A stretch of 63,100 nt of DNA, filler included, from Catajapyx aquilonaris (GCA_000934665.2; 3 parts of 3 records of this genome joined end to end with filler, not necessarily neighbours in it); one strand, 5' to 3'. Positions 1-63,100 are shown, numbered from the whole stretch's first letter. Numbers and translations are program-made. The notes: a model not told the origin generated them from the letters alone.

Positions 1-899
1 GCAGGAGCCGGTGTCCGCGTCTTCATCTTCCACGCCGTACACTCTGAATGTCGAGGTTCTGCATGCCTAACTCACGCCGCACCACCGGTTAGAGCGCACA
101 CCCTCTTGAACCACTTGTCCGGACAAGCAGGACGGCTTTTTGGGACGAACACACGAACAACGGCTGGAACAATTGTCCGCTGGAGGGGGCCTAAAGTACC
201 GTGTCCCTGAGACATAAATGTAGCTGCGACTTTGACGTAGCTGCTACTCGAGGATCGCCCCTTCGCCGCAGCAGCAACGGTTGAGATAAAGCAAAAGTGG
301 ACTTGTAGCGGGATAGCCCGAGAGATTGCCGCAGCAGCCATGTCGATAAAAGTCGACTTGTCGTTGGGTAGCCGTCTCGCACGCTCGCATCAACCGTCTC
401 GGAAAAGTCGCTGTTTGGCTGTAGATTATTATGTTGTAGCAGCAGCTACGTTACATGGCCCTAATCCCTGCGCGTCCGATGTGTGGACCCCGTATAGAGG
501 ATGACGTCACAAATATGTCGTTACAGAGGAATGAAGGAGTATTCGTATTTAGAGAGGAAATTGCGTTCCTCTCTAAGAATTTTCCTATCCTCTCTATCGT
601 CCATGTGAGCCATGTATTTCCTCTTTAAATATGCTGGTGTCAGAGAGGAAATGTACTTTTCCTCTCTGTCTCTTATGGAGGAATGAAAATTCCTCTGTAG
701 ACCAACAATTTAGAGAAGAAATGTAGGGTTTTAGAGAGGAAACATTTAAGAGTGTAGGGGGAGACAGCTGTACAGTTTTGAATGCCAGGGTATGGTGCAA
801 GGAGAGAGATACGAGGTGCATGTATAGATTAACACTTGACAGGATAAGCAGAAAAGCGGGGCTAAAACGCTTACAGGGTTCACAAATACAATATAGACA

Positions 900-1650
900 T
901 CGGGTTCAAAGAATTGGGGAAACAAACATGTCGCATGCGAAAGTGAAATAGAATTACGCTACTCGTTTCATCAATACGCACAGAATGTTAATCTTTTGAG
1001 CACATTCGAGGTGAAGTTATTTTTAATGTTAATAATGAGCCTTGATATATAGGAAGTGGCAGAGATCCGTCCAGATAATATGGTATGTACGGGATGTCTT
1101 GCCATGCATCCAAATAGTTCACATATACCGTGTGGTTGTGTTAAGCCTCAGGAAGTCATCCCGGTGACAGTTATCAGTCAGCTTGGCGAGGGATGCAGCC
1201 ATGCGTCAGTTTCCTCGAGGCATTCGAGAGCAATATCTACTTCCGCTAGGTGCACCCTTGCCCTTTCTATCCAGCATTTATACTTCTTGTGCCCCGATAC
1301 TGTTCTTTGGCTGCACATAAATGCCCTATGAAGCAACGAGTCTCTTCCAGCTCTACCCAGTTTAAGGAGAAACCGTATGAGCAATTTAATCAGACGCGGT
1401 CGAATGGGTTTTAAGTTAAGTTCAAGTCTCAAAAAATATCGGCAGTGCGAAGAACTTCTTTATATATAAAAAGTTCTTCGCACCAAGAGTCCATCCTTCT
1501 CGGCTGCCCACAGCAAAGCTTTGATTCCAATCCAACTGAAGCCTGGAGTTACGTAAACAACAGGTGTGCCAATCTCTGGAACAATTTTTGCATTTACAGG
1601 TGTCAAGGCAACCGTGGCATAAACCAAATTGAATTTTCTGGCACTTTAAT
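900..1650 (-). pseudogene. Decayed non-LTR retrotransposon (LINE) ORF2 C-terminal fragment
   Basis: Broken minus-strand frames read ...KKFFALP...RLELNLKPIRPRLIKLLIRFLLKL...LLHRAF, resembling the post-RT region of L2/CR1-group LINEs. Boundaries approximate. Confidence 0.4.
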
Positions 1651-2082
1651 TAGGCGTATTCGGCAATGGGGCTGGCCAGCGCACTAACCGCATGGTGGCG
1701 TTAGTGGGCAATTGTGTGTAGCATTCTATCGATCATGAACTATTACATGTAAAAGCATGGAGCTACGAGGTTTTTGTTTGATTTTTTATTGGACTCGGGT
1801 GTGAGTGTGGGTCACACTTTATAGTGGTGATAGAGGCGGGATAGTTTGTGTGTGGAAGTGCGAAGGCGGCGGTCGAGGTCAGAGTCCCGCAAAAGCTCCA
1901 AAAAAATAAGGAAGAAACCATACAAACCATTCAAAAAAGCCTTGCCGCCTGGGGCGTATCCAACACCCACTAGTGACGTCACGGCGAAAGATGCGTTGCG
2001 CATTCGGGCGCGCCCTCTGTATCAAGGTAGGGATAGTCAATACACGGAGTAGGACTCCGTGGTCAATACGCTGACACGAGCG

Positions 2083-3576
2083 ATGCCCCACACGTGCGCG
2101 GTGCCAGGATGCACCAAGACAACCACCGGGCATTCCTTTCCGAAATGTCCGGTATTAAACCAGAAGTGGAGGGTGGCCATTCGGAGGAAGGACCCGAACT
2201 CGGTCGGGCTGTGGTGCCCAAAAAAACATCATGTTGTGTGCCACCTACATTTCACTGCTGATGATTTCCAACAAAATGAATTTGGCCCAGGTATGTAGAA
2301 AACCTTTCTCTCTGACTCGTTTGGCATGTCACACACACTCAGCAGTCAGCACCAACTTGCAGTCGCATGTATTTGGAAACTAATAACAATGTCATTAGCT
2401 AGGATGAAGAGGCTCAAGAAAGGTGCTATCCCGTCTGTGTTCCACTTTCGACCGGAGCCAGGGGTCACAGGCCGGGACATTAGGAGTTCCGAAAGGGAAA
2501 AGAAGAAGGAGGATGAGCGAAACTTTGCTATTCCAGAAGAGATAGGAGCAGAGGTGGATGCTGTGGCAGAGCTTGGAGAACAATGGGAATCTGCAGAAGC
2601 CGCTGAATACATTATGCCAAAGGTCTCCAACGCTGCAGTTCAGTGCACCATGGAAGCCAGTAGTGGGACCTATGTGAAGATGAAGATGACCTTCAGTCAA
2701 ATTGAAGATGACGCTGACCTAGTCAACTATTATACCGGATTTAAGAACAGGGATCTTTTTATGTTGTTCTTTAATATTTTGGGCCCAAGTGTACATGAGC
2801 TCAACTTCCAATGTAAATTGTTAGAACCAGTGGACCAATTGCTTTTAACATTAGTGAAGTTGCGGCAAGGTAGAGAAGACATAGATCTTGGGTTTTTGTT
2901 TGGACTGTCGAGAAGCACAGCATCCATGGTGTTTCATACCTGGCTGAATTTTCTCTACTATCATCTGAAAGAATTAAATTTCTGGCCGGACAGGGACACA
3001 GTGCATGACACAATGCCGATGAAGTTTCGGGCGGCATTCCCAACCACAAGGGTCATCATTGACACGACTGAAACCCCGATACAGAAACCATCAAATGTCA
3101 TTGCCCAAAGTGCTACATTTTCTACGTACAAAAACAGAAACACACTGAAAACACTAATTGGTTGTTCCCCTAGAGGATTGGTCACATTCATTAGTGACTC
3201 GTACGGTGGAAGTACTAGTGACAGACAAATAATAGAAAGATCTGAACTGGTACAATCTGATTTATTGCAGGCAGGTGATGTCATGTTGGCTGACAGAGGG
3301 TTTGTGATCCAAGACTTGTTTTCTCACAGAGATGTCCAAGTGAATACACCCACATTCTTGAGGGGCAAATCCCAGCTAGAACCCAAGCAGCTCATACATG
3401 ACCGAAGGATTGCGGCCAAACGCATCCATGTGGAAAGAGTGATTGGACTGGGAAAGACTTACAAAATGCTCACAAGGGAGCTGCCCCATCAGAAGATGCA
3501 CCTGGCAAGCAGAATTGTGTCTGTGTGTTTTATGATGTCAAATTTCAGGCCATCTATTGTCAATAGGCTGTGTTAA
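2083..3576 (+). CDS. THAP-domain DDE_Tnp_4 (Harbinger/ISL2EU) transposase, 2 exons (2083-2290, 2399-3576), ~461 aa
   Basis: THAP C2CH motif CAVPGC...W...VCHLHF, completed by LKKGAIPSVF after an in-phase GT-AG intron; HTH region DQLLLTLVKLRQ; catalytic motifs IIDTTE, LADRGF, RIHVERVIG. Confidence 0.92.
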
Positions 3577-3669
3577 CCATTAGCTGCCCAGCCAAAAAAT
3601 ACTTGATTACTTGTCAAAAGTTCAGCTGTGAGTAGGGTAGCTAATGGTTAACACAACCTGTTGACAATA
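3555..3669 (+). other. 35-bp inverted repeat (hairpin) spanning the transposase stop codon
   Basis: 3555-3589 matches the reverse complement of 3635-3669 with 3 differences. Confidence 0.8.
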
Positions 3670-4288
3670 AAACTATTTTGTCCAACAGTGTTCATCCTGC
3701 ATGGCCAGTCACACAATACTTGAATAAAAACTTCACAAGTTGTACAGTCAATTTTCATTCAATAGGCCATTTGGATATTAATGCACATGACTATGAATCT
3801 TATGGATATGTTTTCAATGCACTGTACTGACCATATGGATATACACAGTTTCAGACCAATGTTTCTGGTATGTGGATTCTCGCTATTTCATCAGAGCGTC
3901 AATGGACATAGGGGTACCAAGAATTCAGTGCTGCAACATTTTGGAAGCCACATACATTTTCTCTGTCAATAAACAGCATTTAGATGACTTGTTCATTCAT
4001 TCACTGTAAACCCTACACATTTCCTGTCACGATAGCAACGGAGGGAAAAAATAACATAACTACAAGTAGGTCAGTGGGACAAAGATTACTACTTTAAATT
4101 CACGAAGTGACCCTTAGCATTTCAGAAGAATGATGATGAATAATCTTAATACTATACATTTTCCACAAGTAACAAATCAAGAAATAGGCAGACAGTGATA
4201 TCAGTGCACAACAAGAAAAAAAGGATCATAAAAATTTAAAAACTTGTCAGTTGAGCACTCCAGGAAGTAAAACAAGAATAAATAATAA

Positions 4289-6901
4289 TCATAATGTGGC
4301 AGCAATGAATGGCCTATAATACTTCTCGTAGAAAAGACTCAGCTTGGGAAGCATTGATCCCATAAAATACTGCTCATCGAATTGCACATACTCAGTATAC
4401 AAATCTTCAAAGGTGTACACAACAAAAATGCACACATTCCTCTTTGTCACATACAGTTGCCCTTGTATTTGAAAATAGTGGCTGGAATTCCTGCTTAGAG
4501 CCACTGTGCCGTCTATTGTCGTCAAGAAAGGAAAATTACGACCTGGAGTTATCAAATCATTCCGCCCATTGAATGGGCACTTCACCTCCACTGTCATGGT
4601 GGTACCGACAAGTCCGTCTGGCGAGCCACCAAGAAACGGGTGGAGCTCGTCAACAAAAAACCCCGCCTTCTCAACTTTCACCTGTAGTTCTTCCTCCACT
4701 TTCCTGATTGCCACTGGCTCGAATTTCTTTCCGTGCAATGTGGCACTTGTCACAAAATGTCTTGGCTGGAAAATTGTAGCGCAAAGCTTTGTCATGTTGC
4801 GCCGGTCTGTTGCTTTGCAAATGCTGCCGAAATGTGATGCCGTCAGCCTCCAGGAGCGCTCATCATTCCAGCGTGCGCATGCTGCCTGTGCCTTTGTAGC
4901 CCTCTCAATGTGGTTTACTTGTTCACTTGTCACCTGCAGATTGTGAGATAGCACAGTATGATGATACAGACCAGATCACAATTCATTTATCTTACCTGCA
5001 ATGCATTGTCGACCCAATGCTCCGTAAAGGGAAGCTTTCCGTAATCATGCTCCCTGGCAGCAACCTGCACCTTAGCCCGGGAGTATGCAAACCGCATAGT
5101 CAAATCTTCATTTTTTTCTTTACAAAAATTTAACACCATATTTCGGACCCGATCCTGTAACCCGGGATCATTCCTTCGATGAAGTGGCCGAGGATCATCT
5201 GAGCTTCTGAGTCTAAGGGTACGGCCAAAATCTTTGACCGGGGAGGTGTGTGAAAGCCTCTTCGGTTGGTGGAATGTTTGTAGCCTGTTAGTGCAGCTTT
5301 TTGCAACCAGCAATTCCCCAGTCTCCTTAAAGTGCTGCAGCATGAGTAGCACAGCTGCAACATGTTTGCATGTTGCATGCGGGCCTTTTCCCGCTACACA
5401 CTCACACTGGGTGTTTACAACATCACCATGCTGATCCAGCTTCACATGGAAGTAGTACTTCACCTGTACGGAATAAGCAAAGTAATTTTTAACAATACCA
5501 GTAATAACGTGCATTTACGATAGTGTAAGAGGGAGATAACGAATGTATTGGCTACAAGCATGTAATGAAATTTTCATAGGCACAAAATGCATACTCTAAC
5601 TTTTCAGAAACAAGTTCAGGTTAAAGAGAAATGGAACCAATATACAGGGTTACTTTCAAAAATAAACCTGGATTCTCAAGTCTAATGTGTACAGTTTCGC
5701 TTTGCATTTTGTCTAAGAATATTACATGTAGGCCTACATGTAATGTAACTCACGTGTTTCTTCATTGCCGCCTTGGTCATTCCTGTGAAAAAGTAATCAC
5801 TGCCCTGAATGACACGGCTGCAGGCCACTATATTTTGGCTTTGTAGGAGGAGGCGACCTTTTACAATGGCCTTCATGTCTAGGTTAGGGTGAAAATCCAC
5901 CGCTTGCCGATGGAGTATGTAATACTCGATCTAATTTTTGAGAAATGCAGAATGAGACAACAATACGGAAATGTACTTAAATGACAACATCATGTATTTG
6001 AAATCACACTAGAAGGTGTATTGGAAAATATTACTTCATGCGCAAGAATCAAAAAAGTTAGGTTACAACCAGCTACAGTTTGAAATTGGGATTTGACGCT
6101 ATAGCATGGAGTGGAAAAAATTGTAATACGGTATGGTAAATAACATTCCCCACTTCTCCTGAGCAACCCACAAAATTCATGCTCACCTGTGACGTTTCTA
6201 TGCGGGGTAAACCATCCCTGTGAATGTCAAGCAGCTCCCGGTATCCATCTCTAGGCCATTCCACAGGGATTTCTTCAGGCAGGATTATATCTACGTTGCC
6301 ACTGAAGTTATCATTACGGTCATAACTTTCCAGCCTGGAAGTGTTGGAAGAATGGTGCATATTATTATATCATTTCAGGTCAACAGTTCCGGTCAAAATA
6401 TGCCAGGGGTCGAATCTTGAATTTTTATTCCAGATGAAAGGTTTGCACTCCAGACTTAATCTGGACTGTAAATTACTTAATTGGAGTGCTTCATTTTTAA
6501 ATATAGGGCTTAGTCACATTAAAAAATAGAGCCAACTTGAGTGCAAAGTTGCACTCCAAGGCTCACGTCAGTTTGGACAGCAGATATAACAATGGGTGGA
6601 ATTCTCGTCCCACTGCTAGTTACTGCTAACTTAGCGGTACCAGTATTGGCCTGGTACTGGTAAGTTAATAGTAACTAGCAGTGGGACGAAAATTCCACCC
6701 AATATATTTTGCAGTGCAAATGTCACTTTTGCATGCAAATATTTCGACCCCTGTTAGGTAGTACAAAGTTTTATTACCTCTGAACCAACTCCGCTTTCGT
6801 CCGGTTCTCGCACCACGCAGTGACAGGTCTTGCCGAAGTTGACGTACACTTTTTGTGCTGTAATCAGCAGTAGGCCTACCAAACTCATTTTGCTGGGACA
6901 T
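4289..6901 (-). CDS. SAP-like + SWIM zinc finger + YqaJ/lambda-exonuclease protein, 5 exons (6901-6778, 6334-6187, 5930-5754, 5463-4996, 4933-4289); 1-nt frameshift in exon 1
   Basis: SAP-like SVRQLRQDLSLRG..G(RKAELVQR)LE; SWIM CECVAG...CKHVAAVL; YqaJ motifs RLTASHF, GGSPDGL, VEVKCP, YFQIQGQL. All GT-AG introns are in phase except for the exon 1 shift. Confidence 0.85.
6594..6700. mobile_element. Small palindromic MITE in intron 1 of the YqaJ gene
   Basis: GGGTGGAATT...AATTCCACCC fold-back arms; AAT on both flanks. Confidence 0.65.
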
Positions 6902-7608
6902 AACTGCTCAAGTTATGCCCAGCGAGGGGAATGCGTGCAAGACGAGGTATGTGGGGGTGCGTGAGAGAAGGTAAATAGGTAGGTAAGAAGGCAAGGTAAA
7001 GGAAGGAGAGTAGGTGAAGGCAAGAAGCAAGGAGTGCAAGAAGCATGGGATCCACGTCTCACGATACCCATGCACGATACCCGCACGATACTATCTGGCT
7101 AATCTGGCTCTAAAGTGAAGCCAAATCACTTGGTCGAAGGCAATAGCGGCTACTTAGAAGTCTTGCCTACATTGCAAGGGTATTGCGGTTTCCCATAACA
7201 TTTGGGAAGATTACGGTGCGATGTTGCTGTTAACCCGTGATTCCGTCATGAATTTCATCTGTAAGGCTAATTATTCCTGGAACATGTCAGTATAACGTTA
7301 TACAGTAGCCGTTATTGGTCGCGGTCAGAGTCGCGCTCACGAATAGCTCTACGAGCCCTCCCTAAAATAGCAAATAACGCACAATTGCCCACTAGCGCCA
7401 ACTGGTGGCGTAGTTTGCGCCTGGCCAGCCCCATTCAGGAATCTGACTTCCTGGGGTGTTTGGATGTTCGGCAAATCAGGTGCCACGCCCCCTGAAGTAA
7501 GTGCGCATGCGCCCTACCTGACTTCCCAATCTCAGGAACTTAGTGTACTCCTGACCTGACTTACTTGCTGAGAAACAATTAACAAACAAATTATTATTAT
7601 GGATGCAG

Positions 7609-7754
7609 CAGTGTTGCCAATGCAAAATGACCAAAAACCCCGCGAGAGGACCTGAAAATACCCGATTTTACCCGCATTTTCATTTTACCCGCACCATTAC
7701 CCGCAAGCGTCCGAAATACGGAACCGAAATACCCGAACATTTGGCATATCACTG
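7609..7754. mobile_element. hAT-type MITE (146 bp)
   Basis: Termini CAGTGTTGCCAA / TTGGCATATCACTG; 8-bp TSD GGATGCAG at 7601-7608 and 7755-7762. Confidence 0.8.
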
Positions 7755-9839
7755 GGATGCAGCACAGGCGGGTAGGGGGGTCTCTCAGTTCGGCCGTTCG
7801 GCAATAATCTTCTGAGGGGCAGGGCTAACAACTCAGATATCACGTGACGCATCTCAGAAAAATCTGAATTGCCGAATACGCCTGTTATCTTCAAAATATG
7901 AGACTGTCATATGTCTCGGTGAGTTACGGAAAGTAAACTTGCGGCTGCCATGTAAAGCTACCAATAATAATAATCGGTTAAAATTTTTAAATAGTTTCAA
8001 AAATGTACTGTGTACATTATTACCGTGCAGTATAGTCCTGCATAGTTATAATTTAATAATTAATCCATTTCATTGAAGGTTTTGTTTGCAATTAATGGAT
8101 ATTTATAATTAAACTTGTTGCTTACAGAGTGGCTGTGAACTTAATGAATTATAATACTGGCCGATAATTACAGTACCGTCAAGCGGGGTTACTTAAGCCA
8201 CTTTTCAATTTCAGACATCTGCCAATTCAAGAGCATTGACTTTAGAGATTAGCTAATTGTTGTAAAACATGGGTCTACAGTTACGGTCGACGCATGCATG
8301 GATGAAAGTTTCCTACAACATGTATGATAGCAACAAAAAAAAAAAGAGGGAGCGGCTTAAGTTANCCCCCCCCCCCCCCCGATATGCCAGCAGGAAGAAT
8401 TCAGTGTTTCGCTTATGTTAGACGATGACACGTTAACAAAATCCGTTCACAGGGCGAAAATAAACATTTGCATATTGCTCCAGATTATTCAAAATTTCAG
8501 TTCATATAAGGGAAAGTATGGCAGCCTCTCTTTATGCTCACCGGCTGTACAGAAGAAACAATTTCCGATATGTGAACATTGTCGCGCTTCACACCTTAAG
8601 GCGACGGGGGATCAGGGGGTCATACTGAAAGCACGACACTTCAAGGCTCTCTGCTACCTTCTTTAATGGACACGTTTGGGTAGAATACATACAGAATACC
8701 AGGGCAGTCTTCACGGCCGGGGAGCATCCGCCCGTGCAGGGGAGCCGGCGGCGGGCAGTACAAACTACAACTGGCCTGCGACACCACCCCACGCATCAAA
8801 TCTGTGACTAGGAGGAACAATTCCCAAACTTAGAGCACCAGCACCCATAACATGGTGCTCAGAACAAATCCACCAGATGTGCTCTTACAAAATGCAAACC
8901 AAACAGAAACTCACTTCACCACACACACAAAAAATTAAAAATGGCACATCCACAGACAAAAAAATGCTCCGTCTTGTCCAAAAAGCTTTTTTACATGATT
9001 GCCTGGATCACGCAATCACTGAAATCACTAGGGGGGGGGGGGGGGTTCCTTGAAACAAGGAGCGGCCCAGGCCATAGGTAACTTACGAGTAAAATCTTCA
9101 CCATGACCAGATCTAATCTCAAACAGACTAATCAAAGAATGTAAAACCAGTTTATGGGATACATTATTCAAAATATATTGCTGATATATTGTTTTATCAC
9201 GCAGAAAATACCTCTTAAATTGAGCCAAGCGAGGGTGTCACCCGTTTCAGGGTGAGCATAAATGAGAGCGAAAAGGGTCCATTTCAAGTCCTCTTTTATT
9301 TCGAGTGTAACATTAAAGGCGGATGCTTAGGTAAAGGAAATTTGTCAGGATAATATAGGTAAGGTAGTTAGATCAGTACATTGACGACATGATCAAAGGG
9401 TTGGATAGGTGATCCCATTTGCAGGGATTGGACTCCACCTTTCCACGACACTATTTGCAGGATATTCTCCTGGACGTGTCGGACCAGTCCTCTGGGGCGA
9501 ACCCTACGAGAAAAGGCCTCGAGTGAAAGTGGTAGGTGGCTTATATACACACAGTCGCAATGCATGGTTGGTCTGATAGTCTGTTCCCCTTAGGTGGGCG
9601 ATTTCGACATATTCTTGGGCACAGCCCAGCACTACATTACTTGGCCCACATACCTCAGTAATATGAAATATTTTGGTCACAAGGGTAATACCAATCTATA
9701 AAAATGGAGCCAGGGCTCGCCCTGAAAATTAACGACATATCGCCATTTTCAATAATACATTTAAATTATTTACGTCAATATTAACAAGAAGAGTAGGTTG
9801 GTAAGATACTTCAAAGACAATAATCGTAAGATTAACAGC

Positions 9840-10093
9840 TCGAATAGCAATGTTATTTTCTGCAAGGAATGGACAATGTCTGACTTCAGCTTCTTTCACT
9901 TGATTTTTAGTGTCACAGTAGCTTCATTCGGTTTCATGCATTCTGCCAAAGTTCTTTGTTTTGAACCATATCCCAAAGATCTTTTCTTGTTGATGTGCTT
10001 TGCACCTTCGGCATGCCTCTTTAGTACTGAAATTTCAGCACCAAATATAGCGTCACAAAACTTGCACTTATAGCTTGTGTCACCGTTAGCCAC
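9840..10093 (-). pseudogene. BED/C2H2-like zinc finger fragment from a transposase N-terminus
   Basis: YKCKFCDAIF...LKRHAEGAKH...QRTL motif; no catalytic domain follows. Confidence 0.55.
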
Positions 10094-10162
10094 GTAATGG
10101 TTTTGGTCAAGGTCCTCAAAGATTTGTCGGAAAGTGTCCCGCTTGACGTGGAATGCCTCATG

Positions 10163-10226
<64 letters not shown>

Positions 10227-10239
10227 TAACCTCACATAT

Positions 10240-10790
10240 ATACACTGTTTGTAATTCCTCCTTATTTTTTTTTCCTCTGCCCTTCCTGGGCTTTTTCTTT
10301 TTCAAGATGGCAAGCAGATCGTGCAGCTTCGATGATGTCATATACACACCAGAAAAAGATTCCCCTTGCACTGTTACACTTTGAATAAATCCCAAAGTCT
10401 GTCCATATTCTGCGGGGTATGTCACATTCCTTAATGTAATACACGCACAAGCACAGACACAGTGCCTTCTCGATGGTGATGCAGGTGGATGGCAGCATTA
10501 TTTTTCCATCTGAAGACCAGACTGCCTTTTCTGTTGTCCGCCAGTACACTATTGGACCCGGACATGTTAATAATTGTTTTAATAATGTTGGTCTTGTGCT
10601 CCTGGACAAGTGGGTGGGTCTGGGCTCTTTTCCCATCCATGACATCACACAGTACACCTGTGACGGTGTCTGCGTTGGGCTATCTTTGAAATACTTCAGC
10701 AATTCTGGTGCCTTCAGCATATTCAACAACATGGACCTGAGCCTGATGATATGCACCACTTGTCCATTTTTCAGGGTTACTGCCACTGGT
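10240..10790 (-). pseudogene. Frameshifted TE accessory-ORF fragment (possibly CACTA/EnSpm-like)
   Basis: Joined across a frameshift: EKALCLCLCVYYIKE/MTYPAEYGQTLGFIQ, resembling a YY..N..YP....T..FIQ motif recalled from animal DNA-transposon accessory proteins. Confidence 0.35.
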
Positions 10791-11006
10791 GGAACATAGA
10801 CCCCCTTTTCCTCATAAAATAACTTGCGCCTTTTGTCATTTTCAAATTTGGTGATGTCAATTTATTTCTCCACCCGTGCTTTCAATCAAATCTTTCACAC
10901 TCCTGACTGTTGCAGTCGTAGAATATGCTGAGCTGAAGGTACCGGAGGTTGCGGAAACTGCTCACTGACCCTAGGATGCCATCCTCTGTAATCTGGGAGC
11001 TTCCTG

Positions 11007-11399
11007 CTAGACGGAAGTGTGTCTATCTTCCAAGCCTCGGCACAGGTTTGATAAGTTAATATCATCAGTATCTGCACTAGAAATGTCACTGTTCAGTGCC
11101 TCATTGGTCACAGAATTTTGTGCATCATCGGGATTGCATGGTAACTGGGATGGAGCAAGATCTTCATCGTCACATTCCACTGTGTTTTGGTGCAGCAAGT
11201 AATGACTTCTGTAATGCAACTTGTGCCAAAACGAAGATTTACAAATTCTGCAAACATACGTTGGTTTATGAGAATGGAGTAGTTTAAAATGGCCCATGAA
11301 GTGACTGCACTTGGTTGTACTGTAACGACACTCTGTGCACGTATGATGGTCAATACTAACTGAACCCATTCCTGATGAGGTTGATGGTCCAGTTATCAC
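11007..11399 (-). pseudogene. Tandem C2H2 zinc-finger fragment (TE-derived or captured)
   Basis: CTEC...HFKLLH and CRIC...HYLLH. Confidence 0.55.
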
Positions 11400-12379
11400 T
11401 TCAGCCTCTGGTGCCTGTGTCTCTGCTCCAGCTAGGACTTCAGTCTCTTCACTGAGGCTCTCAGGTAACCCTTCGTGAAGGGATCTTTGTGGGCTCCTTT
11501 CCCTTGTGGCATCAGCTTGTTCAGGGAGAGAAGCAGGATAATAAATTAATCACTTACATTGCAATTGGCAGCAATGCAATGGAAAGGATAATTGCCCAAT
11601 AATTATTACCAGCAAGTGTGTCCAGCCTATGATGCTGTGTAGGGGGATGGCCACAATAGCCACTCCAACCACGTCCTGACTTCGCATCCTTGGCTTGCCC
11701 GGAATCTTGCTTCAATTCAAACCCCCCTTTTATCTCTGTCCATGTGTTAAGAATAGAGTCACAACTGGTAACAACAATGGGGCGTGCAGAAGGTGCAACA
11801 CAGAAAGGAGAACACAGCGGGAAGCCTGCAAAAAGCATACCAGGCTTGGAAGCATGGTCGGGTTCAGAACAGGAAACAGCTTTTCAACTTCTACGTGACT
11901 CACGTCTCACGTACCCTGTTTTGAGATGCCCTGATTATTCTAAGCCGTTTATATATTCCTCCGATTCCTCTGGTTTTGCAATGGGGAACTAGCCTTGGTC
12001 TGGGATTTGGGATATTTGTTGATAACTAGCTAGCCCATGCCTGTAAACATACATTCCATCACTCTGTTGCATCAAAATGACATTACAGGATAAATTACGG
12101 CACATTTAAAAGTGCCTTCAAAATTGGCGGGAAAAACGCCGCTGCCAATCGAAAGGGTACACTGAAATGCCTGGTTGACTGCGAGATATGAGGAATTTGA
12201 CTTTGAATTAACCGCGGACACGACGGAAAGCATTCGCAAGGCGGCTGTAGGCCATCGAGGTGGAGAAGGGGGGCCTTCATGTGCCGAATTCGGGTGACAG
12301 ATGATTCCTGCCAGTTGGCACCACTGCCAGCCCATCAGCTGAATGAGCGGGGTGAAGTAAAAACGCGCCCCGGGGCCCG

Positions 12380-12435
12380 GCCGCCATCTTGCTTGATATA
12401 TCGATGCAAAAATTATCGATATATCTGATATCGGG
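12380..12435 (+). promoter_or_regulatory. Candidate promoter of the YqaJ gene (YY1-like CCGCCATCTT and DRE TATCGATA)
   Basis: Motifs lie ~150 bp upstream of ATG 12570; function not shown. Confidence 0.4.
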
Positions 12436-12569
12436 TGTCCATACTTCCACCTGTTGTTGCCGGACGTGCATCTGTTCCTCCCGACTTTGTCAGTACCGTA
12501 CCGTCCGTACGTTGTGTCCCCTCCGCCATACCCGGCTGCCGTTCGTCTCGTCTCGTACCGCACCTCGCA

Positions 12570-15325
12570 ATGGAGCAGGGATTTGAGAAGGCAGTCTCAA
12601 CCAACCTTCCGGAGGTAGACAGTGTGATGGTGGGGGACTACCTCAGTCGTCACCCGTACCTGACAACAGCCGAAATGAGGGGCGTAAAGGTGGCAAGGTA
12701 TGCATACTGGACATTGAGAAATACTGTATTCAGCAATAAGGATACAGAGCTTTTTATCTCAAATGGTTAGTTTCACAGGAAAAGCATAGAGAAGACTGTT
12801 CTGTTCAGGAAAGGCGCTAAAGCTTGACAGATTTAGATTTTTTGACAACTTTATCCCGTAACCTGTGGCGAAGTCAGCTCACTGCCAGTTAATTTCAAAT
12901 CGGAGACCCTACTTATCCCCATATATGTATAGCTGAAAGTTTGTACATATATTTTATGTCACGCCTAATTAAGCCACTTCCCGGGTACGGAGAGCGCTCA
13001 AATTGGGCTCAAATGAGGGCAACTGTGCTCACATTTCTTTTTTGCCTTGTGACAACATTCCATGTAAATGCATCCATCTGTCCATGGCAGACATTGTCAA
13101 GATCAACAATCAAGAAAGGTCGTCGCGAAGCAAAAAGAAATGTAAGCAACTGGGGCGACAGTTAGGTGGGAGGTTAGGTTAGGTTGGTAACATAAATATC
13201 CACCATAACCATGCACAGTGATAAACCACCACCCAGTCCCACAGGAGCTAGCCTTGCTAATCTAGCCTGACTCATCATAATTATATTTGCTAATCAAAAT
13301 CTATAATGAAACCCTTGGTAAAGTTATTTCATGTGGTTGGATTGACATTTCATTATTTGAGCGCCCACCTCTCCCTTTATTTATTGTGCTCTGCAATAGC
13401 ACGTACGGTAACCGACATGATGTCACAGCAGAATACCCATATACCTCCCACCACAATGGCTTGAAGCTACACATTTATGATTGATACCAATTTGCGGTCT
13501 CTTGTAACATTGTAAGCAACTTCTTATGACAATCACCAGTTTGTCACATTCACTTTCTTCTACATGTTATTGCGTAAGCATCCTTTTATTACAACCCAGC
13601 CATCCTCATGCACATGTAAAAAAATACTCTGTTGGATTTTAATTACGGTATATTTTTGCATGTTCCACCACTAGGGCTGGAGATAAAAGCTATGGAGATG
13701 CAGCCATTGGCTACGTACAAGTGCAAAGAAATGCAACTTTATGCACTGTCCGGGGAAAAGTTTGTCCGCAGACTAAGTGCAGGGATAAGCCCTACAATGT
13801 GATTGTAGTGGTGGATGAGAAGGACAGCCAAGTTGTCAGCGCGAAGTGCACTGACTGCATTGCAAGTGAAGGTACGCACACCCTATTTTTGTCAACATTC
13901 TGCCATGAAAACCATCTGTAAATGAAAACAGGAGTTTAAAAATTAAAAAGGATATCAAAGTACTCATTAATTTAATCAGCAAAATATTTCAAATTACAAA
14001 AATTGGATATGATCCGATAAGTACTACCCATACATGATCTCCTTACAGGTGAATGCAAGCATATGTTTATTTAATTACAATGAGATTTTACACAAGTGAC
14101 TGTGAATCCACTTGATTGAAAGAGTAAATTACAAAAATTGTATCCGACCCAATGCAAAATGCTCATAAGTTATCTCTTCACAGGTGGATGCAAGCACATG
14201 GTGGCCTTCCTCATGTGGCTCCATCGCAGGAGTGAAGAGCCTGCCCCTACAGAGGTAGATTGCTACTGGAAGAAGCCAGCCCTTGCAGTTGCAGTAACTA
14301 GTAAGCGCTGTGTCACTGCCACAGATCTTGGCTCCAGCAGAGCAAAGAAGCGCAATGTCCCTAGGACGACCTCCCAAGATGGCCTCTTCCTTCAAGAGGT
14401 CATCAGGCAAGGAAGTGTGAGCAATGAGCTGGTGAAGCACTACAGGGAGCCAAGTCCTATTGACCAAGTTTCCGTGCACACGATGCTCTACACCTTCAAG
14501 GAAAAGAGCACAACTCATTTAGCCAATGAGTTCCTTGATTTCTGCAGCACAGTGATGGAAAGCAAGCTGTGCAATGAAGCAACAGTTGCTACAACAGGAC
14601 AAGCAAAATCGACCGAATGGTTTAAACTCAGATATGGTCGAATAACAGCTTCCACTGTCTATGATGCAGCCCACTGCCACACTACAGGCACGTTAGCTGA
14701 AAAGATCCTTGGAGCTTCACAGGTGATTAGATAATCTAGAGATTTTATGTTGACTATTAATCCTTTGGTCACTGAACAGAACAACCCTGGTTAATATAAC
14801 TGAAGTCATCACCAAATGAAAATAATTTCTGTATGTACAAATAGGTAAACATTGCAAACTAACAAATTCCTTGGATCCTCTCAGGCATTCTCATCACCAG
14901 CCATGGAGAGAGGGAAGCGGCTCGAACCAATGGTGCTGAAGGTCCTTGGAAAGCAGTTGGGTGTAACTTTACACAAATGTGGCTTACTGCTCAAGACGGA
15001 GCTGCCTATTTTTGGAGCTTCTCCAGACGGAATTACCAGCGAATTCATTGTAGAAGTGAAGTGTCCTTCCATTGAGGAAACATACAAGAGATACTTCACC
15101 AGCCAGGGGTCACCAACCCCAAATGTTTATGCACAAATGCAACTTCAAATGCATATGGCAGGGAAGAAGAAGGGCGTGTTTTGTGTTGCAAATGCAGATT
15201 TTGAGACGTCAAAAAACATCACTCACATCTTGGTGGACTACAATGATGATCATGCAATGGAACTGATAACTGATGCAACTTTGTTCTGGAAAACTCACAT
15301 TTTTCCAATAATGATACAACAATAA
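12570..15325 (+). CDS. SWIM zinc finger + YqaJ/lambda-exonuclease protein, 4 exons (12570-12697, 13675-13871, 14184-14722, 14885-15325)
   Basis: In-phase GT-AG introns; YGDAAIGYVQ motif; SWIM CTDCIASEGGCKH; YqaJ motifs WFKLRYGRITAS, GASPDG, VEVKCP, YAQMQLQM; AATAAA at the stop. Confidence 0.9.
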
Positions 15326-15403
15326 AATGTGCCTCCAACATTTCAAGTCAAGTTATATGTTGCCATATGTTATACTGTATGTTGGTGATCTAATACTATT
15401 GCA

Positions 15404-17553
15404 CTACTTCACTAGGGGACCTTGCATATTGATGAGACCTCCTGCTATATTCACAGCAAAATCAGTGCATGGCACCAAGTGACAGTCAATACAAGAATAG
15501 GGCATCAGCATGTTAAACTCCCTGAAGCGCCTGACGACTCTTTCAATATGGACTCGCAAGCTGGCAACCTGCCTGCACAACCTTGCTTCTGCCTTGCTCA
15601 TCTTCTCCCCTGGTACTACACTTGGAGGACGAACAAGTGAACACCCCTTGGCATGTAACAGGCCCCCCACATGCTTGAATCCTCTGTCAGCCATTACAAC
15701 TGATCCAGGGGTCAGACAATCCAAGTACCCACAAATTTCAAATAGATGTGTGTCAGCTATCCGCCCTCCATAACCTTGCGACACAAAGTTCACGACGCCA
15801 TTAGGTGTGGTGGACACAAGGTACTTTAACGTGTTCGCCTTCTTGTAGTCGGACCACGTCAAAGCTTGAAGGACAGGGTTAGAGGGCTTCTCAATTTGAA
15901 TTTCAAAGCCATCAATTAAAGACTGGACATTACTGTAACGAGCCCTGAAAGGAATGGGCAAAAGCCTATGGATGGACTCCTTGTCAGGCCAAACAATAAG
16001 CTCTTTCATGTAGTCGGATATTAGAGCCACATATGTCTTAAATACCCTCCCTGCTTGACTTTCGGAAATTCCAAATTCAATCCCTAAGATTGCAAAAGGC
16101 TCACCCAGCCGTATCTTCCTAAGCACCAGAGCCACAATATCCCTAGGCAATAACCAGCGTCCCTTGAAAGAAATTCTTGCAGCCAAAGTGTCCAAAATAA
16201 ACAAACTATTCTCTGGCACACCCAGATATAGCCTACTGTGCTTGTTGTGCAAGGAGCGAACTCTTTCTAAACTGGTACTTCTCATTTGCAAATCTTCGAT
16301 GTTTGATTCACCGCTCTCACTATCATCCATCTCATCGTCATCACCTGTGAAGCCACTCCAACCAGATTCATCAGTACTGCTAATAGTCTCAGTGCCGGTC
16401 TGCTCATCATCGCTGCTCGAGTCAGAAGTGTGATCAGCATCAAGTTTTCGTTTTTTGGTGGGGAATTTAATAGGTGATAGGGATGCATCTGATGTTTGCG
16501 CCTTACAGAGGTTCACTTGCGATGTCTTGCTACGGTATGATGGCTTGACATGGGGGAGGCTAGGTGCTTTGTCTGTGGCAGAACACGAGGGCATTTCCTT
16601 GTCAGCAACACCTGCAAATGAGAATTTGAAATGTTTACTGTCACCATCATATCGAAAGGTTTTTTTTCCATCCCTGTAACCTCATTCTGAACTGCTGAGA
16701 ATTTGTCAAAAGAAAACACTGCGGCAGTCATCTAGCGCCATTTTGATGGATTTTCAGGTCACTTGAAGAGCCAAAAACCTGGATGTGTCATTATTCGGAA
16801 CCTATTACAACTTCCCCAAATGTCAATGAAATGTTTTGTGCTGCTTCACACATATTCTGAGCATGACAGAGGTAAATGTTTAACCCTGAATTTAAAAAAT
16901 CCCCTGAAGTTGCACTTGAGGCACATAACTTACTGTGTTTTTGCTTTTGGGGGCAGATATGGTGATGCAGCTGTTGTAGGCCTATAAGCAGGCAGCAACA
17001 TGCATACCTTGAATCAGGAATGTGTTTAAACTCACATGTTTGTTGTGAAGTGCTGCCAGATGTACTTGAGTCTGCGCCACTGAAACCTGGCTGGCAGTCA
17101 AATACATGTGGTATGATGTGTGGCTTCAATCTGGGTCGAACCCCCATCATCTTGACCTGGAGAAAGTTTTCTGCATCTTCTTCCAGCTGTAAATAATTTA
17201 GTGATATTATTTTGATGTATTCGACTCTGACGGTCTATTCTCAATAATGTGCAGTAGGACTTAATAGTATCACATCAAGGAGGTGTGGTTATCTAGTGGC
17301 TATTGCCACAGACTGCGGATCTGGTGAGGAGCACTGAGCTCCCAGGCCAGGTTTGACGTCCCAAGCAAAAACCCTGTATGTGTAGTTTTTGTCATATCGA
17401 GATAATTGCATTTGAAGTTGGACTTTGCACTGCAATATGCACATCCCCTCCTGACACTGCAAGAGGCAGTGGCCACAATATATAAAATTTCCGCATCTAC
17501 CATACATAACAAAAACAATAACTGTCCCGCATTAAAAGGTCCAACTACCTTAA

Positions 17554-17624
<71 letters not shown>

Positions 17625-18094
17625 GACTACCTTCATTTGTGACTTGCATAATATAATGGAGCACATACTTTAAAGTGATCCTCACAGCAGCGCAGCTGTG
17701 TACTGTCGCTGGGTGGCAGTGGGCGGTAATCATCCCTCTGGCAGGCCTCAAGCCACCGCCTTCTTGCATCCACATTTTTCACACCAGGCACAGAGAAGAA
17801 CACCTTCTCTGGATTTCTTTTGATGTGGTTCATGCATGTGGGAACAATGCATTTGTCCTTAATGTTAACCCCAACCGTCTTATGACGCTTGCCATCACCC
17901 CCAGCTGGCTTGTCATCACCTCCATCCATCCCTATTCCTCTCTGGCAGGTCAAGCCAGCATCCAACGCGTTGATCTGTTGAATTTCAAAGACGACTTTGA
18001 TGTATGTGCAACTACAGTAGGCGAGCGAGTGAGACAGCATAGCAGATATGCACTTACCGCTAAACCGCTCACGCTGCTTCACTCCCTCCGGCAC
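15404..18094 (-). CDS. THAP-domain DDE_Tnp_4 transposase, multi-exon (catalytic exon 16611-15404; THAP exons ~17975-17669 and from 17186; other exons uncertain)
   Basis: THAP CIVPTC...W...CCEDHF joined to ...LKPHIIPHVF; catalytic motifs LIDGFE, MADRGF, RVHIERVVR. Confidence 0.85.
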
Positions 18095-18929
18095 ACAGTG
18101 GGGTGGGTTGGCAGGTCGGTTCGCCCCGGGGCGACCTGACCGCCCTCCAAACCGAGCTCTGGACCGGACACTTACTCAAACGCACACGCAGGCACCAGGA
18201 ATATCTTACAACGGCTTACAACAGCGAACAAATTTACGACCCTGCCGGGGCGCGTTCTATAACACCATTTTTGCCTTCATTTCACTTCGCGTGACGTCAA
18301 CATCTTCTAGGGAAACAGTGACGTCACCATTTCCCTACATAAAAACCCCAATTACTCCGGAACGGGAACTGATATCTGAAAACGGAATATGCCAAAAAAA
18401 TCCAAAAAATATGGGCGAATTTATTATGTAGTTTCCAAAATGAAGGCTAGTTCCCCATTGGTTGCACTCTGTCTCAAAAATTTGAAGACGGTGTTCATCC
18501 ACTTGCCTACATAAGTAGACAGTTGTCGAAACCGGAAATGAATTACTCCACAACCGAAATAGAATCTTTGGGAGTAGTATGTGGTATCAACGTGTTGCCA
18601 TCTCCATGGACGGAGGTTCACGGTAATAACAGACCACGTTTCACTCAAGTGGTTGCTGTCTCTGAAAGATCCTTCGTCTCGTTTGGCTCGCTGGAGTCTA
18701 ACTCTTCATGAGTATGAATTCGAGATTGTCCACAAGGCAGGCACGCCTTTACCTCCTGTAGACGCTCTGCCCAGGATTCCTATCCGTTACTATCCGTTAC
18801 GTCACATTGTAATGCCCAGGATGTTATTCAATTGTTTCATTCATGTTTGTTGTTCTCGTTCAATGTCATTCAATTGTTTTATTCTTGTTGATCGTTCTTG
18901 TTCAAAGAGTTCTGCTGTATTATATATAC

Positions 18930-19163
18930 ACCTAGAGGAGGTACTCGGCCTGAAATGTGAGGCAGGCAACAATGCAGGCAACAATATGACCTCCAACAAG
19001 ATGGCGGACGCCTGACATTATTGAACTAATTGTCGCCCAGTTGTCATTATTGGTTGTTGTACCAGTTGCTAGACAACTGTTAGAACAACAATATGACCTC
19101 CAACAAGATGGCGGCTGCCTCAGCCTGTCTAATGGAAAAGGATAGGGAGTACCTCCTCTAGGT
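18930..19163. mobile_element. MITE with 17-bp TIR
   Basis: ACCTAGAGGAGGTACTC / GAGTACCTCCTCTAGGT; internal duplicated CAAGATGGCGG. Confidence 0.6.
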
Positions 19164-19860
19164 ATTATATTATATAACTAGGAAAACCCTCGCTCCGCTC
19201 GTATTTTCCTAGGGCGCTGGCCTAGAAAACCGCTCGCTTCGCTCGCTCTTTTCTAGGCCTACGGCCTACAGTACCGGTACCCACCACATTTTCAATCTCT
19301 TCGGACTTATTGCCAGTGATGATGCCAATCATATCCACATCCCCCACCCTCACCCGTTCCTCCATGCATTCACATATCCGTGATTCCCTATCCTGCGACC
19401 AATCTGCAATCCCACCTTTGCATTGGCTGGGAAATATGCATATACCCATACCTTTGCAATAAAAAAAAACATTTATTATTGTATGAACAGAAATTCACAA
19501 CCTGTACCGCCTCTACTCGCATGCACTCGCACACATGTATCTAAATTACCCTCACGGCATATTCCCAAGATGGGGTTACCAGCGATGACCAGGTACAATC
19601 CACCTGACTATCTGACCTGACACATGTATCTAAATAATTATTTATATGCACCCTTTCGGACCGCGTTTTTCTAACTGCTCATAACTTCCCTTTATTATAA
19701 TCAGCCAATGGAACTTATGGTGTTATGGCAGTGTCTGTATTAGATCAGTGGTTCCCAACCTGGGGGTCGCGAAGCCTTCTACGTGGGGGTCGAGGGTGGC
19801 CGCGATTATTTTAATAAATTAAAAAATAACAACAATTTAAAAAATAATATTAGGTTAGAT

Positions 19861-20437
19861 CAGCGGTTTTCAAACTGGGGTACGCGAAAAGAACTTTGGG
19901 GGTACGCGAAAGATTTCGTGCAATGGCGTCCGTTGTGTACATTTGTGGGGAAAAAAATGGACAAAAATATGGGAAAAACAAACCTATCGACTGACTGTGG
20001 AAAACGACTGCGTGAGACTCCAATTGACGTCACTAACTTGACCACCAAACATTGACCACTTGTGCGCAAGCAAGCAACCAGACACATCACACTAACTGGT
20101 AATTAGTGCTCACAATTACGTTTTATAAATTATGGGCCGAATTCAGAGAGGTTGCTTAACGTAAACGCGCCCGATTAAATCCTTTAGGCATCCTCGATTA
20201 ACAAATTTAAAAGTGCTAGCAAGTGCGATTAGGGGGCGTTTAGCGCTAATCGCCGTCTTTGTATTAGCAGGTTGATTAAATTTGCTAATCGAGGCTGACT
20301 AAAGAATTTAATCGGGCGCGTTTACGTTAAGCAACCTCTCTGAATTCGGCCCTATATGGTAGGATGAAAATGGGGGTACAAACTGTCTTGACAAATTTAA
20401 AAAGGCGTACGCGGCGAAAAAAGTTTGGGAAGCCCTG
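19861..20437. mobile_element. hAT-like MITE containing a nested palindromic MITE
   Basis: Termini CAGCGGTTTTCAAAC / GTTTGGGAAGCCCTG. Confidence 0.5.
20134..20352. mobile_element. Harbinger-like palindromic MITE
   Basis: Long TIR GGGCCGAATTCAGAGAGGTTGCTTAACGTAAACGCGCCCGATTAAA; 3-bp TAT on both flanks. Confidence 0.8.
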
Positions 20438-21180
20438 GTATGGGTTAGATGATCAAAAACTGGCTTAATTCTTCCGCCACTTTCTTTTGACGTTCTCGGC
20501 CTATCCCCGGGTTCAGTGTAGATTATCGCGGCTAATCCTGCTTACCAACTCTTCCCACTGGGGATGCCAGTAGACTGCCGTCAGATGTGAGAGGACCGTA
20601 TTACTCAATATCCACTTGCGCCGAGAAAAGTTAAAGCAAGTGTTACCGAAAGCATCCAAGAGGTGGCGTTGGGGGAAAAAGGAACGGCGTCCCAACTCCA
20701 CCTGTTGGGTGCTTTTGGTACCACTGCTGTTTTTCTCGCCGCAAGGGGAAGTGGCCAAAAACCGAAATTTACTTTACTTTGTTCATAAACGTCCACGTAG
20801 TTATTGGCACCACTGATAATAATCAACATCTCGACCTTGGCCAATATTTGATTAGGTTTGTTTACGGCACGTTCCATTTTCCTCCTTCCTCTCCCCCTCC
20901 CCTGATGTGAGGTCACCGTGAAGACGTGCGGGCGGAGGATGGTGGCNNNNNNNNNNNNNNNNNNNNNNNNNNNNNNNNNNNNNNNNNNNNTTAATTAATT
21001 AANNNNNNNNNNNNNNNNNNNNNNNNNNNNNNNNNNNNNNNNNNNNCGGTGTTCTTTTTAGCTCGCGCCGTAACCATGGCGACAGAACGCAGGTAACTTG
21101 TTTACTGCAAGTACTTGCAGGCGGGAGTTCATTTTACAGCCCTTAGTATTTAAAAATGCTCATTACCCAACATTTTAATT

Positions 21181-21640
21181 ATGAAAATCCGTAAAATAAT
21201 ATATGTGCCTGATTCATCACAAGTTATAATTTCAACATACCAACAAGATTTGGAAGTTATGCAGGATTCAACAAAATATAATTACTATCAAGAACTAATT
21301 CCAGATTACGGAGCGGCCCAACACCTCCTTTACTCCCTCCCCCTCACACAGGTCAGACTGATATCAAATCTCCGCAATATGTCAGTGTCATTTTATGTAC
21401 TAGATTATAACTTCAGTTTCCCCCAGGATGAGTTGTGCACATTATGCAATAGTAACGCTGAATGGATGCTGTACCACCTAATCTATGAGTGTTACTTTTT
21501 CCAAGCGATAAGAAACAGTTCATTCTAGCAGATACCATTGTTGCCTGTAAACAAAGTGCATACCGGTACCCTGTTTCGTCAGATGCCAATTTATGCCATA
21601 CAGAAACTGTATAATTTTGTTGTGGTGCGATACTTGAAAT
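21181..21640 (+). pseudogene. LINE ORF2 3' end with CCHC zinc knuckle
   Basis: RLISNLR...LCTLCN...YHLIYEC...AIR. Confidence 0.6.
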
Positions 21641-21826
21641 TTTGTGATATTGTATAACGTTGTAACTCGGCGGAAAGAAAATTGCTGTAAAATGTACTTA
21701 AGAGAGGTCACCCTTAAAACACCAATAGGTGTCCAGAAGGGAAATAAACATTCAACATTCATTCAGTCCCTCTTCCCCATCGAACCCACCCTTACTATGC
21801 CACTGCCTGTAGTAGTCTACCTTATA

Positions 21827-22383
21827 CAGGGTGCTCAAAAACTCGCGGAAAGTCGCCAGGTAGCCTGATAGGACTCGCAAAACTAATATAGGAATGGGGA
21901 AGTAGTTTTGGGCTAACTTGCATAGTTTTTGCGTACGACGCCTTCAAGATTTCGGCAGTTTCATGACGTCACATCCGCCTTGAGGCCCCCATTGCGTCAT
22001 CATACATCTTGTTGTGGCTGTTGCCATTGGCACTGATTATTGGTGCGAATATTGTCAACTGTGATTGTTGCGAAATAAACAACGGTATCTGTGGCCAGTC
22101 GACACCTCAATTGCCAGACTGAAATCGTTGTTTATTTCTCAACAATCACAGTTGACAATATTCGCAACAATAATCAGTGCCAATGGCAACAGCCACAACA
22201 ACATGTAGGATGACGCAATGGGGGCCTCAAGGCGGATGTGACGTCATGAAACTGCCGAAATCTTGAAGGCGTCGTACGCAAAAACTATGCAAGTTAGCCC
22301 AAAACTACTTCCACATCCCTATATTAGTTTTGCGAGTCCTATCAGGCTACCTGGCGACTTTCCGCGAGTTTTTGAGCACCCTG
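21827..22383. mobile_element. Tc1/mariner-type fold-back MITE (557 bp)
   Basis: TA|CAGGGTGCTCAAAAACTCGCGG...CACCCTG|TA; near-perfect palindrome over almost the whole length. Confidence 0.9.
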
Positions 22384-25314
22384 TATTTTTCCAACATCAT
22401 GTAGATAAAAGTAGAGAGTATTATCACGGGGTAATAAAAAAAGAAAAAAAGTAGACACATATGAGGAATATCAACTTTTGCTAATGTTAGGCAATGATTT
22501 ACTTCTACAAAAAATACTTGTTATCACATAAAAACTAATCCTTTGAAACCCCCGTCACAAATATTGACTCGTTTCCTTGTCTGTGTCATTGGTGAGTGAC
22601 CCTTATAATATAGGCCTACTGTATTACTTCACACATCCCAGGTGTGATATGCACCTCGAAAGTATCACCCACAGGCCCGTAATTAGCTATCACTGGGGTA
22701 GTAATCTTCTTGCCATTCATAAGAATTATGCAATAACGTCTAACTTCCTTTATTGCTTTTCTCAATATCGTCACATCCCATATCCCACTACGCCACACGG
22801 AAAGAAGAGAATAATCTCCACCCGAATTCACATCCATTTGTTACCCAAAATGAAAAAAATGCAATAGATTATAAGTCTGACTCCGCCTTATTTTCCATGT
22901 CTCTGGCCACTTATACAAATCTGGGGGTGTGGTTCCCATGGTAACGTCTCCGAGGAGCAAAATGCATAAGCTAATAGGGGGCGGACCGTCCCCACCCCCT
23001 TTCCGAACCCTTTCCTCCTTCTTCCCCCTCCCATCCACCTCTTCGAGATTGCCAACGGAATTGAAGATGAAGGCGGCAGCGCTCCGACTTGATTCTCGCC
23101 GCCAGCAGGTTATTAAATAAGCCACCTCCACACTTCACAAGCCGCACTCATAATCGGTCACGCTATCGTGCAGAGAGAGAGACACACATTTCTCTAGCTA
23201 ACTTGCCAGGATTTGAGGGGAGTAGGGAAAGGGTGGAAGGGGAGAACTATAAGGGACCCCCCCCCCCCCCTCTCTCACCACCACCAAAAAAACGAGAGGG
23301 GGAGATCCAGTCGAGCATGATGGGAATTGAAACTTCACTGGAGCAGTTGAAAGGGAATCTTTTATGTCGGAAAAATGGCTGATTATTCGGCTCATTTCAC
23401 CCCAGCAAAAAGAATGCTGTTACAGTGTTTTCATGTACTTTTTCCAACTTGCCAAATACAGGCTGTTTATTAACGCTAATAAGACGGGCAGGATAAAATG
23501 CTCTCCTGGCGGCGATTTTTTTTTTCAGGGAATTGCAATAGCTATTATACAAAGTAACTTATTTCCTAGGTATATGTCTACATTTTCTATTATTTAAAAA
23601 CACAAAATTTAGTGCAGTTAAACCTGCGTATATCGGAATTGATCTGTCCTACGAAAGTTTCCCTAACAGGCCATATACTCTCTATCGGACAACTATAAAC
23701 TAGGAAAAAAAATATATGGTTCACTAACATGTAGGCTATTTGAATTGGTTCGCATCAAGTTCATATGCACTTCACACTACCGTATGTGTTCTGTTCTGCA
23801 ATGCAAGGCATTGCACCTCCTTCATTCTGGTTTCAGCGATAATATTTCAGATATGACTCCATTTCTAGTCCTGATGTATGTCAATTGGCTTATTCTTCTG
23901 ATGTTACCGCAAAGGAAGGGTTCGGTTACTACCTGGCAAGTTGGGCTCCAAAAGTCAGAAAAAAATCATTAATAGTTCAAATACTGTATATCATTAGTTT
24001 TTGAAGTTAATAAGGAAATCGAATACCGTTACTTTAAATAACTGTAATTTTTCTGTTGGCGTTACTCTGTTAACGCTTGGCAGGGAAAAAGAAAGTTGGC
24101 ATGCCCTTGTTGACTGCCGTTGTTTCGATATTGTATAGGCAATTTCGCCTATTCGCCGCTATTGGATACAAGTTGGAGCTGACTTTACAAAATAGTCCTT
24201 GACTTGAAATTTTACGCTTACGATACGTTTGTTACCAAACCCGACAACATAATACATTACTTATTTTGGAACCAGTCATTTTTTCAGACATGTGGAGCTC
24301 AACTTGCTGAATGGTCGAACCTTTCTTTTTCAGTAATGTATCGACTATCAGCTTTCAAGGGTATTAAATCTTTTATGTCCTTTGAATTAAAAAACAATGC
24401 TCGGATTTGATAAAAGGTGTTTTTACTTCACGGTTTGAAACGTATTCATATTCAAATCAATTTTCATTTCACGAGGCAACTAATTCGATTTTATTTAAAA
24501 TGCCAGATTTATCTTTTCCGCAGGATGGTCAGGGCTGACAATTCCAAGTAGGATGATACGTAGGTTCGTTGGTAGGTTCGTCCATTACTTCGCCCCGCCA
24601 GCGACTCAAATTCTGCTTTGGGTTGCTTCCTGGATTGTTCCAAAGCAAGAAGAGTGCGTCACATATGGCAACAATGACCTTTTAAACCTAAAGAAATGAA
24701 AATTAGCATGCAGATAATATGGCAACAAGGTAATGCTTATTGTATAGTAAGGGTTTTGAGCACTCTTCATGATATCGACCATGAAAATAGCTGAGCAGGT
24801 TCAAAATTTACATTGAAACCAAGGGGGTAATCACTCGACTGAAAAGTGTACACTGGAGTACCAAATTCAAGGAGTACCACGGAGTAATAAAGAGTGAGGT
24901 GCCTGAGGAGTACCAGGGAGTACCACTCCCAGGTGTACACCGGAGTACCGAAGTGATTAACCCCCTGATTGAAACAGTACGAGTAAATCTGTTTACATAT
25001 TCCGTTCCGAAGAACAGCAAATGCATTGATGATAATTTTAAGTATGTCAGTCCTCGCAACTCTCTCTGGACTATAGATGGAAATTCAAACGCTGAAGGTG
25101 AAAATACCAGTAAGAGAGTCAGGGATATCTTTTTCCGTAGCTTTCTCCCATGCTTCTTTCTGAGAGAACTGAACAATAATGCAGATCGCTTCATTTTGTT
25201 GAAGGTCATGTCCTCCGCGCAGCTAAGTCATGATTCGAATGTAAGTGTTATTCTACCTGCCAGCAATGCTCATCTGCCCCTTTTGTATGCCTGACGGATC
25301 GATGCATTAAGTTT

Positions 25315-25317
<3 letters not shown>

Positions 25318-25392
<75 letters not shown>

Positions 25393-25665
25393 TCATACCC
25401 CATTATCAGCCGGCGGCTCTTTAGGGGAGATTTTTTTGACTGGAACTCTTATTCGTTTCGTTTTTACTGCGCTTTTTGGGATAGGATAGAAAAGGAAGGA
25501 GGCGGCTGTGGCCTATTAGTTTAGGAAACAACTCCGGAATTCTCCTGGAGGAACCGTGGGAAACCACAGAAAACCACGGTTAGAGTTGCCGGCACCGGGA
25601 TTCGAACCCAGGACCTCCCGATTAGCAGTCGGATACCATATCCCCTCCGCCACCCCTGCTTCGGT
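25318..25665 (-). mobile_element. tRNA-derived SINE with (ATT)n tail
   Basis: Minus-strand A box TGGCGGAGGGG and B box GGTTCGAATCC; 12-bp TSD ATTAAGTTTTAT at 25306-25317 and 25666-25677. Confidence 0.85.
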
Positions 25666-26871
25666 ATTAAGTTTTATTGAAGTCTATCTAAAATACAGAA
25701 TCCTGAATAGCCCTTGAAAGTCGTCAAAGATAGTCGCTTTATACTGAATGGACTCGCTTTGCGAGGCAGGGGGCTCCATCCCCACCACACCTCCCCTTTG
25801 GGGCTGCGACCCAATTGGCGCGCCTTCGGCGCGAATGGTCAGGCCCCGGGCAGTCCCCGTAACTATGCGAGGCCCGCTGCAGCTGCAGCAGGCTGCCCCC
25901 ACGACCGCCACACTCCGACGCGAAGACTGCACGTTTTTTACGAGAAAATTTGTTGTAGTCAGGGCTCATCTGCTTACTAAATACTAATCATCCACCACTG
26001 ACGTCACCGATACAGGTGGAGCCATCCGAACGCGTCTGTGACGTATCATTGCCACGGCAGGTTTGAGTAGTGTAAGCAGATGACAGCGGGTGGAGGGAAG
26101 TGGGTGGGCCATTGTTCTCGGGCTTAAAGAACATCTGGGCAAAGCAGGGAATTAAAAATGTCGTTTTGGGGCCATATCTCGAAAGCGGCTGGGAAATTAG
26201 CGATTATGAAGATTTTTGGAGATAGTAAACCGGGGGCAAGGAATCCAACGGTGTAAATCCGAGGTCTTTGCGACGCAGGGAAGTGCGAAATCTTTTCCAT
26301 CCTATATCCTCGCTTTATATATACTTGACTCGCTTTGCGGGGCGGGGAGACTTCGCCCCCTCCCCCCCCCCCCCCCNCCCGTGGGGCTGTGCCCCACTTG
26401 CGCGCCTGCGGCGCTAATTGGTCCGCTCCCGCGCAGGTCCTCCTCGGCCTCTGTAACTCTCCGAGACCCAGTGCACCCGGTCGCCCCACACCACACCTAC
26501 CCCACTCTGCGATGCGAACAGAGGAAGTCTTTTTACCCAAAAATTCTTGAGAGAAAGTCGCTTTCAAACAAAGATGGAGATTCCGGTTGCCACATTAAAA
26601 TATGCTGCTGATCAGCGAAGTGCAATAACATGCGAGCGTTTACAATGTGCCAGTGCTCCAGTACCAGAATAATTCGAACATCGGCGTTATTCACCATTTT
26701 GACTTTTTGTCTAGGTGGGAGGCAGAACTATCTGGCCCCAAGCCATGCAACCCTGAAGTACTCAACCTTTAAGATGGGGATATAGAGAATCCGGACTTCT
26801 TAGAGTTCCAACTCTGGGCGAAAGAGGAGACAGTGGATCCCACCCGCCCTACATAAAAGAAGGGTCGCGTT

Positions 26872-28041
26872 CAGCGCCGGATTTAGGAATTTGCCGCCCC
26901 TAGGCACTGCGTAACATGCCCCCCCCCCCTCTTCCAGCGACATTACGCGTCAATTGCACAACATTCGCAATAGTAAGAAGTAAGGTAACTATTTTTTAAA
27001 GTAGGGGGTCATTTTTGGTTGTTGTTTTTTTCCCCTGGCGATCCTGACCATTATTTTCACCTTCATTGTGTCAATTATCGGTACAATGAAGGTTAAATGG
27101 CCAATGTGGAATAGAACAAGTTGGCCATATGTATTACGAGAGGAATCTTATTCCTTAGGAAGGGAGGACCTTATCCACCCAATAAATATGATATGCACAC
27201 TACTAGAATTACGTGTCATGAGATGCAGCACAAATAAAACTCATTTAGAAATATTTTTGACCAGGCAGACTAATATTATTAGTGAAAGCATATACTTACA
27301 TTACTTCACTACTAGATCCAATATTGTCGGAATATACTGTCTAACATCTCATTTCCAATTCACACAATACAAAACAAGGGTAGAAGGACTAGTAATGCAC
27401 TAATACTGTAGGAGTCACGGTAGCTCCGAGTGGAAAACCAATAATTTCAATATGCACCTTAAATCATGTAGCAGGAGCGGTGCGGACGCTAGGCACTGTA
27501 CCTTCAATATTCAATGAAACACTTTGCACCAAGGGAAGAGCCAAGGGCTGGAACTTCCTTCCTTCCTTCCTCCTTTCCTCTCCCACTATTTCGTCACCGA
27601 TCATCATGGAAATCGGCAGCAACGCCGATCCCAGCCGGATTCCGTCAACAGGAAACAATGGCTTACAGAATGCCGCCCTATGCGCTTTGCCCATCACCTC
27701 CTCTCTCAACAATCTGGTCTCCTCTTGTACGATGTAAGCAGCCTGCTGCCTGTCGCGTAAATGTTTATGATCTGTTCTTCATTTACTTTTTTGTATGCCT
27801 AAATTTGCCGCCCTTTGTCCCCCTCCTTCTCTCAACACTCCGGTCTCCTCTTACAAGTACGTAAGCCTAAGCTTCCTCTCGCGTAATTTTTTATTATTAA
27901 TTCTTCGTAATTCTTTTAGGGCGGAATATTTCAAGGGGCGGCAAAATTTAGGGGGGAAAAAATGTATGCCTAAATTTTGCCGCCCCATTGAAATCTGTCG
28001 CCCTAGGCAACTGCCTAGGTCTTGCCGTAAATACGGCGCTG
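26872..28041. mobile_element. Non-autonomous hAT element (1170 bp)
   Basis: TIR CAGCGCCG(G/T)ATTTA; 8-bp TSD GTCGCGTT; subterminal TTTGCCGCCCC repeats. Confidence 0.85.
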
Positions 28042-28259
28042 GTCGCGTTTGCGGTTGACCATTCCCTATAGGCACAATAAAAACCGTGAAAATTAGGGTT
28101 CCTCCAACTTGTAGTAGTTTCAAATCAGTCAAATTTTGACAAAATTATTATTTGCCGAAAGGTTATAGCTAAACCTAAAAATCGGCTTCATTGGTCAGGA
28201 GCACCCATTTTTTGCGTATTTTTGGGTGATTGTCACGACATCACTTAAAAATTCACTAC

Positions 28260-28598
28260 GGTGCATTTTTTTTTGAAGTACCCCGTGATGACCTGTTTCG
28301 TCTATAGGGGGGTGGATTACCACCATTGGATGGAAAGGGCTGTTGTCTATTTTTGAATACGCCCGGACCCACGGGCAGGGAAACTGGGAGGGGATGTGCA
28401 AAGTGCATGTGCACAGACGTTGATGCGCCGTTTTGTGAACTCCCCCGGGTGGCATATGTGGAAGGATCGCCACCCGAAACGAAGCCAGAGACGGTCTTAC
28501 TCTGCGCGAGATGAAGGGGGGAACCCCGGGTTGAGATTGAACCCGGGACCTTAACATCCGCGGGCGCATACGTTACCGCAGCGCCACTTCGCCTCCCC
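28260..28598 (-). mobile_element. tRNA-derived SINE family A copy
   Basis: Head GTGGCGCTGCGGTAACG...CCGGGTTCAATC; homologous to the copies at 32105-32800 and 51393-51756. Confidence 0.7.
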
Positions 28599-28655
28599 GC
28601 TCTACGGTGTAAATTACTCCCCTCCCGCATGCAAATGACTTTTAAAAATACTGCA

Positions 28656-29507
28656 TTAGGGGCATTAGGTGGTCTAGTGGTTACGCCACTGGCCAGCAAA
28701 GCGGGAGGCCGAGGTTCAAACCCCGTCACCTCTGCTTGGCCGGGTCTTTTTCCGCTTTTCACCCGACATGCCGGGGCAGAATCGCACTCCCTTCTCTGCT
28801 CGGGGCCAAGAGAAAAGGCCTGGTGTTCAAGAATGTCAAAAATGGCTATCGCACGGCGCCCTCCCTTGGGAACTTCCCCTTCCCCCCTAAGAGGGCCTCG
28901 AGCCCTATCAAGGGGTAACAAAAAAATTATATTAATAATATGGAAAAAGTACCACACACATGGGTAAGAGAGAGGTCAGTTACACTTACACAGAAAAAAA
29001 TTTCGGTTCTGCTGTTGTTAGTTAGAGAGATTTTTACTTCCCAATTCTCTTTATCCCCCCCCCCCCCCTTAACAAACACTTGTGGTATTCGTCTTGTGTA
29101 AAACTTTTGCCGGAAAATGAGTATAACGGACTAAAACTAAAACTAAAATTTCTAGTGTATGGACCTTTTTAGATCCACAGACCAAGGTCGAGTTCAATCC
29201 GATGCAAAGCTTAGAAAATTATAAGGTCTCTTACTCTAGTTTTTTGTGTGTATTACCCCGTGATTAGGGTCTTGCGCCATTTTAGTGGGGGAAGGGGAGT
29301 TTCCCAAGGGAGGGCGCTGTTAAATAGTTTTTAGTCATTTCAGATCCTCTTAAATACCAGAACTTTTCTCTTGGCCCTGGGCAGAGAAGGTAGTGCTATT
29401 CTGCCCGGACATGTCGGGTGAAAGACGGAAAAAGACCCGACCAAGCTAAGGTGACGGGGTCGGCATTTGACCTCCCGCTTGACTGTCCAGTAGCATAGCC
29501 ACTAGAC
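28656..29507. repeat. Inverted pair of SINE family B copies (~28656-28900 + and ~29290-29507 -)
   Basis: tRNA-like head GGTCTAGTGG...GGTTCAAACC with a shared body in opposite orientations. Confidence 0.65.
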
Positions 29508-29579
29508 CCCCCCCCCCCTCCCTCCTCTGTTACACTAGTTCACTGCTTCCTCTTATTCCTAACCTCCCTACCAATAAGG

Positions 29580-30225
29580 CAGTGCTTCCCAAACTGTGAA
29601 AATAATATTTTGGGTCTCGAGGGAGGGTTAGAAATTAATTTCACAAAATGATGCTATTTTTCTTGAAATCATGGCCATAACGTAAGGTCATTTCACTGTT
29701 TACCTGTCTTTTCATGTTGGCGGATCGAATTGTGCACATACAGGGTGTATCTGAACTCAGTGCCCCGACGTATATGACTGCCTTCATAGCCACCAGAGGA
29801 TCGATTTAAGTATAGGAATCATTATGTTTGGCCGCCGCATTACGGAGATAATTGGCCGCAAACATGTAGTACAAAATATCCTGTCGGTTAGGCCACCCAT
29901 CGAACCCTCCCCAGTCAGAAGGCTCTGGAAGGTCTGGGGGCGGGACTTTGTTGGTTTGTTGCCCACAGGTGGTAAGGCCTCTTTGGCTAGTTACACCAGA
30001 AAATTCTATTTAAAAGTCAGAAGGAGCGATTAGGCAAAAATCGCTAAAGAGTGTATCTCCGTAATGCGGCGGCCAAACATAATGATTCCTATACTTAAAT
30101 CGATCCTCTGGTGGCTAGGAAGGCAGTCATATACGCCAGGGCACTGAGTTCAGATACACCCTGTATAGATGGGTCGCAAATTTCGCGAGAGGGGGGTCCC
30201 CAAGGAAAGAAATTGGGAAGCACTG
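29580..30225. mobile_element. hAT MITE with a nested Tc1/mariner MITE
   Basis: TIR CAGTGCTTCCCAA; 8-bp TSD CAATAAGG. Confidence 0.85.
29741..30163. mobile_element. Tc1/mariner-type MITE
   Basis: TA|CAGGGTGTATCTGAACTCAGTGCCC TIR of ~110 bp; TA TSD. Confidence 0.88.
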
Positions 30226-32104
30226 CAATAAGGGAACATATCTGAATATTATAAACTAATCAGTATTTAAAAGGTTAACGCCATTCATCATATCCTTCTC
30301 AGAACCTTTAATATCGACTTACCTAGAATGTCTCATGCAAAGGTGGGAATAACTGCTGACACCCAGATGAATGGCTCAATAGGCTACATAGCAGAACCTA
30401 GGGATCTTTCCTTTCCTTGCCGGTATTCAGGCAACACTGTACACAAGAAATATGACCGCCGATCGCCATTCGTTTCACAGGGAAGCATACTCCCCCGGAA
30501 AGGTACGAAAATCTAGGCGCTCACTCGCAAAGCATTTAATATCAGGGGGTAATATATTGGGTTTTTCCCGCTCTGCCTGGGGATTAGGTTAGATTGGTAT
30601 CCGTCGGAATGGAAATGGTCGAGTCGGGAGCACGTGTTGTTTGGCGAGTCGGGGGGCAATCCGTCAGAGGCGCTGTTACCCGCCTGCAGGGGGTCCGCCC
30701 CCAGGAACAAAGAAAAAAAGAAAGAAAGTCGGCAGCAGAAAAGGAGAAAAACGCTGTAGAAGGACAGAGGCCAATGACTCGACCGGGATATAAATCCGGG
30801 CTGGGAGAATGGCTCCCAAGCCGCGCGATGGCTTTGGGGGGAAAATAGGCGGAAAAGGAGGCGAGGGAAAGTCTCTTTATTGCCTGCAGGAGCCTAGGGA
30901 AAGAAAGAGTAAGGGAGGAGGGTGGCAGGGGGGAGGAGGGGTGGCAGAGGATAAAGTTCCACCAAAAACCTCAACAACGTTGCTGAGGAAAACTTGGCCT
31001 AAACTTGGAACCTACGTGTGTCCTTTTGCACGCCGCGCCGCCACGTTTATTTCCTTGGCTCAATGCGTGTTGGACCGACTCGTCATCTCTAGTGGTCACT
31101 TGGGCTGTGGGGGAAAAGCTATCACTTAGAGCTGGACGCAGGTACCGTCTTCCTTATGCCCAATGATTCCTTCAAGTGTTTCCCCACAAGTAATATTATT
31201 CCAGTTGTACCGCAGGTTATTTGTCAGATTCTCTGAAGACAGATTATTATTGGACGGACCTTACTGAAGTGCATAGCAAGGTGTGAAGAAAGCATGCACT
31301 GAAGGAAAAAGCCCCATCAACACACATAGTTCTTTAGTTACCTAATCAACAGGAGTTATAGGCCCCAAACTGGCTCACATCCGACTACGTCTCCAGTAGC
31401 CTACCAAAAGGCGGTCTGGTCTATCGGTTGACACTCTTGTCACGGTACTGTGTGTATATGATCGTACGATGCACATGTGCATTTTATGAACACGTGCAGA
31501 CGCACCGATCGGTGCTTTTGTAAACGTTTCAAAATAATGTGAACTACTGTCGACAGGTAATAGCTCTCTGCTTAGGTATAGCCCAGGTTGACACCCTAGG
31601 CACGTCGCGTCGTAACCCGAGTGTAAACGGTTTCGTCTGAGGAAGCTCCTGGATGGTAGTTGAGTGTAAATGCACCTCACGTGACAGTAAGTATGGATTG
31701 TCCAAGATTGTAAGACAGTGTTCATTCACCGCCTTACTGTCGTTCATCACTTCAATCCAACAGCGATGACTCATGTCAGTAACTTGAACGAAACGAGGAG
31801 TAGTAATGTCTGGCGTATTATAGTCTTGGAGGTAGGCCATGTGTCACATGCAACCTCACTGCCCTTAATTCAACCTCAGTGGTCCTTAGCCGCATGACCC
31901 TTTGTAAGGCCCCACGTAATCTCACTTTTCATAAGTACGTATATAGAGCGTGTTTCAACTCAAAATTTCTGTAATTGCCACTAACCTTTTTATTATTGCA
32001 GTTGCTTTCTAACGGTTACTTGTGGAAGGGATGCAGATATTTTCTGTTATTATTGGTTGAAGGGAAACAGACGTTCTGAGCCATGTGATGATACTGATGA
32101 ATAA

Positions 32105-32800
32105 GGGAGTGGGAGTGGTGCTGCGGTAACGTATGTACAGGTCTTGCATTAGCTCAGGGGACGGAAGTTTGTGTGTTTTATTTTATTTTACTATGGCTGT
32201 GGGGACGTGTGTCCCCACAATTTAATTGTGGGGACATTTTCAGGTCCCCACTATTTTAGCACACGCTGTGTACTATTACAGTGGGGACGTGAAAAAAATA
32301 GTGGGGACATGTCCCCACTATTTTCATGCGGAGGGTTTCACAAAAGTTCATTTTTCTCAGCCTAGGTGAGTTAGTGTAGTGTAGATTAGGTAGGGTAGGG
32401 TAGGTTAGGTTAGGTTAGGTTAGGTTAGGTTAGTTTACACTAGCTTCGAAGAGTGGAATTTTCCCGTCCCGACAGCTAATTGAGAACAGAACTGTGTGCG
32501 CCCACGGATGATAAGGTCCCCGGTCCGAACCCAAACCGGGGTTCACCCCTTCATCTCGTGCAGAGTTGTTCCATCTCTCGCTTCGTCTCGGGTGGAAATA
32601 TCCGCTGGACTAATCCACCCGGGGGAGTTCACAAAATGAAATAAACGACATTGCACTTGCACTTTGCACATCCCCTCCTACTTACCCTTGGAACAAATAA
32701 ATATAATTACTATATATGGTTCCAAATACAAATGGTGGTATATTCCACCCCCTAAGATGGCCTACGGCGCTCTCACGGGGTACCAAAATGAAAAAAAAGA
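32105..32800 (+). mobile_element. SINE family A copy interrupted by a MITE at 32137-32495
   Basis: SINE head GCTGCGGTAACGTATGT resumes as GTGCGCCCACGG after an insert with ACAG...ATTAGCT / AGCTAAT...CTGT ends. Confidence 0.65.
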
Positions 32801-33879
32801 AAAAAGAAAAGATACTGATGAATATCCGATGGAAATGATTACTTTTGATTCAGAGGCACAATCGTGTACTGTACATACACGAGTATATCGTACTGTAAAA
32901 TTTGTACGTATATCGGACATGTAGACTGTAGTGAAACCTGTCTATAACGGACCCTTTGTATAGTGGGAACCTGTCAATTGCGGGAACGGGCATGTGCATA
33001 GGACATAAATTCCGCGTCGAGTATAGGGTAAACGTGTTCATTAATGAAAATTTTAATGTCCCGTGCGATTCCGCTATGCACAGGTTTCACTGTATTAGAC
33101 ACTGAATGCATGTCCTATGCATACATACGCCCTTCCCAGAAAAATCTTGCAATATACAGGTTTCCGCCATACAAAGGGTCCGTTACGGATAGGTTTCACT
33201 TACAGTCTGCATGTCTAAGAAGGTAGAAACTTGTCAATTACGGAAAATTTTAGGGTCCCGCACAATTCCGCTACACACAGGTTTCACTGTGTAAAATGGG
33301 GGACATTTTAAAACATATACTTGGCCTGTGCTTGGCATTATTATCGTGCAGTTTACCAAAATAATGCAATGATAAAAATTAATATTGGACTTGTTTTGCA
33401 TATTCCGGCCCAAAAGTCGTCGGCCATGTATTTACATCAATCAGTAAGAGTTCGGGCTGTAAAACTGCACTACATGTGATATCAAAATGGCAATATGAGA
33501 ACTGCTACTGGGCAAAACATTATATGGTTTCACCATAAAGGCCGGTATCGACGTGCGAGTTCCTCGTATGCGAGTCCTCTTACGCGAGAAATCTTGTACG
33601 TCGAGACGGACTCTTTGTCGCCTCAGGGCCTCTCTTGTCCCTCGAAAAGGGGATTAAAGTTGAAAATTTTCGACTTTTCCTCGTTCCTCGTATCCGGGCA
33701 TGCGCAGTTCGCTCCTCGTATGCGAGAAATCTTGTACGTGGATACCGGCCACCTATTCCCGCGGTCCGAGACGACAAAACATGGCGTCCATAAACCACGT
33801 GACAGCCGTAGCCAATAGAAAACATCCTCCTAGTTGGCCACGCTCTAGGTATAAAGGCCCACTAATGCCGCCTAATTGA

Positions 33880-34178
33880 TTCTTATGGGGCTATCTGACA
33901 GGTCGAGTGTACCGAAACAAACCACGATCCGTCGAAGCCTTGAAAGAAAACATCATCCAAGAAATTCAGGCCGTGCTAGAACATGCTGGCCAGAACCTTG
34001 CAAAATATGGAGCGTCTCATCCAGGCTTGCCTGGACGCAAATAGTGGCCATTTCCAGCGCATGTTGTGATGTCATTTCCTTTCTCACATAATGGTATTAG
34101 TTCAGTTCAAATTTCGTTGCAATATCTTCATCAGTGATAAAGTTATTAAAGATATGGCGGGTAAAGTTGGACACCCTG
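33880..34178 (+). pseudogene. Tc1/mariner transposase 3' relic with right TIR
   Basis: ...SGHFQRML* C-terminal motif followed by GGACACCCTG|TA. Confidence 0.55.
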
Positions 34179-34409
34179 TAGATGCTGAAAATAAATCACC
34201 TTATTATTGTTTGGTAAATGTCTGAAATACTTAACATTTGATGATCCTGTTCATTAACATTATGCCTATTACTTGCGTATCATTCTGTTTCCAAGAACTG
34301 TCAAATTCAATATTCAAATATATTTCAAATTCAATATTCAAATATATTTCAAATTCAATATTCAAATATATTTCAAATTCAATATTCAAATATATTTCAA
34401 ATTCAATAT

Positions 34410-37400
34410 TGTAGTGGTTCACGTAAAGCCAGATTAACATACAAAGTCAGGAATGATAACTATGCAGGATATCTATTCAAGAACGTCTGCCCGGTCTGCC
34501 CAGAAGGCCGACAGAACTAACAATGACCCTTTCAAATCAAACTCTCCTCTCCCTGACAACAGCAACAAACTGGTGGCCTGGCAACATACAACACTCGTTG
34601 CCGGGCCACTACATCCTTCCCCCCTTAAGCGGGATGAGAAACATCTCGTCCCACCAACGCTGCACAACAAAAAAACTCTACGTCTTCATTAAACGTCACT
34701 GTCTTCTTGCATCCCACCGGCTGCGAATTCTGCTGCTGGTCCGTCTCTCTTCTGGTTCGGGCTGGACGCGGTTTCTCCTCCAGACACTCCGGTTCAGCTT
34801 GGTTCCCTCCCGGACCATCTGTGCTCTCTTGGCCCCCCGGCCTGGTATCTACCTCAGGTGGAGGCCAATCAAGCGCATGCTGAGACACGTACCTCTTGAG
34901 GCGGTCCACGTGTACTACGCACGTCGGCTCCCTCCCTCTGCACCTCTTCTTCGGCACCAGGAGTTCTACCCGGAACGTTACTGGGCCCAACTGCTTCCGG
35001 ATACGGTAGGGTCCTGTCCATGGCCGTTGTAATTTGGGCGACCGTCCAACTTGGCGTGCCGGATGAAACACCCACACCAGATCACCTTCCTGGTAGGCAG
35101 GGGGTTCTGCTTGCCGCCTTGTCATGGCCGCCTTGTCATGGCCGCCTGTCTTTTCAGCTTAGCAGCTCTCTTCTCCTCTCATGCCGACTCTCGGTCTTCC
35201 AGCTGTGACTCTTCTGCTTCCGTTGGCAACTCCAGGTCGACTGGGAGTCTTGGTCGGCGCCCATACACCAGTTGGTACGGAGATGTTGTTTCTCCATCCG
35301 TCGATGAATTGTACGCCCACACCGCGGCAGCCACATGTTCATCCCAGTCATCTTGCTTGACGGAGTACTTTGCCAGGATTGCAGTCAGGGTCCTGTTAAA
35401 GCGTTCCACCACACCATTGCTCTGCGGGTGGTAGGGTGCCGTTCTCACTGGCCGCACGCCCATTTGTTGTAGCAGTACCCCGAAAACTTCTGCCACGAAA
35501 TGGCTTCCTCTATCGCTGATGACCACTTCAGGGATGTCGTGCCGCCAGAAGACCCTCTGCTGCAAGAAAGCACGGGCTTCTTCTGCGGACGCCGAAACCG
35601 TGGCCCTGGCTTCCACATAATTTGATAGATGATCTACAGACAGAACAATGTATTTCCACCCACTCATACTTTTGGGGAAAGGTCCCAGGTAATCTATCCC
35701 CATCCGCTGGAACGGTCGCTCCGGCACCTCCGGGGTGATGTACCTTCCGTGGGGCTTACCTGGCGGACGGTTCCGTTGTTGACACATGATACAGCCGGCG
35801 ACGTAGTTTGTCACTTCCCTCCTCATTTTGGGCCACCATGCTCTGGCCACCACTCGTTGGATCGTGCGCTACACGCCTGCGTGTCCAGCCTCAGGAGCAT
35901 CGTGACAAGACTCCAGCATTTTGCGCCTCAGGGCCCTCGGCATCGCCAGGCGACTCCTCCTATGAGAACCGACGTTCACTAGCCTGTAGAGCAGCCCTTC
36001 CCTCACCTCGAAGGACTTTTCTTCCTCTCCTTCTCCTTCAGCCTCGCGGAAACACTCTTGGAACTCAGGCTCCTGTCTCTGCATAGCTGCGAGTTCCGGC
36101 AGTGGGGCAAGCAAGTTGAGCACCTCTTCCTCCGCAGGAGACACGGGACACCTGGACAGAGCGTCGGCATTCTGATTCTGTGTCCCCTGTCGATGAACTA
36201 CCTGGTAGTGATGCTCTTGAAGCTCCAGAGACCACCGCGCCAGTCTCCCTGCTAGCTCTTTCTTCGTTGCCAGCCAACGAAGTGCAGCATGGTCGGTTAC
36301 CACCCGGAAAGGCCTTCCATACAGGTACACCCTCCACTTTCGGACGGACCACACCACTGCTAGACACTCCTTCTCCGTTGTCGAGTACTTCGTCTCTGGA
36401 TCACTCAGGGCTCGGCTGAGGTAGGGCACAACACGCCACTCTCCATCGGGCTGATGCTGGCTGAGTACGGCGCCAATTCCAACATCACTGGCATCAGTAT
36501 GGAGTTCCGTCTCAGCGTCAGGGCAGTAATGAGCCAGAATAGGAGCGGTTGTCAGTGCCCTTTTCAGTCCCTGAAATGCTTCTTCTTCAGGTCCCTCCCA
36601 ACTAAACTTGGCATGCTTCTTCAGTAAGGCTGTCAGGGGCTTGGCGGTGTCGGCAAAATTTGGTACAAATCTTCTGTAATACCCGGCGATCCCCAAAAAC
36701 TATCGTACCTGTTAAACCTTGCTCGGTCTCTCGAAATAGTCAATGGCGGCAGTCTTCTCCGGATCAGGAGAAACCCCTTCCGCCGCTATGCGGTGTCCAA
36801 GGTAAGTGGTGAACTTCTTGGCAAAACTGCACTTTTTACATTAAGCATCAGCCCCGCCTCGCTGATGGCACACAGCACCTTTTCCAACCGCCTCTGATGT
36901 TCCTCGAAAGTGGAGCCATATACTAGCACATCGTCTAAATAAAGTAAGCATGCCGTCCACTTCAATGGTCCTAGTACTTTGTCCATCAAGCGGGTAAACG
37001 TTGCTGGCGCGTTGCATAGTCCGAAAGGCATATTGTTGAATTCAAAGAGGCCATCCGGGGTGCCAAATGCCGTCTTGTGGCGATCCTCTTCGGTTACTTC
37101 CACCTGCCAGTACCCCCGACGTTAAGTCCAGGTTCGTGAAGTACTGAGCTCCACCCAGACGATCAAGAGCATCGTCGATCCTCGCCATGGGATACTGGTC
37201 CTTTTCAGTAACGGCGTTTAGACGGCGGTAGTCCAGGCAAAACCTCCACTGCCCGTTTTTCTTGCGCACGAGTAGTACTGGGGCACACCGCGCGCTCTCG
37301 CTCTCCCGGATGATGCCTCCTTCCAACATCTCGTCCACCTGCCTCCTGATCTCCGTTCGTCCTTCAGGATGAACACGCCGTGGCCTCTCTCGCACTGGAG

Positions 37401-40094
37401 GGTGATCTCCTGTCCGTATTTTATGTTGGACGACGTTGGTGTGACCCAAGCTCTCACCATCCTTAGCAAAAGAGGACCTGAATCAGGCGATGAGATTTCG
37501 CACCTGTGTCGCTTCATCCGTGGTGAGATCCTCGCCGACCTCCACGTCGATGCTCTCTTCTGACTGCTGGGCGTCTTGGCTTCCATTCCAGACAGGGAAT
37601 CTCCTGAGAACCCTTCCTCATCATCATCCAGCAGCCCGAAGATCTGGTTGTCTTCCCAGGCTTCCACTCTGCTCACTTCCGTACCTTTCCTAATGCGGAT
37701 GACCTTCTGTGACGTGTTGAAAACCCATACTGAAACACGACTTTCCTTTACTGGCACCACTTGCCTTGGGACCAACCATTCCTGTCCTGGCGCTAACGAG
37801 CACCACTTCTCCACCAGGACACAATCACATGACAGCCCCTCCATGGACACCAGCACTGCTCCGGCCGCTTGCGGAGCAACAGCAGCATCCTCTGCCACCA
37901 CCGCCTTACAAGGAACCTTAGGTGAGACGGTTTCCAACAGCTCCCCCGCTGCAGACTCACCACCACTCGTGCTGAAACTCACACGGCCGTCACCCAAACA
38001 CGTCAAAACAGCTTGCTTCCGCTGTAGCCAGTCCATCCCGAGAACGAAGGGAAAACGTAATCTCGGGATGACTGCCGCTGTTACATTTATGGGAATCCCC
38101 ACCTCCTGTAATTCACCATTGATCTCCACCTCGCCGATTGGGGTGACCTTACCTCCATCGGCAACCCCAAGCACGAGCCTCCTTTCCTGTCCGTCATCGT
38201 CAGCTCCAACTCTGCTGCGATTTCCTGGCTGATCACACACCTGGTAGCTCCGGTGTCGACCAAAGTTCGAATGCTTCTTTCCCACATTTTTAGAGTCATC
38301 GTGGGAAGATTGCCGGGGCCAAGCAGCTCCTTCCCCGGCTCCGATGGTCCCCAGAAAACTTACTATCTCCGGGGCGTTCCCTTCGCCCCGGCTGCCCTAT
38401 TTCCCGACGGCGTTCTGGTCGGTGATGGTGACCTCGAAATGGGAGGTGAACCACTCCTGTTCGGGAGGGTACGGTACATCTATTTGCGAAATGTCCGAAA
38501 CCTCACATCGGAAACAACGAGGACGAGAACGGCTCTCTTGATGGCCCTTGGTCTCGCCTTGCTGTCCCTCTCTCCCGCATTGGACATCTCCCTCAGACCG
38601 TCGTGGCTTTGTCCGGATACGCTGACCATCGTCTCCACCTGTCTTTTGGGCATTCCATTCTCTGCCGACGTGTGGAGGAGGAAGCTGAGCTGGGAGAGCC
38701 CGTAGAGTTTGGAAGAAATCTTCCAGGGAGGTCACCTGTATTTGGCACAGGTACATACGGTACTGGGGTGCAGCGTTCCCCTTCATCCATGAGATCTGGT
38801 CCTCATCAGACATGTGAGGGTCCACGCGGCGGCAGAGAGGTGTCATCTCAGTCGCATAGCGGATTAGATCTTCATTCGCCCCCTGCTGTCGTGTAATCAG
38901 CCTCATTCTCCAGTCTGCCCTCTGTCCACAGTGAAAAAGGAGAAACTGCCTCCTCCAATTTATTCTCCCAGTTGCCATATCTGTGGCCCATTCCAAGCTG
39001 CCAGTCCTGGGCTGCACCGCGCAGGTGAACCCTAACTAAGTGCCACAGTTGCGGAATCGCCCCTTCTTGTGCCGCTCGTTCTTCTATTGACGTGATCCAT
39101 TCCAGTGCATCTTCATCTGGCTTCCCGGAAAAGGTTTCACACTTGGGTAACTCCAATTTGCGGTAGCCTGGGAACAACCCCTCACCTCCTATTGTTGGGC
39201 TTTCTTGCCTTGTTGATCCGTGTCCACAGCCATTGCCTGGCAACGACACTTCGCCTCCAATTGTTGGCGTAGCCCGGCTTGTTCGATTCTGACTTGGGGG
39301 TGTCGCTAGCAAACCTATGCCACTTGCGTTTGGGGAAGCCACATTCCTTGCCATCAGGATCATCCCCTCTTCCAAGTTTCTCACCCGTGTCTGAAGCCCC
39401 TCACAGCGCTGACGATCTGCCTCCGCCATCATCCGCATCTGAGACATCTCTTCGTAGTGGCTCCGACGTTCTTCCTCTGCGGCCATCCGCATCTGCCACA
39501 ATTCCTCTCTTGCAGCTTTCCGGATCTCCTCTATAGTGACAAATGCCTCAACAGGAAGGAAGCCTCCTTGTACAGTCTACTGGGCCACAGCATTATGGAC
39601 TGGTATCGGGGGAACCTGTTCCGACTTGTCCAGCACCATCGTTGGCGGAATGAAGTCACCACTTTGACCCCCCTCACTCTCGCTCCACCTACTTGGTATT
39701 ATGGAGGCATCGTGTTCCAAGGTCCCCTGCTCATCAGTTGTCATTCCATTCATGTCTTCGTTCTTCTTGGTCGTCTGGACGTTCCCACTTTTTCCTACCC
39801 CAAGGATGAAACGTAGCTGGTCCAGGAAAGACATCTTCCTTTGCCCCTTTTCCTACTGTGTGGTTCCACAAAACCGCTTCTGACACCAATTGTAGTGGTT
39901 CACGTAAAGCCAGATTAACATACAAAGTCAGGAATGATAACTATGCAGGATATCTATTCAAGAACGTCTGCCCGGTCTGCCCAGAAGGCCGACAGAACTA
40001 ACAATGACCCTTTCAAATCAAACTCTCCTCTCCCTGACAACAACAACAAACTGGTGGCCTGGCAACATACAACACTCGTTGCCGGGCCACTACA
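34410..40094 (-). mobile_element. Full-length Ty3/Gypsy LTR retrotransposon
   Basis: 204-bp LTRs at 34410-34613 and 39891-40094 (TGTAGTGG...CCACTACA, 1 mismatch seen); ATAT TSD; PBS TGGTGTCAGAAG; PPT GGGGGGAAGGA. Confidence 0.96.
34625..39834 (-). pseudogene. gag-pol (PR, RT, RNase H, integrase) broken by several frameshifts/stops
   Basis: gag FSGKPDEDALEW; protease LVDTGA; RT MPFGL...YLDD; RNase H TDAS...YSTTEKE; integrase GIDYLGP, SDRG, NGVVER; GPY motif WTGPY. Confidence 0.92.
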
Positions 40095-40271
40095 ATATTC
40101 AAATATATTTTAAATTCAATATTCAAATATATTTCAAATTCAATATTCAAATATATTTCAAATTCAATATTCGAATATATTTCCAATTCAATATTCAAAT
40201 ATATTTCAAATTCAATATTCAAATATATTTCAAATTCAATATTCAAATATATTTCAAATTCAATATTCTAA

Positions 40272-42061
40272 TGTAGCGTCCTGGAAACAGGATCGTTGAT
40301 CGTTTCCTGGACGCTGAACTATATATGTTATTTTGGTGTCCAGGGGTTTGTTTGGAATAGAGAGTTCTGAGTGAGACGTCGTCCTGGTCGGACGTCTGTC
40401 GTGGCTGTGTCCCGAGTGTGGGTCCTGCCAGCTGTGTGTATATACGTTTGAGAGTGAGAATAGACGTGTGTTGGTTGGAGTTCTGTGGATTCCTTCGAGA
40501 TGAGCGTCCCGGGCGGCGGTGGTCGCTTCATTGGTGTCAGAAGTGGGATGGAAGGAAGTGGTGGAATCAGCCCTGAGGGCTGGATGGACCTTATTGAAAG
40601 ACGGATCAGGATGGCGGCTCATGGGGCAAGAACTCCGGAGTACTCCGTAAAAAGTAGGTGGCAGAGAAGCCATGGGGTCCATGATGGCGACTCCTCAGCG
40701 TTCTGTCCGAGCCGCGGCGAGAGGCTGCATGTAAGAATGCGGAGTGGGGAAGAGAAGTTGGAAGAATGCGGTGGAATCAGCCCTGAGAGCTGGATGGCCT
40801 TGATCAAAAGACGGATCATGCGGCAGTTCCAAACAAACAGGGTTGCGCCAACAATGGAAGGACAGGCAGTAGTGTTGCCACGCGATGGCCGTGGCCGAAG
40901 AGAAGACTTGGCATTACTCCAAACACTCCAGAAGGTGCCAATAATGAGAGGCCAGGTATGGTTGCCAGGCGATGATGGCAGGTGGAATCTGAAGAGAAGG
41001 AGTGCTGGAGGCATGTCTTAGGGTAGCAAGGACGAGCCCGGGTGCGATGAGTGGGAGCCGCACCTTGCAACGGAGCCGTCGAGGGCAGGTGCTCCTGGGA
41101 GGGTCTGCAGAGAGTCAGCAGGGGACCTGCAGATGCGGAATGGGAAGACAATTGTTCGGTACTGGGAAGAGGGTGCTGTGACAGACAGTCCAGTTGGTGG
41201 GCGAGAAGAGGTCCAGGTGCGAGGGGAGTGTACCGCACCTAGCTACTGTCCCACCAATGTGGGTGGCAGTGGCAAAGTAGACGATGGTCCGGACGAGTCT
41301 GGGTGTGAAGCAGACGATGGTCCGGACGAGTCTGGCCGAGAAGAGGACGATGGTCCGGACGAGTCTGGTGGAGAAGAAGACGATGGTCCGGACGAGTCTG
41401 GGTGTGAAGCAGACGATGGTCCGGACAAGTCTGGCGGAGAAGAAGACGATGGTCCTGACGAGTCTGGGTATGAAGCAGACGATGGTCTGGATGCAGTTCC
41501 TGACGAGTCTGTCGGTGAAGCAGACGATGGTCTGGATGCAGTTCCTGACGAGTCTGTCGGTGAAGCAGACGATGGTCTGGACGTAGTTCCTGATGAGTCT
41601 GGCGGTGAAGCAGACGGTGACTTGGAATCTGGCAGAGAAGTAGACGATAGTCCTGATGAGTCTGGCAGTGGAGCAGACGATGATCTGGATGAGTCTGGCA
41701 GTGAACCAGGCGATGGTCTGGACGAGTGTGACTATGAAACTGACGCTGGTCTCAACGAGTCTGGAAGTGAAGCAGACGTAGGTCTGTACGAGTCTGCTGG
41801 GAAAAGATTCTCCAGCTGGATGAACTGGAGAAAAGGGAAAAAAAGAAGTTCGCGCTGGAAGCTGGAAGCCCTGAGTGGAACGAGATGCTGCTCGTCGTGT
41901 AGGGGGGAAGAGTGTAGCGTCCTGGAAACAGGATCGTTGATCGTTTCCTGGACGCTGAACTATTTATGTTATTTTGGTGTCCAGGGGTTTGTTTGGAATA
42001 GAGAGTTCTGAGTGAGACGTCGTCCTGGTCGGACGTCTGTCGTGGCTGTGTCCCGAGTGTG
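40272..42061 (+). mobile_element. Non-autonomous LTR element (TRIM/LARD-like); 3' LTR cut by the assembly gap
   Basis: 5' LTR 40272-40530 (TGT...TCA); PBS TGGTGTCAGAAGTGGG; PPT AGGGGGGAAGAG; 3' LTR from 41913; ~1.4-kb interior with no pol. Confidence 0.88.
41133..42011 (+). CDS. Possible acidic repeat ORF, (EADDGPDESG)n, from a 30/39-bp tandem repeat
   Basis: 292-aa open frame inside the LTR element that runs into the 3' LTR; coding status unproven. Confidence 0.35.
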   Translation: MRNGKTIVRYWEEGAVTDSPVGGREEVQVRGECTAPSYCPTNVGGSGKVDDGPDESGCEADDGPDESGREEDDGPDESGGEEDDGPDESGCEADDGPDKSGGEEDDGPDESGYEADDGLDAVPDESVGEADDGLDAVPDESVGEADDGLDVVPDESGGEADGDLESGREVDDSPDESGSGADDDLDESGSEPGDGLDECDYETDAGLNESGSEADVGLYESAGKRFSSWMNWRKGKKRSSRWKLEALSGTRCCSSCRGEECSVLETGSLIVSWTLNYLCYFGVQGFVWNREF

Positions 42062-42161
42062 NNNNNNNNNNNNNNNNNNNNNNNNNNNNNNNNNNNNNNN
42101 NNNNNTTAATTAATTAANNNNNNNNNNNNNNNNNNNNNNNNNNNNNNNNNNNNNNNNNNNN

Positions 42162-42560
42162 TTCGAAACAGTTCACGGCCGTGCCGTCAGGTAGTCGTCC
42201 GCCGCCTATATGTTGTATTATGAACTACTTATAACATGCTCTCCATACCTGGCGACGGTAATAAAATTTGTCACCTATCTCTCATTTCAACCTGAATACA
42301 AATCAAAAATAATCGTTTGGACTGATGGTCCATCTAGTGAAATTAAGAAAAAGTACATAGCTCACTTCCTGCATGAACAAAATTAATATTTTCAACAAAA
42401 TCTATTGGAAGTACGCTATCACACATGCATCTCCTGGAAAATGTGTGATAGATTGGTATGGTGGTTCAGGAAAGCACAGTAGTTAGAATGCATGCGAATG
42501 TGATGAGGCAGCGAAAAGTACTGAGGGTCGGTCATAAAGTTTTAATTTTCACCATATGTT
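42162..42560 (+). pseudogene. DDE transposase relic (possibly Sola-like)
   Basis: WTDGPSSEIKKKY then WKYAITHASPGKCVIDWYGGSGK, resembling a W.DG..S.FKN / WKYF.TSHGKG..DG.GG..K motif; contains stops. Confidence 0.55.
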
Positions 42561-42637
42561 GAGAATGCTAAGCAATACCAACTGGACATAACTCATATTA
42601 TTTTATATTATAGGGTAGTGCAAATATTGCCAACACT

Positions 42638-42796
42638 GGTGCGTTTACATGTGAGCGATTTGATCGCGCGATGAAGCCAATAATTGTTTGGGGCGAAGGT
42701 AACAATCATGGTAACAATCGATTTTCGCCCCAAACAATTGGATTCATCGCTCGACGATGACATCGCGCGATCAAATCTCTCACATGTAAACGCACC
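42638..42796. mobile_element. Palindromic MITE (same family as 51785-51955)
   Basis: GGTGCGTTTACATGTGAG...CTCACATGTAAACGCACC. Confidence 0.75.
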
Positions 42797-44140
42797 TTTA
42801 TAATTTGAGGCAGACTGGTCATCGTATTTTAGTCAATCTGTTGATGCACACAAGTATAGGACTATTTAGATATTAGGCCGGTAGAATCTTATGCTCTTTA
42901 AAAGTACGGTATTGTAATTAACTTTAAATGTATATGCAAACTTTCAAGTACCTTACTCATGCGGAGAATATACATCGTGAGCACCTTTTGCGCCCAGACT
43001 TGATATGGTTTTGTTGTTTCAAACTGTTAACATTATACTCAACCTTTCCGGTTGCACTGTAGAAAAATGTGCACACTATTGTGTTTTTGTAGCACAAACA
43101 AGCTCGCTTGAAAAAATGGCACACCTTCGCAAGAGTATGTTAGGTTCTATTGTACAATTATTCGTGTATCCTAAAAGCAGTGAACTTGCATGGTGGCGTA
43201 TAGGCAGCACCGGAACTGCATTCATGTTAACGTAAATAATCACAACTTCCATAAAGGAGCATGGTCACATGGAGACATGTTTGACCCAAATTATCGTTCC
43301 ATTTATTTGATAACTTACATGTGCTTCCCTTTGTACCCGCCCTTTCATTTCTACCTTGAAGTCCCAATACCGACAAGTCTCCGTGAGTGACTATGGCCCT
43401 ATGAAGCTTACAGTGAAAATCAAAGAAGGGCCATTTTACAGCCAGACAATAGGAAGGCCCTGTAGCCCGACCACCACGCTGTGCTGTCCAAAAACAACAA
43501 CAACCAAATTCTGGGTCCAGCAAGATCCCGTGGTCTAAGTTAAGCATAGGCTGCTGCAGAGTAAAACGGCCATAGAGGACAAAGCAAAAGACTGGTTCTT
43601 GTCTGTTGCCTCTCGCGGCATTCAGCAGACCTTCATTCCATGAGAGCCACCGGCTAACAATGGTCGCCATGCACTGCTGATCGCTTCACAGTACATTTCC
43701 TGTGGACTTGCATGAAGCATACATTAACATTTGAGCTTCATGGGCATTGACTGCACCCTTTTCCTGCCCTCCCAAAAATGTATTTTTTGTGCACCGTTTT
43801 TTGGGAGCCGGACGGGGAATGGGGAAAAGCTTTTTTTCCTCGCCACAGACTAGCTCCGAAAATCGACTCGTGTTTTTTAATGCGGCGTAATGTCGCTTTT
43901 TTGTGATGCTGTTAGGGAAGAACGTGGTTCGTGTCATGGATGGAGTGTATAAAGGACATCTTTCGTAAGAGTGCAGTCGCCTGACACATATACAGAAATA
44001 GCCGTAAAATGTACTGCGCAACTGTCCGTTTCTTCTAAATTGGACAACACTATGGTTGTGGTACACGAGATGCTTGACTGAAATTGCTGTTCACCACGAG
44101 GTCTAACTTTCAGGAGAAAATTTTCTTCCTTTTTTGGCAG

Positions 44141-47100
44141 AGAACCCGCTGCATTGCGGGTGCGAGACCAGAGAGCTCTGGGAGTGGTTACACGACCATC
44201 GCAAATTGGAGTCCTCCAGCATGTCCTGGGAGGCTGGAAGAAGTGAAGGGGAAGGTTACCGAGGCAGCCAAGATGGAGGTGGCAGCAAAAGAGGCCCAAC
44301 CGAAGGAGGAGGAGGGGGTCTCCGATGCGAGCATCCTCCTGAGCTAAGAGGCGAAGCCTTGTTAGAGCTGGAGTTGGCACGATTCTGCTCCTCTCCTTTC
44401 ATTGTCAAGCTGGCCATCCAGGATGTCCGAGCCTCCTCTGTTGTCGTCTCGTGGCAGGTGAGTCAGTATATACTTTCAGAAGTTTGCAAAGAACCTCTCA
44501 CCTTTTCCTATCCGTTTTGTAAGAACAAAATATTTTGATTCTGCTTCATGCTTACACACACTAATTAGCATGTGATATTAAAGGGTGGATTGAGGCAGCC
44601 CCCCGCAACTCCCTATTATTTTAGCCTTATGTAGCGATTCTCCTATCGACGGATGTGGCGCACTGCACCAAATCGCATTCGGGCGGACGACTACTGAACC
44701 GTTCTGAACCAACCTAAATTGTCAACTCCCATTCAGCCCCCATTTGCAGATCTGCGCATCAGCCAGCGATTTGGAACGTTCCAAATCGCATTCGGGTGGC
44801 TGATGGTTGGATCTGTGGACGACAGCTGAATGCGAATTGACCGTTTAGGTAGTTTCAGAACGGTTCAGAAGTCGTCTGCCCGAATGCGATTTGGTACAGT
44901 GCGCCACAAACGAGGATAGGGGAACTCATTAAGGGGGCAGATACCTACCGGTACGCGATTTTTCCGACTGGGGGCCAAATTTGGCCGAGTCACGGGTGCA
45001 GCGTTCTCTTTGCACCTCGCTGGAGGTATGGACATGAAAAAAATTCCACATCACGGCGCGGAAGGTCCAATTGAGCCCCCGACCAAGTTTCGTTCAATTC
45101 AGATGATAATTGAGACGTCTACGAGGGCAGGGGTATTTGAGAAACGGTTCACTGCAGCTTGGCTCCGGATTCGAATTTAGAAGATATCTTGACAAGATTC
45201 GGTGGCAAAAGTATTCCTCTCTTACTCCTCCAAAGCGCGATTAATTTGGGCTATTGGTGTTTGCGCAGCTATTAAAACCGTGACACCACCTCACCTCGTA
45301 AAATCGGCGGGGAACTTTCGAACGTAGAACAGTTGGTTCCCTGTCCAGGTTGCCAGGGAACCGGTTTGAGACTGTTCTTGAAATAATTGTAAAAAGCGCG
45401 TGGGTGACAGGGAACCAACTGTTCTACGTTCGAAGTTATTCTCCCGCCGATTTTAAGGGGTGAGGTGGTGTCACGGTTTTAATACCTGTGCAAACACCAA
45501 TATCCCAAATTAATCGCGCTTTGGAGGAGTAAGAGAGAAATACTTTTTCCGTCGAATCTTGTCGAGATATCTTCCAAATTCGAATCCGGAGCCAAGCTGC
45601 CGTGAGCAGTTTTTCAAAAACTTCTCCCCTTGTAGATCGCGCAATTATTATCCGAATTGATCGAAACTTAGTCGGGGGCTCAATTGGACTTCCTCGCCTT
45701 TCCATAAAAATTTCAGGTCCGTACCTCCAGGGAGACGCCCGTACCGGTGCGGTGGTGCAAAGAGAACGCTGCACCGGCCCTCGAGTCGGGAAAATCGCAT
45801 AGGTATCCTCACGCAAAAGGAGATGGAGATTGAGTGTAAAATGTCACGTGATTTGTTAGAATGAATAATTGAGATGTAATACTGCCCGTGATAAATGTAC
45901 GTCATATAGCCTCTCAGTAGAATAATATGATTTAAAATTGAATACATTCTTTGTAAATAGGTCCAAAATAATCTTACATTTTTGAGGAACTCGGGTGTTA
46001 CCTGAAGCAAAAATGTTGCTTGAGGAACAAATGAAAAATTTCATGAGAAGCGAAATAAAATCTAGCTTTCTGCGATAAATAAGTCTTGGTGCGCCAAGCA
46101 AAAGTTTTATGAAGGTAAGAAACACGGGCTTTGTTCTCGCTATAAAGAGTACTTCCAGAGTTTTTAGTAGTCACCGGGGCCAACCTTTTTAGGCATATAT
46201 TCACAAACGAACCATCACCTTAAACATGCAGTAATTTTGTAAACAGCAACAAATCTTTTTCTGGGTCACATAGCCCCGTTTTGCAGCCTGGATGCATCTT
46301 CACGCCTGAACACGAAATTTTAATTAATAGCATGACATGGCTCATTGACGCAGTGGTTGCCTCATTATTGAGGAGCGAGTGCCAGGAGCGGTCATTGGGC
46401 CGTGTACATAAGCGGGCCGCTTTACTATTTCCAAACTGACAGTGATTAATGAGTGATGAAGGATGTAATTGGGGAACTGTAACTTGGGAGGTAACTAGAC
46501 ACCTCTTTTGCAACATGATCAGATCAGCTTGTCTTAGCGGCTGCTGTTAGGAGTTGCAATTGGCTGATTGGCTCATATAACCAAGAAAGTGTCGGACTTA
46601 GCAACAAGGTGACTGACAGTGTGAGAATTCTGCCTAGAACACACTGTGGCTTATGTCGTGATTTGGTAGGCTGGCCTATACGCTTTAAACGAGCGACAAC
46701 CATGGAAACCCAGGCTTGTTTCGCGCAATTGTGGATGCCTCAGGTACGTCTTTCTCGGTTCTGCTTGCTAGAGAGGTCCGGAAGGAGCTCGACAAGACCG
46801 CATCGATCCACGTACAAAAGATGTGCCCTGAAGTCGGCCGGCATTTTGAACATGAACAGCACTGTTGACGTACCCAACAGAAACATACCAGAGCTGTGCA
46901 TAGATGTTGCAATATTTCACTCTTCTGGCTATAGTCCAGCAGGTTTTTAATTTGAGAGAGATTAAACTTATAAATTAAATATGGCAAATCGATTGGCATT
47001 GCGCCTTCTATCATTTTAGTCCTACATAAATCCCGTCATTAGCGTATCGATCCAACCAGATAATGGCCAATTTTTTTGCAGCAAAACTAGACGTAATTAT

Positions 47101-50100
47101 GATGAAAGGAAGCATTTGTGCAGGTATATACAGTACTTTGGATGAGATTTTTTGGGGGGCTCTCTTGCAAATGATATTTTCGGCTAGATACTTTGCTTGA
47201 AGCTATCAGCGACGCAATGGAGCACAATGCGTACAGTTCTAAGGAAAGAATCGGCAGTAGCACTCGGGAAGATTGGACTAGTAGAAGGCCACATTTATCC
47301 AGAGGGAACTGAAATTGCCCAATCAAGCAACGAACTCCGCGGGACTAGATTGCGTTCAGAATAATTACTAAAATGTAGCGCACAGTGTGTGCTTCTGTCA
47401 CGTGGTCCACTATGCCTTTGCGCTGCTTTCGCACATCGAATTAAGGAATGCCATTTCGAATTGGGATAATCACATCCAATGCAATTCGGCCAAGTGGATT
47501 ATTGTCTGAACGACATTTGCTCAGGGCACTTCCACAAATAAGTGTGCAGTGATGCGTATAAAATAAATAAGTCTGAAGTGACTTGATATCTCCTTACCAC
47601 ACAATAAAATATTCATCGCACTGATTAGACGAACAGGCATACAGGATTTGGATAGAGTTGACCTTACTGGCGTGCGGGAGGCGGGAGGGTAGTAGTCGGT
47701 GGGGGCAACGGGCTGTGTCGCAAAGGCAAGGATAAAGGATAGGCGTGTATCCGCTGAAGATAGGTCTGTATGGCTGACGATAGGTCTGTATCCACAAGGA
47801 AGGAAGGTTAGGCTTGGTTAGGTTAGGTTGGTACAGCATACCCATTCCAAAATCCAAAAAAATCAATCTTTGCATCCTTGCCTTTGCGACACAGCCAATC
47901 TGCCCCCAGCCACCACTCACCCTGCCGCCTCCCGAACGCCAAGGGTTACTCTTTCCTTTTGAGCGATATAAGTACATCATTCTTACCATTAGATCTAACA
48001 TGTACAGTATAAAATGGCAAAATGTTCAATAATCTTTCATGTTAGTACCAGGTATACTGTACAATTATAGGGAAGAGTGGAGTTTGCCCTGGGATTTAAG
48101 TCCCAGTCTTCCACTTGTGGGGTTGGACAGATTATCCATATGAGAATAGATGCAATTGCTTCTCCCGTTTCCGCTCAAATACCAGATTCTAACAACAATG
48201 AGGCGATTAGAATTACAGGTCTCGCAGGCTTTCCAAAGCACGTAATCCGATTACTAGAAAGATCTGTAATCTTATAACATTGGGTGTAAGGTCTGCAACA
48301 TACTTTATCCATGTCATGTATACGTATAGTAGAAATCTTAAAGAGGCGGTTAAACCGCCAATATTGTGGCGACATTTCCAATGATAGGCAAAGGTCAAGT
48401 GATAGTCGGCATTAAAAGTTAAAACACAACTGATGCAATATGGACAGCAGCCCTCCCTCACCCTTCGTCCCCTGGGCCAACAGCCTCAGTCAATCCGAAT
48501 TTGCATCGCAATTTATTGTTGCAGTTTAACATAAAAATGCTAGTATCCGAAAGGAAAGTCCTTTGTCCGTAACGACTCCCCAGTGCTCCACTAAAGTGCG
48601 CCGAGAGGGATCGGGGCGTAAAACATAACGTTTCAGCATTATAGCCGTTCTATGGCGGAATCGAATCCAAGACAAGATTCCCCACCCCTCCCCAACCTAT
48701 AGGTTCTGTAATCCTTTGAGTTTGGGACAATGCCGCAGTACATCGCAGCTCAACTTTGATCGCTTTCAATCTGGGATGCATGCCGTCGACAATAAAATGG
48801 TTCGTAAAAATTACAAAAAGAATCCCTCCCTGGAGACAGTATGAGTCCTAGTCGTCGACAAATATGACTGAACTGTCACATGACTTTTCTGTTGCACTGG
48901 TAATTTCCTAGAATTGGTGCCAAGGATGTGCGTGAAACGGATCCAGAGATGAAGCCACGATAATGGCCGAGAGTGTCATAAGCCATCAATGCGACACCGG
49001 AAGGATACATCTCTAATGACTATGGTAGCGAGAGGATAGGCAGTGCTTGGTGCCAAGTTGAACACAAGTCAGAGCCTGGAGAAGAGCCAAATACCTCAGC
49101 TCATTCGCCGTTGTCTAATTATTGGATATTAGTTCCGCCGCGGCAGCACTCTTGACTTGCAAATGCGGCTTTGAGCGCTACAACAGCGAGTGCAAAACGT
49201 TCTCTCGCGCAAGAAACGACCCTTTCTGGGACAGGCCAGATTACACAGCGTATTCCCCGCAATCACTTTTAAAGCTCGAATCAAAAGCTATGCTACTACA
49301 TAGTATGCAAGGGCCTGCTTGAATGCACTCCATATTCGTGATAAGGCTAGCACCTACAGTGCTGAGAATTTCTAAATCCAAGCACAGCCGGCCAATAATT
49401 GAGGGATGTGTCCCAGCTACCCGACGGCTGCAAATCCTCCATTAATCTCTACCGGGGACGGAAAAGAAGAGGATTCAGGAAGAGACGGAGTCATTCTGAA
49501 TGCGTCCAGGGCTCTCCTTTGGAAATCCCACAACAGCCTAGATTCGGAAGTCGCCATTTACAACATGCAGCCTACAGTATAGGCAACCAGTCCCAATTTT
49601 CTGGAAACCCCGACACTGCTGGGTTATCGTTCAGTTCAACAAACATGAGGTTGACCCACCGAGAATTGTCAGAAATCGCTAACCTGACTCCATAGGCCCA
49701 AGAGTGGATCAACCCATGGAAGGTTTGGATTGTTACACAGGATAAAATTGTATAAAACATGTATGAGCTGAGAATTGGGTGACCGCTTTCAACAGTATTG
49801 ACGTTTGAGAAGTGGTGGATAGGTTGAGGAATCGACTATGCAAGGCTCTCAGGAGCTTCTCTTGATCCCCTTGTTTGGGTCAACTGCCGGAGACTCCGAC
49901 AACTTACTTCCTTCCAAACAGCCAGTGGCGACGGCGGAAAAAGTAAAAGAAGAAGAAAAGAAAAGGGAGCAGAAACACCCCCTGCTTCTCCCCTCTAGGG
50001 AATCTTTTCCATAAGGATCGAGAAGGAAACTTTGCTTTCTACGCTGGGTGGGAGGGAGAAAAAAAGTGTCCCGCTTCCAGTGGCTTTTATAGAGACCTCA

Positions 50101-53100
50101 CTTTTATTCCACAAACTGGGCGTGACACTTAGCAGCTGAATTGCACAATGCATTAATACCTGTGCTTCAAATTTAATATAGCGTCTACGCTTCCAAAATT
50201 CCATAACGTCTAATGTAATTAAGAGTAAAATGACGTCTGGTATGTGTGGAATTTTATTATTATTTGGCACCGTTGGTATGCGGGTGTTGTTGCTTTCAAA
50301 CATGGTCGACATGGCGGGACGATGTCACCGGACACAATAACATATTCCAAATATTATATAAGTTACGGTATAGCAAATGTTACATTTTCTGATGTAGAGT
50401 ATACTCTCCCTCCTTACATGAACCGTGTTATATTAATGTTAAATGATTCTCATACCTGATGGCTGGCAAAATTATTTAAATGCTGTGGTGAGATAATGTA
50501 AAGGAAGCCTTAAAAATGCGTATACCCAACTAAATCCACGCTCGCGCAGGATTATTACGTGTTTAATTATGGGTGGGGTTGAACTCGTGACAGTATAACA
50601 ATTAGGAAGGTTGCCTTAATTACGCATTTAAATTCCACTGCTCTAAGTAGTGGTAACTTAACACCTTTGCATGGCAGCTCAATTTCCTTCAAACCCTTCT
50701 TTATGTAATACATTAGCCATCATAATAAGAATCCGTTTAGCAGGGCGTTGCTATAGGGTGTTTAGAACCCTGCGTAATATGAATTTGCACCTTCACGAGA
50801 GCAAACTAGAATTTCATTTTGGGAGGTGTCTGAGATCAGACCTCAGACTAGATTGTTCTCACTCTTCAGCCGCATTGAGATCATCAGTGTCACCCAGTTG
50901 GTGGTATTCTTACAAAGATACTGTACAAAATTATTAATAATCTTGTACAGTGTCTCTGTTACTTTTGAGTCACTCTATGACGAGCTCCCCCTACTCTTGT
51001 GTCACGGGCCGTGACGCTGAAAAAACTTCCCCTACTCTCTGCCAGAGTGACGTAGCCTACTTTACAGCCCTTGCATTCAGGCCAACATTACTGTTGTGCC
51101 CTCTGTTCTTCGTATATTAAGGGATATATCGTCCTGGAATTGTTGAGCGTGAGGCCGTTCTCCTTTGTGCAGGGCTTGGCCACGATTTTACGGGCCTTCC
51201 TTGTCAATCACGCGGAAGTACACTTCAGAAAGTGGCATGGTCGAAAGACGGATGTATTCTGAGGTTAAATCCTCCGAATTTCGCAGTAAATTGCTGAAAA
51301 TCATAATATTTTGGTTTACGCAACATGTTTGGACATTGCCTAAAGGAATATTTCTTAGTTTTTCGCTGACAAAATGGGATATTTTCCTTTAATGAATAAT
51401 AATAATAATAATAATAATAATGATAATAATAATGAGTATAGTGCCATACCTCATCTTAGGTTACGCACGGACCTTTAATTTGTCAAGATGGTACATTTTA
51501 GTTTTGACAACGTATCGGTCCAAGGGCAGGGTGACTGGGAGGGGATGTACAGTGTTGCAAGTGCAATGTCGTAGCTATGGTCATTTTGTGAGCTCCCCCG
51601 GGTGGTTCGTCTGTCGGAAATCCCACCCTAGACGAAGCCGGAGATGACCCCAAACTCCGCACGAGATGAAAGGGGGGAAAGCGCGGGCTTGGGATCGAAC
51701 CCGGGACCCTTCCATTCGTGGGCGCGTGCGTTACCGCAGCGCCACTCCGCCTTCCCTAATTTCTGTTCATACTATTGGGCTTAAAGGTGCGTTTACATGT
51801 GAGCGATTTGTTAGCGGCGATGCAATTGTTTGGGGCGAAAGTAACAATCGATTTTGGCCTCAAACAATACTGGTTACTTTGGTTGCACAGCGATGTTACC
51901 GCTGGCGATGCATCGCCTCGCACAAATCGCTCACAAGTCATGTAAACGTGCACCTTAAGGGATTGTAGCCGTAGAAAAAATGTAGTCATGGAAACCCCGT
52001 CTTTTGTGTCACGTTATTCAGCAACTGGGAGGAGGCTGACAAAACCGTGGGACTTTAGCAATAGAGTCACTTCCCCCCTCCATGCTCCGACCTGTTCCAT
52101 AATTTATTTATTGCACACTTAAGGGAGCCAGGCTTTTCCGACCTACCGACAAAATCTTGGAGGAAATCTTGTCTCTTTGGGGACCTGCTACAGAAGTACA
52201 ATCGATTCAATCCCAACCTGCGATTCTCCACTTAACCCTGCGGGGACCAAGAACCAAAAATGACTCCGATTGTTAAGTACGAGTACTAACACAGCGTGAC
52301 AGGCAAGCTAACGACAGCCGTGTTATCACTGGTGCAGAAGATCTCCCGAAGTTTCTATGCTGTACCAACTGAAACTTGCGCTAGTTAATTTGCGGCTAAA
52401 GTGAATTGAATTAATTAGCAAAACTGCATCAGTGTCGGCCTCGTTTTACTAGGTCTGAGCTTTCCAGTAGTAATGAATTAGCTTGCGGTGGTAATGTGTT
52501 ATTTGCTTTATTAATAGGTGCATTAAATAATGAGTCTGATATAAGCTCGGTGAAAATACCGCTTGGTGCAGGTGACATGTGAACCACCCTCACAACATGC
52601 TCATTCACTTATGAAAATTGTTTAGGCATGGTCTTATAATACTCAGATCCCGACACTTCCTCAGTTTGCGTGAGCTTAGTTGCTCCCACCCGCTGAGGGG
52701 GGTTTCCGATTTGGCGCTGGTGTCGCTCCATAGTTCCTAAGGCTGTTTGCACTGCAGCTGGATCCGGAGGACATTCAGAGAATCGTCGCCAGGAACAGCC
52801 TTAGGAACTGTGGAGCGACACCAATGCCAAATCGGAAACTCGGCGGGTGGGAGCAACTAAGCTCATGGAAGCCTTCATAAGGCTGGAGTAGGAGTGACAG
52901 GGTTTTAAAAGTTAACAAGGAAAGGCACCCGGAAGTTTCTTCTGGCGCGTGGCTCGTGATTCATTGGAAGGCCCATCCATTGAGTATAATACTCAATGGA
53001 CCCATCCTTCCTTCCTTCCACTTGGCTTAAGTTGGCCCGAAATTGAACAGAGAGACAAACAACCGTGGATCGATTGCTCCGGGTTGAAGAATGATTACAT

Positions 53101-54774
53101 TCTCTCCAGCCTTTTTTCGTAATACGGATGTCTGCAAATGAAGTCACTCCGAGTTTCCTGTTTTGGCAGGGTCGCAACCACAGTGGTCTTCATGGCTACC
53201 TGGTGGCCTTCCACGCCCTGGAGCACAACAATAAGGTCCGTACGAAGAACCTGCCTCCAGGTGCTCGGGCCTATCGTCTGCCCGAACTGGAGGCCGACAC
53301 CCTATACCTCATATGTGTGGTTGGCCTAGGTCATTGGTCCAATTGGGGCAATGCCACCAATGCTCTGGAGCCGGCAGCCATTCTACATGACTCAGTTACC
53401 AGCAAGTGTACCCAGGTCAGTCTCATTTCGCCACAACGAGCGTGAAGCTCATAGCAAATATCAAGAGTGTTACAAAGCCCGGGTGAACCTTGCATGCTGC
53501 AGGCTGTGGTTCACCTGTTTCACTAGTTAGAACCTGCTCTGCTGCCAGAGGCGAACAGAGCAGAATAATGCTCTGCTTGTACAGTACTGTCAGCCGAAAA
53601 ATGCAGTGACAGTTTTCTGGCATGGGGCCGATTGCATCAAGATAATATGAACTCGGCCCGCATCATGGAGTTATTACTCATGTGTTGCAATTTTAACCGG
53701 AAAATTGCCCGGAAATATCGATTGTTTCAGTGATATTTTGCTAACAGGAGATAGAGGCGTATTTTTTTTACCACATTTTAGGCAATCCTAACTAATACAG
53801 CATATCTGAAAGAATTTTGGATTGTGACCTTATTTCAATTTATTGCTTACAATCGAACCTATTTTCTCAATAGCTTTTAACTTTCAGGTGTATAAATTCT
53901 GTTGTCCTACATAACACTCTACTCTCTGTGGTTATGTAGTCCAAACTGCGGATTTAATCTCAAAATAGATCGCCGCAGTATTCGTGCCCGCGAGGCGGCG
54001 CGGCGATGCTTGGCATAACAGATATTAGCAGATGGGCATTAAGAGGTAGTAACCTAGGCATTTATCATAATTATTCACGTAATAGCTGTCTACGAGCTCT
54101 TCTTGCAGAATAGTGTCGTTTAAGACACAGAATTTATATCGGAAATTTCCTCGGGACATTATTTTGAGGGTTTGTCACGTTTTGTGTATCGTATTGATGA
54201 GCTTAAATGGTGACGGCTCTTTCCACTCAGTAATTTAATCGCAATTGAAGAAATTTAAAGCCGAAATAATGTCACCTTCAAAAAATGTTAGGGCCTACGT
54301 CATTACTGATTACGTCAAGGGACCCGTATATATTTTAAAAGTCTTTCAAGCAGTTGTGCCGCTGCGTTGCTCTTATAACATTAAAATCTACGTTTTTATA
54401 TCTCAAACTGCGCTTATTTTAATTCTTGTCGTCTGTTTAAAAAACTGTGTTAGCAAAAAAAGTAAAATTGAAAAAGTGAGGTAGTTGGACACCCATTTCA
54501 TCACCAGGTGCGTACCCTGCAAGAGGCCAATAAGAGTTTCCTCCTGAGCCGTCGCCTTGGAGTAGTGGTAGGCAGCGCCATTGGAGTTGTGGTGTTCCTG
54601 GCCCTGGCCGGCACTCTGGCCTGCCTCAAGATCCGACGACGCCGTCAGGTGGACAACAGCAACAAGCGAACAGCTACCAATAGTATTCCTCAAGAGACCT
54701 ACCTCTCCTACCGTCACTTCTCCATCCAAAGTTCCGAAGGAGCAGCCGGGGTCAACCCTTCCCTCTCCACGTAG
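44141..54774 (+). CDS. Host LRR-FN3 single-pass membrane protein, last three coding exons (44141-44457, 53170-53415, 54508-54774); 5' exons not found
   Basis: LRRCT NPLHCGC...LRCEHPPELRG...FC; FN3 VVVSWQ|GR...GYLV...LEADTLYLICV; TM GVVVGSAIGVVVFLALAGTLACL followed by KIRRRR; consistent GT-AG phases. Confidence 0.9.
44642..44920. mobile_element. Palindromic MITE
   Basis: CCTATC...GTGGCGCACTG / CAGTGCGCCAC...GATAGG arms. Confidence 0.6.
44930..45815. mobile_element. Large diverged fold-back element (~400-bp arms)
   Basis: ~44950-45350 is the reverse complement of ~45405-45810, e.g. TTCGAACGTAGAACAGTTGGTTCCCTGTC. Confidence 0.75.
46000..49900 (-). pseudogene. Highly decayed LINE (RT and RNase H-like traces, I/Jockey-like) in the host intron
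   Basis: Degenerate ...ITCFGKPARPVILIASLLLESG (RT-like) and ...HPSS...GNSKAARL (RNase H-like); many stops. Boundaries approximate. Confidence 0.45.
51393..51756 (-). mobile_element. SINE family A copy with (ATT)n tail
   Basis: Head GGAGTGGCGCTGCGGTAACG...CCGGGTTCGATCCC. Confidence 0.75.
51785..51955. mobile_element. Harbinger-type MITE
   Basis: TIR AGGTGCGTTTACATG; TAA TSD. Confidence 0.75.
52671..52865. mobile_element. Palindromic MITE-like fold-back
   Basis: TGAGCTTAGTTGCTCCCACCCGC / GCGGGTGGGAGCAACTAAGCTCA. Confidence 0.65.
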
Positions 54775-57355
54775 GCACGCCTCAGATTCCTGTGGTAGCA
54801 ACTCCATTCAAGGGGGGACTCTCCAGACACATTTGTCAATCTGTGTAGGTTTTAGTTGGGACGTGTTTTCCAGCCCGTGTGAGGGTAGGGGATGGGTAAA
54901 CCCCTGGGGCATATCACTAACATCATTTACCGGCATTGGGCACGCATATGACAACCTTACAAACACATATGGAACAGGTTTCACAAGAGTCATATAGCCA
55001 CTAAATCAAAAGGATCCTTTGATATAAACATGTGCGAATGGAGTTGCTCCGCGGATTTGCTTTTGGTGTGTAATTTGCACGCATGTGGCTTTGGCTTGAA
55101 GGCATTATTGTCCAGTTGTTATTTTCGCATCCGACGGGCAGGGCCTCCTTTTCCTAATTATACTTCATTATTACTCGAACAAATGGCACGGTTTGGCCTC
55201 GTCTCTCCATCCAACTGGCTTTAAGCATTGCATGACTTCATTATTTCGACTCAGATCTACCATGTAAAATGGAGGAAGAGCTTAGCATTTAAAATGCAAA
55301 AATAACTCATTTTAGCACTACTTGAGAAACTTTCTGAACCAGGCCCGCATTTTGAGCACATGCCTACCGTTAAGAGAGTCCACGGAGTAGTGCAAAGTCT
55401 TTCTTCTTGTTCAAGGTAAGCCTGACCCTCAATCGGCTTAAACCAAGATTGATGTCAGTCGCAGGGGAATTGAGCTGGTACAGAATGATACATACACTCG
55501 CTTTAAAACTAAATAAAGGGCTTGATTTATTGGCACTGTACTCTATTGATCTTCATTATTGTGGCAGCCGCGTGCAAATTCAGTGCGCCACATGCACTCG
55601 CTTTCACTAAGTTACTGTACGGTATGTTTGGCATGTGCAATAGTTGAGTCCTGGGATGACTGAGAGATTTACTTGGTCTCTTATTGGAAAACACAACTTG
55701 GGAGTCGTTCAGATTCCTACGTTTCCCCGGCATGCGTCACGTGCTTGCTACCAGCTCCAGGCGTACGTGTCTGGCTAGCATGTCTCTTGATGACAACTCT
55801 TGTTCTGCCTTTTCGGATGCCTTGCAATTGTGAGTACTGTACTGTACATGGAGGTGAAATCATGGTTTGGATTATGATGCTGGCATTACAGGCATTGCGC
55901 CGGTATGCCTTGATTTTACACGACAAATAAAGGATCTGGCCAATGTTGTTGTCGACTCAATTAGGCAATTTAAATGCAGGTGACTGTTGTCACAATCGTG
56001 TTGATGCTTTTTATAATAATATTATTGACGTTCATTAATAACTGCGGATAATGCACTCTGATCAGTGCCAACAGTAATGATATGCATTGATTTGTAGAAG
56101 TATTCCTGTAAATAGTACTGCAGCGGCATGTTGACTGTTGGTTGAGTGCCTATATAACTAAATAAATAATGCAGATTGGTGACATCTGCATTCTGAATCC
56201 AAAATCTTCCTACTCCCTTGCCGTGATTTCATATTGCTTTCCGTCTCGCTTCAGCATGCACAGTTCATATTACTTATTGCACGTTAATGCATGCAGATCC
56301 TCTTCCTCAGTATGCACGAATGAACCGATTTGTACGCCTTGACGCCACTGACCACTGTGACCAATGAGAGTGAATAAGACACTTTTTACTCGCCCTCGCC
56401 CGTCCATACACGAGAATATAAAAACAAGCGATCCCAAGAAGCAATATCAAGAAGAACACAAAAAAGTGGGTGCAGAAAAGGTGTGGCTAGTCAAATGTGG
56501 TCCTATTTGATCTCATTGGCTTCACAATACTAGGGTCAACTCTACGCTGCCGTTGAGAGAAGAGGAAAGCACTTGGCTGTAGCGATGCTATGTTGTGGTG
56601 AAAACTCTGCAAATAATGAATCCCGAATGATTGACAGGATGGAGTTTGTCCGAAGAAGTGACGATTTGGATGCGATCCACAGTATTGGATAGTGGTGGTG
56701 TGAAAGAAATAGGATAGATAAGACAGATTGATAGAAAGAAAAGAGAGAGAGAAAAGTGCCTTGAGGCTGTGACCGCTGCTCGTTTGCTGTGTTGAGAAGA
56801 GGCTTTTTTCGTCATCAGCGCTTCTCCACTGTACTTCCTCCTCCGCTGGAGCATCGACATGTCAAAACTCTTTCACAATCAAACTTTGACAATTTCTTTT
56901 TGTTGTCTTTTTTTCCACGCCGAATGTCCTCGTGTGGGTTTAGAGTCGGAAACGACATTGATCAGTGTGCTGGCATGGAAAAAAAACTGTTTATTTGAAT
57001 AAATGGTGCGCCTTTAATAGTAACCAGGTCTGATTTAATTTGCATCCGGGGAACAAAAATGGGTTCCCGCACAGAACTTTAGATTGGAGGAGCGAATTTT
57101 GTTGTCCGAAAACACAGGATCTTTTCATATTGCATTTTGCTGCCTTGAGAGCGGAGAGGGGGAGAAATTGGATTTTTCTAACAAGATTACGGTCCCATTG
57201 GCTTTGTTTTCCCCGATCGTTATCCCACGTCGTTTCACCTGATAACGTCGCTAATTACCCCTTTAAAGGCATTTCCAACGACTGGCCCAGTGTTCCGCCT
57301 TAATTTTCAACCCCCACGTTTTGGATTACTCCCAACTTTTCAATATTTTCCTGCC

Positions 57356-57435
<80 letters not shown>

Positions 57436-60400
57436 CAATTTTATTTCCGCTTTGTGATATGCTAACATGGTTTTTGTAACCTGATCAAGTTGCCAAGTGC
57501 AGGTGAAACACGCACTGAATGCATGGAAGTGAAACAAAACTGCCCAAGCCCGGGCTTCAGGTGGAAAATAGAAGAATTCCAATGCTAGCACGTACAGTGC
57601 ACTCTTGGCGGCCCATTCAAGTTGTTTCTCCACCAAAATGGGTTTTGTAATGAGGCGGAAGGAGTGCCACGTGTGCACGAGCACAAACTACTCCATTTTC
57701 GACTCTTTCAGGGGAAATATCAGGTGGTGACGCCGGAGGTCGGTGGAAAGCAGGTAGGGGCATTGGACATTTGACATTGAATTATTGGTGATTATATGGA
57801 AGTCGCATAGTGCATAATCAATCAAGGGGATTTGGAACCAAGTGAACCTTCGTTACCTGTCGCAGCAAGAGCTGGTTGCAGTGATTCTGCTTACAGAAAC
57901 TCGTTTCGTTGACATCTCTTTATTTACCGATCAGATGCCACGACCAACTTTTTGGGCAAGCAAAAGCAAGTAGAGGGGTGCGCAGTTTGCTAACTCTACT
58001 TTCCCGCCGATGTGTTTAGCTTTTCCCAACTTATAATCCACTATTCAAAACGGGCATGCCCCCGTCTTGTCGAGTTCTAGAGTCAATATATGCACCTGAA
58101 AACACGTTCGTCAACTTGTGTTTCTCAGCAGTTGCGTGTATGCTGCACTTGATGATGTTACCCTTTCGCTTCCTTCCCCACAAAAATGCAGTGCATTTTC
58201 GAATTTTTCCAGCGCTTTTTCGAATTTTTCCAGCGCTTTTTCGAAAACGTCAAGTCGCCAGAAATGATGTTAGCTCATTCGTTCGATTTCCGATTCTACC
58301 CAGGGCATCTAGTGAGGTAGTGCTTTTGACGTTTATATTTTATTTACTTATTTGTGTCAGCGCAGCTGTAGGAAGAGGATCGTCATCTGAGTGTTTTTTT
58401 TTTGCAGGACTACTTATGGACCGTAAATCTGAGAAGTACCCGCACTTGCACACTAATTTGTATGCCTGAAGAACACAACCAGGGTTGAATATTTCCTCTC
58501 CTGCTCATTTGCACTAGTTTTAAGATCCTCGAATTACGTAAAGGAAAGACTTTCTTTTCATCTCCGAGCAGTAATTTCTGGGCAATTTTACGGAACCTCG
58601 GAGTGACGGGTAAGGCTCTTTATCTCTTTTCTACTCCTGTTGTAAGACTACTACTTGGAGTTCTTCCGGCCAGGAAGAAAACAGCTCCTATTTCATCTCG
58701 AAGCCTAGCAGAGATCAAAAATGAAACGTGGGGGTGGTGCAGTACCCCAGGGATATATGAGCTAACAGCTTGGAGGAGGCCTTCAGAGATGCGGGACTGC
58801 CTCCCTCAATGCAGCAGCACCAATAAAAAAATGGGAATGGGAGGGTACAGGGACAAAAAGAGAAAATGGTAAGAAAAAAGTGAGAAATCAAACACATTGG
58901 CCTGGAGAATTATCTATTTGGTAGAAGTAATTGTGTTTGCCGACGGTCCTGCTTTGTTCAAGCCTAGTACATGAAAATTGGCAGTGAGTTGTAATATTTA
59001 CGGTACGTAATAATCAAAAATATTTTGCAAAAATTATCTTAATGGGTCTTTCTTTCGATTACTCTTACCTGATAGCACTTTCCCAACTTTCGGCAATTAT
59101 TCATCTTCCTTAGTCGGTAAGTATATTGGATATGCCAATCTCTATTCCAGCAATGAAACTCGAAACCAATGCAACTTATGATTATCCAAGAGAAACAAAA
59201 GCTCAGCATATTTAAATAAGTTTGCGGGTAGTTTGGAGTAGTTTGGGGTAGTTTGCATCTAGTGGCAGCCAGAAGCTCATCGTTGTCTATGTCATTATCG
59301 GTTGGCCCTTCGACAAATCTCATCCCTACATTTTAGGCTTGCATTGGGCCACTAGTAAGAAGTGCACTGCAGTCTCTAATGGGATTGGTTTAAATTACAT
59401 AGTATATGTTGGTGCTTGAATTATTGTACAGTTAGTTACAGAGTGGCGAGTTTACCTAGGACCACCTGTACGCTATTGATCCTCGTTTTTGAGTGCTTTA
59501 ATCAAGCACAGGTATTGAATTACACAAACAAAACATACAAAGGCGAATTTTGAAAATAATAGTGTGAAATAGCTGGCAAGTATCCCGCTAGTGGATTATA
59601 ACCATCTCTTAACTACTGGTGTGGTACATGTAATTTTTAACGTGGACCACACACGCTTCCCTCTCCCATGGTGATAGTGTTGAGCTAGGCTGTCCCCTGC
59701 AGACATGAGAGGGCTGTAATGAGGCGAAGTTGGCTTGGCCCCAAAAGGAAGTCGTTTGCATCTCAAAAGCATGGTTAACATTCCCTACTGACAGTGAGTA
59801 GCGTAACAAATGCAATGAATCAGTTTCATCGGATTAGAAGTCTCTCACATCCCTTATTCCCTCCCTTGTTCTCCTCCTACCTCTCTTATTTTCCGGATTC
59901 TGGATCCACCCCTCATCTTGCATCTGGCATGTGTTGTGATTCCAGCATTTCACCGAACCTATAGACCGTCATTTCTGTACTAAACTGATTATTTGAGGCA
60001 ACCACATCAGCCGATCAAGTGATGGAGATGCACGATGTTCTCTTCCAGGGTAGTTGCATTCGTAAAACAGACCCATGTTGTCAGTGTGCGCAAGGAGAAT
60101 TTCTCATGGGATCAAAGCCAACTGTTGGGCACCTCGTGAAGCGAAATATGAGGAGATGGCCCGACTGCCTGCGGGGAATGGAAGTTGTTGACAGGTAGGT
60201 GGTAATGAGAGGGGGAGACGAATTTGCTATATAACAGGATACGTGATAATAACTTATAGGAAGAGTGAGTTTTTTTTTAAAAAAAAACAGCAAGATGAAA
60301 AATGAAGTGCTGCCCGAAGAAAATCGAAAGTCTCCCCTGCTGCAGTCTTCCACTCTACCCCCTACTCCTACCTACTTTCACTCCCCAATTCCCAGTCCCC

Positions 60401-63100
60401 CTCCCTCTCCCTACTTTTGTTGTAACGCATATACTAGATTGATTGCTGTATCCTGACGTTCGACACGCAATAAAGGAAATCATATACCGTATTTCTACTG
60501 GGTTCATGAGGGAATATAGTTGCACATGTGACACACTAGTTCTGTGATTTTGATTTTTTTTAAATAATTCACTTGTTATGGCAGAAATGCTGTGATGTGA
60601 CAAGTGATTAGTCTACTGTAAATTGTGTGCAGTCGATGTCATGCCATCCCAGTTCTGTAATTAAAGGAGAAGTGTTGATTCATTTGTGTCTCTAATTATA
60701 GGTGAGTGTGTGTAAAGCTTTAGATGTTTCTCCCGATAATGTAGGGATTCGTCAATACAAGATGAGAGGAAAGGAACCAAAAAGCCTCAGGCAGATTCCC
60801 TAGAACTCCATGGCCATGTGAACAGTATCTACATGAGAGCGTCATTTACTTTATTAAACCAGGAACAGTGCTCGTATATAGCGGTTAATCATATTGTACG
60901 TTACGGAGTACGCAGTCGTTTCCGCATGCACACAAAGTCCTTTACACCTCCCAAAATAGCTCTGAATGGCCTACTGTAAACAATAGACATTTTGGGATGT
61001 CCTCGTCATTTAAAAAAAAGTAAGTAGAGTGCAAATACTGTCTGTGCAACTTGAAGCATGTTTTCCCACTACTGTCAGAGAGGCTTGCTGCAATATTTAA
61101 GAGGCTGCATCGTGGTACCTACGCAGTACACAGTGAGTAGGCATATACTTACCCTATTTTCCTTTCCATGACAGACGCAGTGCACACGGGCGCAACTTGT
61201 AGGTGTTGGGTTCAGATGCAGAGGACGTGATGGTGACCAGCAGGTATGGCATATCTGATGCATTTCTCTCATGCAATACTTTTAAAAGGCTAGTTGTGGT
61301 AATACTCCATTCAATTCATCCGCTGTTAGTCAGAAGCTCAGGTGTATACAGGGTGGTACGTAGGAAGGAACACTGCGTACAGAAGTATTGGGTGCAATGG
61401 ACAATGTCACAGCCCTCTACCTCTCAGGGTCAGAGTTCTATCACCAGGTCGGACGGAAGGTTTTATCATGTGGAAATAAGTTCAAAAGTTCTCTCTGTTT
61501 TCGCGTGGGTTTTCTCGGGGCTCTCCCTTCAATTCCTCACACTCTCCAAAAATATCTCTCATGCTTTTCTATGTCATACTCAGTTTGAGCTGTTTCCCTT
61601 TCGTGACCCCTAGTTGCTTGGTTATGATAACTCTGGTGAGGTGGCGATAAGGGTCTTTGGATCCGGAACGTCTGACCCCAGTGACTCAGAACCAGGCCAC
61701 ATGTAACCCAAGATTATATGCTTAATGGATCATGGGTAAATGAGCATTATTTTGTAAGCAGTGCTCCTTTCTCCTGTATGTAGAAATATTATGGCCATTT
61801 GCCAGCCGCGTCATTGGTAAAACCGTGGGTAAAACTCATTTAACAGACAAGTTTTCAAAATTATGGAAACGTATTGATAGTAACAGCTATTAGAGCTGTG
61901 GCATGTGACGTAGTTTTTGACACTGTTGCATTTTGAACTAGTACATTCCTTCACTGCAGTCTACTAGTATACAGTAGGAGAGGTTCACTGAATCACACCC
62001 ACTGTGAATATGCATAGCATTTTTCATTCACACTTTCACTGCGAATGCACTGTACATTCTTCGCAAGTATAGACCGTACTTATCGTCAGTTGTTGATTAT
62101 TATTCCTGTCTCATATTAGAAGCATGGATATTCTACGTGTCCTTGTCATTTTTAACCGTTGTAGCATTTTTGGAGCCACATATGGCATTATAATTATTTT
62201 ATTGTCAATAACCCTTATTTGTTACATTTTGAATTGTGTTAAAACGGAGAGCAGGTATAACAATCGGAAACAGTCAAAATAACAGATATCCGGCTTCTGG
62301 ATATGCGCATTACGTCTGGATTACATTCAAGGAATCTAAATGAGGCAACAATGAAACATATCCATTGGTGCTTCAGAACGATACAGTATATTTTTAGACT
62401 ATACGGCGTATTTCTTGGGCCAAAAAAGTCGAAAATGTAGGGGGTGAGAAATATCGAGGGACCAACCGTTAACGAGGTAGACGACCAGAAACATTGGGCG
62501 GTGGTTGCCGAAGTTTCAGGACATACATACATACATACACACACACACCCACCCACACCCACAGTTAAACTTCGATAAGTCGAATCTCCATTGGACCGGG
62601 AAAAAAACTTCTACCTATAGTAGTTATAGAAGATTTGAGTTAGAGAAGTTTGGAATTTTTAAGCACATAACTCTATAAGGAAGCCTACCTTTATATCCAG
62701 CGACGAAAGGTGTTCAAAACTTAAAAATAACTGTCAATAACACACTACAATGTTCCTCATTGTTTTGTTGTAAAAAAAAAACTCCGTTATGGACATTTTC
62801 CTACTCTTAGATCGGCCCTCACTCTTAATAAAGGATTCAATATTGTCACAATCGAGCCAAACATTTCTTTCGGTACGATACTGGTGGATGGAGATCAGGA
62901 ATAGCCTTTCCGTACATGTATACCTACTCTCGACCCTTCGGCTGGAAAATGAGAAAATTTTCCGTACTCGCCAACATGAACTTGGACTTAGGGAGACTGA
63001 AAATGCATTTACTTGCCCTGATCTGAAAATATTGGGACACCCCCAAAAAATGGAGTGGTGGGGTTATACACAGGATGTGATAAAAAGTTTCCATTAAGAT

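What the first reader, a model, noticed from the sequence alone, without database searches (positions are those of the whole stretch)
1668..18456. Two divergent transposons share a THAP-DDE transposase + SWIM-YqaJ exonuclease two-gene module
Seen: two TIR/TSD-bounded elements 4.5 kb apart have unrelated TIR sequences and different intron structures. Both keep a convergent transposase plus SWIM-finger/YqaJ gene with intact catalytic motifs (SPDG, EVK, QxQxQ). Known: ISL2EU elements pair a Harbinger-like transposase with a YqaJ protein instead of the Myb/SANT partner, and YqaJ belongs to the lambda-exonuclease family that resects DNA ends 5'->3' in phage recombination. Inference: retention in both lineages suggests a required, largely uncharacterised nuclease step, such as resecting the donor break to favour homologous copy-back or processing ends/targets. 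This is the best candidate system in the window, although the superfamily itself is described.
Basis: partly seen in the sequence, partly recalled or inferred. Interest (0 to 1): 0.8.

Follow-up and report, generated by a model that had tools for sequence, protein, structure and literature searches.

The report
Two intact ISL2EU transposons with nuclease
The window holds two complete jumping genes of an already described type (ISL2EU), each carrying a cut-and-paste enzyme gene and a second gene for a DNA-end-chewing nuclease; the nuclease looks necessary, but its job has never been tested.

Summary
Confirmed. The window holds two complete DNA transposons bounded by TIRs and TSDs: E1 (1668-7432) and E2 (11983-18456). 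Each has an intact THAP-HTH-DDE_Tnp_4 transposase gene and a convergent SWIM-YqaJ gene with a lambda-exonuclease fold. Both have TIRs starting GGGG and an AT duplication in an A|AT|T target. Both empty sites are verified: E2 splits an RNase H domain between profile positions 41 and 42, and contigs join across it.

These are the published features of the ISL2EU group (PHIS superfamily), so the system is known. The copies are new members of two deeply diverged families (34% and 26% identity).

New support for a required nuclease:
- Of 80 metagenome loci with a YqaJ relative, 39 carry the transposase, always convergent (26 of 27 where there is room).
- D-E-K is intact in 75 of 79.
- dN/dS is 0.07-0.66.
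- The two genes co-diverge (r 0.86).

E2's ends are shared by a very abundant family of short derivatives. What the nuclease does remains untested. I favour 5'-strand processing of transposition breaks, most likely resection of the donor break. The scan has noted ISL2EU-type pairs before on other DNA (Trichoplax, Ostreococcus). Interest is modest.

The parts
1668..7432 (.). Element E1, a complete ISL2EU transposon (5765 bp)
   Evidence: TIR pair and AT TSD. The inverted repeat of the host element is restored when E1 plus one AT is removed.
1666..1667 (.). E1 left copy of the AT target site duplication; the right copy is at 7433-7434
   Evidence: Read directly from the sequence. The target reads CA|AT|TC.
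1668..1679 (+). E1 left TIR, GGGGCTGGCCAG. The imperfect extension runs to 1719 and includes a 15-bp subterminal motif at 1702-1716.
7421..7432 (-). E1 right TIR. The imperfect extension starts at 7377 and the 15-bp motif is at 7380-7394.
2083..3576 (+). E1 transposase gene (461 aa). Exons are 2083-2290 and 2399-3576. It has THAP (C5, C10, C53, H56), HTH_Tnp_4 and DDE_Tnp_4 with triad D291, D368, E415.
   Evidence: Homologues P0124, P0221 and P0143 show a gap exactly over the stop-containing intron.
4289..6360 (-). E1 SWIM-YqaJ gene (487 aa). Exons are 6360-6187, 5930-5754, 5463-4996 and 4933-4289. SWIM ligands are C137, C139, C149, H151; nuclease residues are D379, E389, K391.
6778..6901 (-). 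Possible upstream SAP-like exon of the E1 nuclease gene. Its splicing is unresolved.
   Evidence: The stretch ...LRQDLSLRGARTGRKRS resembles the SAP N-terminus of homologues P0005, P0016 and P0024. Pfam SAP gives no hit at E<=0.05, and I found no canonical donor/acceptor pair in a compatible phase.
6593..6701 (.). Palindromic high-copy short element nested in E1, upstream of nuclease exon 1
   Evidence: Arms of 51 nt, 90% complementary. Contig depth is 7k-11k against about 30 for single-copy sequence, with loose ends at 6594 and 6701.
11983..18456 (.). Element E2, a complete ISL2EU transposon (6474 bp) of a second, distant family
   Evidence: TIR pair and AT TSD. Empty site shown by ORF restoration, by Pfam positions 41/42 and by contigs joining 11980 to 18457.
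11981..11982 (.). E2 left copy of the AT target site duplication; the right copy is at 18457-18458
   Evidence: The 2-base ambiguity of the joint agrees.
11983..11996 (+). E2 left TIR, GGGGAACTAGCCTT. The left terminal region up to about 12329 is shared with very abundant short derivatives.
   Evidence: Summed contig depth is 36k-65k in bin 11770-12334, with loose ends at 11979/11980 and 12329.
18443..18456 (-). E2 right TIR. The right terminal region from about 18233 is shared with the same derivatives.
   Evidence: Depth is 26k-48k in bin 17985-18520, with loose ends at 18233 and 18459.
12570..15325 (+). E2 SWIM-YqaJ gene (434 aa). Exons are 12570-12697, 13675-13871, 14184-14722 and 14885-15325. 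The SWIM-like finger has C101, C104, C111, H113 and is split by an intron. Nuclease residues are D336, E345, K347.
   Evidence: Collinear with insect proteins of 433-441 aa.
15404..17929 (-). E2 transposase gene (539 aa). Exons are 17929-17669, 17186-17036 and 16611-15404. It has THAP (C27, C32, C82, H85), an HTH and DDE triad D371, D446, E494. An (ATT)n run at 17557-17624 lies in intron 1.
11864..11980 (+). Left half of the RNase H domain of the gypsy-like pol gene that E2 interrupts; the right half starts at 18459

Best explanation
What it is. These are two autonomous cut-and-paste DNA transposons of the ISL2EU group (PHIS, or Harbinger-like, superfamily). They belong to two anciently separated families and lie 4.5 kb apart in a repeat-rich stretch of an animal genome.

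Shown here. Each element is a tail-to-tail two-gene module. One gene encodes a transposase with a THAP zinc finger and HTH for DNA binding and a complete DDE_Tnp_4 catalytic triad. The other encodes a protein with an N-terminal SWIM domain, a flexible linker and a C-terminal PD-(D/E)xK nuclease. That nuclease has the lambda-exonuclease/LHK-Exo fold and a complete D...ExK site. The nuclease gene is a conserved, selected and co-inherited part of the element.

Inferred. The transposase binds the ends at the GGGG-starting TIRs and subterminal motifs, excises the element and inserts it at A|AT|T, duplicating AT. The nuclease degrades or cuts 5' strands at the DNA breaks that transposition makes.

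My odds for the step:
- About 0.4: 5'-to-3' resection of the donor-site break, so that repair copies the element back from the sister or homologue and each jump gives a net gain.
- About 0.25: it acts inside the transpososome as the 5'-strand (second-strand) nuclease.
- About 0.1: it trims 5' flaps or overhangs at the new insertion.
- The remainder: other roles or a non-catalytic role.

The confidence figure below refers to the identification and to the claim that the nuclease is a functional, required part. It does not refer to the specific step.
For: Identity. Domains are confirmed by Pfam. The DDE triad is invariant or nearly invariant in 51 aligned sequences. TIRs, TSD and target are read from the sequence. 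Both empty sites are verified. All of this agrees with the published ISL2EU description.

Nuclease.
- D106, E116, K118 and Q155 (exon numbering) are invariant in 61 sequences, including both window genes.
- A profile of these sequences hits LHK-Exo 3syy at 2.5e-30 and lambda exonuclease at 2.9e-17.
- The AF2 model has pLDDT 97.8.
- Foldseek ranks LHK-Exo and lambda exonuclease first, TM 0.62-0.74.
- VIA-align on the full-length homologue gives Z 19.1 to LHK-Exo and 17.9 to lambda exonuclease. Its N-terminal domain matches ZSWIM8 at Z 10.8 over 100 residues.

Required part.
- 39 of 80 metagenome loci with a YqaJ relative carry an ISL2EU transposase.
- In 39 of 39 the transposase is downstream on the opposite strand.
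- It is present in 26 of 27 loci with >=2.5 kb of room and in 35 of 39 with >=1.5 kb.
- D-E-K is intact in 75 of 79.
- Twelve pairs with dS 0.03-1.2 give dN/dS of 0.07-0.66.
- Pairwise distances of the two genes correlate at r 0.86 over 435 pairs of 30 elements. 0 of 2000 permutations reach that value.
- Of the 16 listed differences between E1 copies that fall in coding sequence, 11 are synonymous.
- A sea-spider genome has the two genes as neighbours, r2_g4267 and r2_g4268.

Mobility. TIRs are perfect, TSDs intact and frames open. Deletion derivatives exist: the joint 2191>7000 for E1, and 12224>18262, 12517>18046 and 12545>18046 for E2. The E2 end regions have summed contig depth roughly a thousand-fold above single-copy level.

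Step. The 5'-nuclease reading fits the fold. Lambda-exonuclease-like nucleases are also carried by KolobokE transposons (PMC9587614, passages). Earlier scan notes, not tested here, report an EXO1/XPG-type 5' nuclease with a SWIM finger in the same position in algal relatives.
Against: - No activity of any of the four proteins was measured, and no RNA data were available.
- Pfam SWIM scores for the window's E1 protein are below the curated cut-off (17.9-18.1 against 19.6).
- E2's finger is CxxC...CxH, not the canonical CxC...CxH, and is split by an intron. It is supported only by alignment.
- The SWIM fold match was obtained on a mollusc homologue that is 46-49% identical over the window's exons 3 and 4, not on the window's own protein.
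- The linkage and selection statistics come from metagenome relatives that were picked through the motif Y[YFW]xQ[IV]QGQ[LM]. They therefore favour intact copies, and the QxQxQ conservation among them is by construction.
- 10 of 79 nuclease HSPs carry stops and 4 of 79 have lost a catalytic residue.
- Pairs in the dN/dS list are not independent, and linked genes are expected to co-diverge.
- Contig depths are sums and not copy numbers.
- E2's interior is at about single-copy depth, so current activity is not shown.
- Against a chemical need for a nuclease: PIF/Harbinger relatives with the same transposase fold use a Myb-like partner and no nuclease.
- An earlier scan note, not tested here, describes a domesticated pair whose YqaJ lost its catalytic residues.
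Confidence: 0.88

Rival explanations
1. The YqaJ protein is an integral second catalytic subunit of the transposase. The DDE protein would cut and join only the 3' ends, and the PD-(D/E)xK nuclease would cut or remove the 5' strands. This is how TnsA works with TnsB in bacterial Tn7 (recalled; TnsA is listed as a PD-(D/E)xK transposition nuclease in PMC3424549).
For: - Obligate tail-to-tail linkage and co-divergence with the transposase.
- The nuclease carries extra domains (SWIM, and SAP in some relatives) that could tether it to DNA or to the transposase.
- Two unrelated kinds of 5' nuclease are reported in the same position in related elements (earlier notes, not tested).
Against: - The closest folds are processive toroidal exonucleases (LHK-Exo, lambda exonuclease), not site-specific endonucleases.
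- PIF/Harbinger elements with homologous transposases manage without a nuclease.
- No interaction was tested.
Confidence: 0.25
2. The nuclease acts after integration or on the excised element. It would trim 5' overhangs or flaps left by staggered cuts, so that the 2-bp gaps can be filled and sealed.
For: - The fold is that of a 5'-to-3' nuclease.
- The staggered 2-bp target cut is implied by the AT duplication.
- A flap-nuclease-type (XPG/EXO1) partner is reported in algal relatives (earlier notes, not tested).
Against: Host flap nucleases do this job for other cut-and-paste elements (established knowledge, recalled), so the selective benefit is unclear. Nothing in the sequence points to this step rather than another.
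Confidence: 0.1
3. The second protein is kept mainly for a non-catalytic or non-transposition role. It might be a DNA-binding or targeting partner like the Myb-like protein of Harbinger, or it might act against host defence or on other DNA. On this reading the nuclease chemistry is not part of transposition.
For: [quoted passage not shown]
- SWIM and SAP modules are present.
Against: The catalytic D-E-K residues are intact in 75 of 79 relatives and invariant in the 61-sequence alignment. The nuclease domain is under purifying selection. That would not be expected if only binding mattered.
Confidence: 0.1
4. The two copies are immobile relics or host-captured genes rather than live transposons.
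For: E2's interior is at about single-copy depth and E1's at about twice that.
Against: - TIRs are perfect and TSDs intact.
- All four frames are open, with canonical introns and complete catalytic residues.
- Both insertions lie in other repeats, which is an unlikely place for host genes.
- Deletion derivatives and abundant short derivatives share the exact ends.
Confidence: 0.05

Closest known systems
ISL2EU group of the PHIS (PIF/Harbinger-ISL2EU-Spy) DNA transposon superfamily (Han et al. 2014, 2015: PMC4122938, PMC4482050; Repbase ISL2EU, recalled)
   Same: A THAP+HTH+DDE transposase, a second ORF with a YqaJ exonuclease domain, a 2-bp AT TSD in an A|AT|T target, TIRs starting GG, and occurrence in invertebrates. 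All were checked on both elements.
   Different: Nothing essential differs. Points these papers do not mention, in the passages I read, are the full SWIM domain (ZSWIM8-like fold) ahead of the nuclease, the SAP domain in some relatives, the strictly convergent gene order, and the very abundant short derivatives of E2. 'SWIM' occurs 0 times in PMC4482050. Repbase entries could not be consulted.
PIF/Harbinger transposons proper
   Same: A homologous DDE_Tnp_4 transposase with an HTH, a two-gene layout and an AT-rich target.
   Different: Harbinger has a 3-bp TWA duplication and a Myb/SANT partner protein. The elements here have a 2-bp AT duplication, a nuclease partner and a THAP finger on the transposase.
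Lambda exonuclease / LHK-Exo (YqaJ family, PF09588), the 5'-to-3' exonucleases of phage recombination
   Same: Same fold and same catalytic D...ExK. Foldseek TM is 0.62-0.74, VIA Z is 17.9-19.1 and the profile E-value is 2.5e-30.
   Different: The phage enzymes are single-domain toroidal trimers that work with an annealing protein (Red-beta/RecT). Here the nuclease follows a SWIM domain and a roughly 100-residue disordered linker. It is carried by a eukaryotic transposon with a DDE transposase, and I did not identify an annealing-protein gene. Oligomeric state was not tested.
Tn7 TnsA/TnsB heteromeric transposase (recalled; TnsA listed as PD-(D/E)xK in PMC3424549)
   Same: A DDE protein plus a PD-(D/E)xK nuclease encoded together by one mobile element.
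   Different: TnsA has a restriction-endonuclease-like fold and cuts at a defined position. The protein here is closest to processive exonucleases. This is an analogy only: there is no homology beyond the superfamily and no interaction evidence.
KolobokE transposons (PMC9587614, passages read)
   Same: A eukaryotic DDE transposon lineage that carries a lambda-exonuclease-like PD-(D/E)xK nuclease.
   Different: There the nuclease is fused downstream of a Kolobok-type transposase. Here it is a separate convergent gene beside a Harbinger-type transposase. The YqaJ fusions to Pfam 'Mutator' transposases seen may be of that kind (not checked).

Membership tests
ISL2EU (PHIS superfamily) | DDE_Tnp_4-type transposase with an HTH and an N-terminal THAP finger | tested here: met
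   Both elements have THAP (2.8e-10, 1.8e-9), HTH_Tnp_4 (1.7e-17, 1.8e-7) and DDE_Tnp_4 (4.7e-42, 7.4e-32). The DDE triad and C2CH ligands are located.
ISL2EU (PHIS superfamily) | [quoted passage not shown] | tested here: met
   PF09588 scores 53.6 and 48.8 bits against a cut-off of 22. Catalytic residues are intact.
ISL2EU (PHIS superfamily) | 2-bp target site duplication, typically AT, in the target A|AT|T | tested here: met
   AT/AT flanks both elements inside CA-AT-TC and CA-AT-TG. The empty site is confirmed by contigs with a 2-base overlap and by Pfam positions 41/42 of the split RNase H domain.
ISL2EU (PHIS superfamily) | TIRs that begin with GG | tested here: met
   GGGGCTGGCCAG and GGGGAACTAGCCTT.
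ISL2EU (PHIS superfamily) | Transposase falls in the ISL2EU clade rather than the PIF/Harbinger or Spy clades | tested here: inconclusive
   No named reference ISL2EU, Harbinger or Spy sequences were on hand, so no tree was built. Indirect support: the nearest relatives carry THAP, and the 39 transposases found beside YqaJ genes are homologues at 28-59% identity.
PIF/Harbinger proper | 3-bp TWA duplication and a Myb/SANT partner ORF | tested here: not met
   The TSD is 2-bp AT. The partner is SWIM-YqaJ, with no Myb hit in Pfam scans of its exons.
Spy | No TSD, insertion between AAA and TTT, single ORF | tested here: not met
   An AT duplication is present and there are two ORFs.
YqaJ / lambda exonuclease (PF09588) | PD-(D/E)xK core with the catalytic D...ExK | tested here: met
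   D379/E389/K391 in E1 and D336/E345/K347 in E2. These columns are invariant in 61 sequences.
YqaJ / lambda exonuclease (PF09588) | Lambda-exonuclease fold | tested here: met
   The model of the window's E1 exon 4 has pLDDT 97.8. Top Foldseek hits are 3syy, 6m9k, 3sm4 and 1avq, TM 0.62-0.74.
YqaJ / lambda exonuclease (PF09588) | Toroidal trimer with processive 5'-to-3' exonuclease activity on 5'-phosphorylated double-strand ends | not testable with these tools
   This needs biochemistry. The complex predictor was not available.
YqaJ / lambda exonuclease (PF09588) | Works with a single-strand annealing partner (Red-beta/RecT type) encoded nearby | not tested
   Only two genes were modelled per element. 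The other short ORFs inside the elements were not all scanned.
SWIM zinc finger (PF04434) | CxCxnCxH signature and a Pfam score above the cut-off | tested here: inconclusive
   E1 has C137-x-C139-x9-C149-x-H151 but scores 17.9-18.1 bits against 19.6. E2 has C101-x2-C104-x6-C111-x-H113, split by an intron. Homologue P0005 passes at 20.3 bits. The ligands are nearly invariant in 42 sequences.
SWIM zinc finger (PF04434) | SWIM-domain fold | tested here: met
   Tested on a homologue only. Residues 46-164 of P0002 (49% identical over the window's E1 exon 4 and 46% over exon 3) match ZSWIM8 residues 112-214 at Z 10.8, rmsd 2.2, 100 aligned.

The most novel reading that the evidence does not exclude
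ISL2EU elements would be the first eukaryotic transposons with a two-nuclease transposase. The DDE protein would make only the 3'-end cuts and the strand transfer. The SWIM-tethered lambda-exonuclease-like protein would be the obligatory 5'-strand nuclease of the same complex, a eukaryotic counterpart of Tn7 TnsA/TnsB. That would explain its strict convergent linkage and its co-divergence with the transposase. It would also explain the reported replacement by an unrelated 5' nuclease in algal relatives.
Probability: 0.25. Interest if true: 0.75.

Novelty: new member of a known kind. Interest (0 to 1): 0.3.

Why it matters
The role of the second ORF of ISL2EU elements is stated as unknown in the literature (PMC4482050). 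These two copies are complete, have open frames and intact catalytic residues, and E2 has a large family of short derivatives. They could therefore serve as a natural autonomous/non-autonomous pair for a reconstituted transposition assay with and without the nuclease.

The comparative figures obtained here turn 'retained in two lineages' into a quantified case that the nuclease is part of the transposition machinery. Those figures are the constant convergent linkage, dN/dS below 1, the conserved D-E-K and the co-divergence. If the nuclease biases donor repair or supplies second-strand cleavage, that would be a new principle for eukaryotic cut-and-paste elements. As it stands, this is a clean example of a described family.

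Tried and rejected
- **Whole genome.** None is held for this window, so genome-wide copy counts could not be made.
- **RNA evidence.** No RNA holder was listed for E1. The five runs are DNA or unknown and are kept as contigs, so expression and splicing could not be checked.
- **Protein complex.** The queue was full each time and the tool then became unavailable. Nothing was folded, so binding is untested.
- **SAP exon of E1.** The sequence resembles SAP-bearing homologues. Pfam SAP did not hit at E<=0.05, tblastn did not align it, and I found no splice in a compatible phase. It is left open.
- **Other copies in the window.** Self-BLAST of the element ends, the introns and the region between the convergent genes found none.
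- **Other nuclease types behind this SWIM module.** phmmer of E1 exon 3 against 1.84 billion representatives gave 783 hits at E<=0.001. I scanned 29 of the best 150, those of 330 aa or more. Of these, 24 carry YqaJ, 5 look truncated and none carries another nuclease domain. The protein-atlas look-up without YqaJ clusters gave only unnamed arthropod clusters.
- **TIRs in the metagenome loci.** An exact inverted-repeat scan of 22 loci gave no consistent GG.../AT pattern. The method is too crude and many contigs are cut, so this was dropped.
- **dN/dS between E1 and E2.** Rejected as meaningless at 26-34% protein identity.
- **Literature.** The search for YqaJ + SWIM + transposon returned 4 papers, none on this topic judging by title and abstract. 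The search for ISL2EU + exonuclease from 2016 returned 5 papers. From their titles, abstract openings and the passages read in two of them, none is a functional study of the YqaJ protein. Repbase Reports are not in the library.

Full report
**1. What is in the sequence**

The region lies in eukaryotic DNA. Earlier notes of this scan call the genome arthropod; I did not test that.

Element ends:
- A search for inverted repeats around the given coordinates found two pairs of perfect terminal repeats.
- GGGGCTGGCCAG lies at 1668-1679 and inverted at 7421-7432. It has 2 matches in the window at <=1 mismatch, with 0.24 expected.
- GGGGAACTAGCCTT lies at 11983-11996 and inverted at 18443-18456. It has 2 matches at <=2 mismatches, with 0.34 expected.
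- E1's repeats continue imperfectly for about 56 bp at 80% identity. They hold a perfectly conserved 15-bp subterminal motif at 1702-1716 and 7380-7394.
- Both elements are flanked by AT on each side, inside CA-AT-TC (E1) and CA-AT-TG (E2).
Both start GGGG and share the target.

**2. Both are true insertions**

E2:
- Deleting E2 and one AT in a script restores a continuous frame...KPFIYSSDSSGFAIGCTLSQKFEDGVHPLAYISRQLS....
- The left flank matches Pfam RT_RNaseH_2 positions 3-41 and the right flank matches positions 42-86. E2 therefore sits inside the RNase H domain of a gypsy-like retroelement.
- DNA contigs from public runs join 11980 to 18457. They skip 6476 bases with a 2-base ambiguity, at a depth of 177-263 where single-copy sequence has about 25-35. 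Other copies of the retroelement thus lack E2 and carry a single AT.

E1:
- The 16 bases left of the element and the 4 bases right of it together form a 20-bp sequence, AGGCGTATTCGGCAATTCAG. Its reverse complement lies at 7864-7883.
- E1 therefore landed in the terminal repeat of an older short element.

**3. Genes**

All four genes have open frames and GT-AG introns.

| Gene | Strand | Length | Exons |
|---|---|---|---|
| E1 transposase | + | 461 aa | 2083-2290, 2399-3576 |
| E1 nuclease | - | 487 aa | 6360-6187, 5930-5754, 5463-4996, 4933-4289 |
| E2 nuclease | + | 434 aa | 12570-12697, 13675-13871, 14184-14722, 14885-15325 |
| E2 transposase | - | 539 aa | 17929-17669, 17186-17036, 16611-15404 |

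Support for the models:
- Three homologous transposases align to E1 with a gap exactly over the 36 codons that hold the in-frame stop.
- The mollusc proteins of 466-492 aa among those shown are collinear with the E1 nuclease model.
- Insect proteins of 433-441 aa are collinear with the E2 nuclease model.
- Intron positions differ between the elements. For example, E2 has an intron inside the SWIM finger and one inside the YqaJ domain where E1 has none.

Domains and residues:
- Pfam gives THAP, HTH_Tnp_4 and DDE_Tnp_4 for both transposases and YqaJ for both partners.
- The zinc ligands of THAP, the DDE triads (E1 D291, D368, E415; E2 D371, D446, E494) and the nuclease residues (E1 D379, E389, K391; E2 D336, E345, K347) are all present.
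- The two elements are only 34% identical in the transposase core and 26% in the nuclease domain. They belong to two old families.

Nearest relatives:
- E1's nearest nuclease relatives are mollusc proteins at 43-49% identity. Its nearest transposase relatives are mollusc and brachiopod proteins at 45-58%.
- The nearest relatives of E2's nuclease are insect proteins at 40-52%.

**4. The second protein**

- An alignment of 61 sequences, including both window genes, has G68, G91, D106, E116, K118 and Q155 invariant.
- Its profile finds LHK-Exo (3syy, 2.5e-30), lambda exonuclease (2.9e-17), mimivirus R354 and herpesvirus SOX among solved structures.
- The AlphaFold model of the window's own E1 exon 4 has mean pLDDT 97.8. 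Its best Foldseek matches are LHK-Exo and lambda exonuclease, TM 0.62-0.74.
- A full-length model was made of the mollusc homologue P0002, which is 46% and 49% identical to the window's exons 3 and 4. It shows two folded domains joined by a linker of low confidence, roughly residues 170-260.
- In that model, residues 266-488 match LHK-Exo at Z 19.1 and lambda exonuclease at Z 17.9. Residues 46-164 match the SWIM region of ZSWIM8 at Z 10.8, rmsd 2.2 over 100 residues.
- Pfam SWIM on the window's E1 protein is just below the curated cut-off, 17.9-18.1 against 19.6 bits.
- The four ligands are nearly invariant in 42 sequences.
- E2's finger reads CxxC...CxH.
- Some relatives start with a SAP domain. 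E1 has a SAP-like stretch at 6778-6901, but I could not splice it in frame.

**5. Comparison with what is known**

Three papers describe ISL2EU exactly this way. I read passages only, found by term search.
[quoted passage not shown] - PMC4122938 gives the 2-bp TSD, typically AT, and contrasts the YqaJ ORF with the Myb/SANT ORF of PIF/Harbinger.
- PMC9179366 repeats this.

Four of five membership features were tested and met. The fifth, placement in a tree with named references, could not be done.

The defining features of PIF/Harbinger proper (3-bp TWA, Myb partner) and of Spy (no TSD, one ORF) are not met.

The finding is therefore a new member, strictly two members, of a known kind.

**6. 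Is the nuclease a needed part?**

I fetched 80 metagenome loci that encode a relative of the nuclease. They were picked through the motif Y[YFW]xQ[IV]QGQ[LM], which biases them to intact copies and makes QxQxQ conservation circular.

- Linkage. tblastn with the window's four proteins found an ISL2EU-type transposase in 39 of the 80. In 39 of 39 it lies downstream of the nuclease gene on the other strand. It is present in 26 of 27 loci with at least 2.5 kb of room downstream and in 35 of 39 with at least 1.5 kb.
- Catalytic residues. The catalytic D is kept in 79 of 79, E in 76 of 79 and K in 78 of 79. All three are kept in 75 of 79.
- Decay. Ten of 79 nuclease HSPs and 2 of 32 transposase HSPs carry stops, as expected for a mixture of live and dead copies.
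- Selection. Nei-Gojobori estimates for the 12 pairs with dS between 0.03 and 1.2 give dN/dS of 0.07 to 0.66. The higher values come mostly from pairs that include copies with lost catalytic residues. The single transposase pair in range gives 0.07.
- Co-divergence. Across 30 elements with both genes, protein distances of the two genes correlate at r 0.86 over 435 pairs. 0 of 2000 permutations reach that value, and 17 of 30 elements have the same nearest neighbour in both genes.
- Within the window's species. The differences listed between E1 and its other copies are 11 synonymous and 5 non-synonymous, 16 in coding sequence in all, from a truncated table.

The nuclease is not evolving neutrally and is not often lost from copies that keep a transposase.

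**7. Activity**

From contig depths, which are rough sums and not copy numbers:
- E2's interior is about single copy and identical to the window.
- E1's interior is about twice the baseline, with contigs differing at 2 of 928, 4 of 855 and 21 of 1176 positions.
- Deletion derivatives exist for both: E1 joint 2191>7000 at depth 182-325, and E2 joints 12224>18262, 12517>18046 and 12545>18046.
- The E2 end regions (about 11983-12329 and 18233-18456) reach summed depths of 26k-65k, with loose ends exactly at the element's termini.

E2, or a close relative, therefore looks like the autonomous partner of a very abundant family of short non-autonomous elements. This is consistent with transposase activity in the past, but it does not date that activity.

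**8. How it most likely works**

Shown: the architecture, the intact catalytic sites, the fold, the linkage and the selection.

Inferred: the transposase recognises the ends through its THAP and HTH domains, cuts, and inserts at A|AT|T. The nuclease processes 5' strands at the resulting breaks.

- I put about 0.4 on resection of the donor break, which would favour copy-back repair. The closest folds are processive 5'-to-3' exonucleases that create recombinogenic 3' tails. Such a bias would benefit any cut-and-paste element.
- That general benefit fits two further observations. KolobokE elements carry lambda-exonuclease-like nucleases (PMC9587614). Earlier scan notes, not tested here, report an EXO1/XPG-type nuclease with a SWIM finger in the same position in algal Harbinger-like elements.
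- I put about 0.25 on a TnsA-like role as the 5'-strand nuclease inside the transpososome.
- I put about 0.1 on flap or overhang trimming at the insertion.
- The remainder covers other or non-catalytic roles.
- Harbinger relatives need no nuclease. That argues against a strict chemical need of this transposase fold.

**9. Verdict**

The system is already described, and the scan has noted ISL2EU-type pairs on other DNA before. Interest is 0.3.

Noticed in passing
window 6593-6701: A palindromic short element (51-nt arms, 90% complementary) is nested in E1 upstream of nuclease exon 1. Summed contig depth is 7k-11k against about 30 for single-copy sequence, with loose ends at 6594 and 6701. It is therefore a very abundant MITE-like repeat.
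   Followed up: partly
window about 1646-1667 plus 7433-7886: An older short element of about 470 bp, with a 20-bp terminal inverted repeat (AGGCGTATTCGGCAATTCAG), into whose left repeat E1 inserted. A contig at single-copy depth (22-29) joins 1645 to 7887, so a form lacking both this element and E1 exists in the sample.
   Followed up: partly
window 11660-19015 (+) and 34460-39576 (-): Two gypsy-like LTR retroelement remnants. One is interrupted by E2 and has a later frameshift. The other, in the GC-rich strand-skewed stretch, has integrase and RNase H domains. The window as a whole is repeat-rich.
   Followed up: partly
window 14047-14075: Inside intron 2 of the E2 nuclease gene there is a short look-alike of the start of the next exon: an acceptor-like ...cag followed by GECKHM... 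and then a stop. It may be a decayed exon duplicate or a decoy splice site.
   Followed up: no
proteins P0047, P0039, P0045, P0048: Relatives of the YqaJ domain occur fused to a Pfam 'Mutator-like transposase' domain in a weevil and a tick. They also occur in proteins of about 1,350-1,400 residues with PHD, one of which (P0045) also has Ulp1-protease. These may correspond to the published KolobokE lineage (PMC9587614). This was not checked.
   Followed up: partly
window 3555-3589 and 3635-3669: An inverted repeat (35-nt arms, 91% complementary) starts on the last codons and stop codon of the E1 transposase gene, in the gap between the two convergent genes. It is a possible transcript-end hairpin.
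   Followed up: no
window 9896-11549 (-): A run of ORFs with C2H2-like zinc-finger motifs and an (ATT)n microsatellite at 10164-10226. Pfam gives no family above threshold. Whether this is a host gene or another repeat is undecided.
   Followed up: no
window 20947-21046 and 42062-42161: Two places each have two runs of 44 N separated by 12 bases, and there are single Ns at 8365 and 26377. I did not look into these.
   Followed up: no
E1 genes versus databases: Both E1 genes have their nearest named relatives in bivalves, a brachiopod and a sea spider at about 45-58% identity. Earlier notes call the host an arthropod. E2's nuclease is nearest to insect proteins. The patchy distribution could reflect horizontal transfer or sampling.
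   Followed up: no
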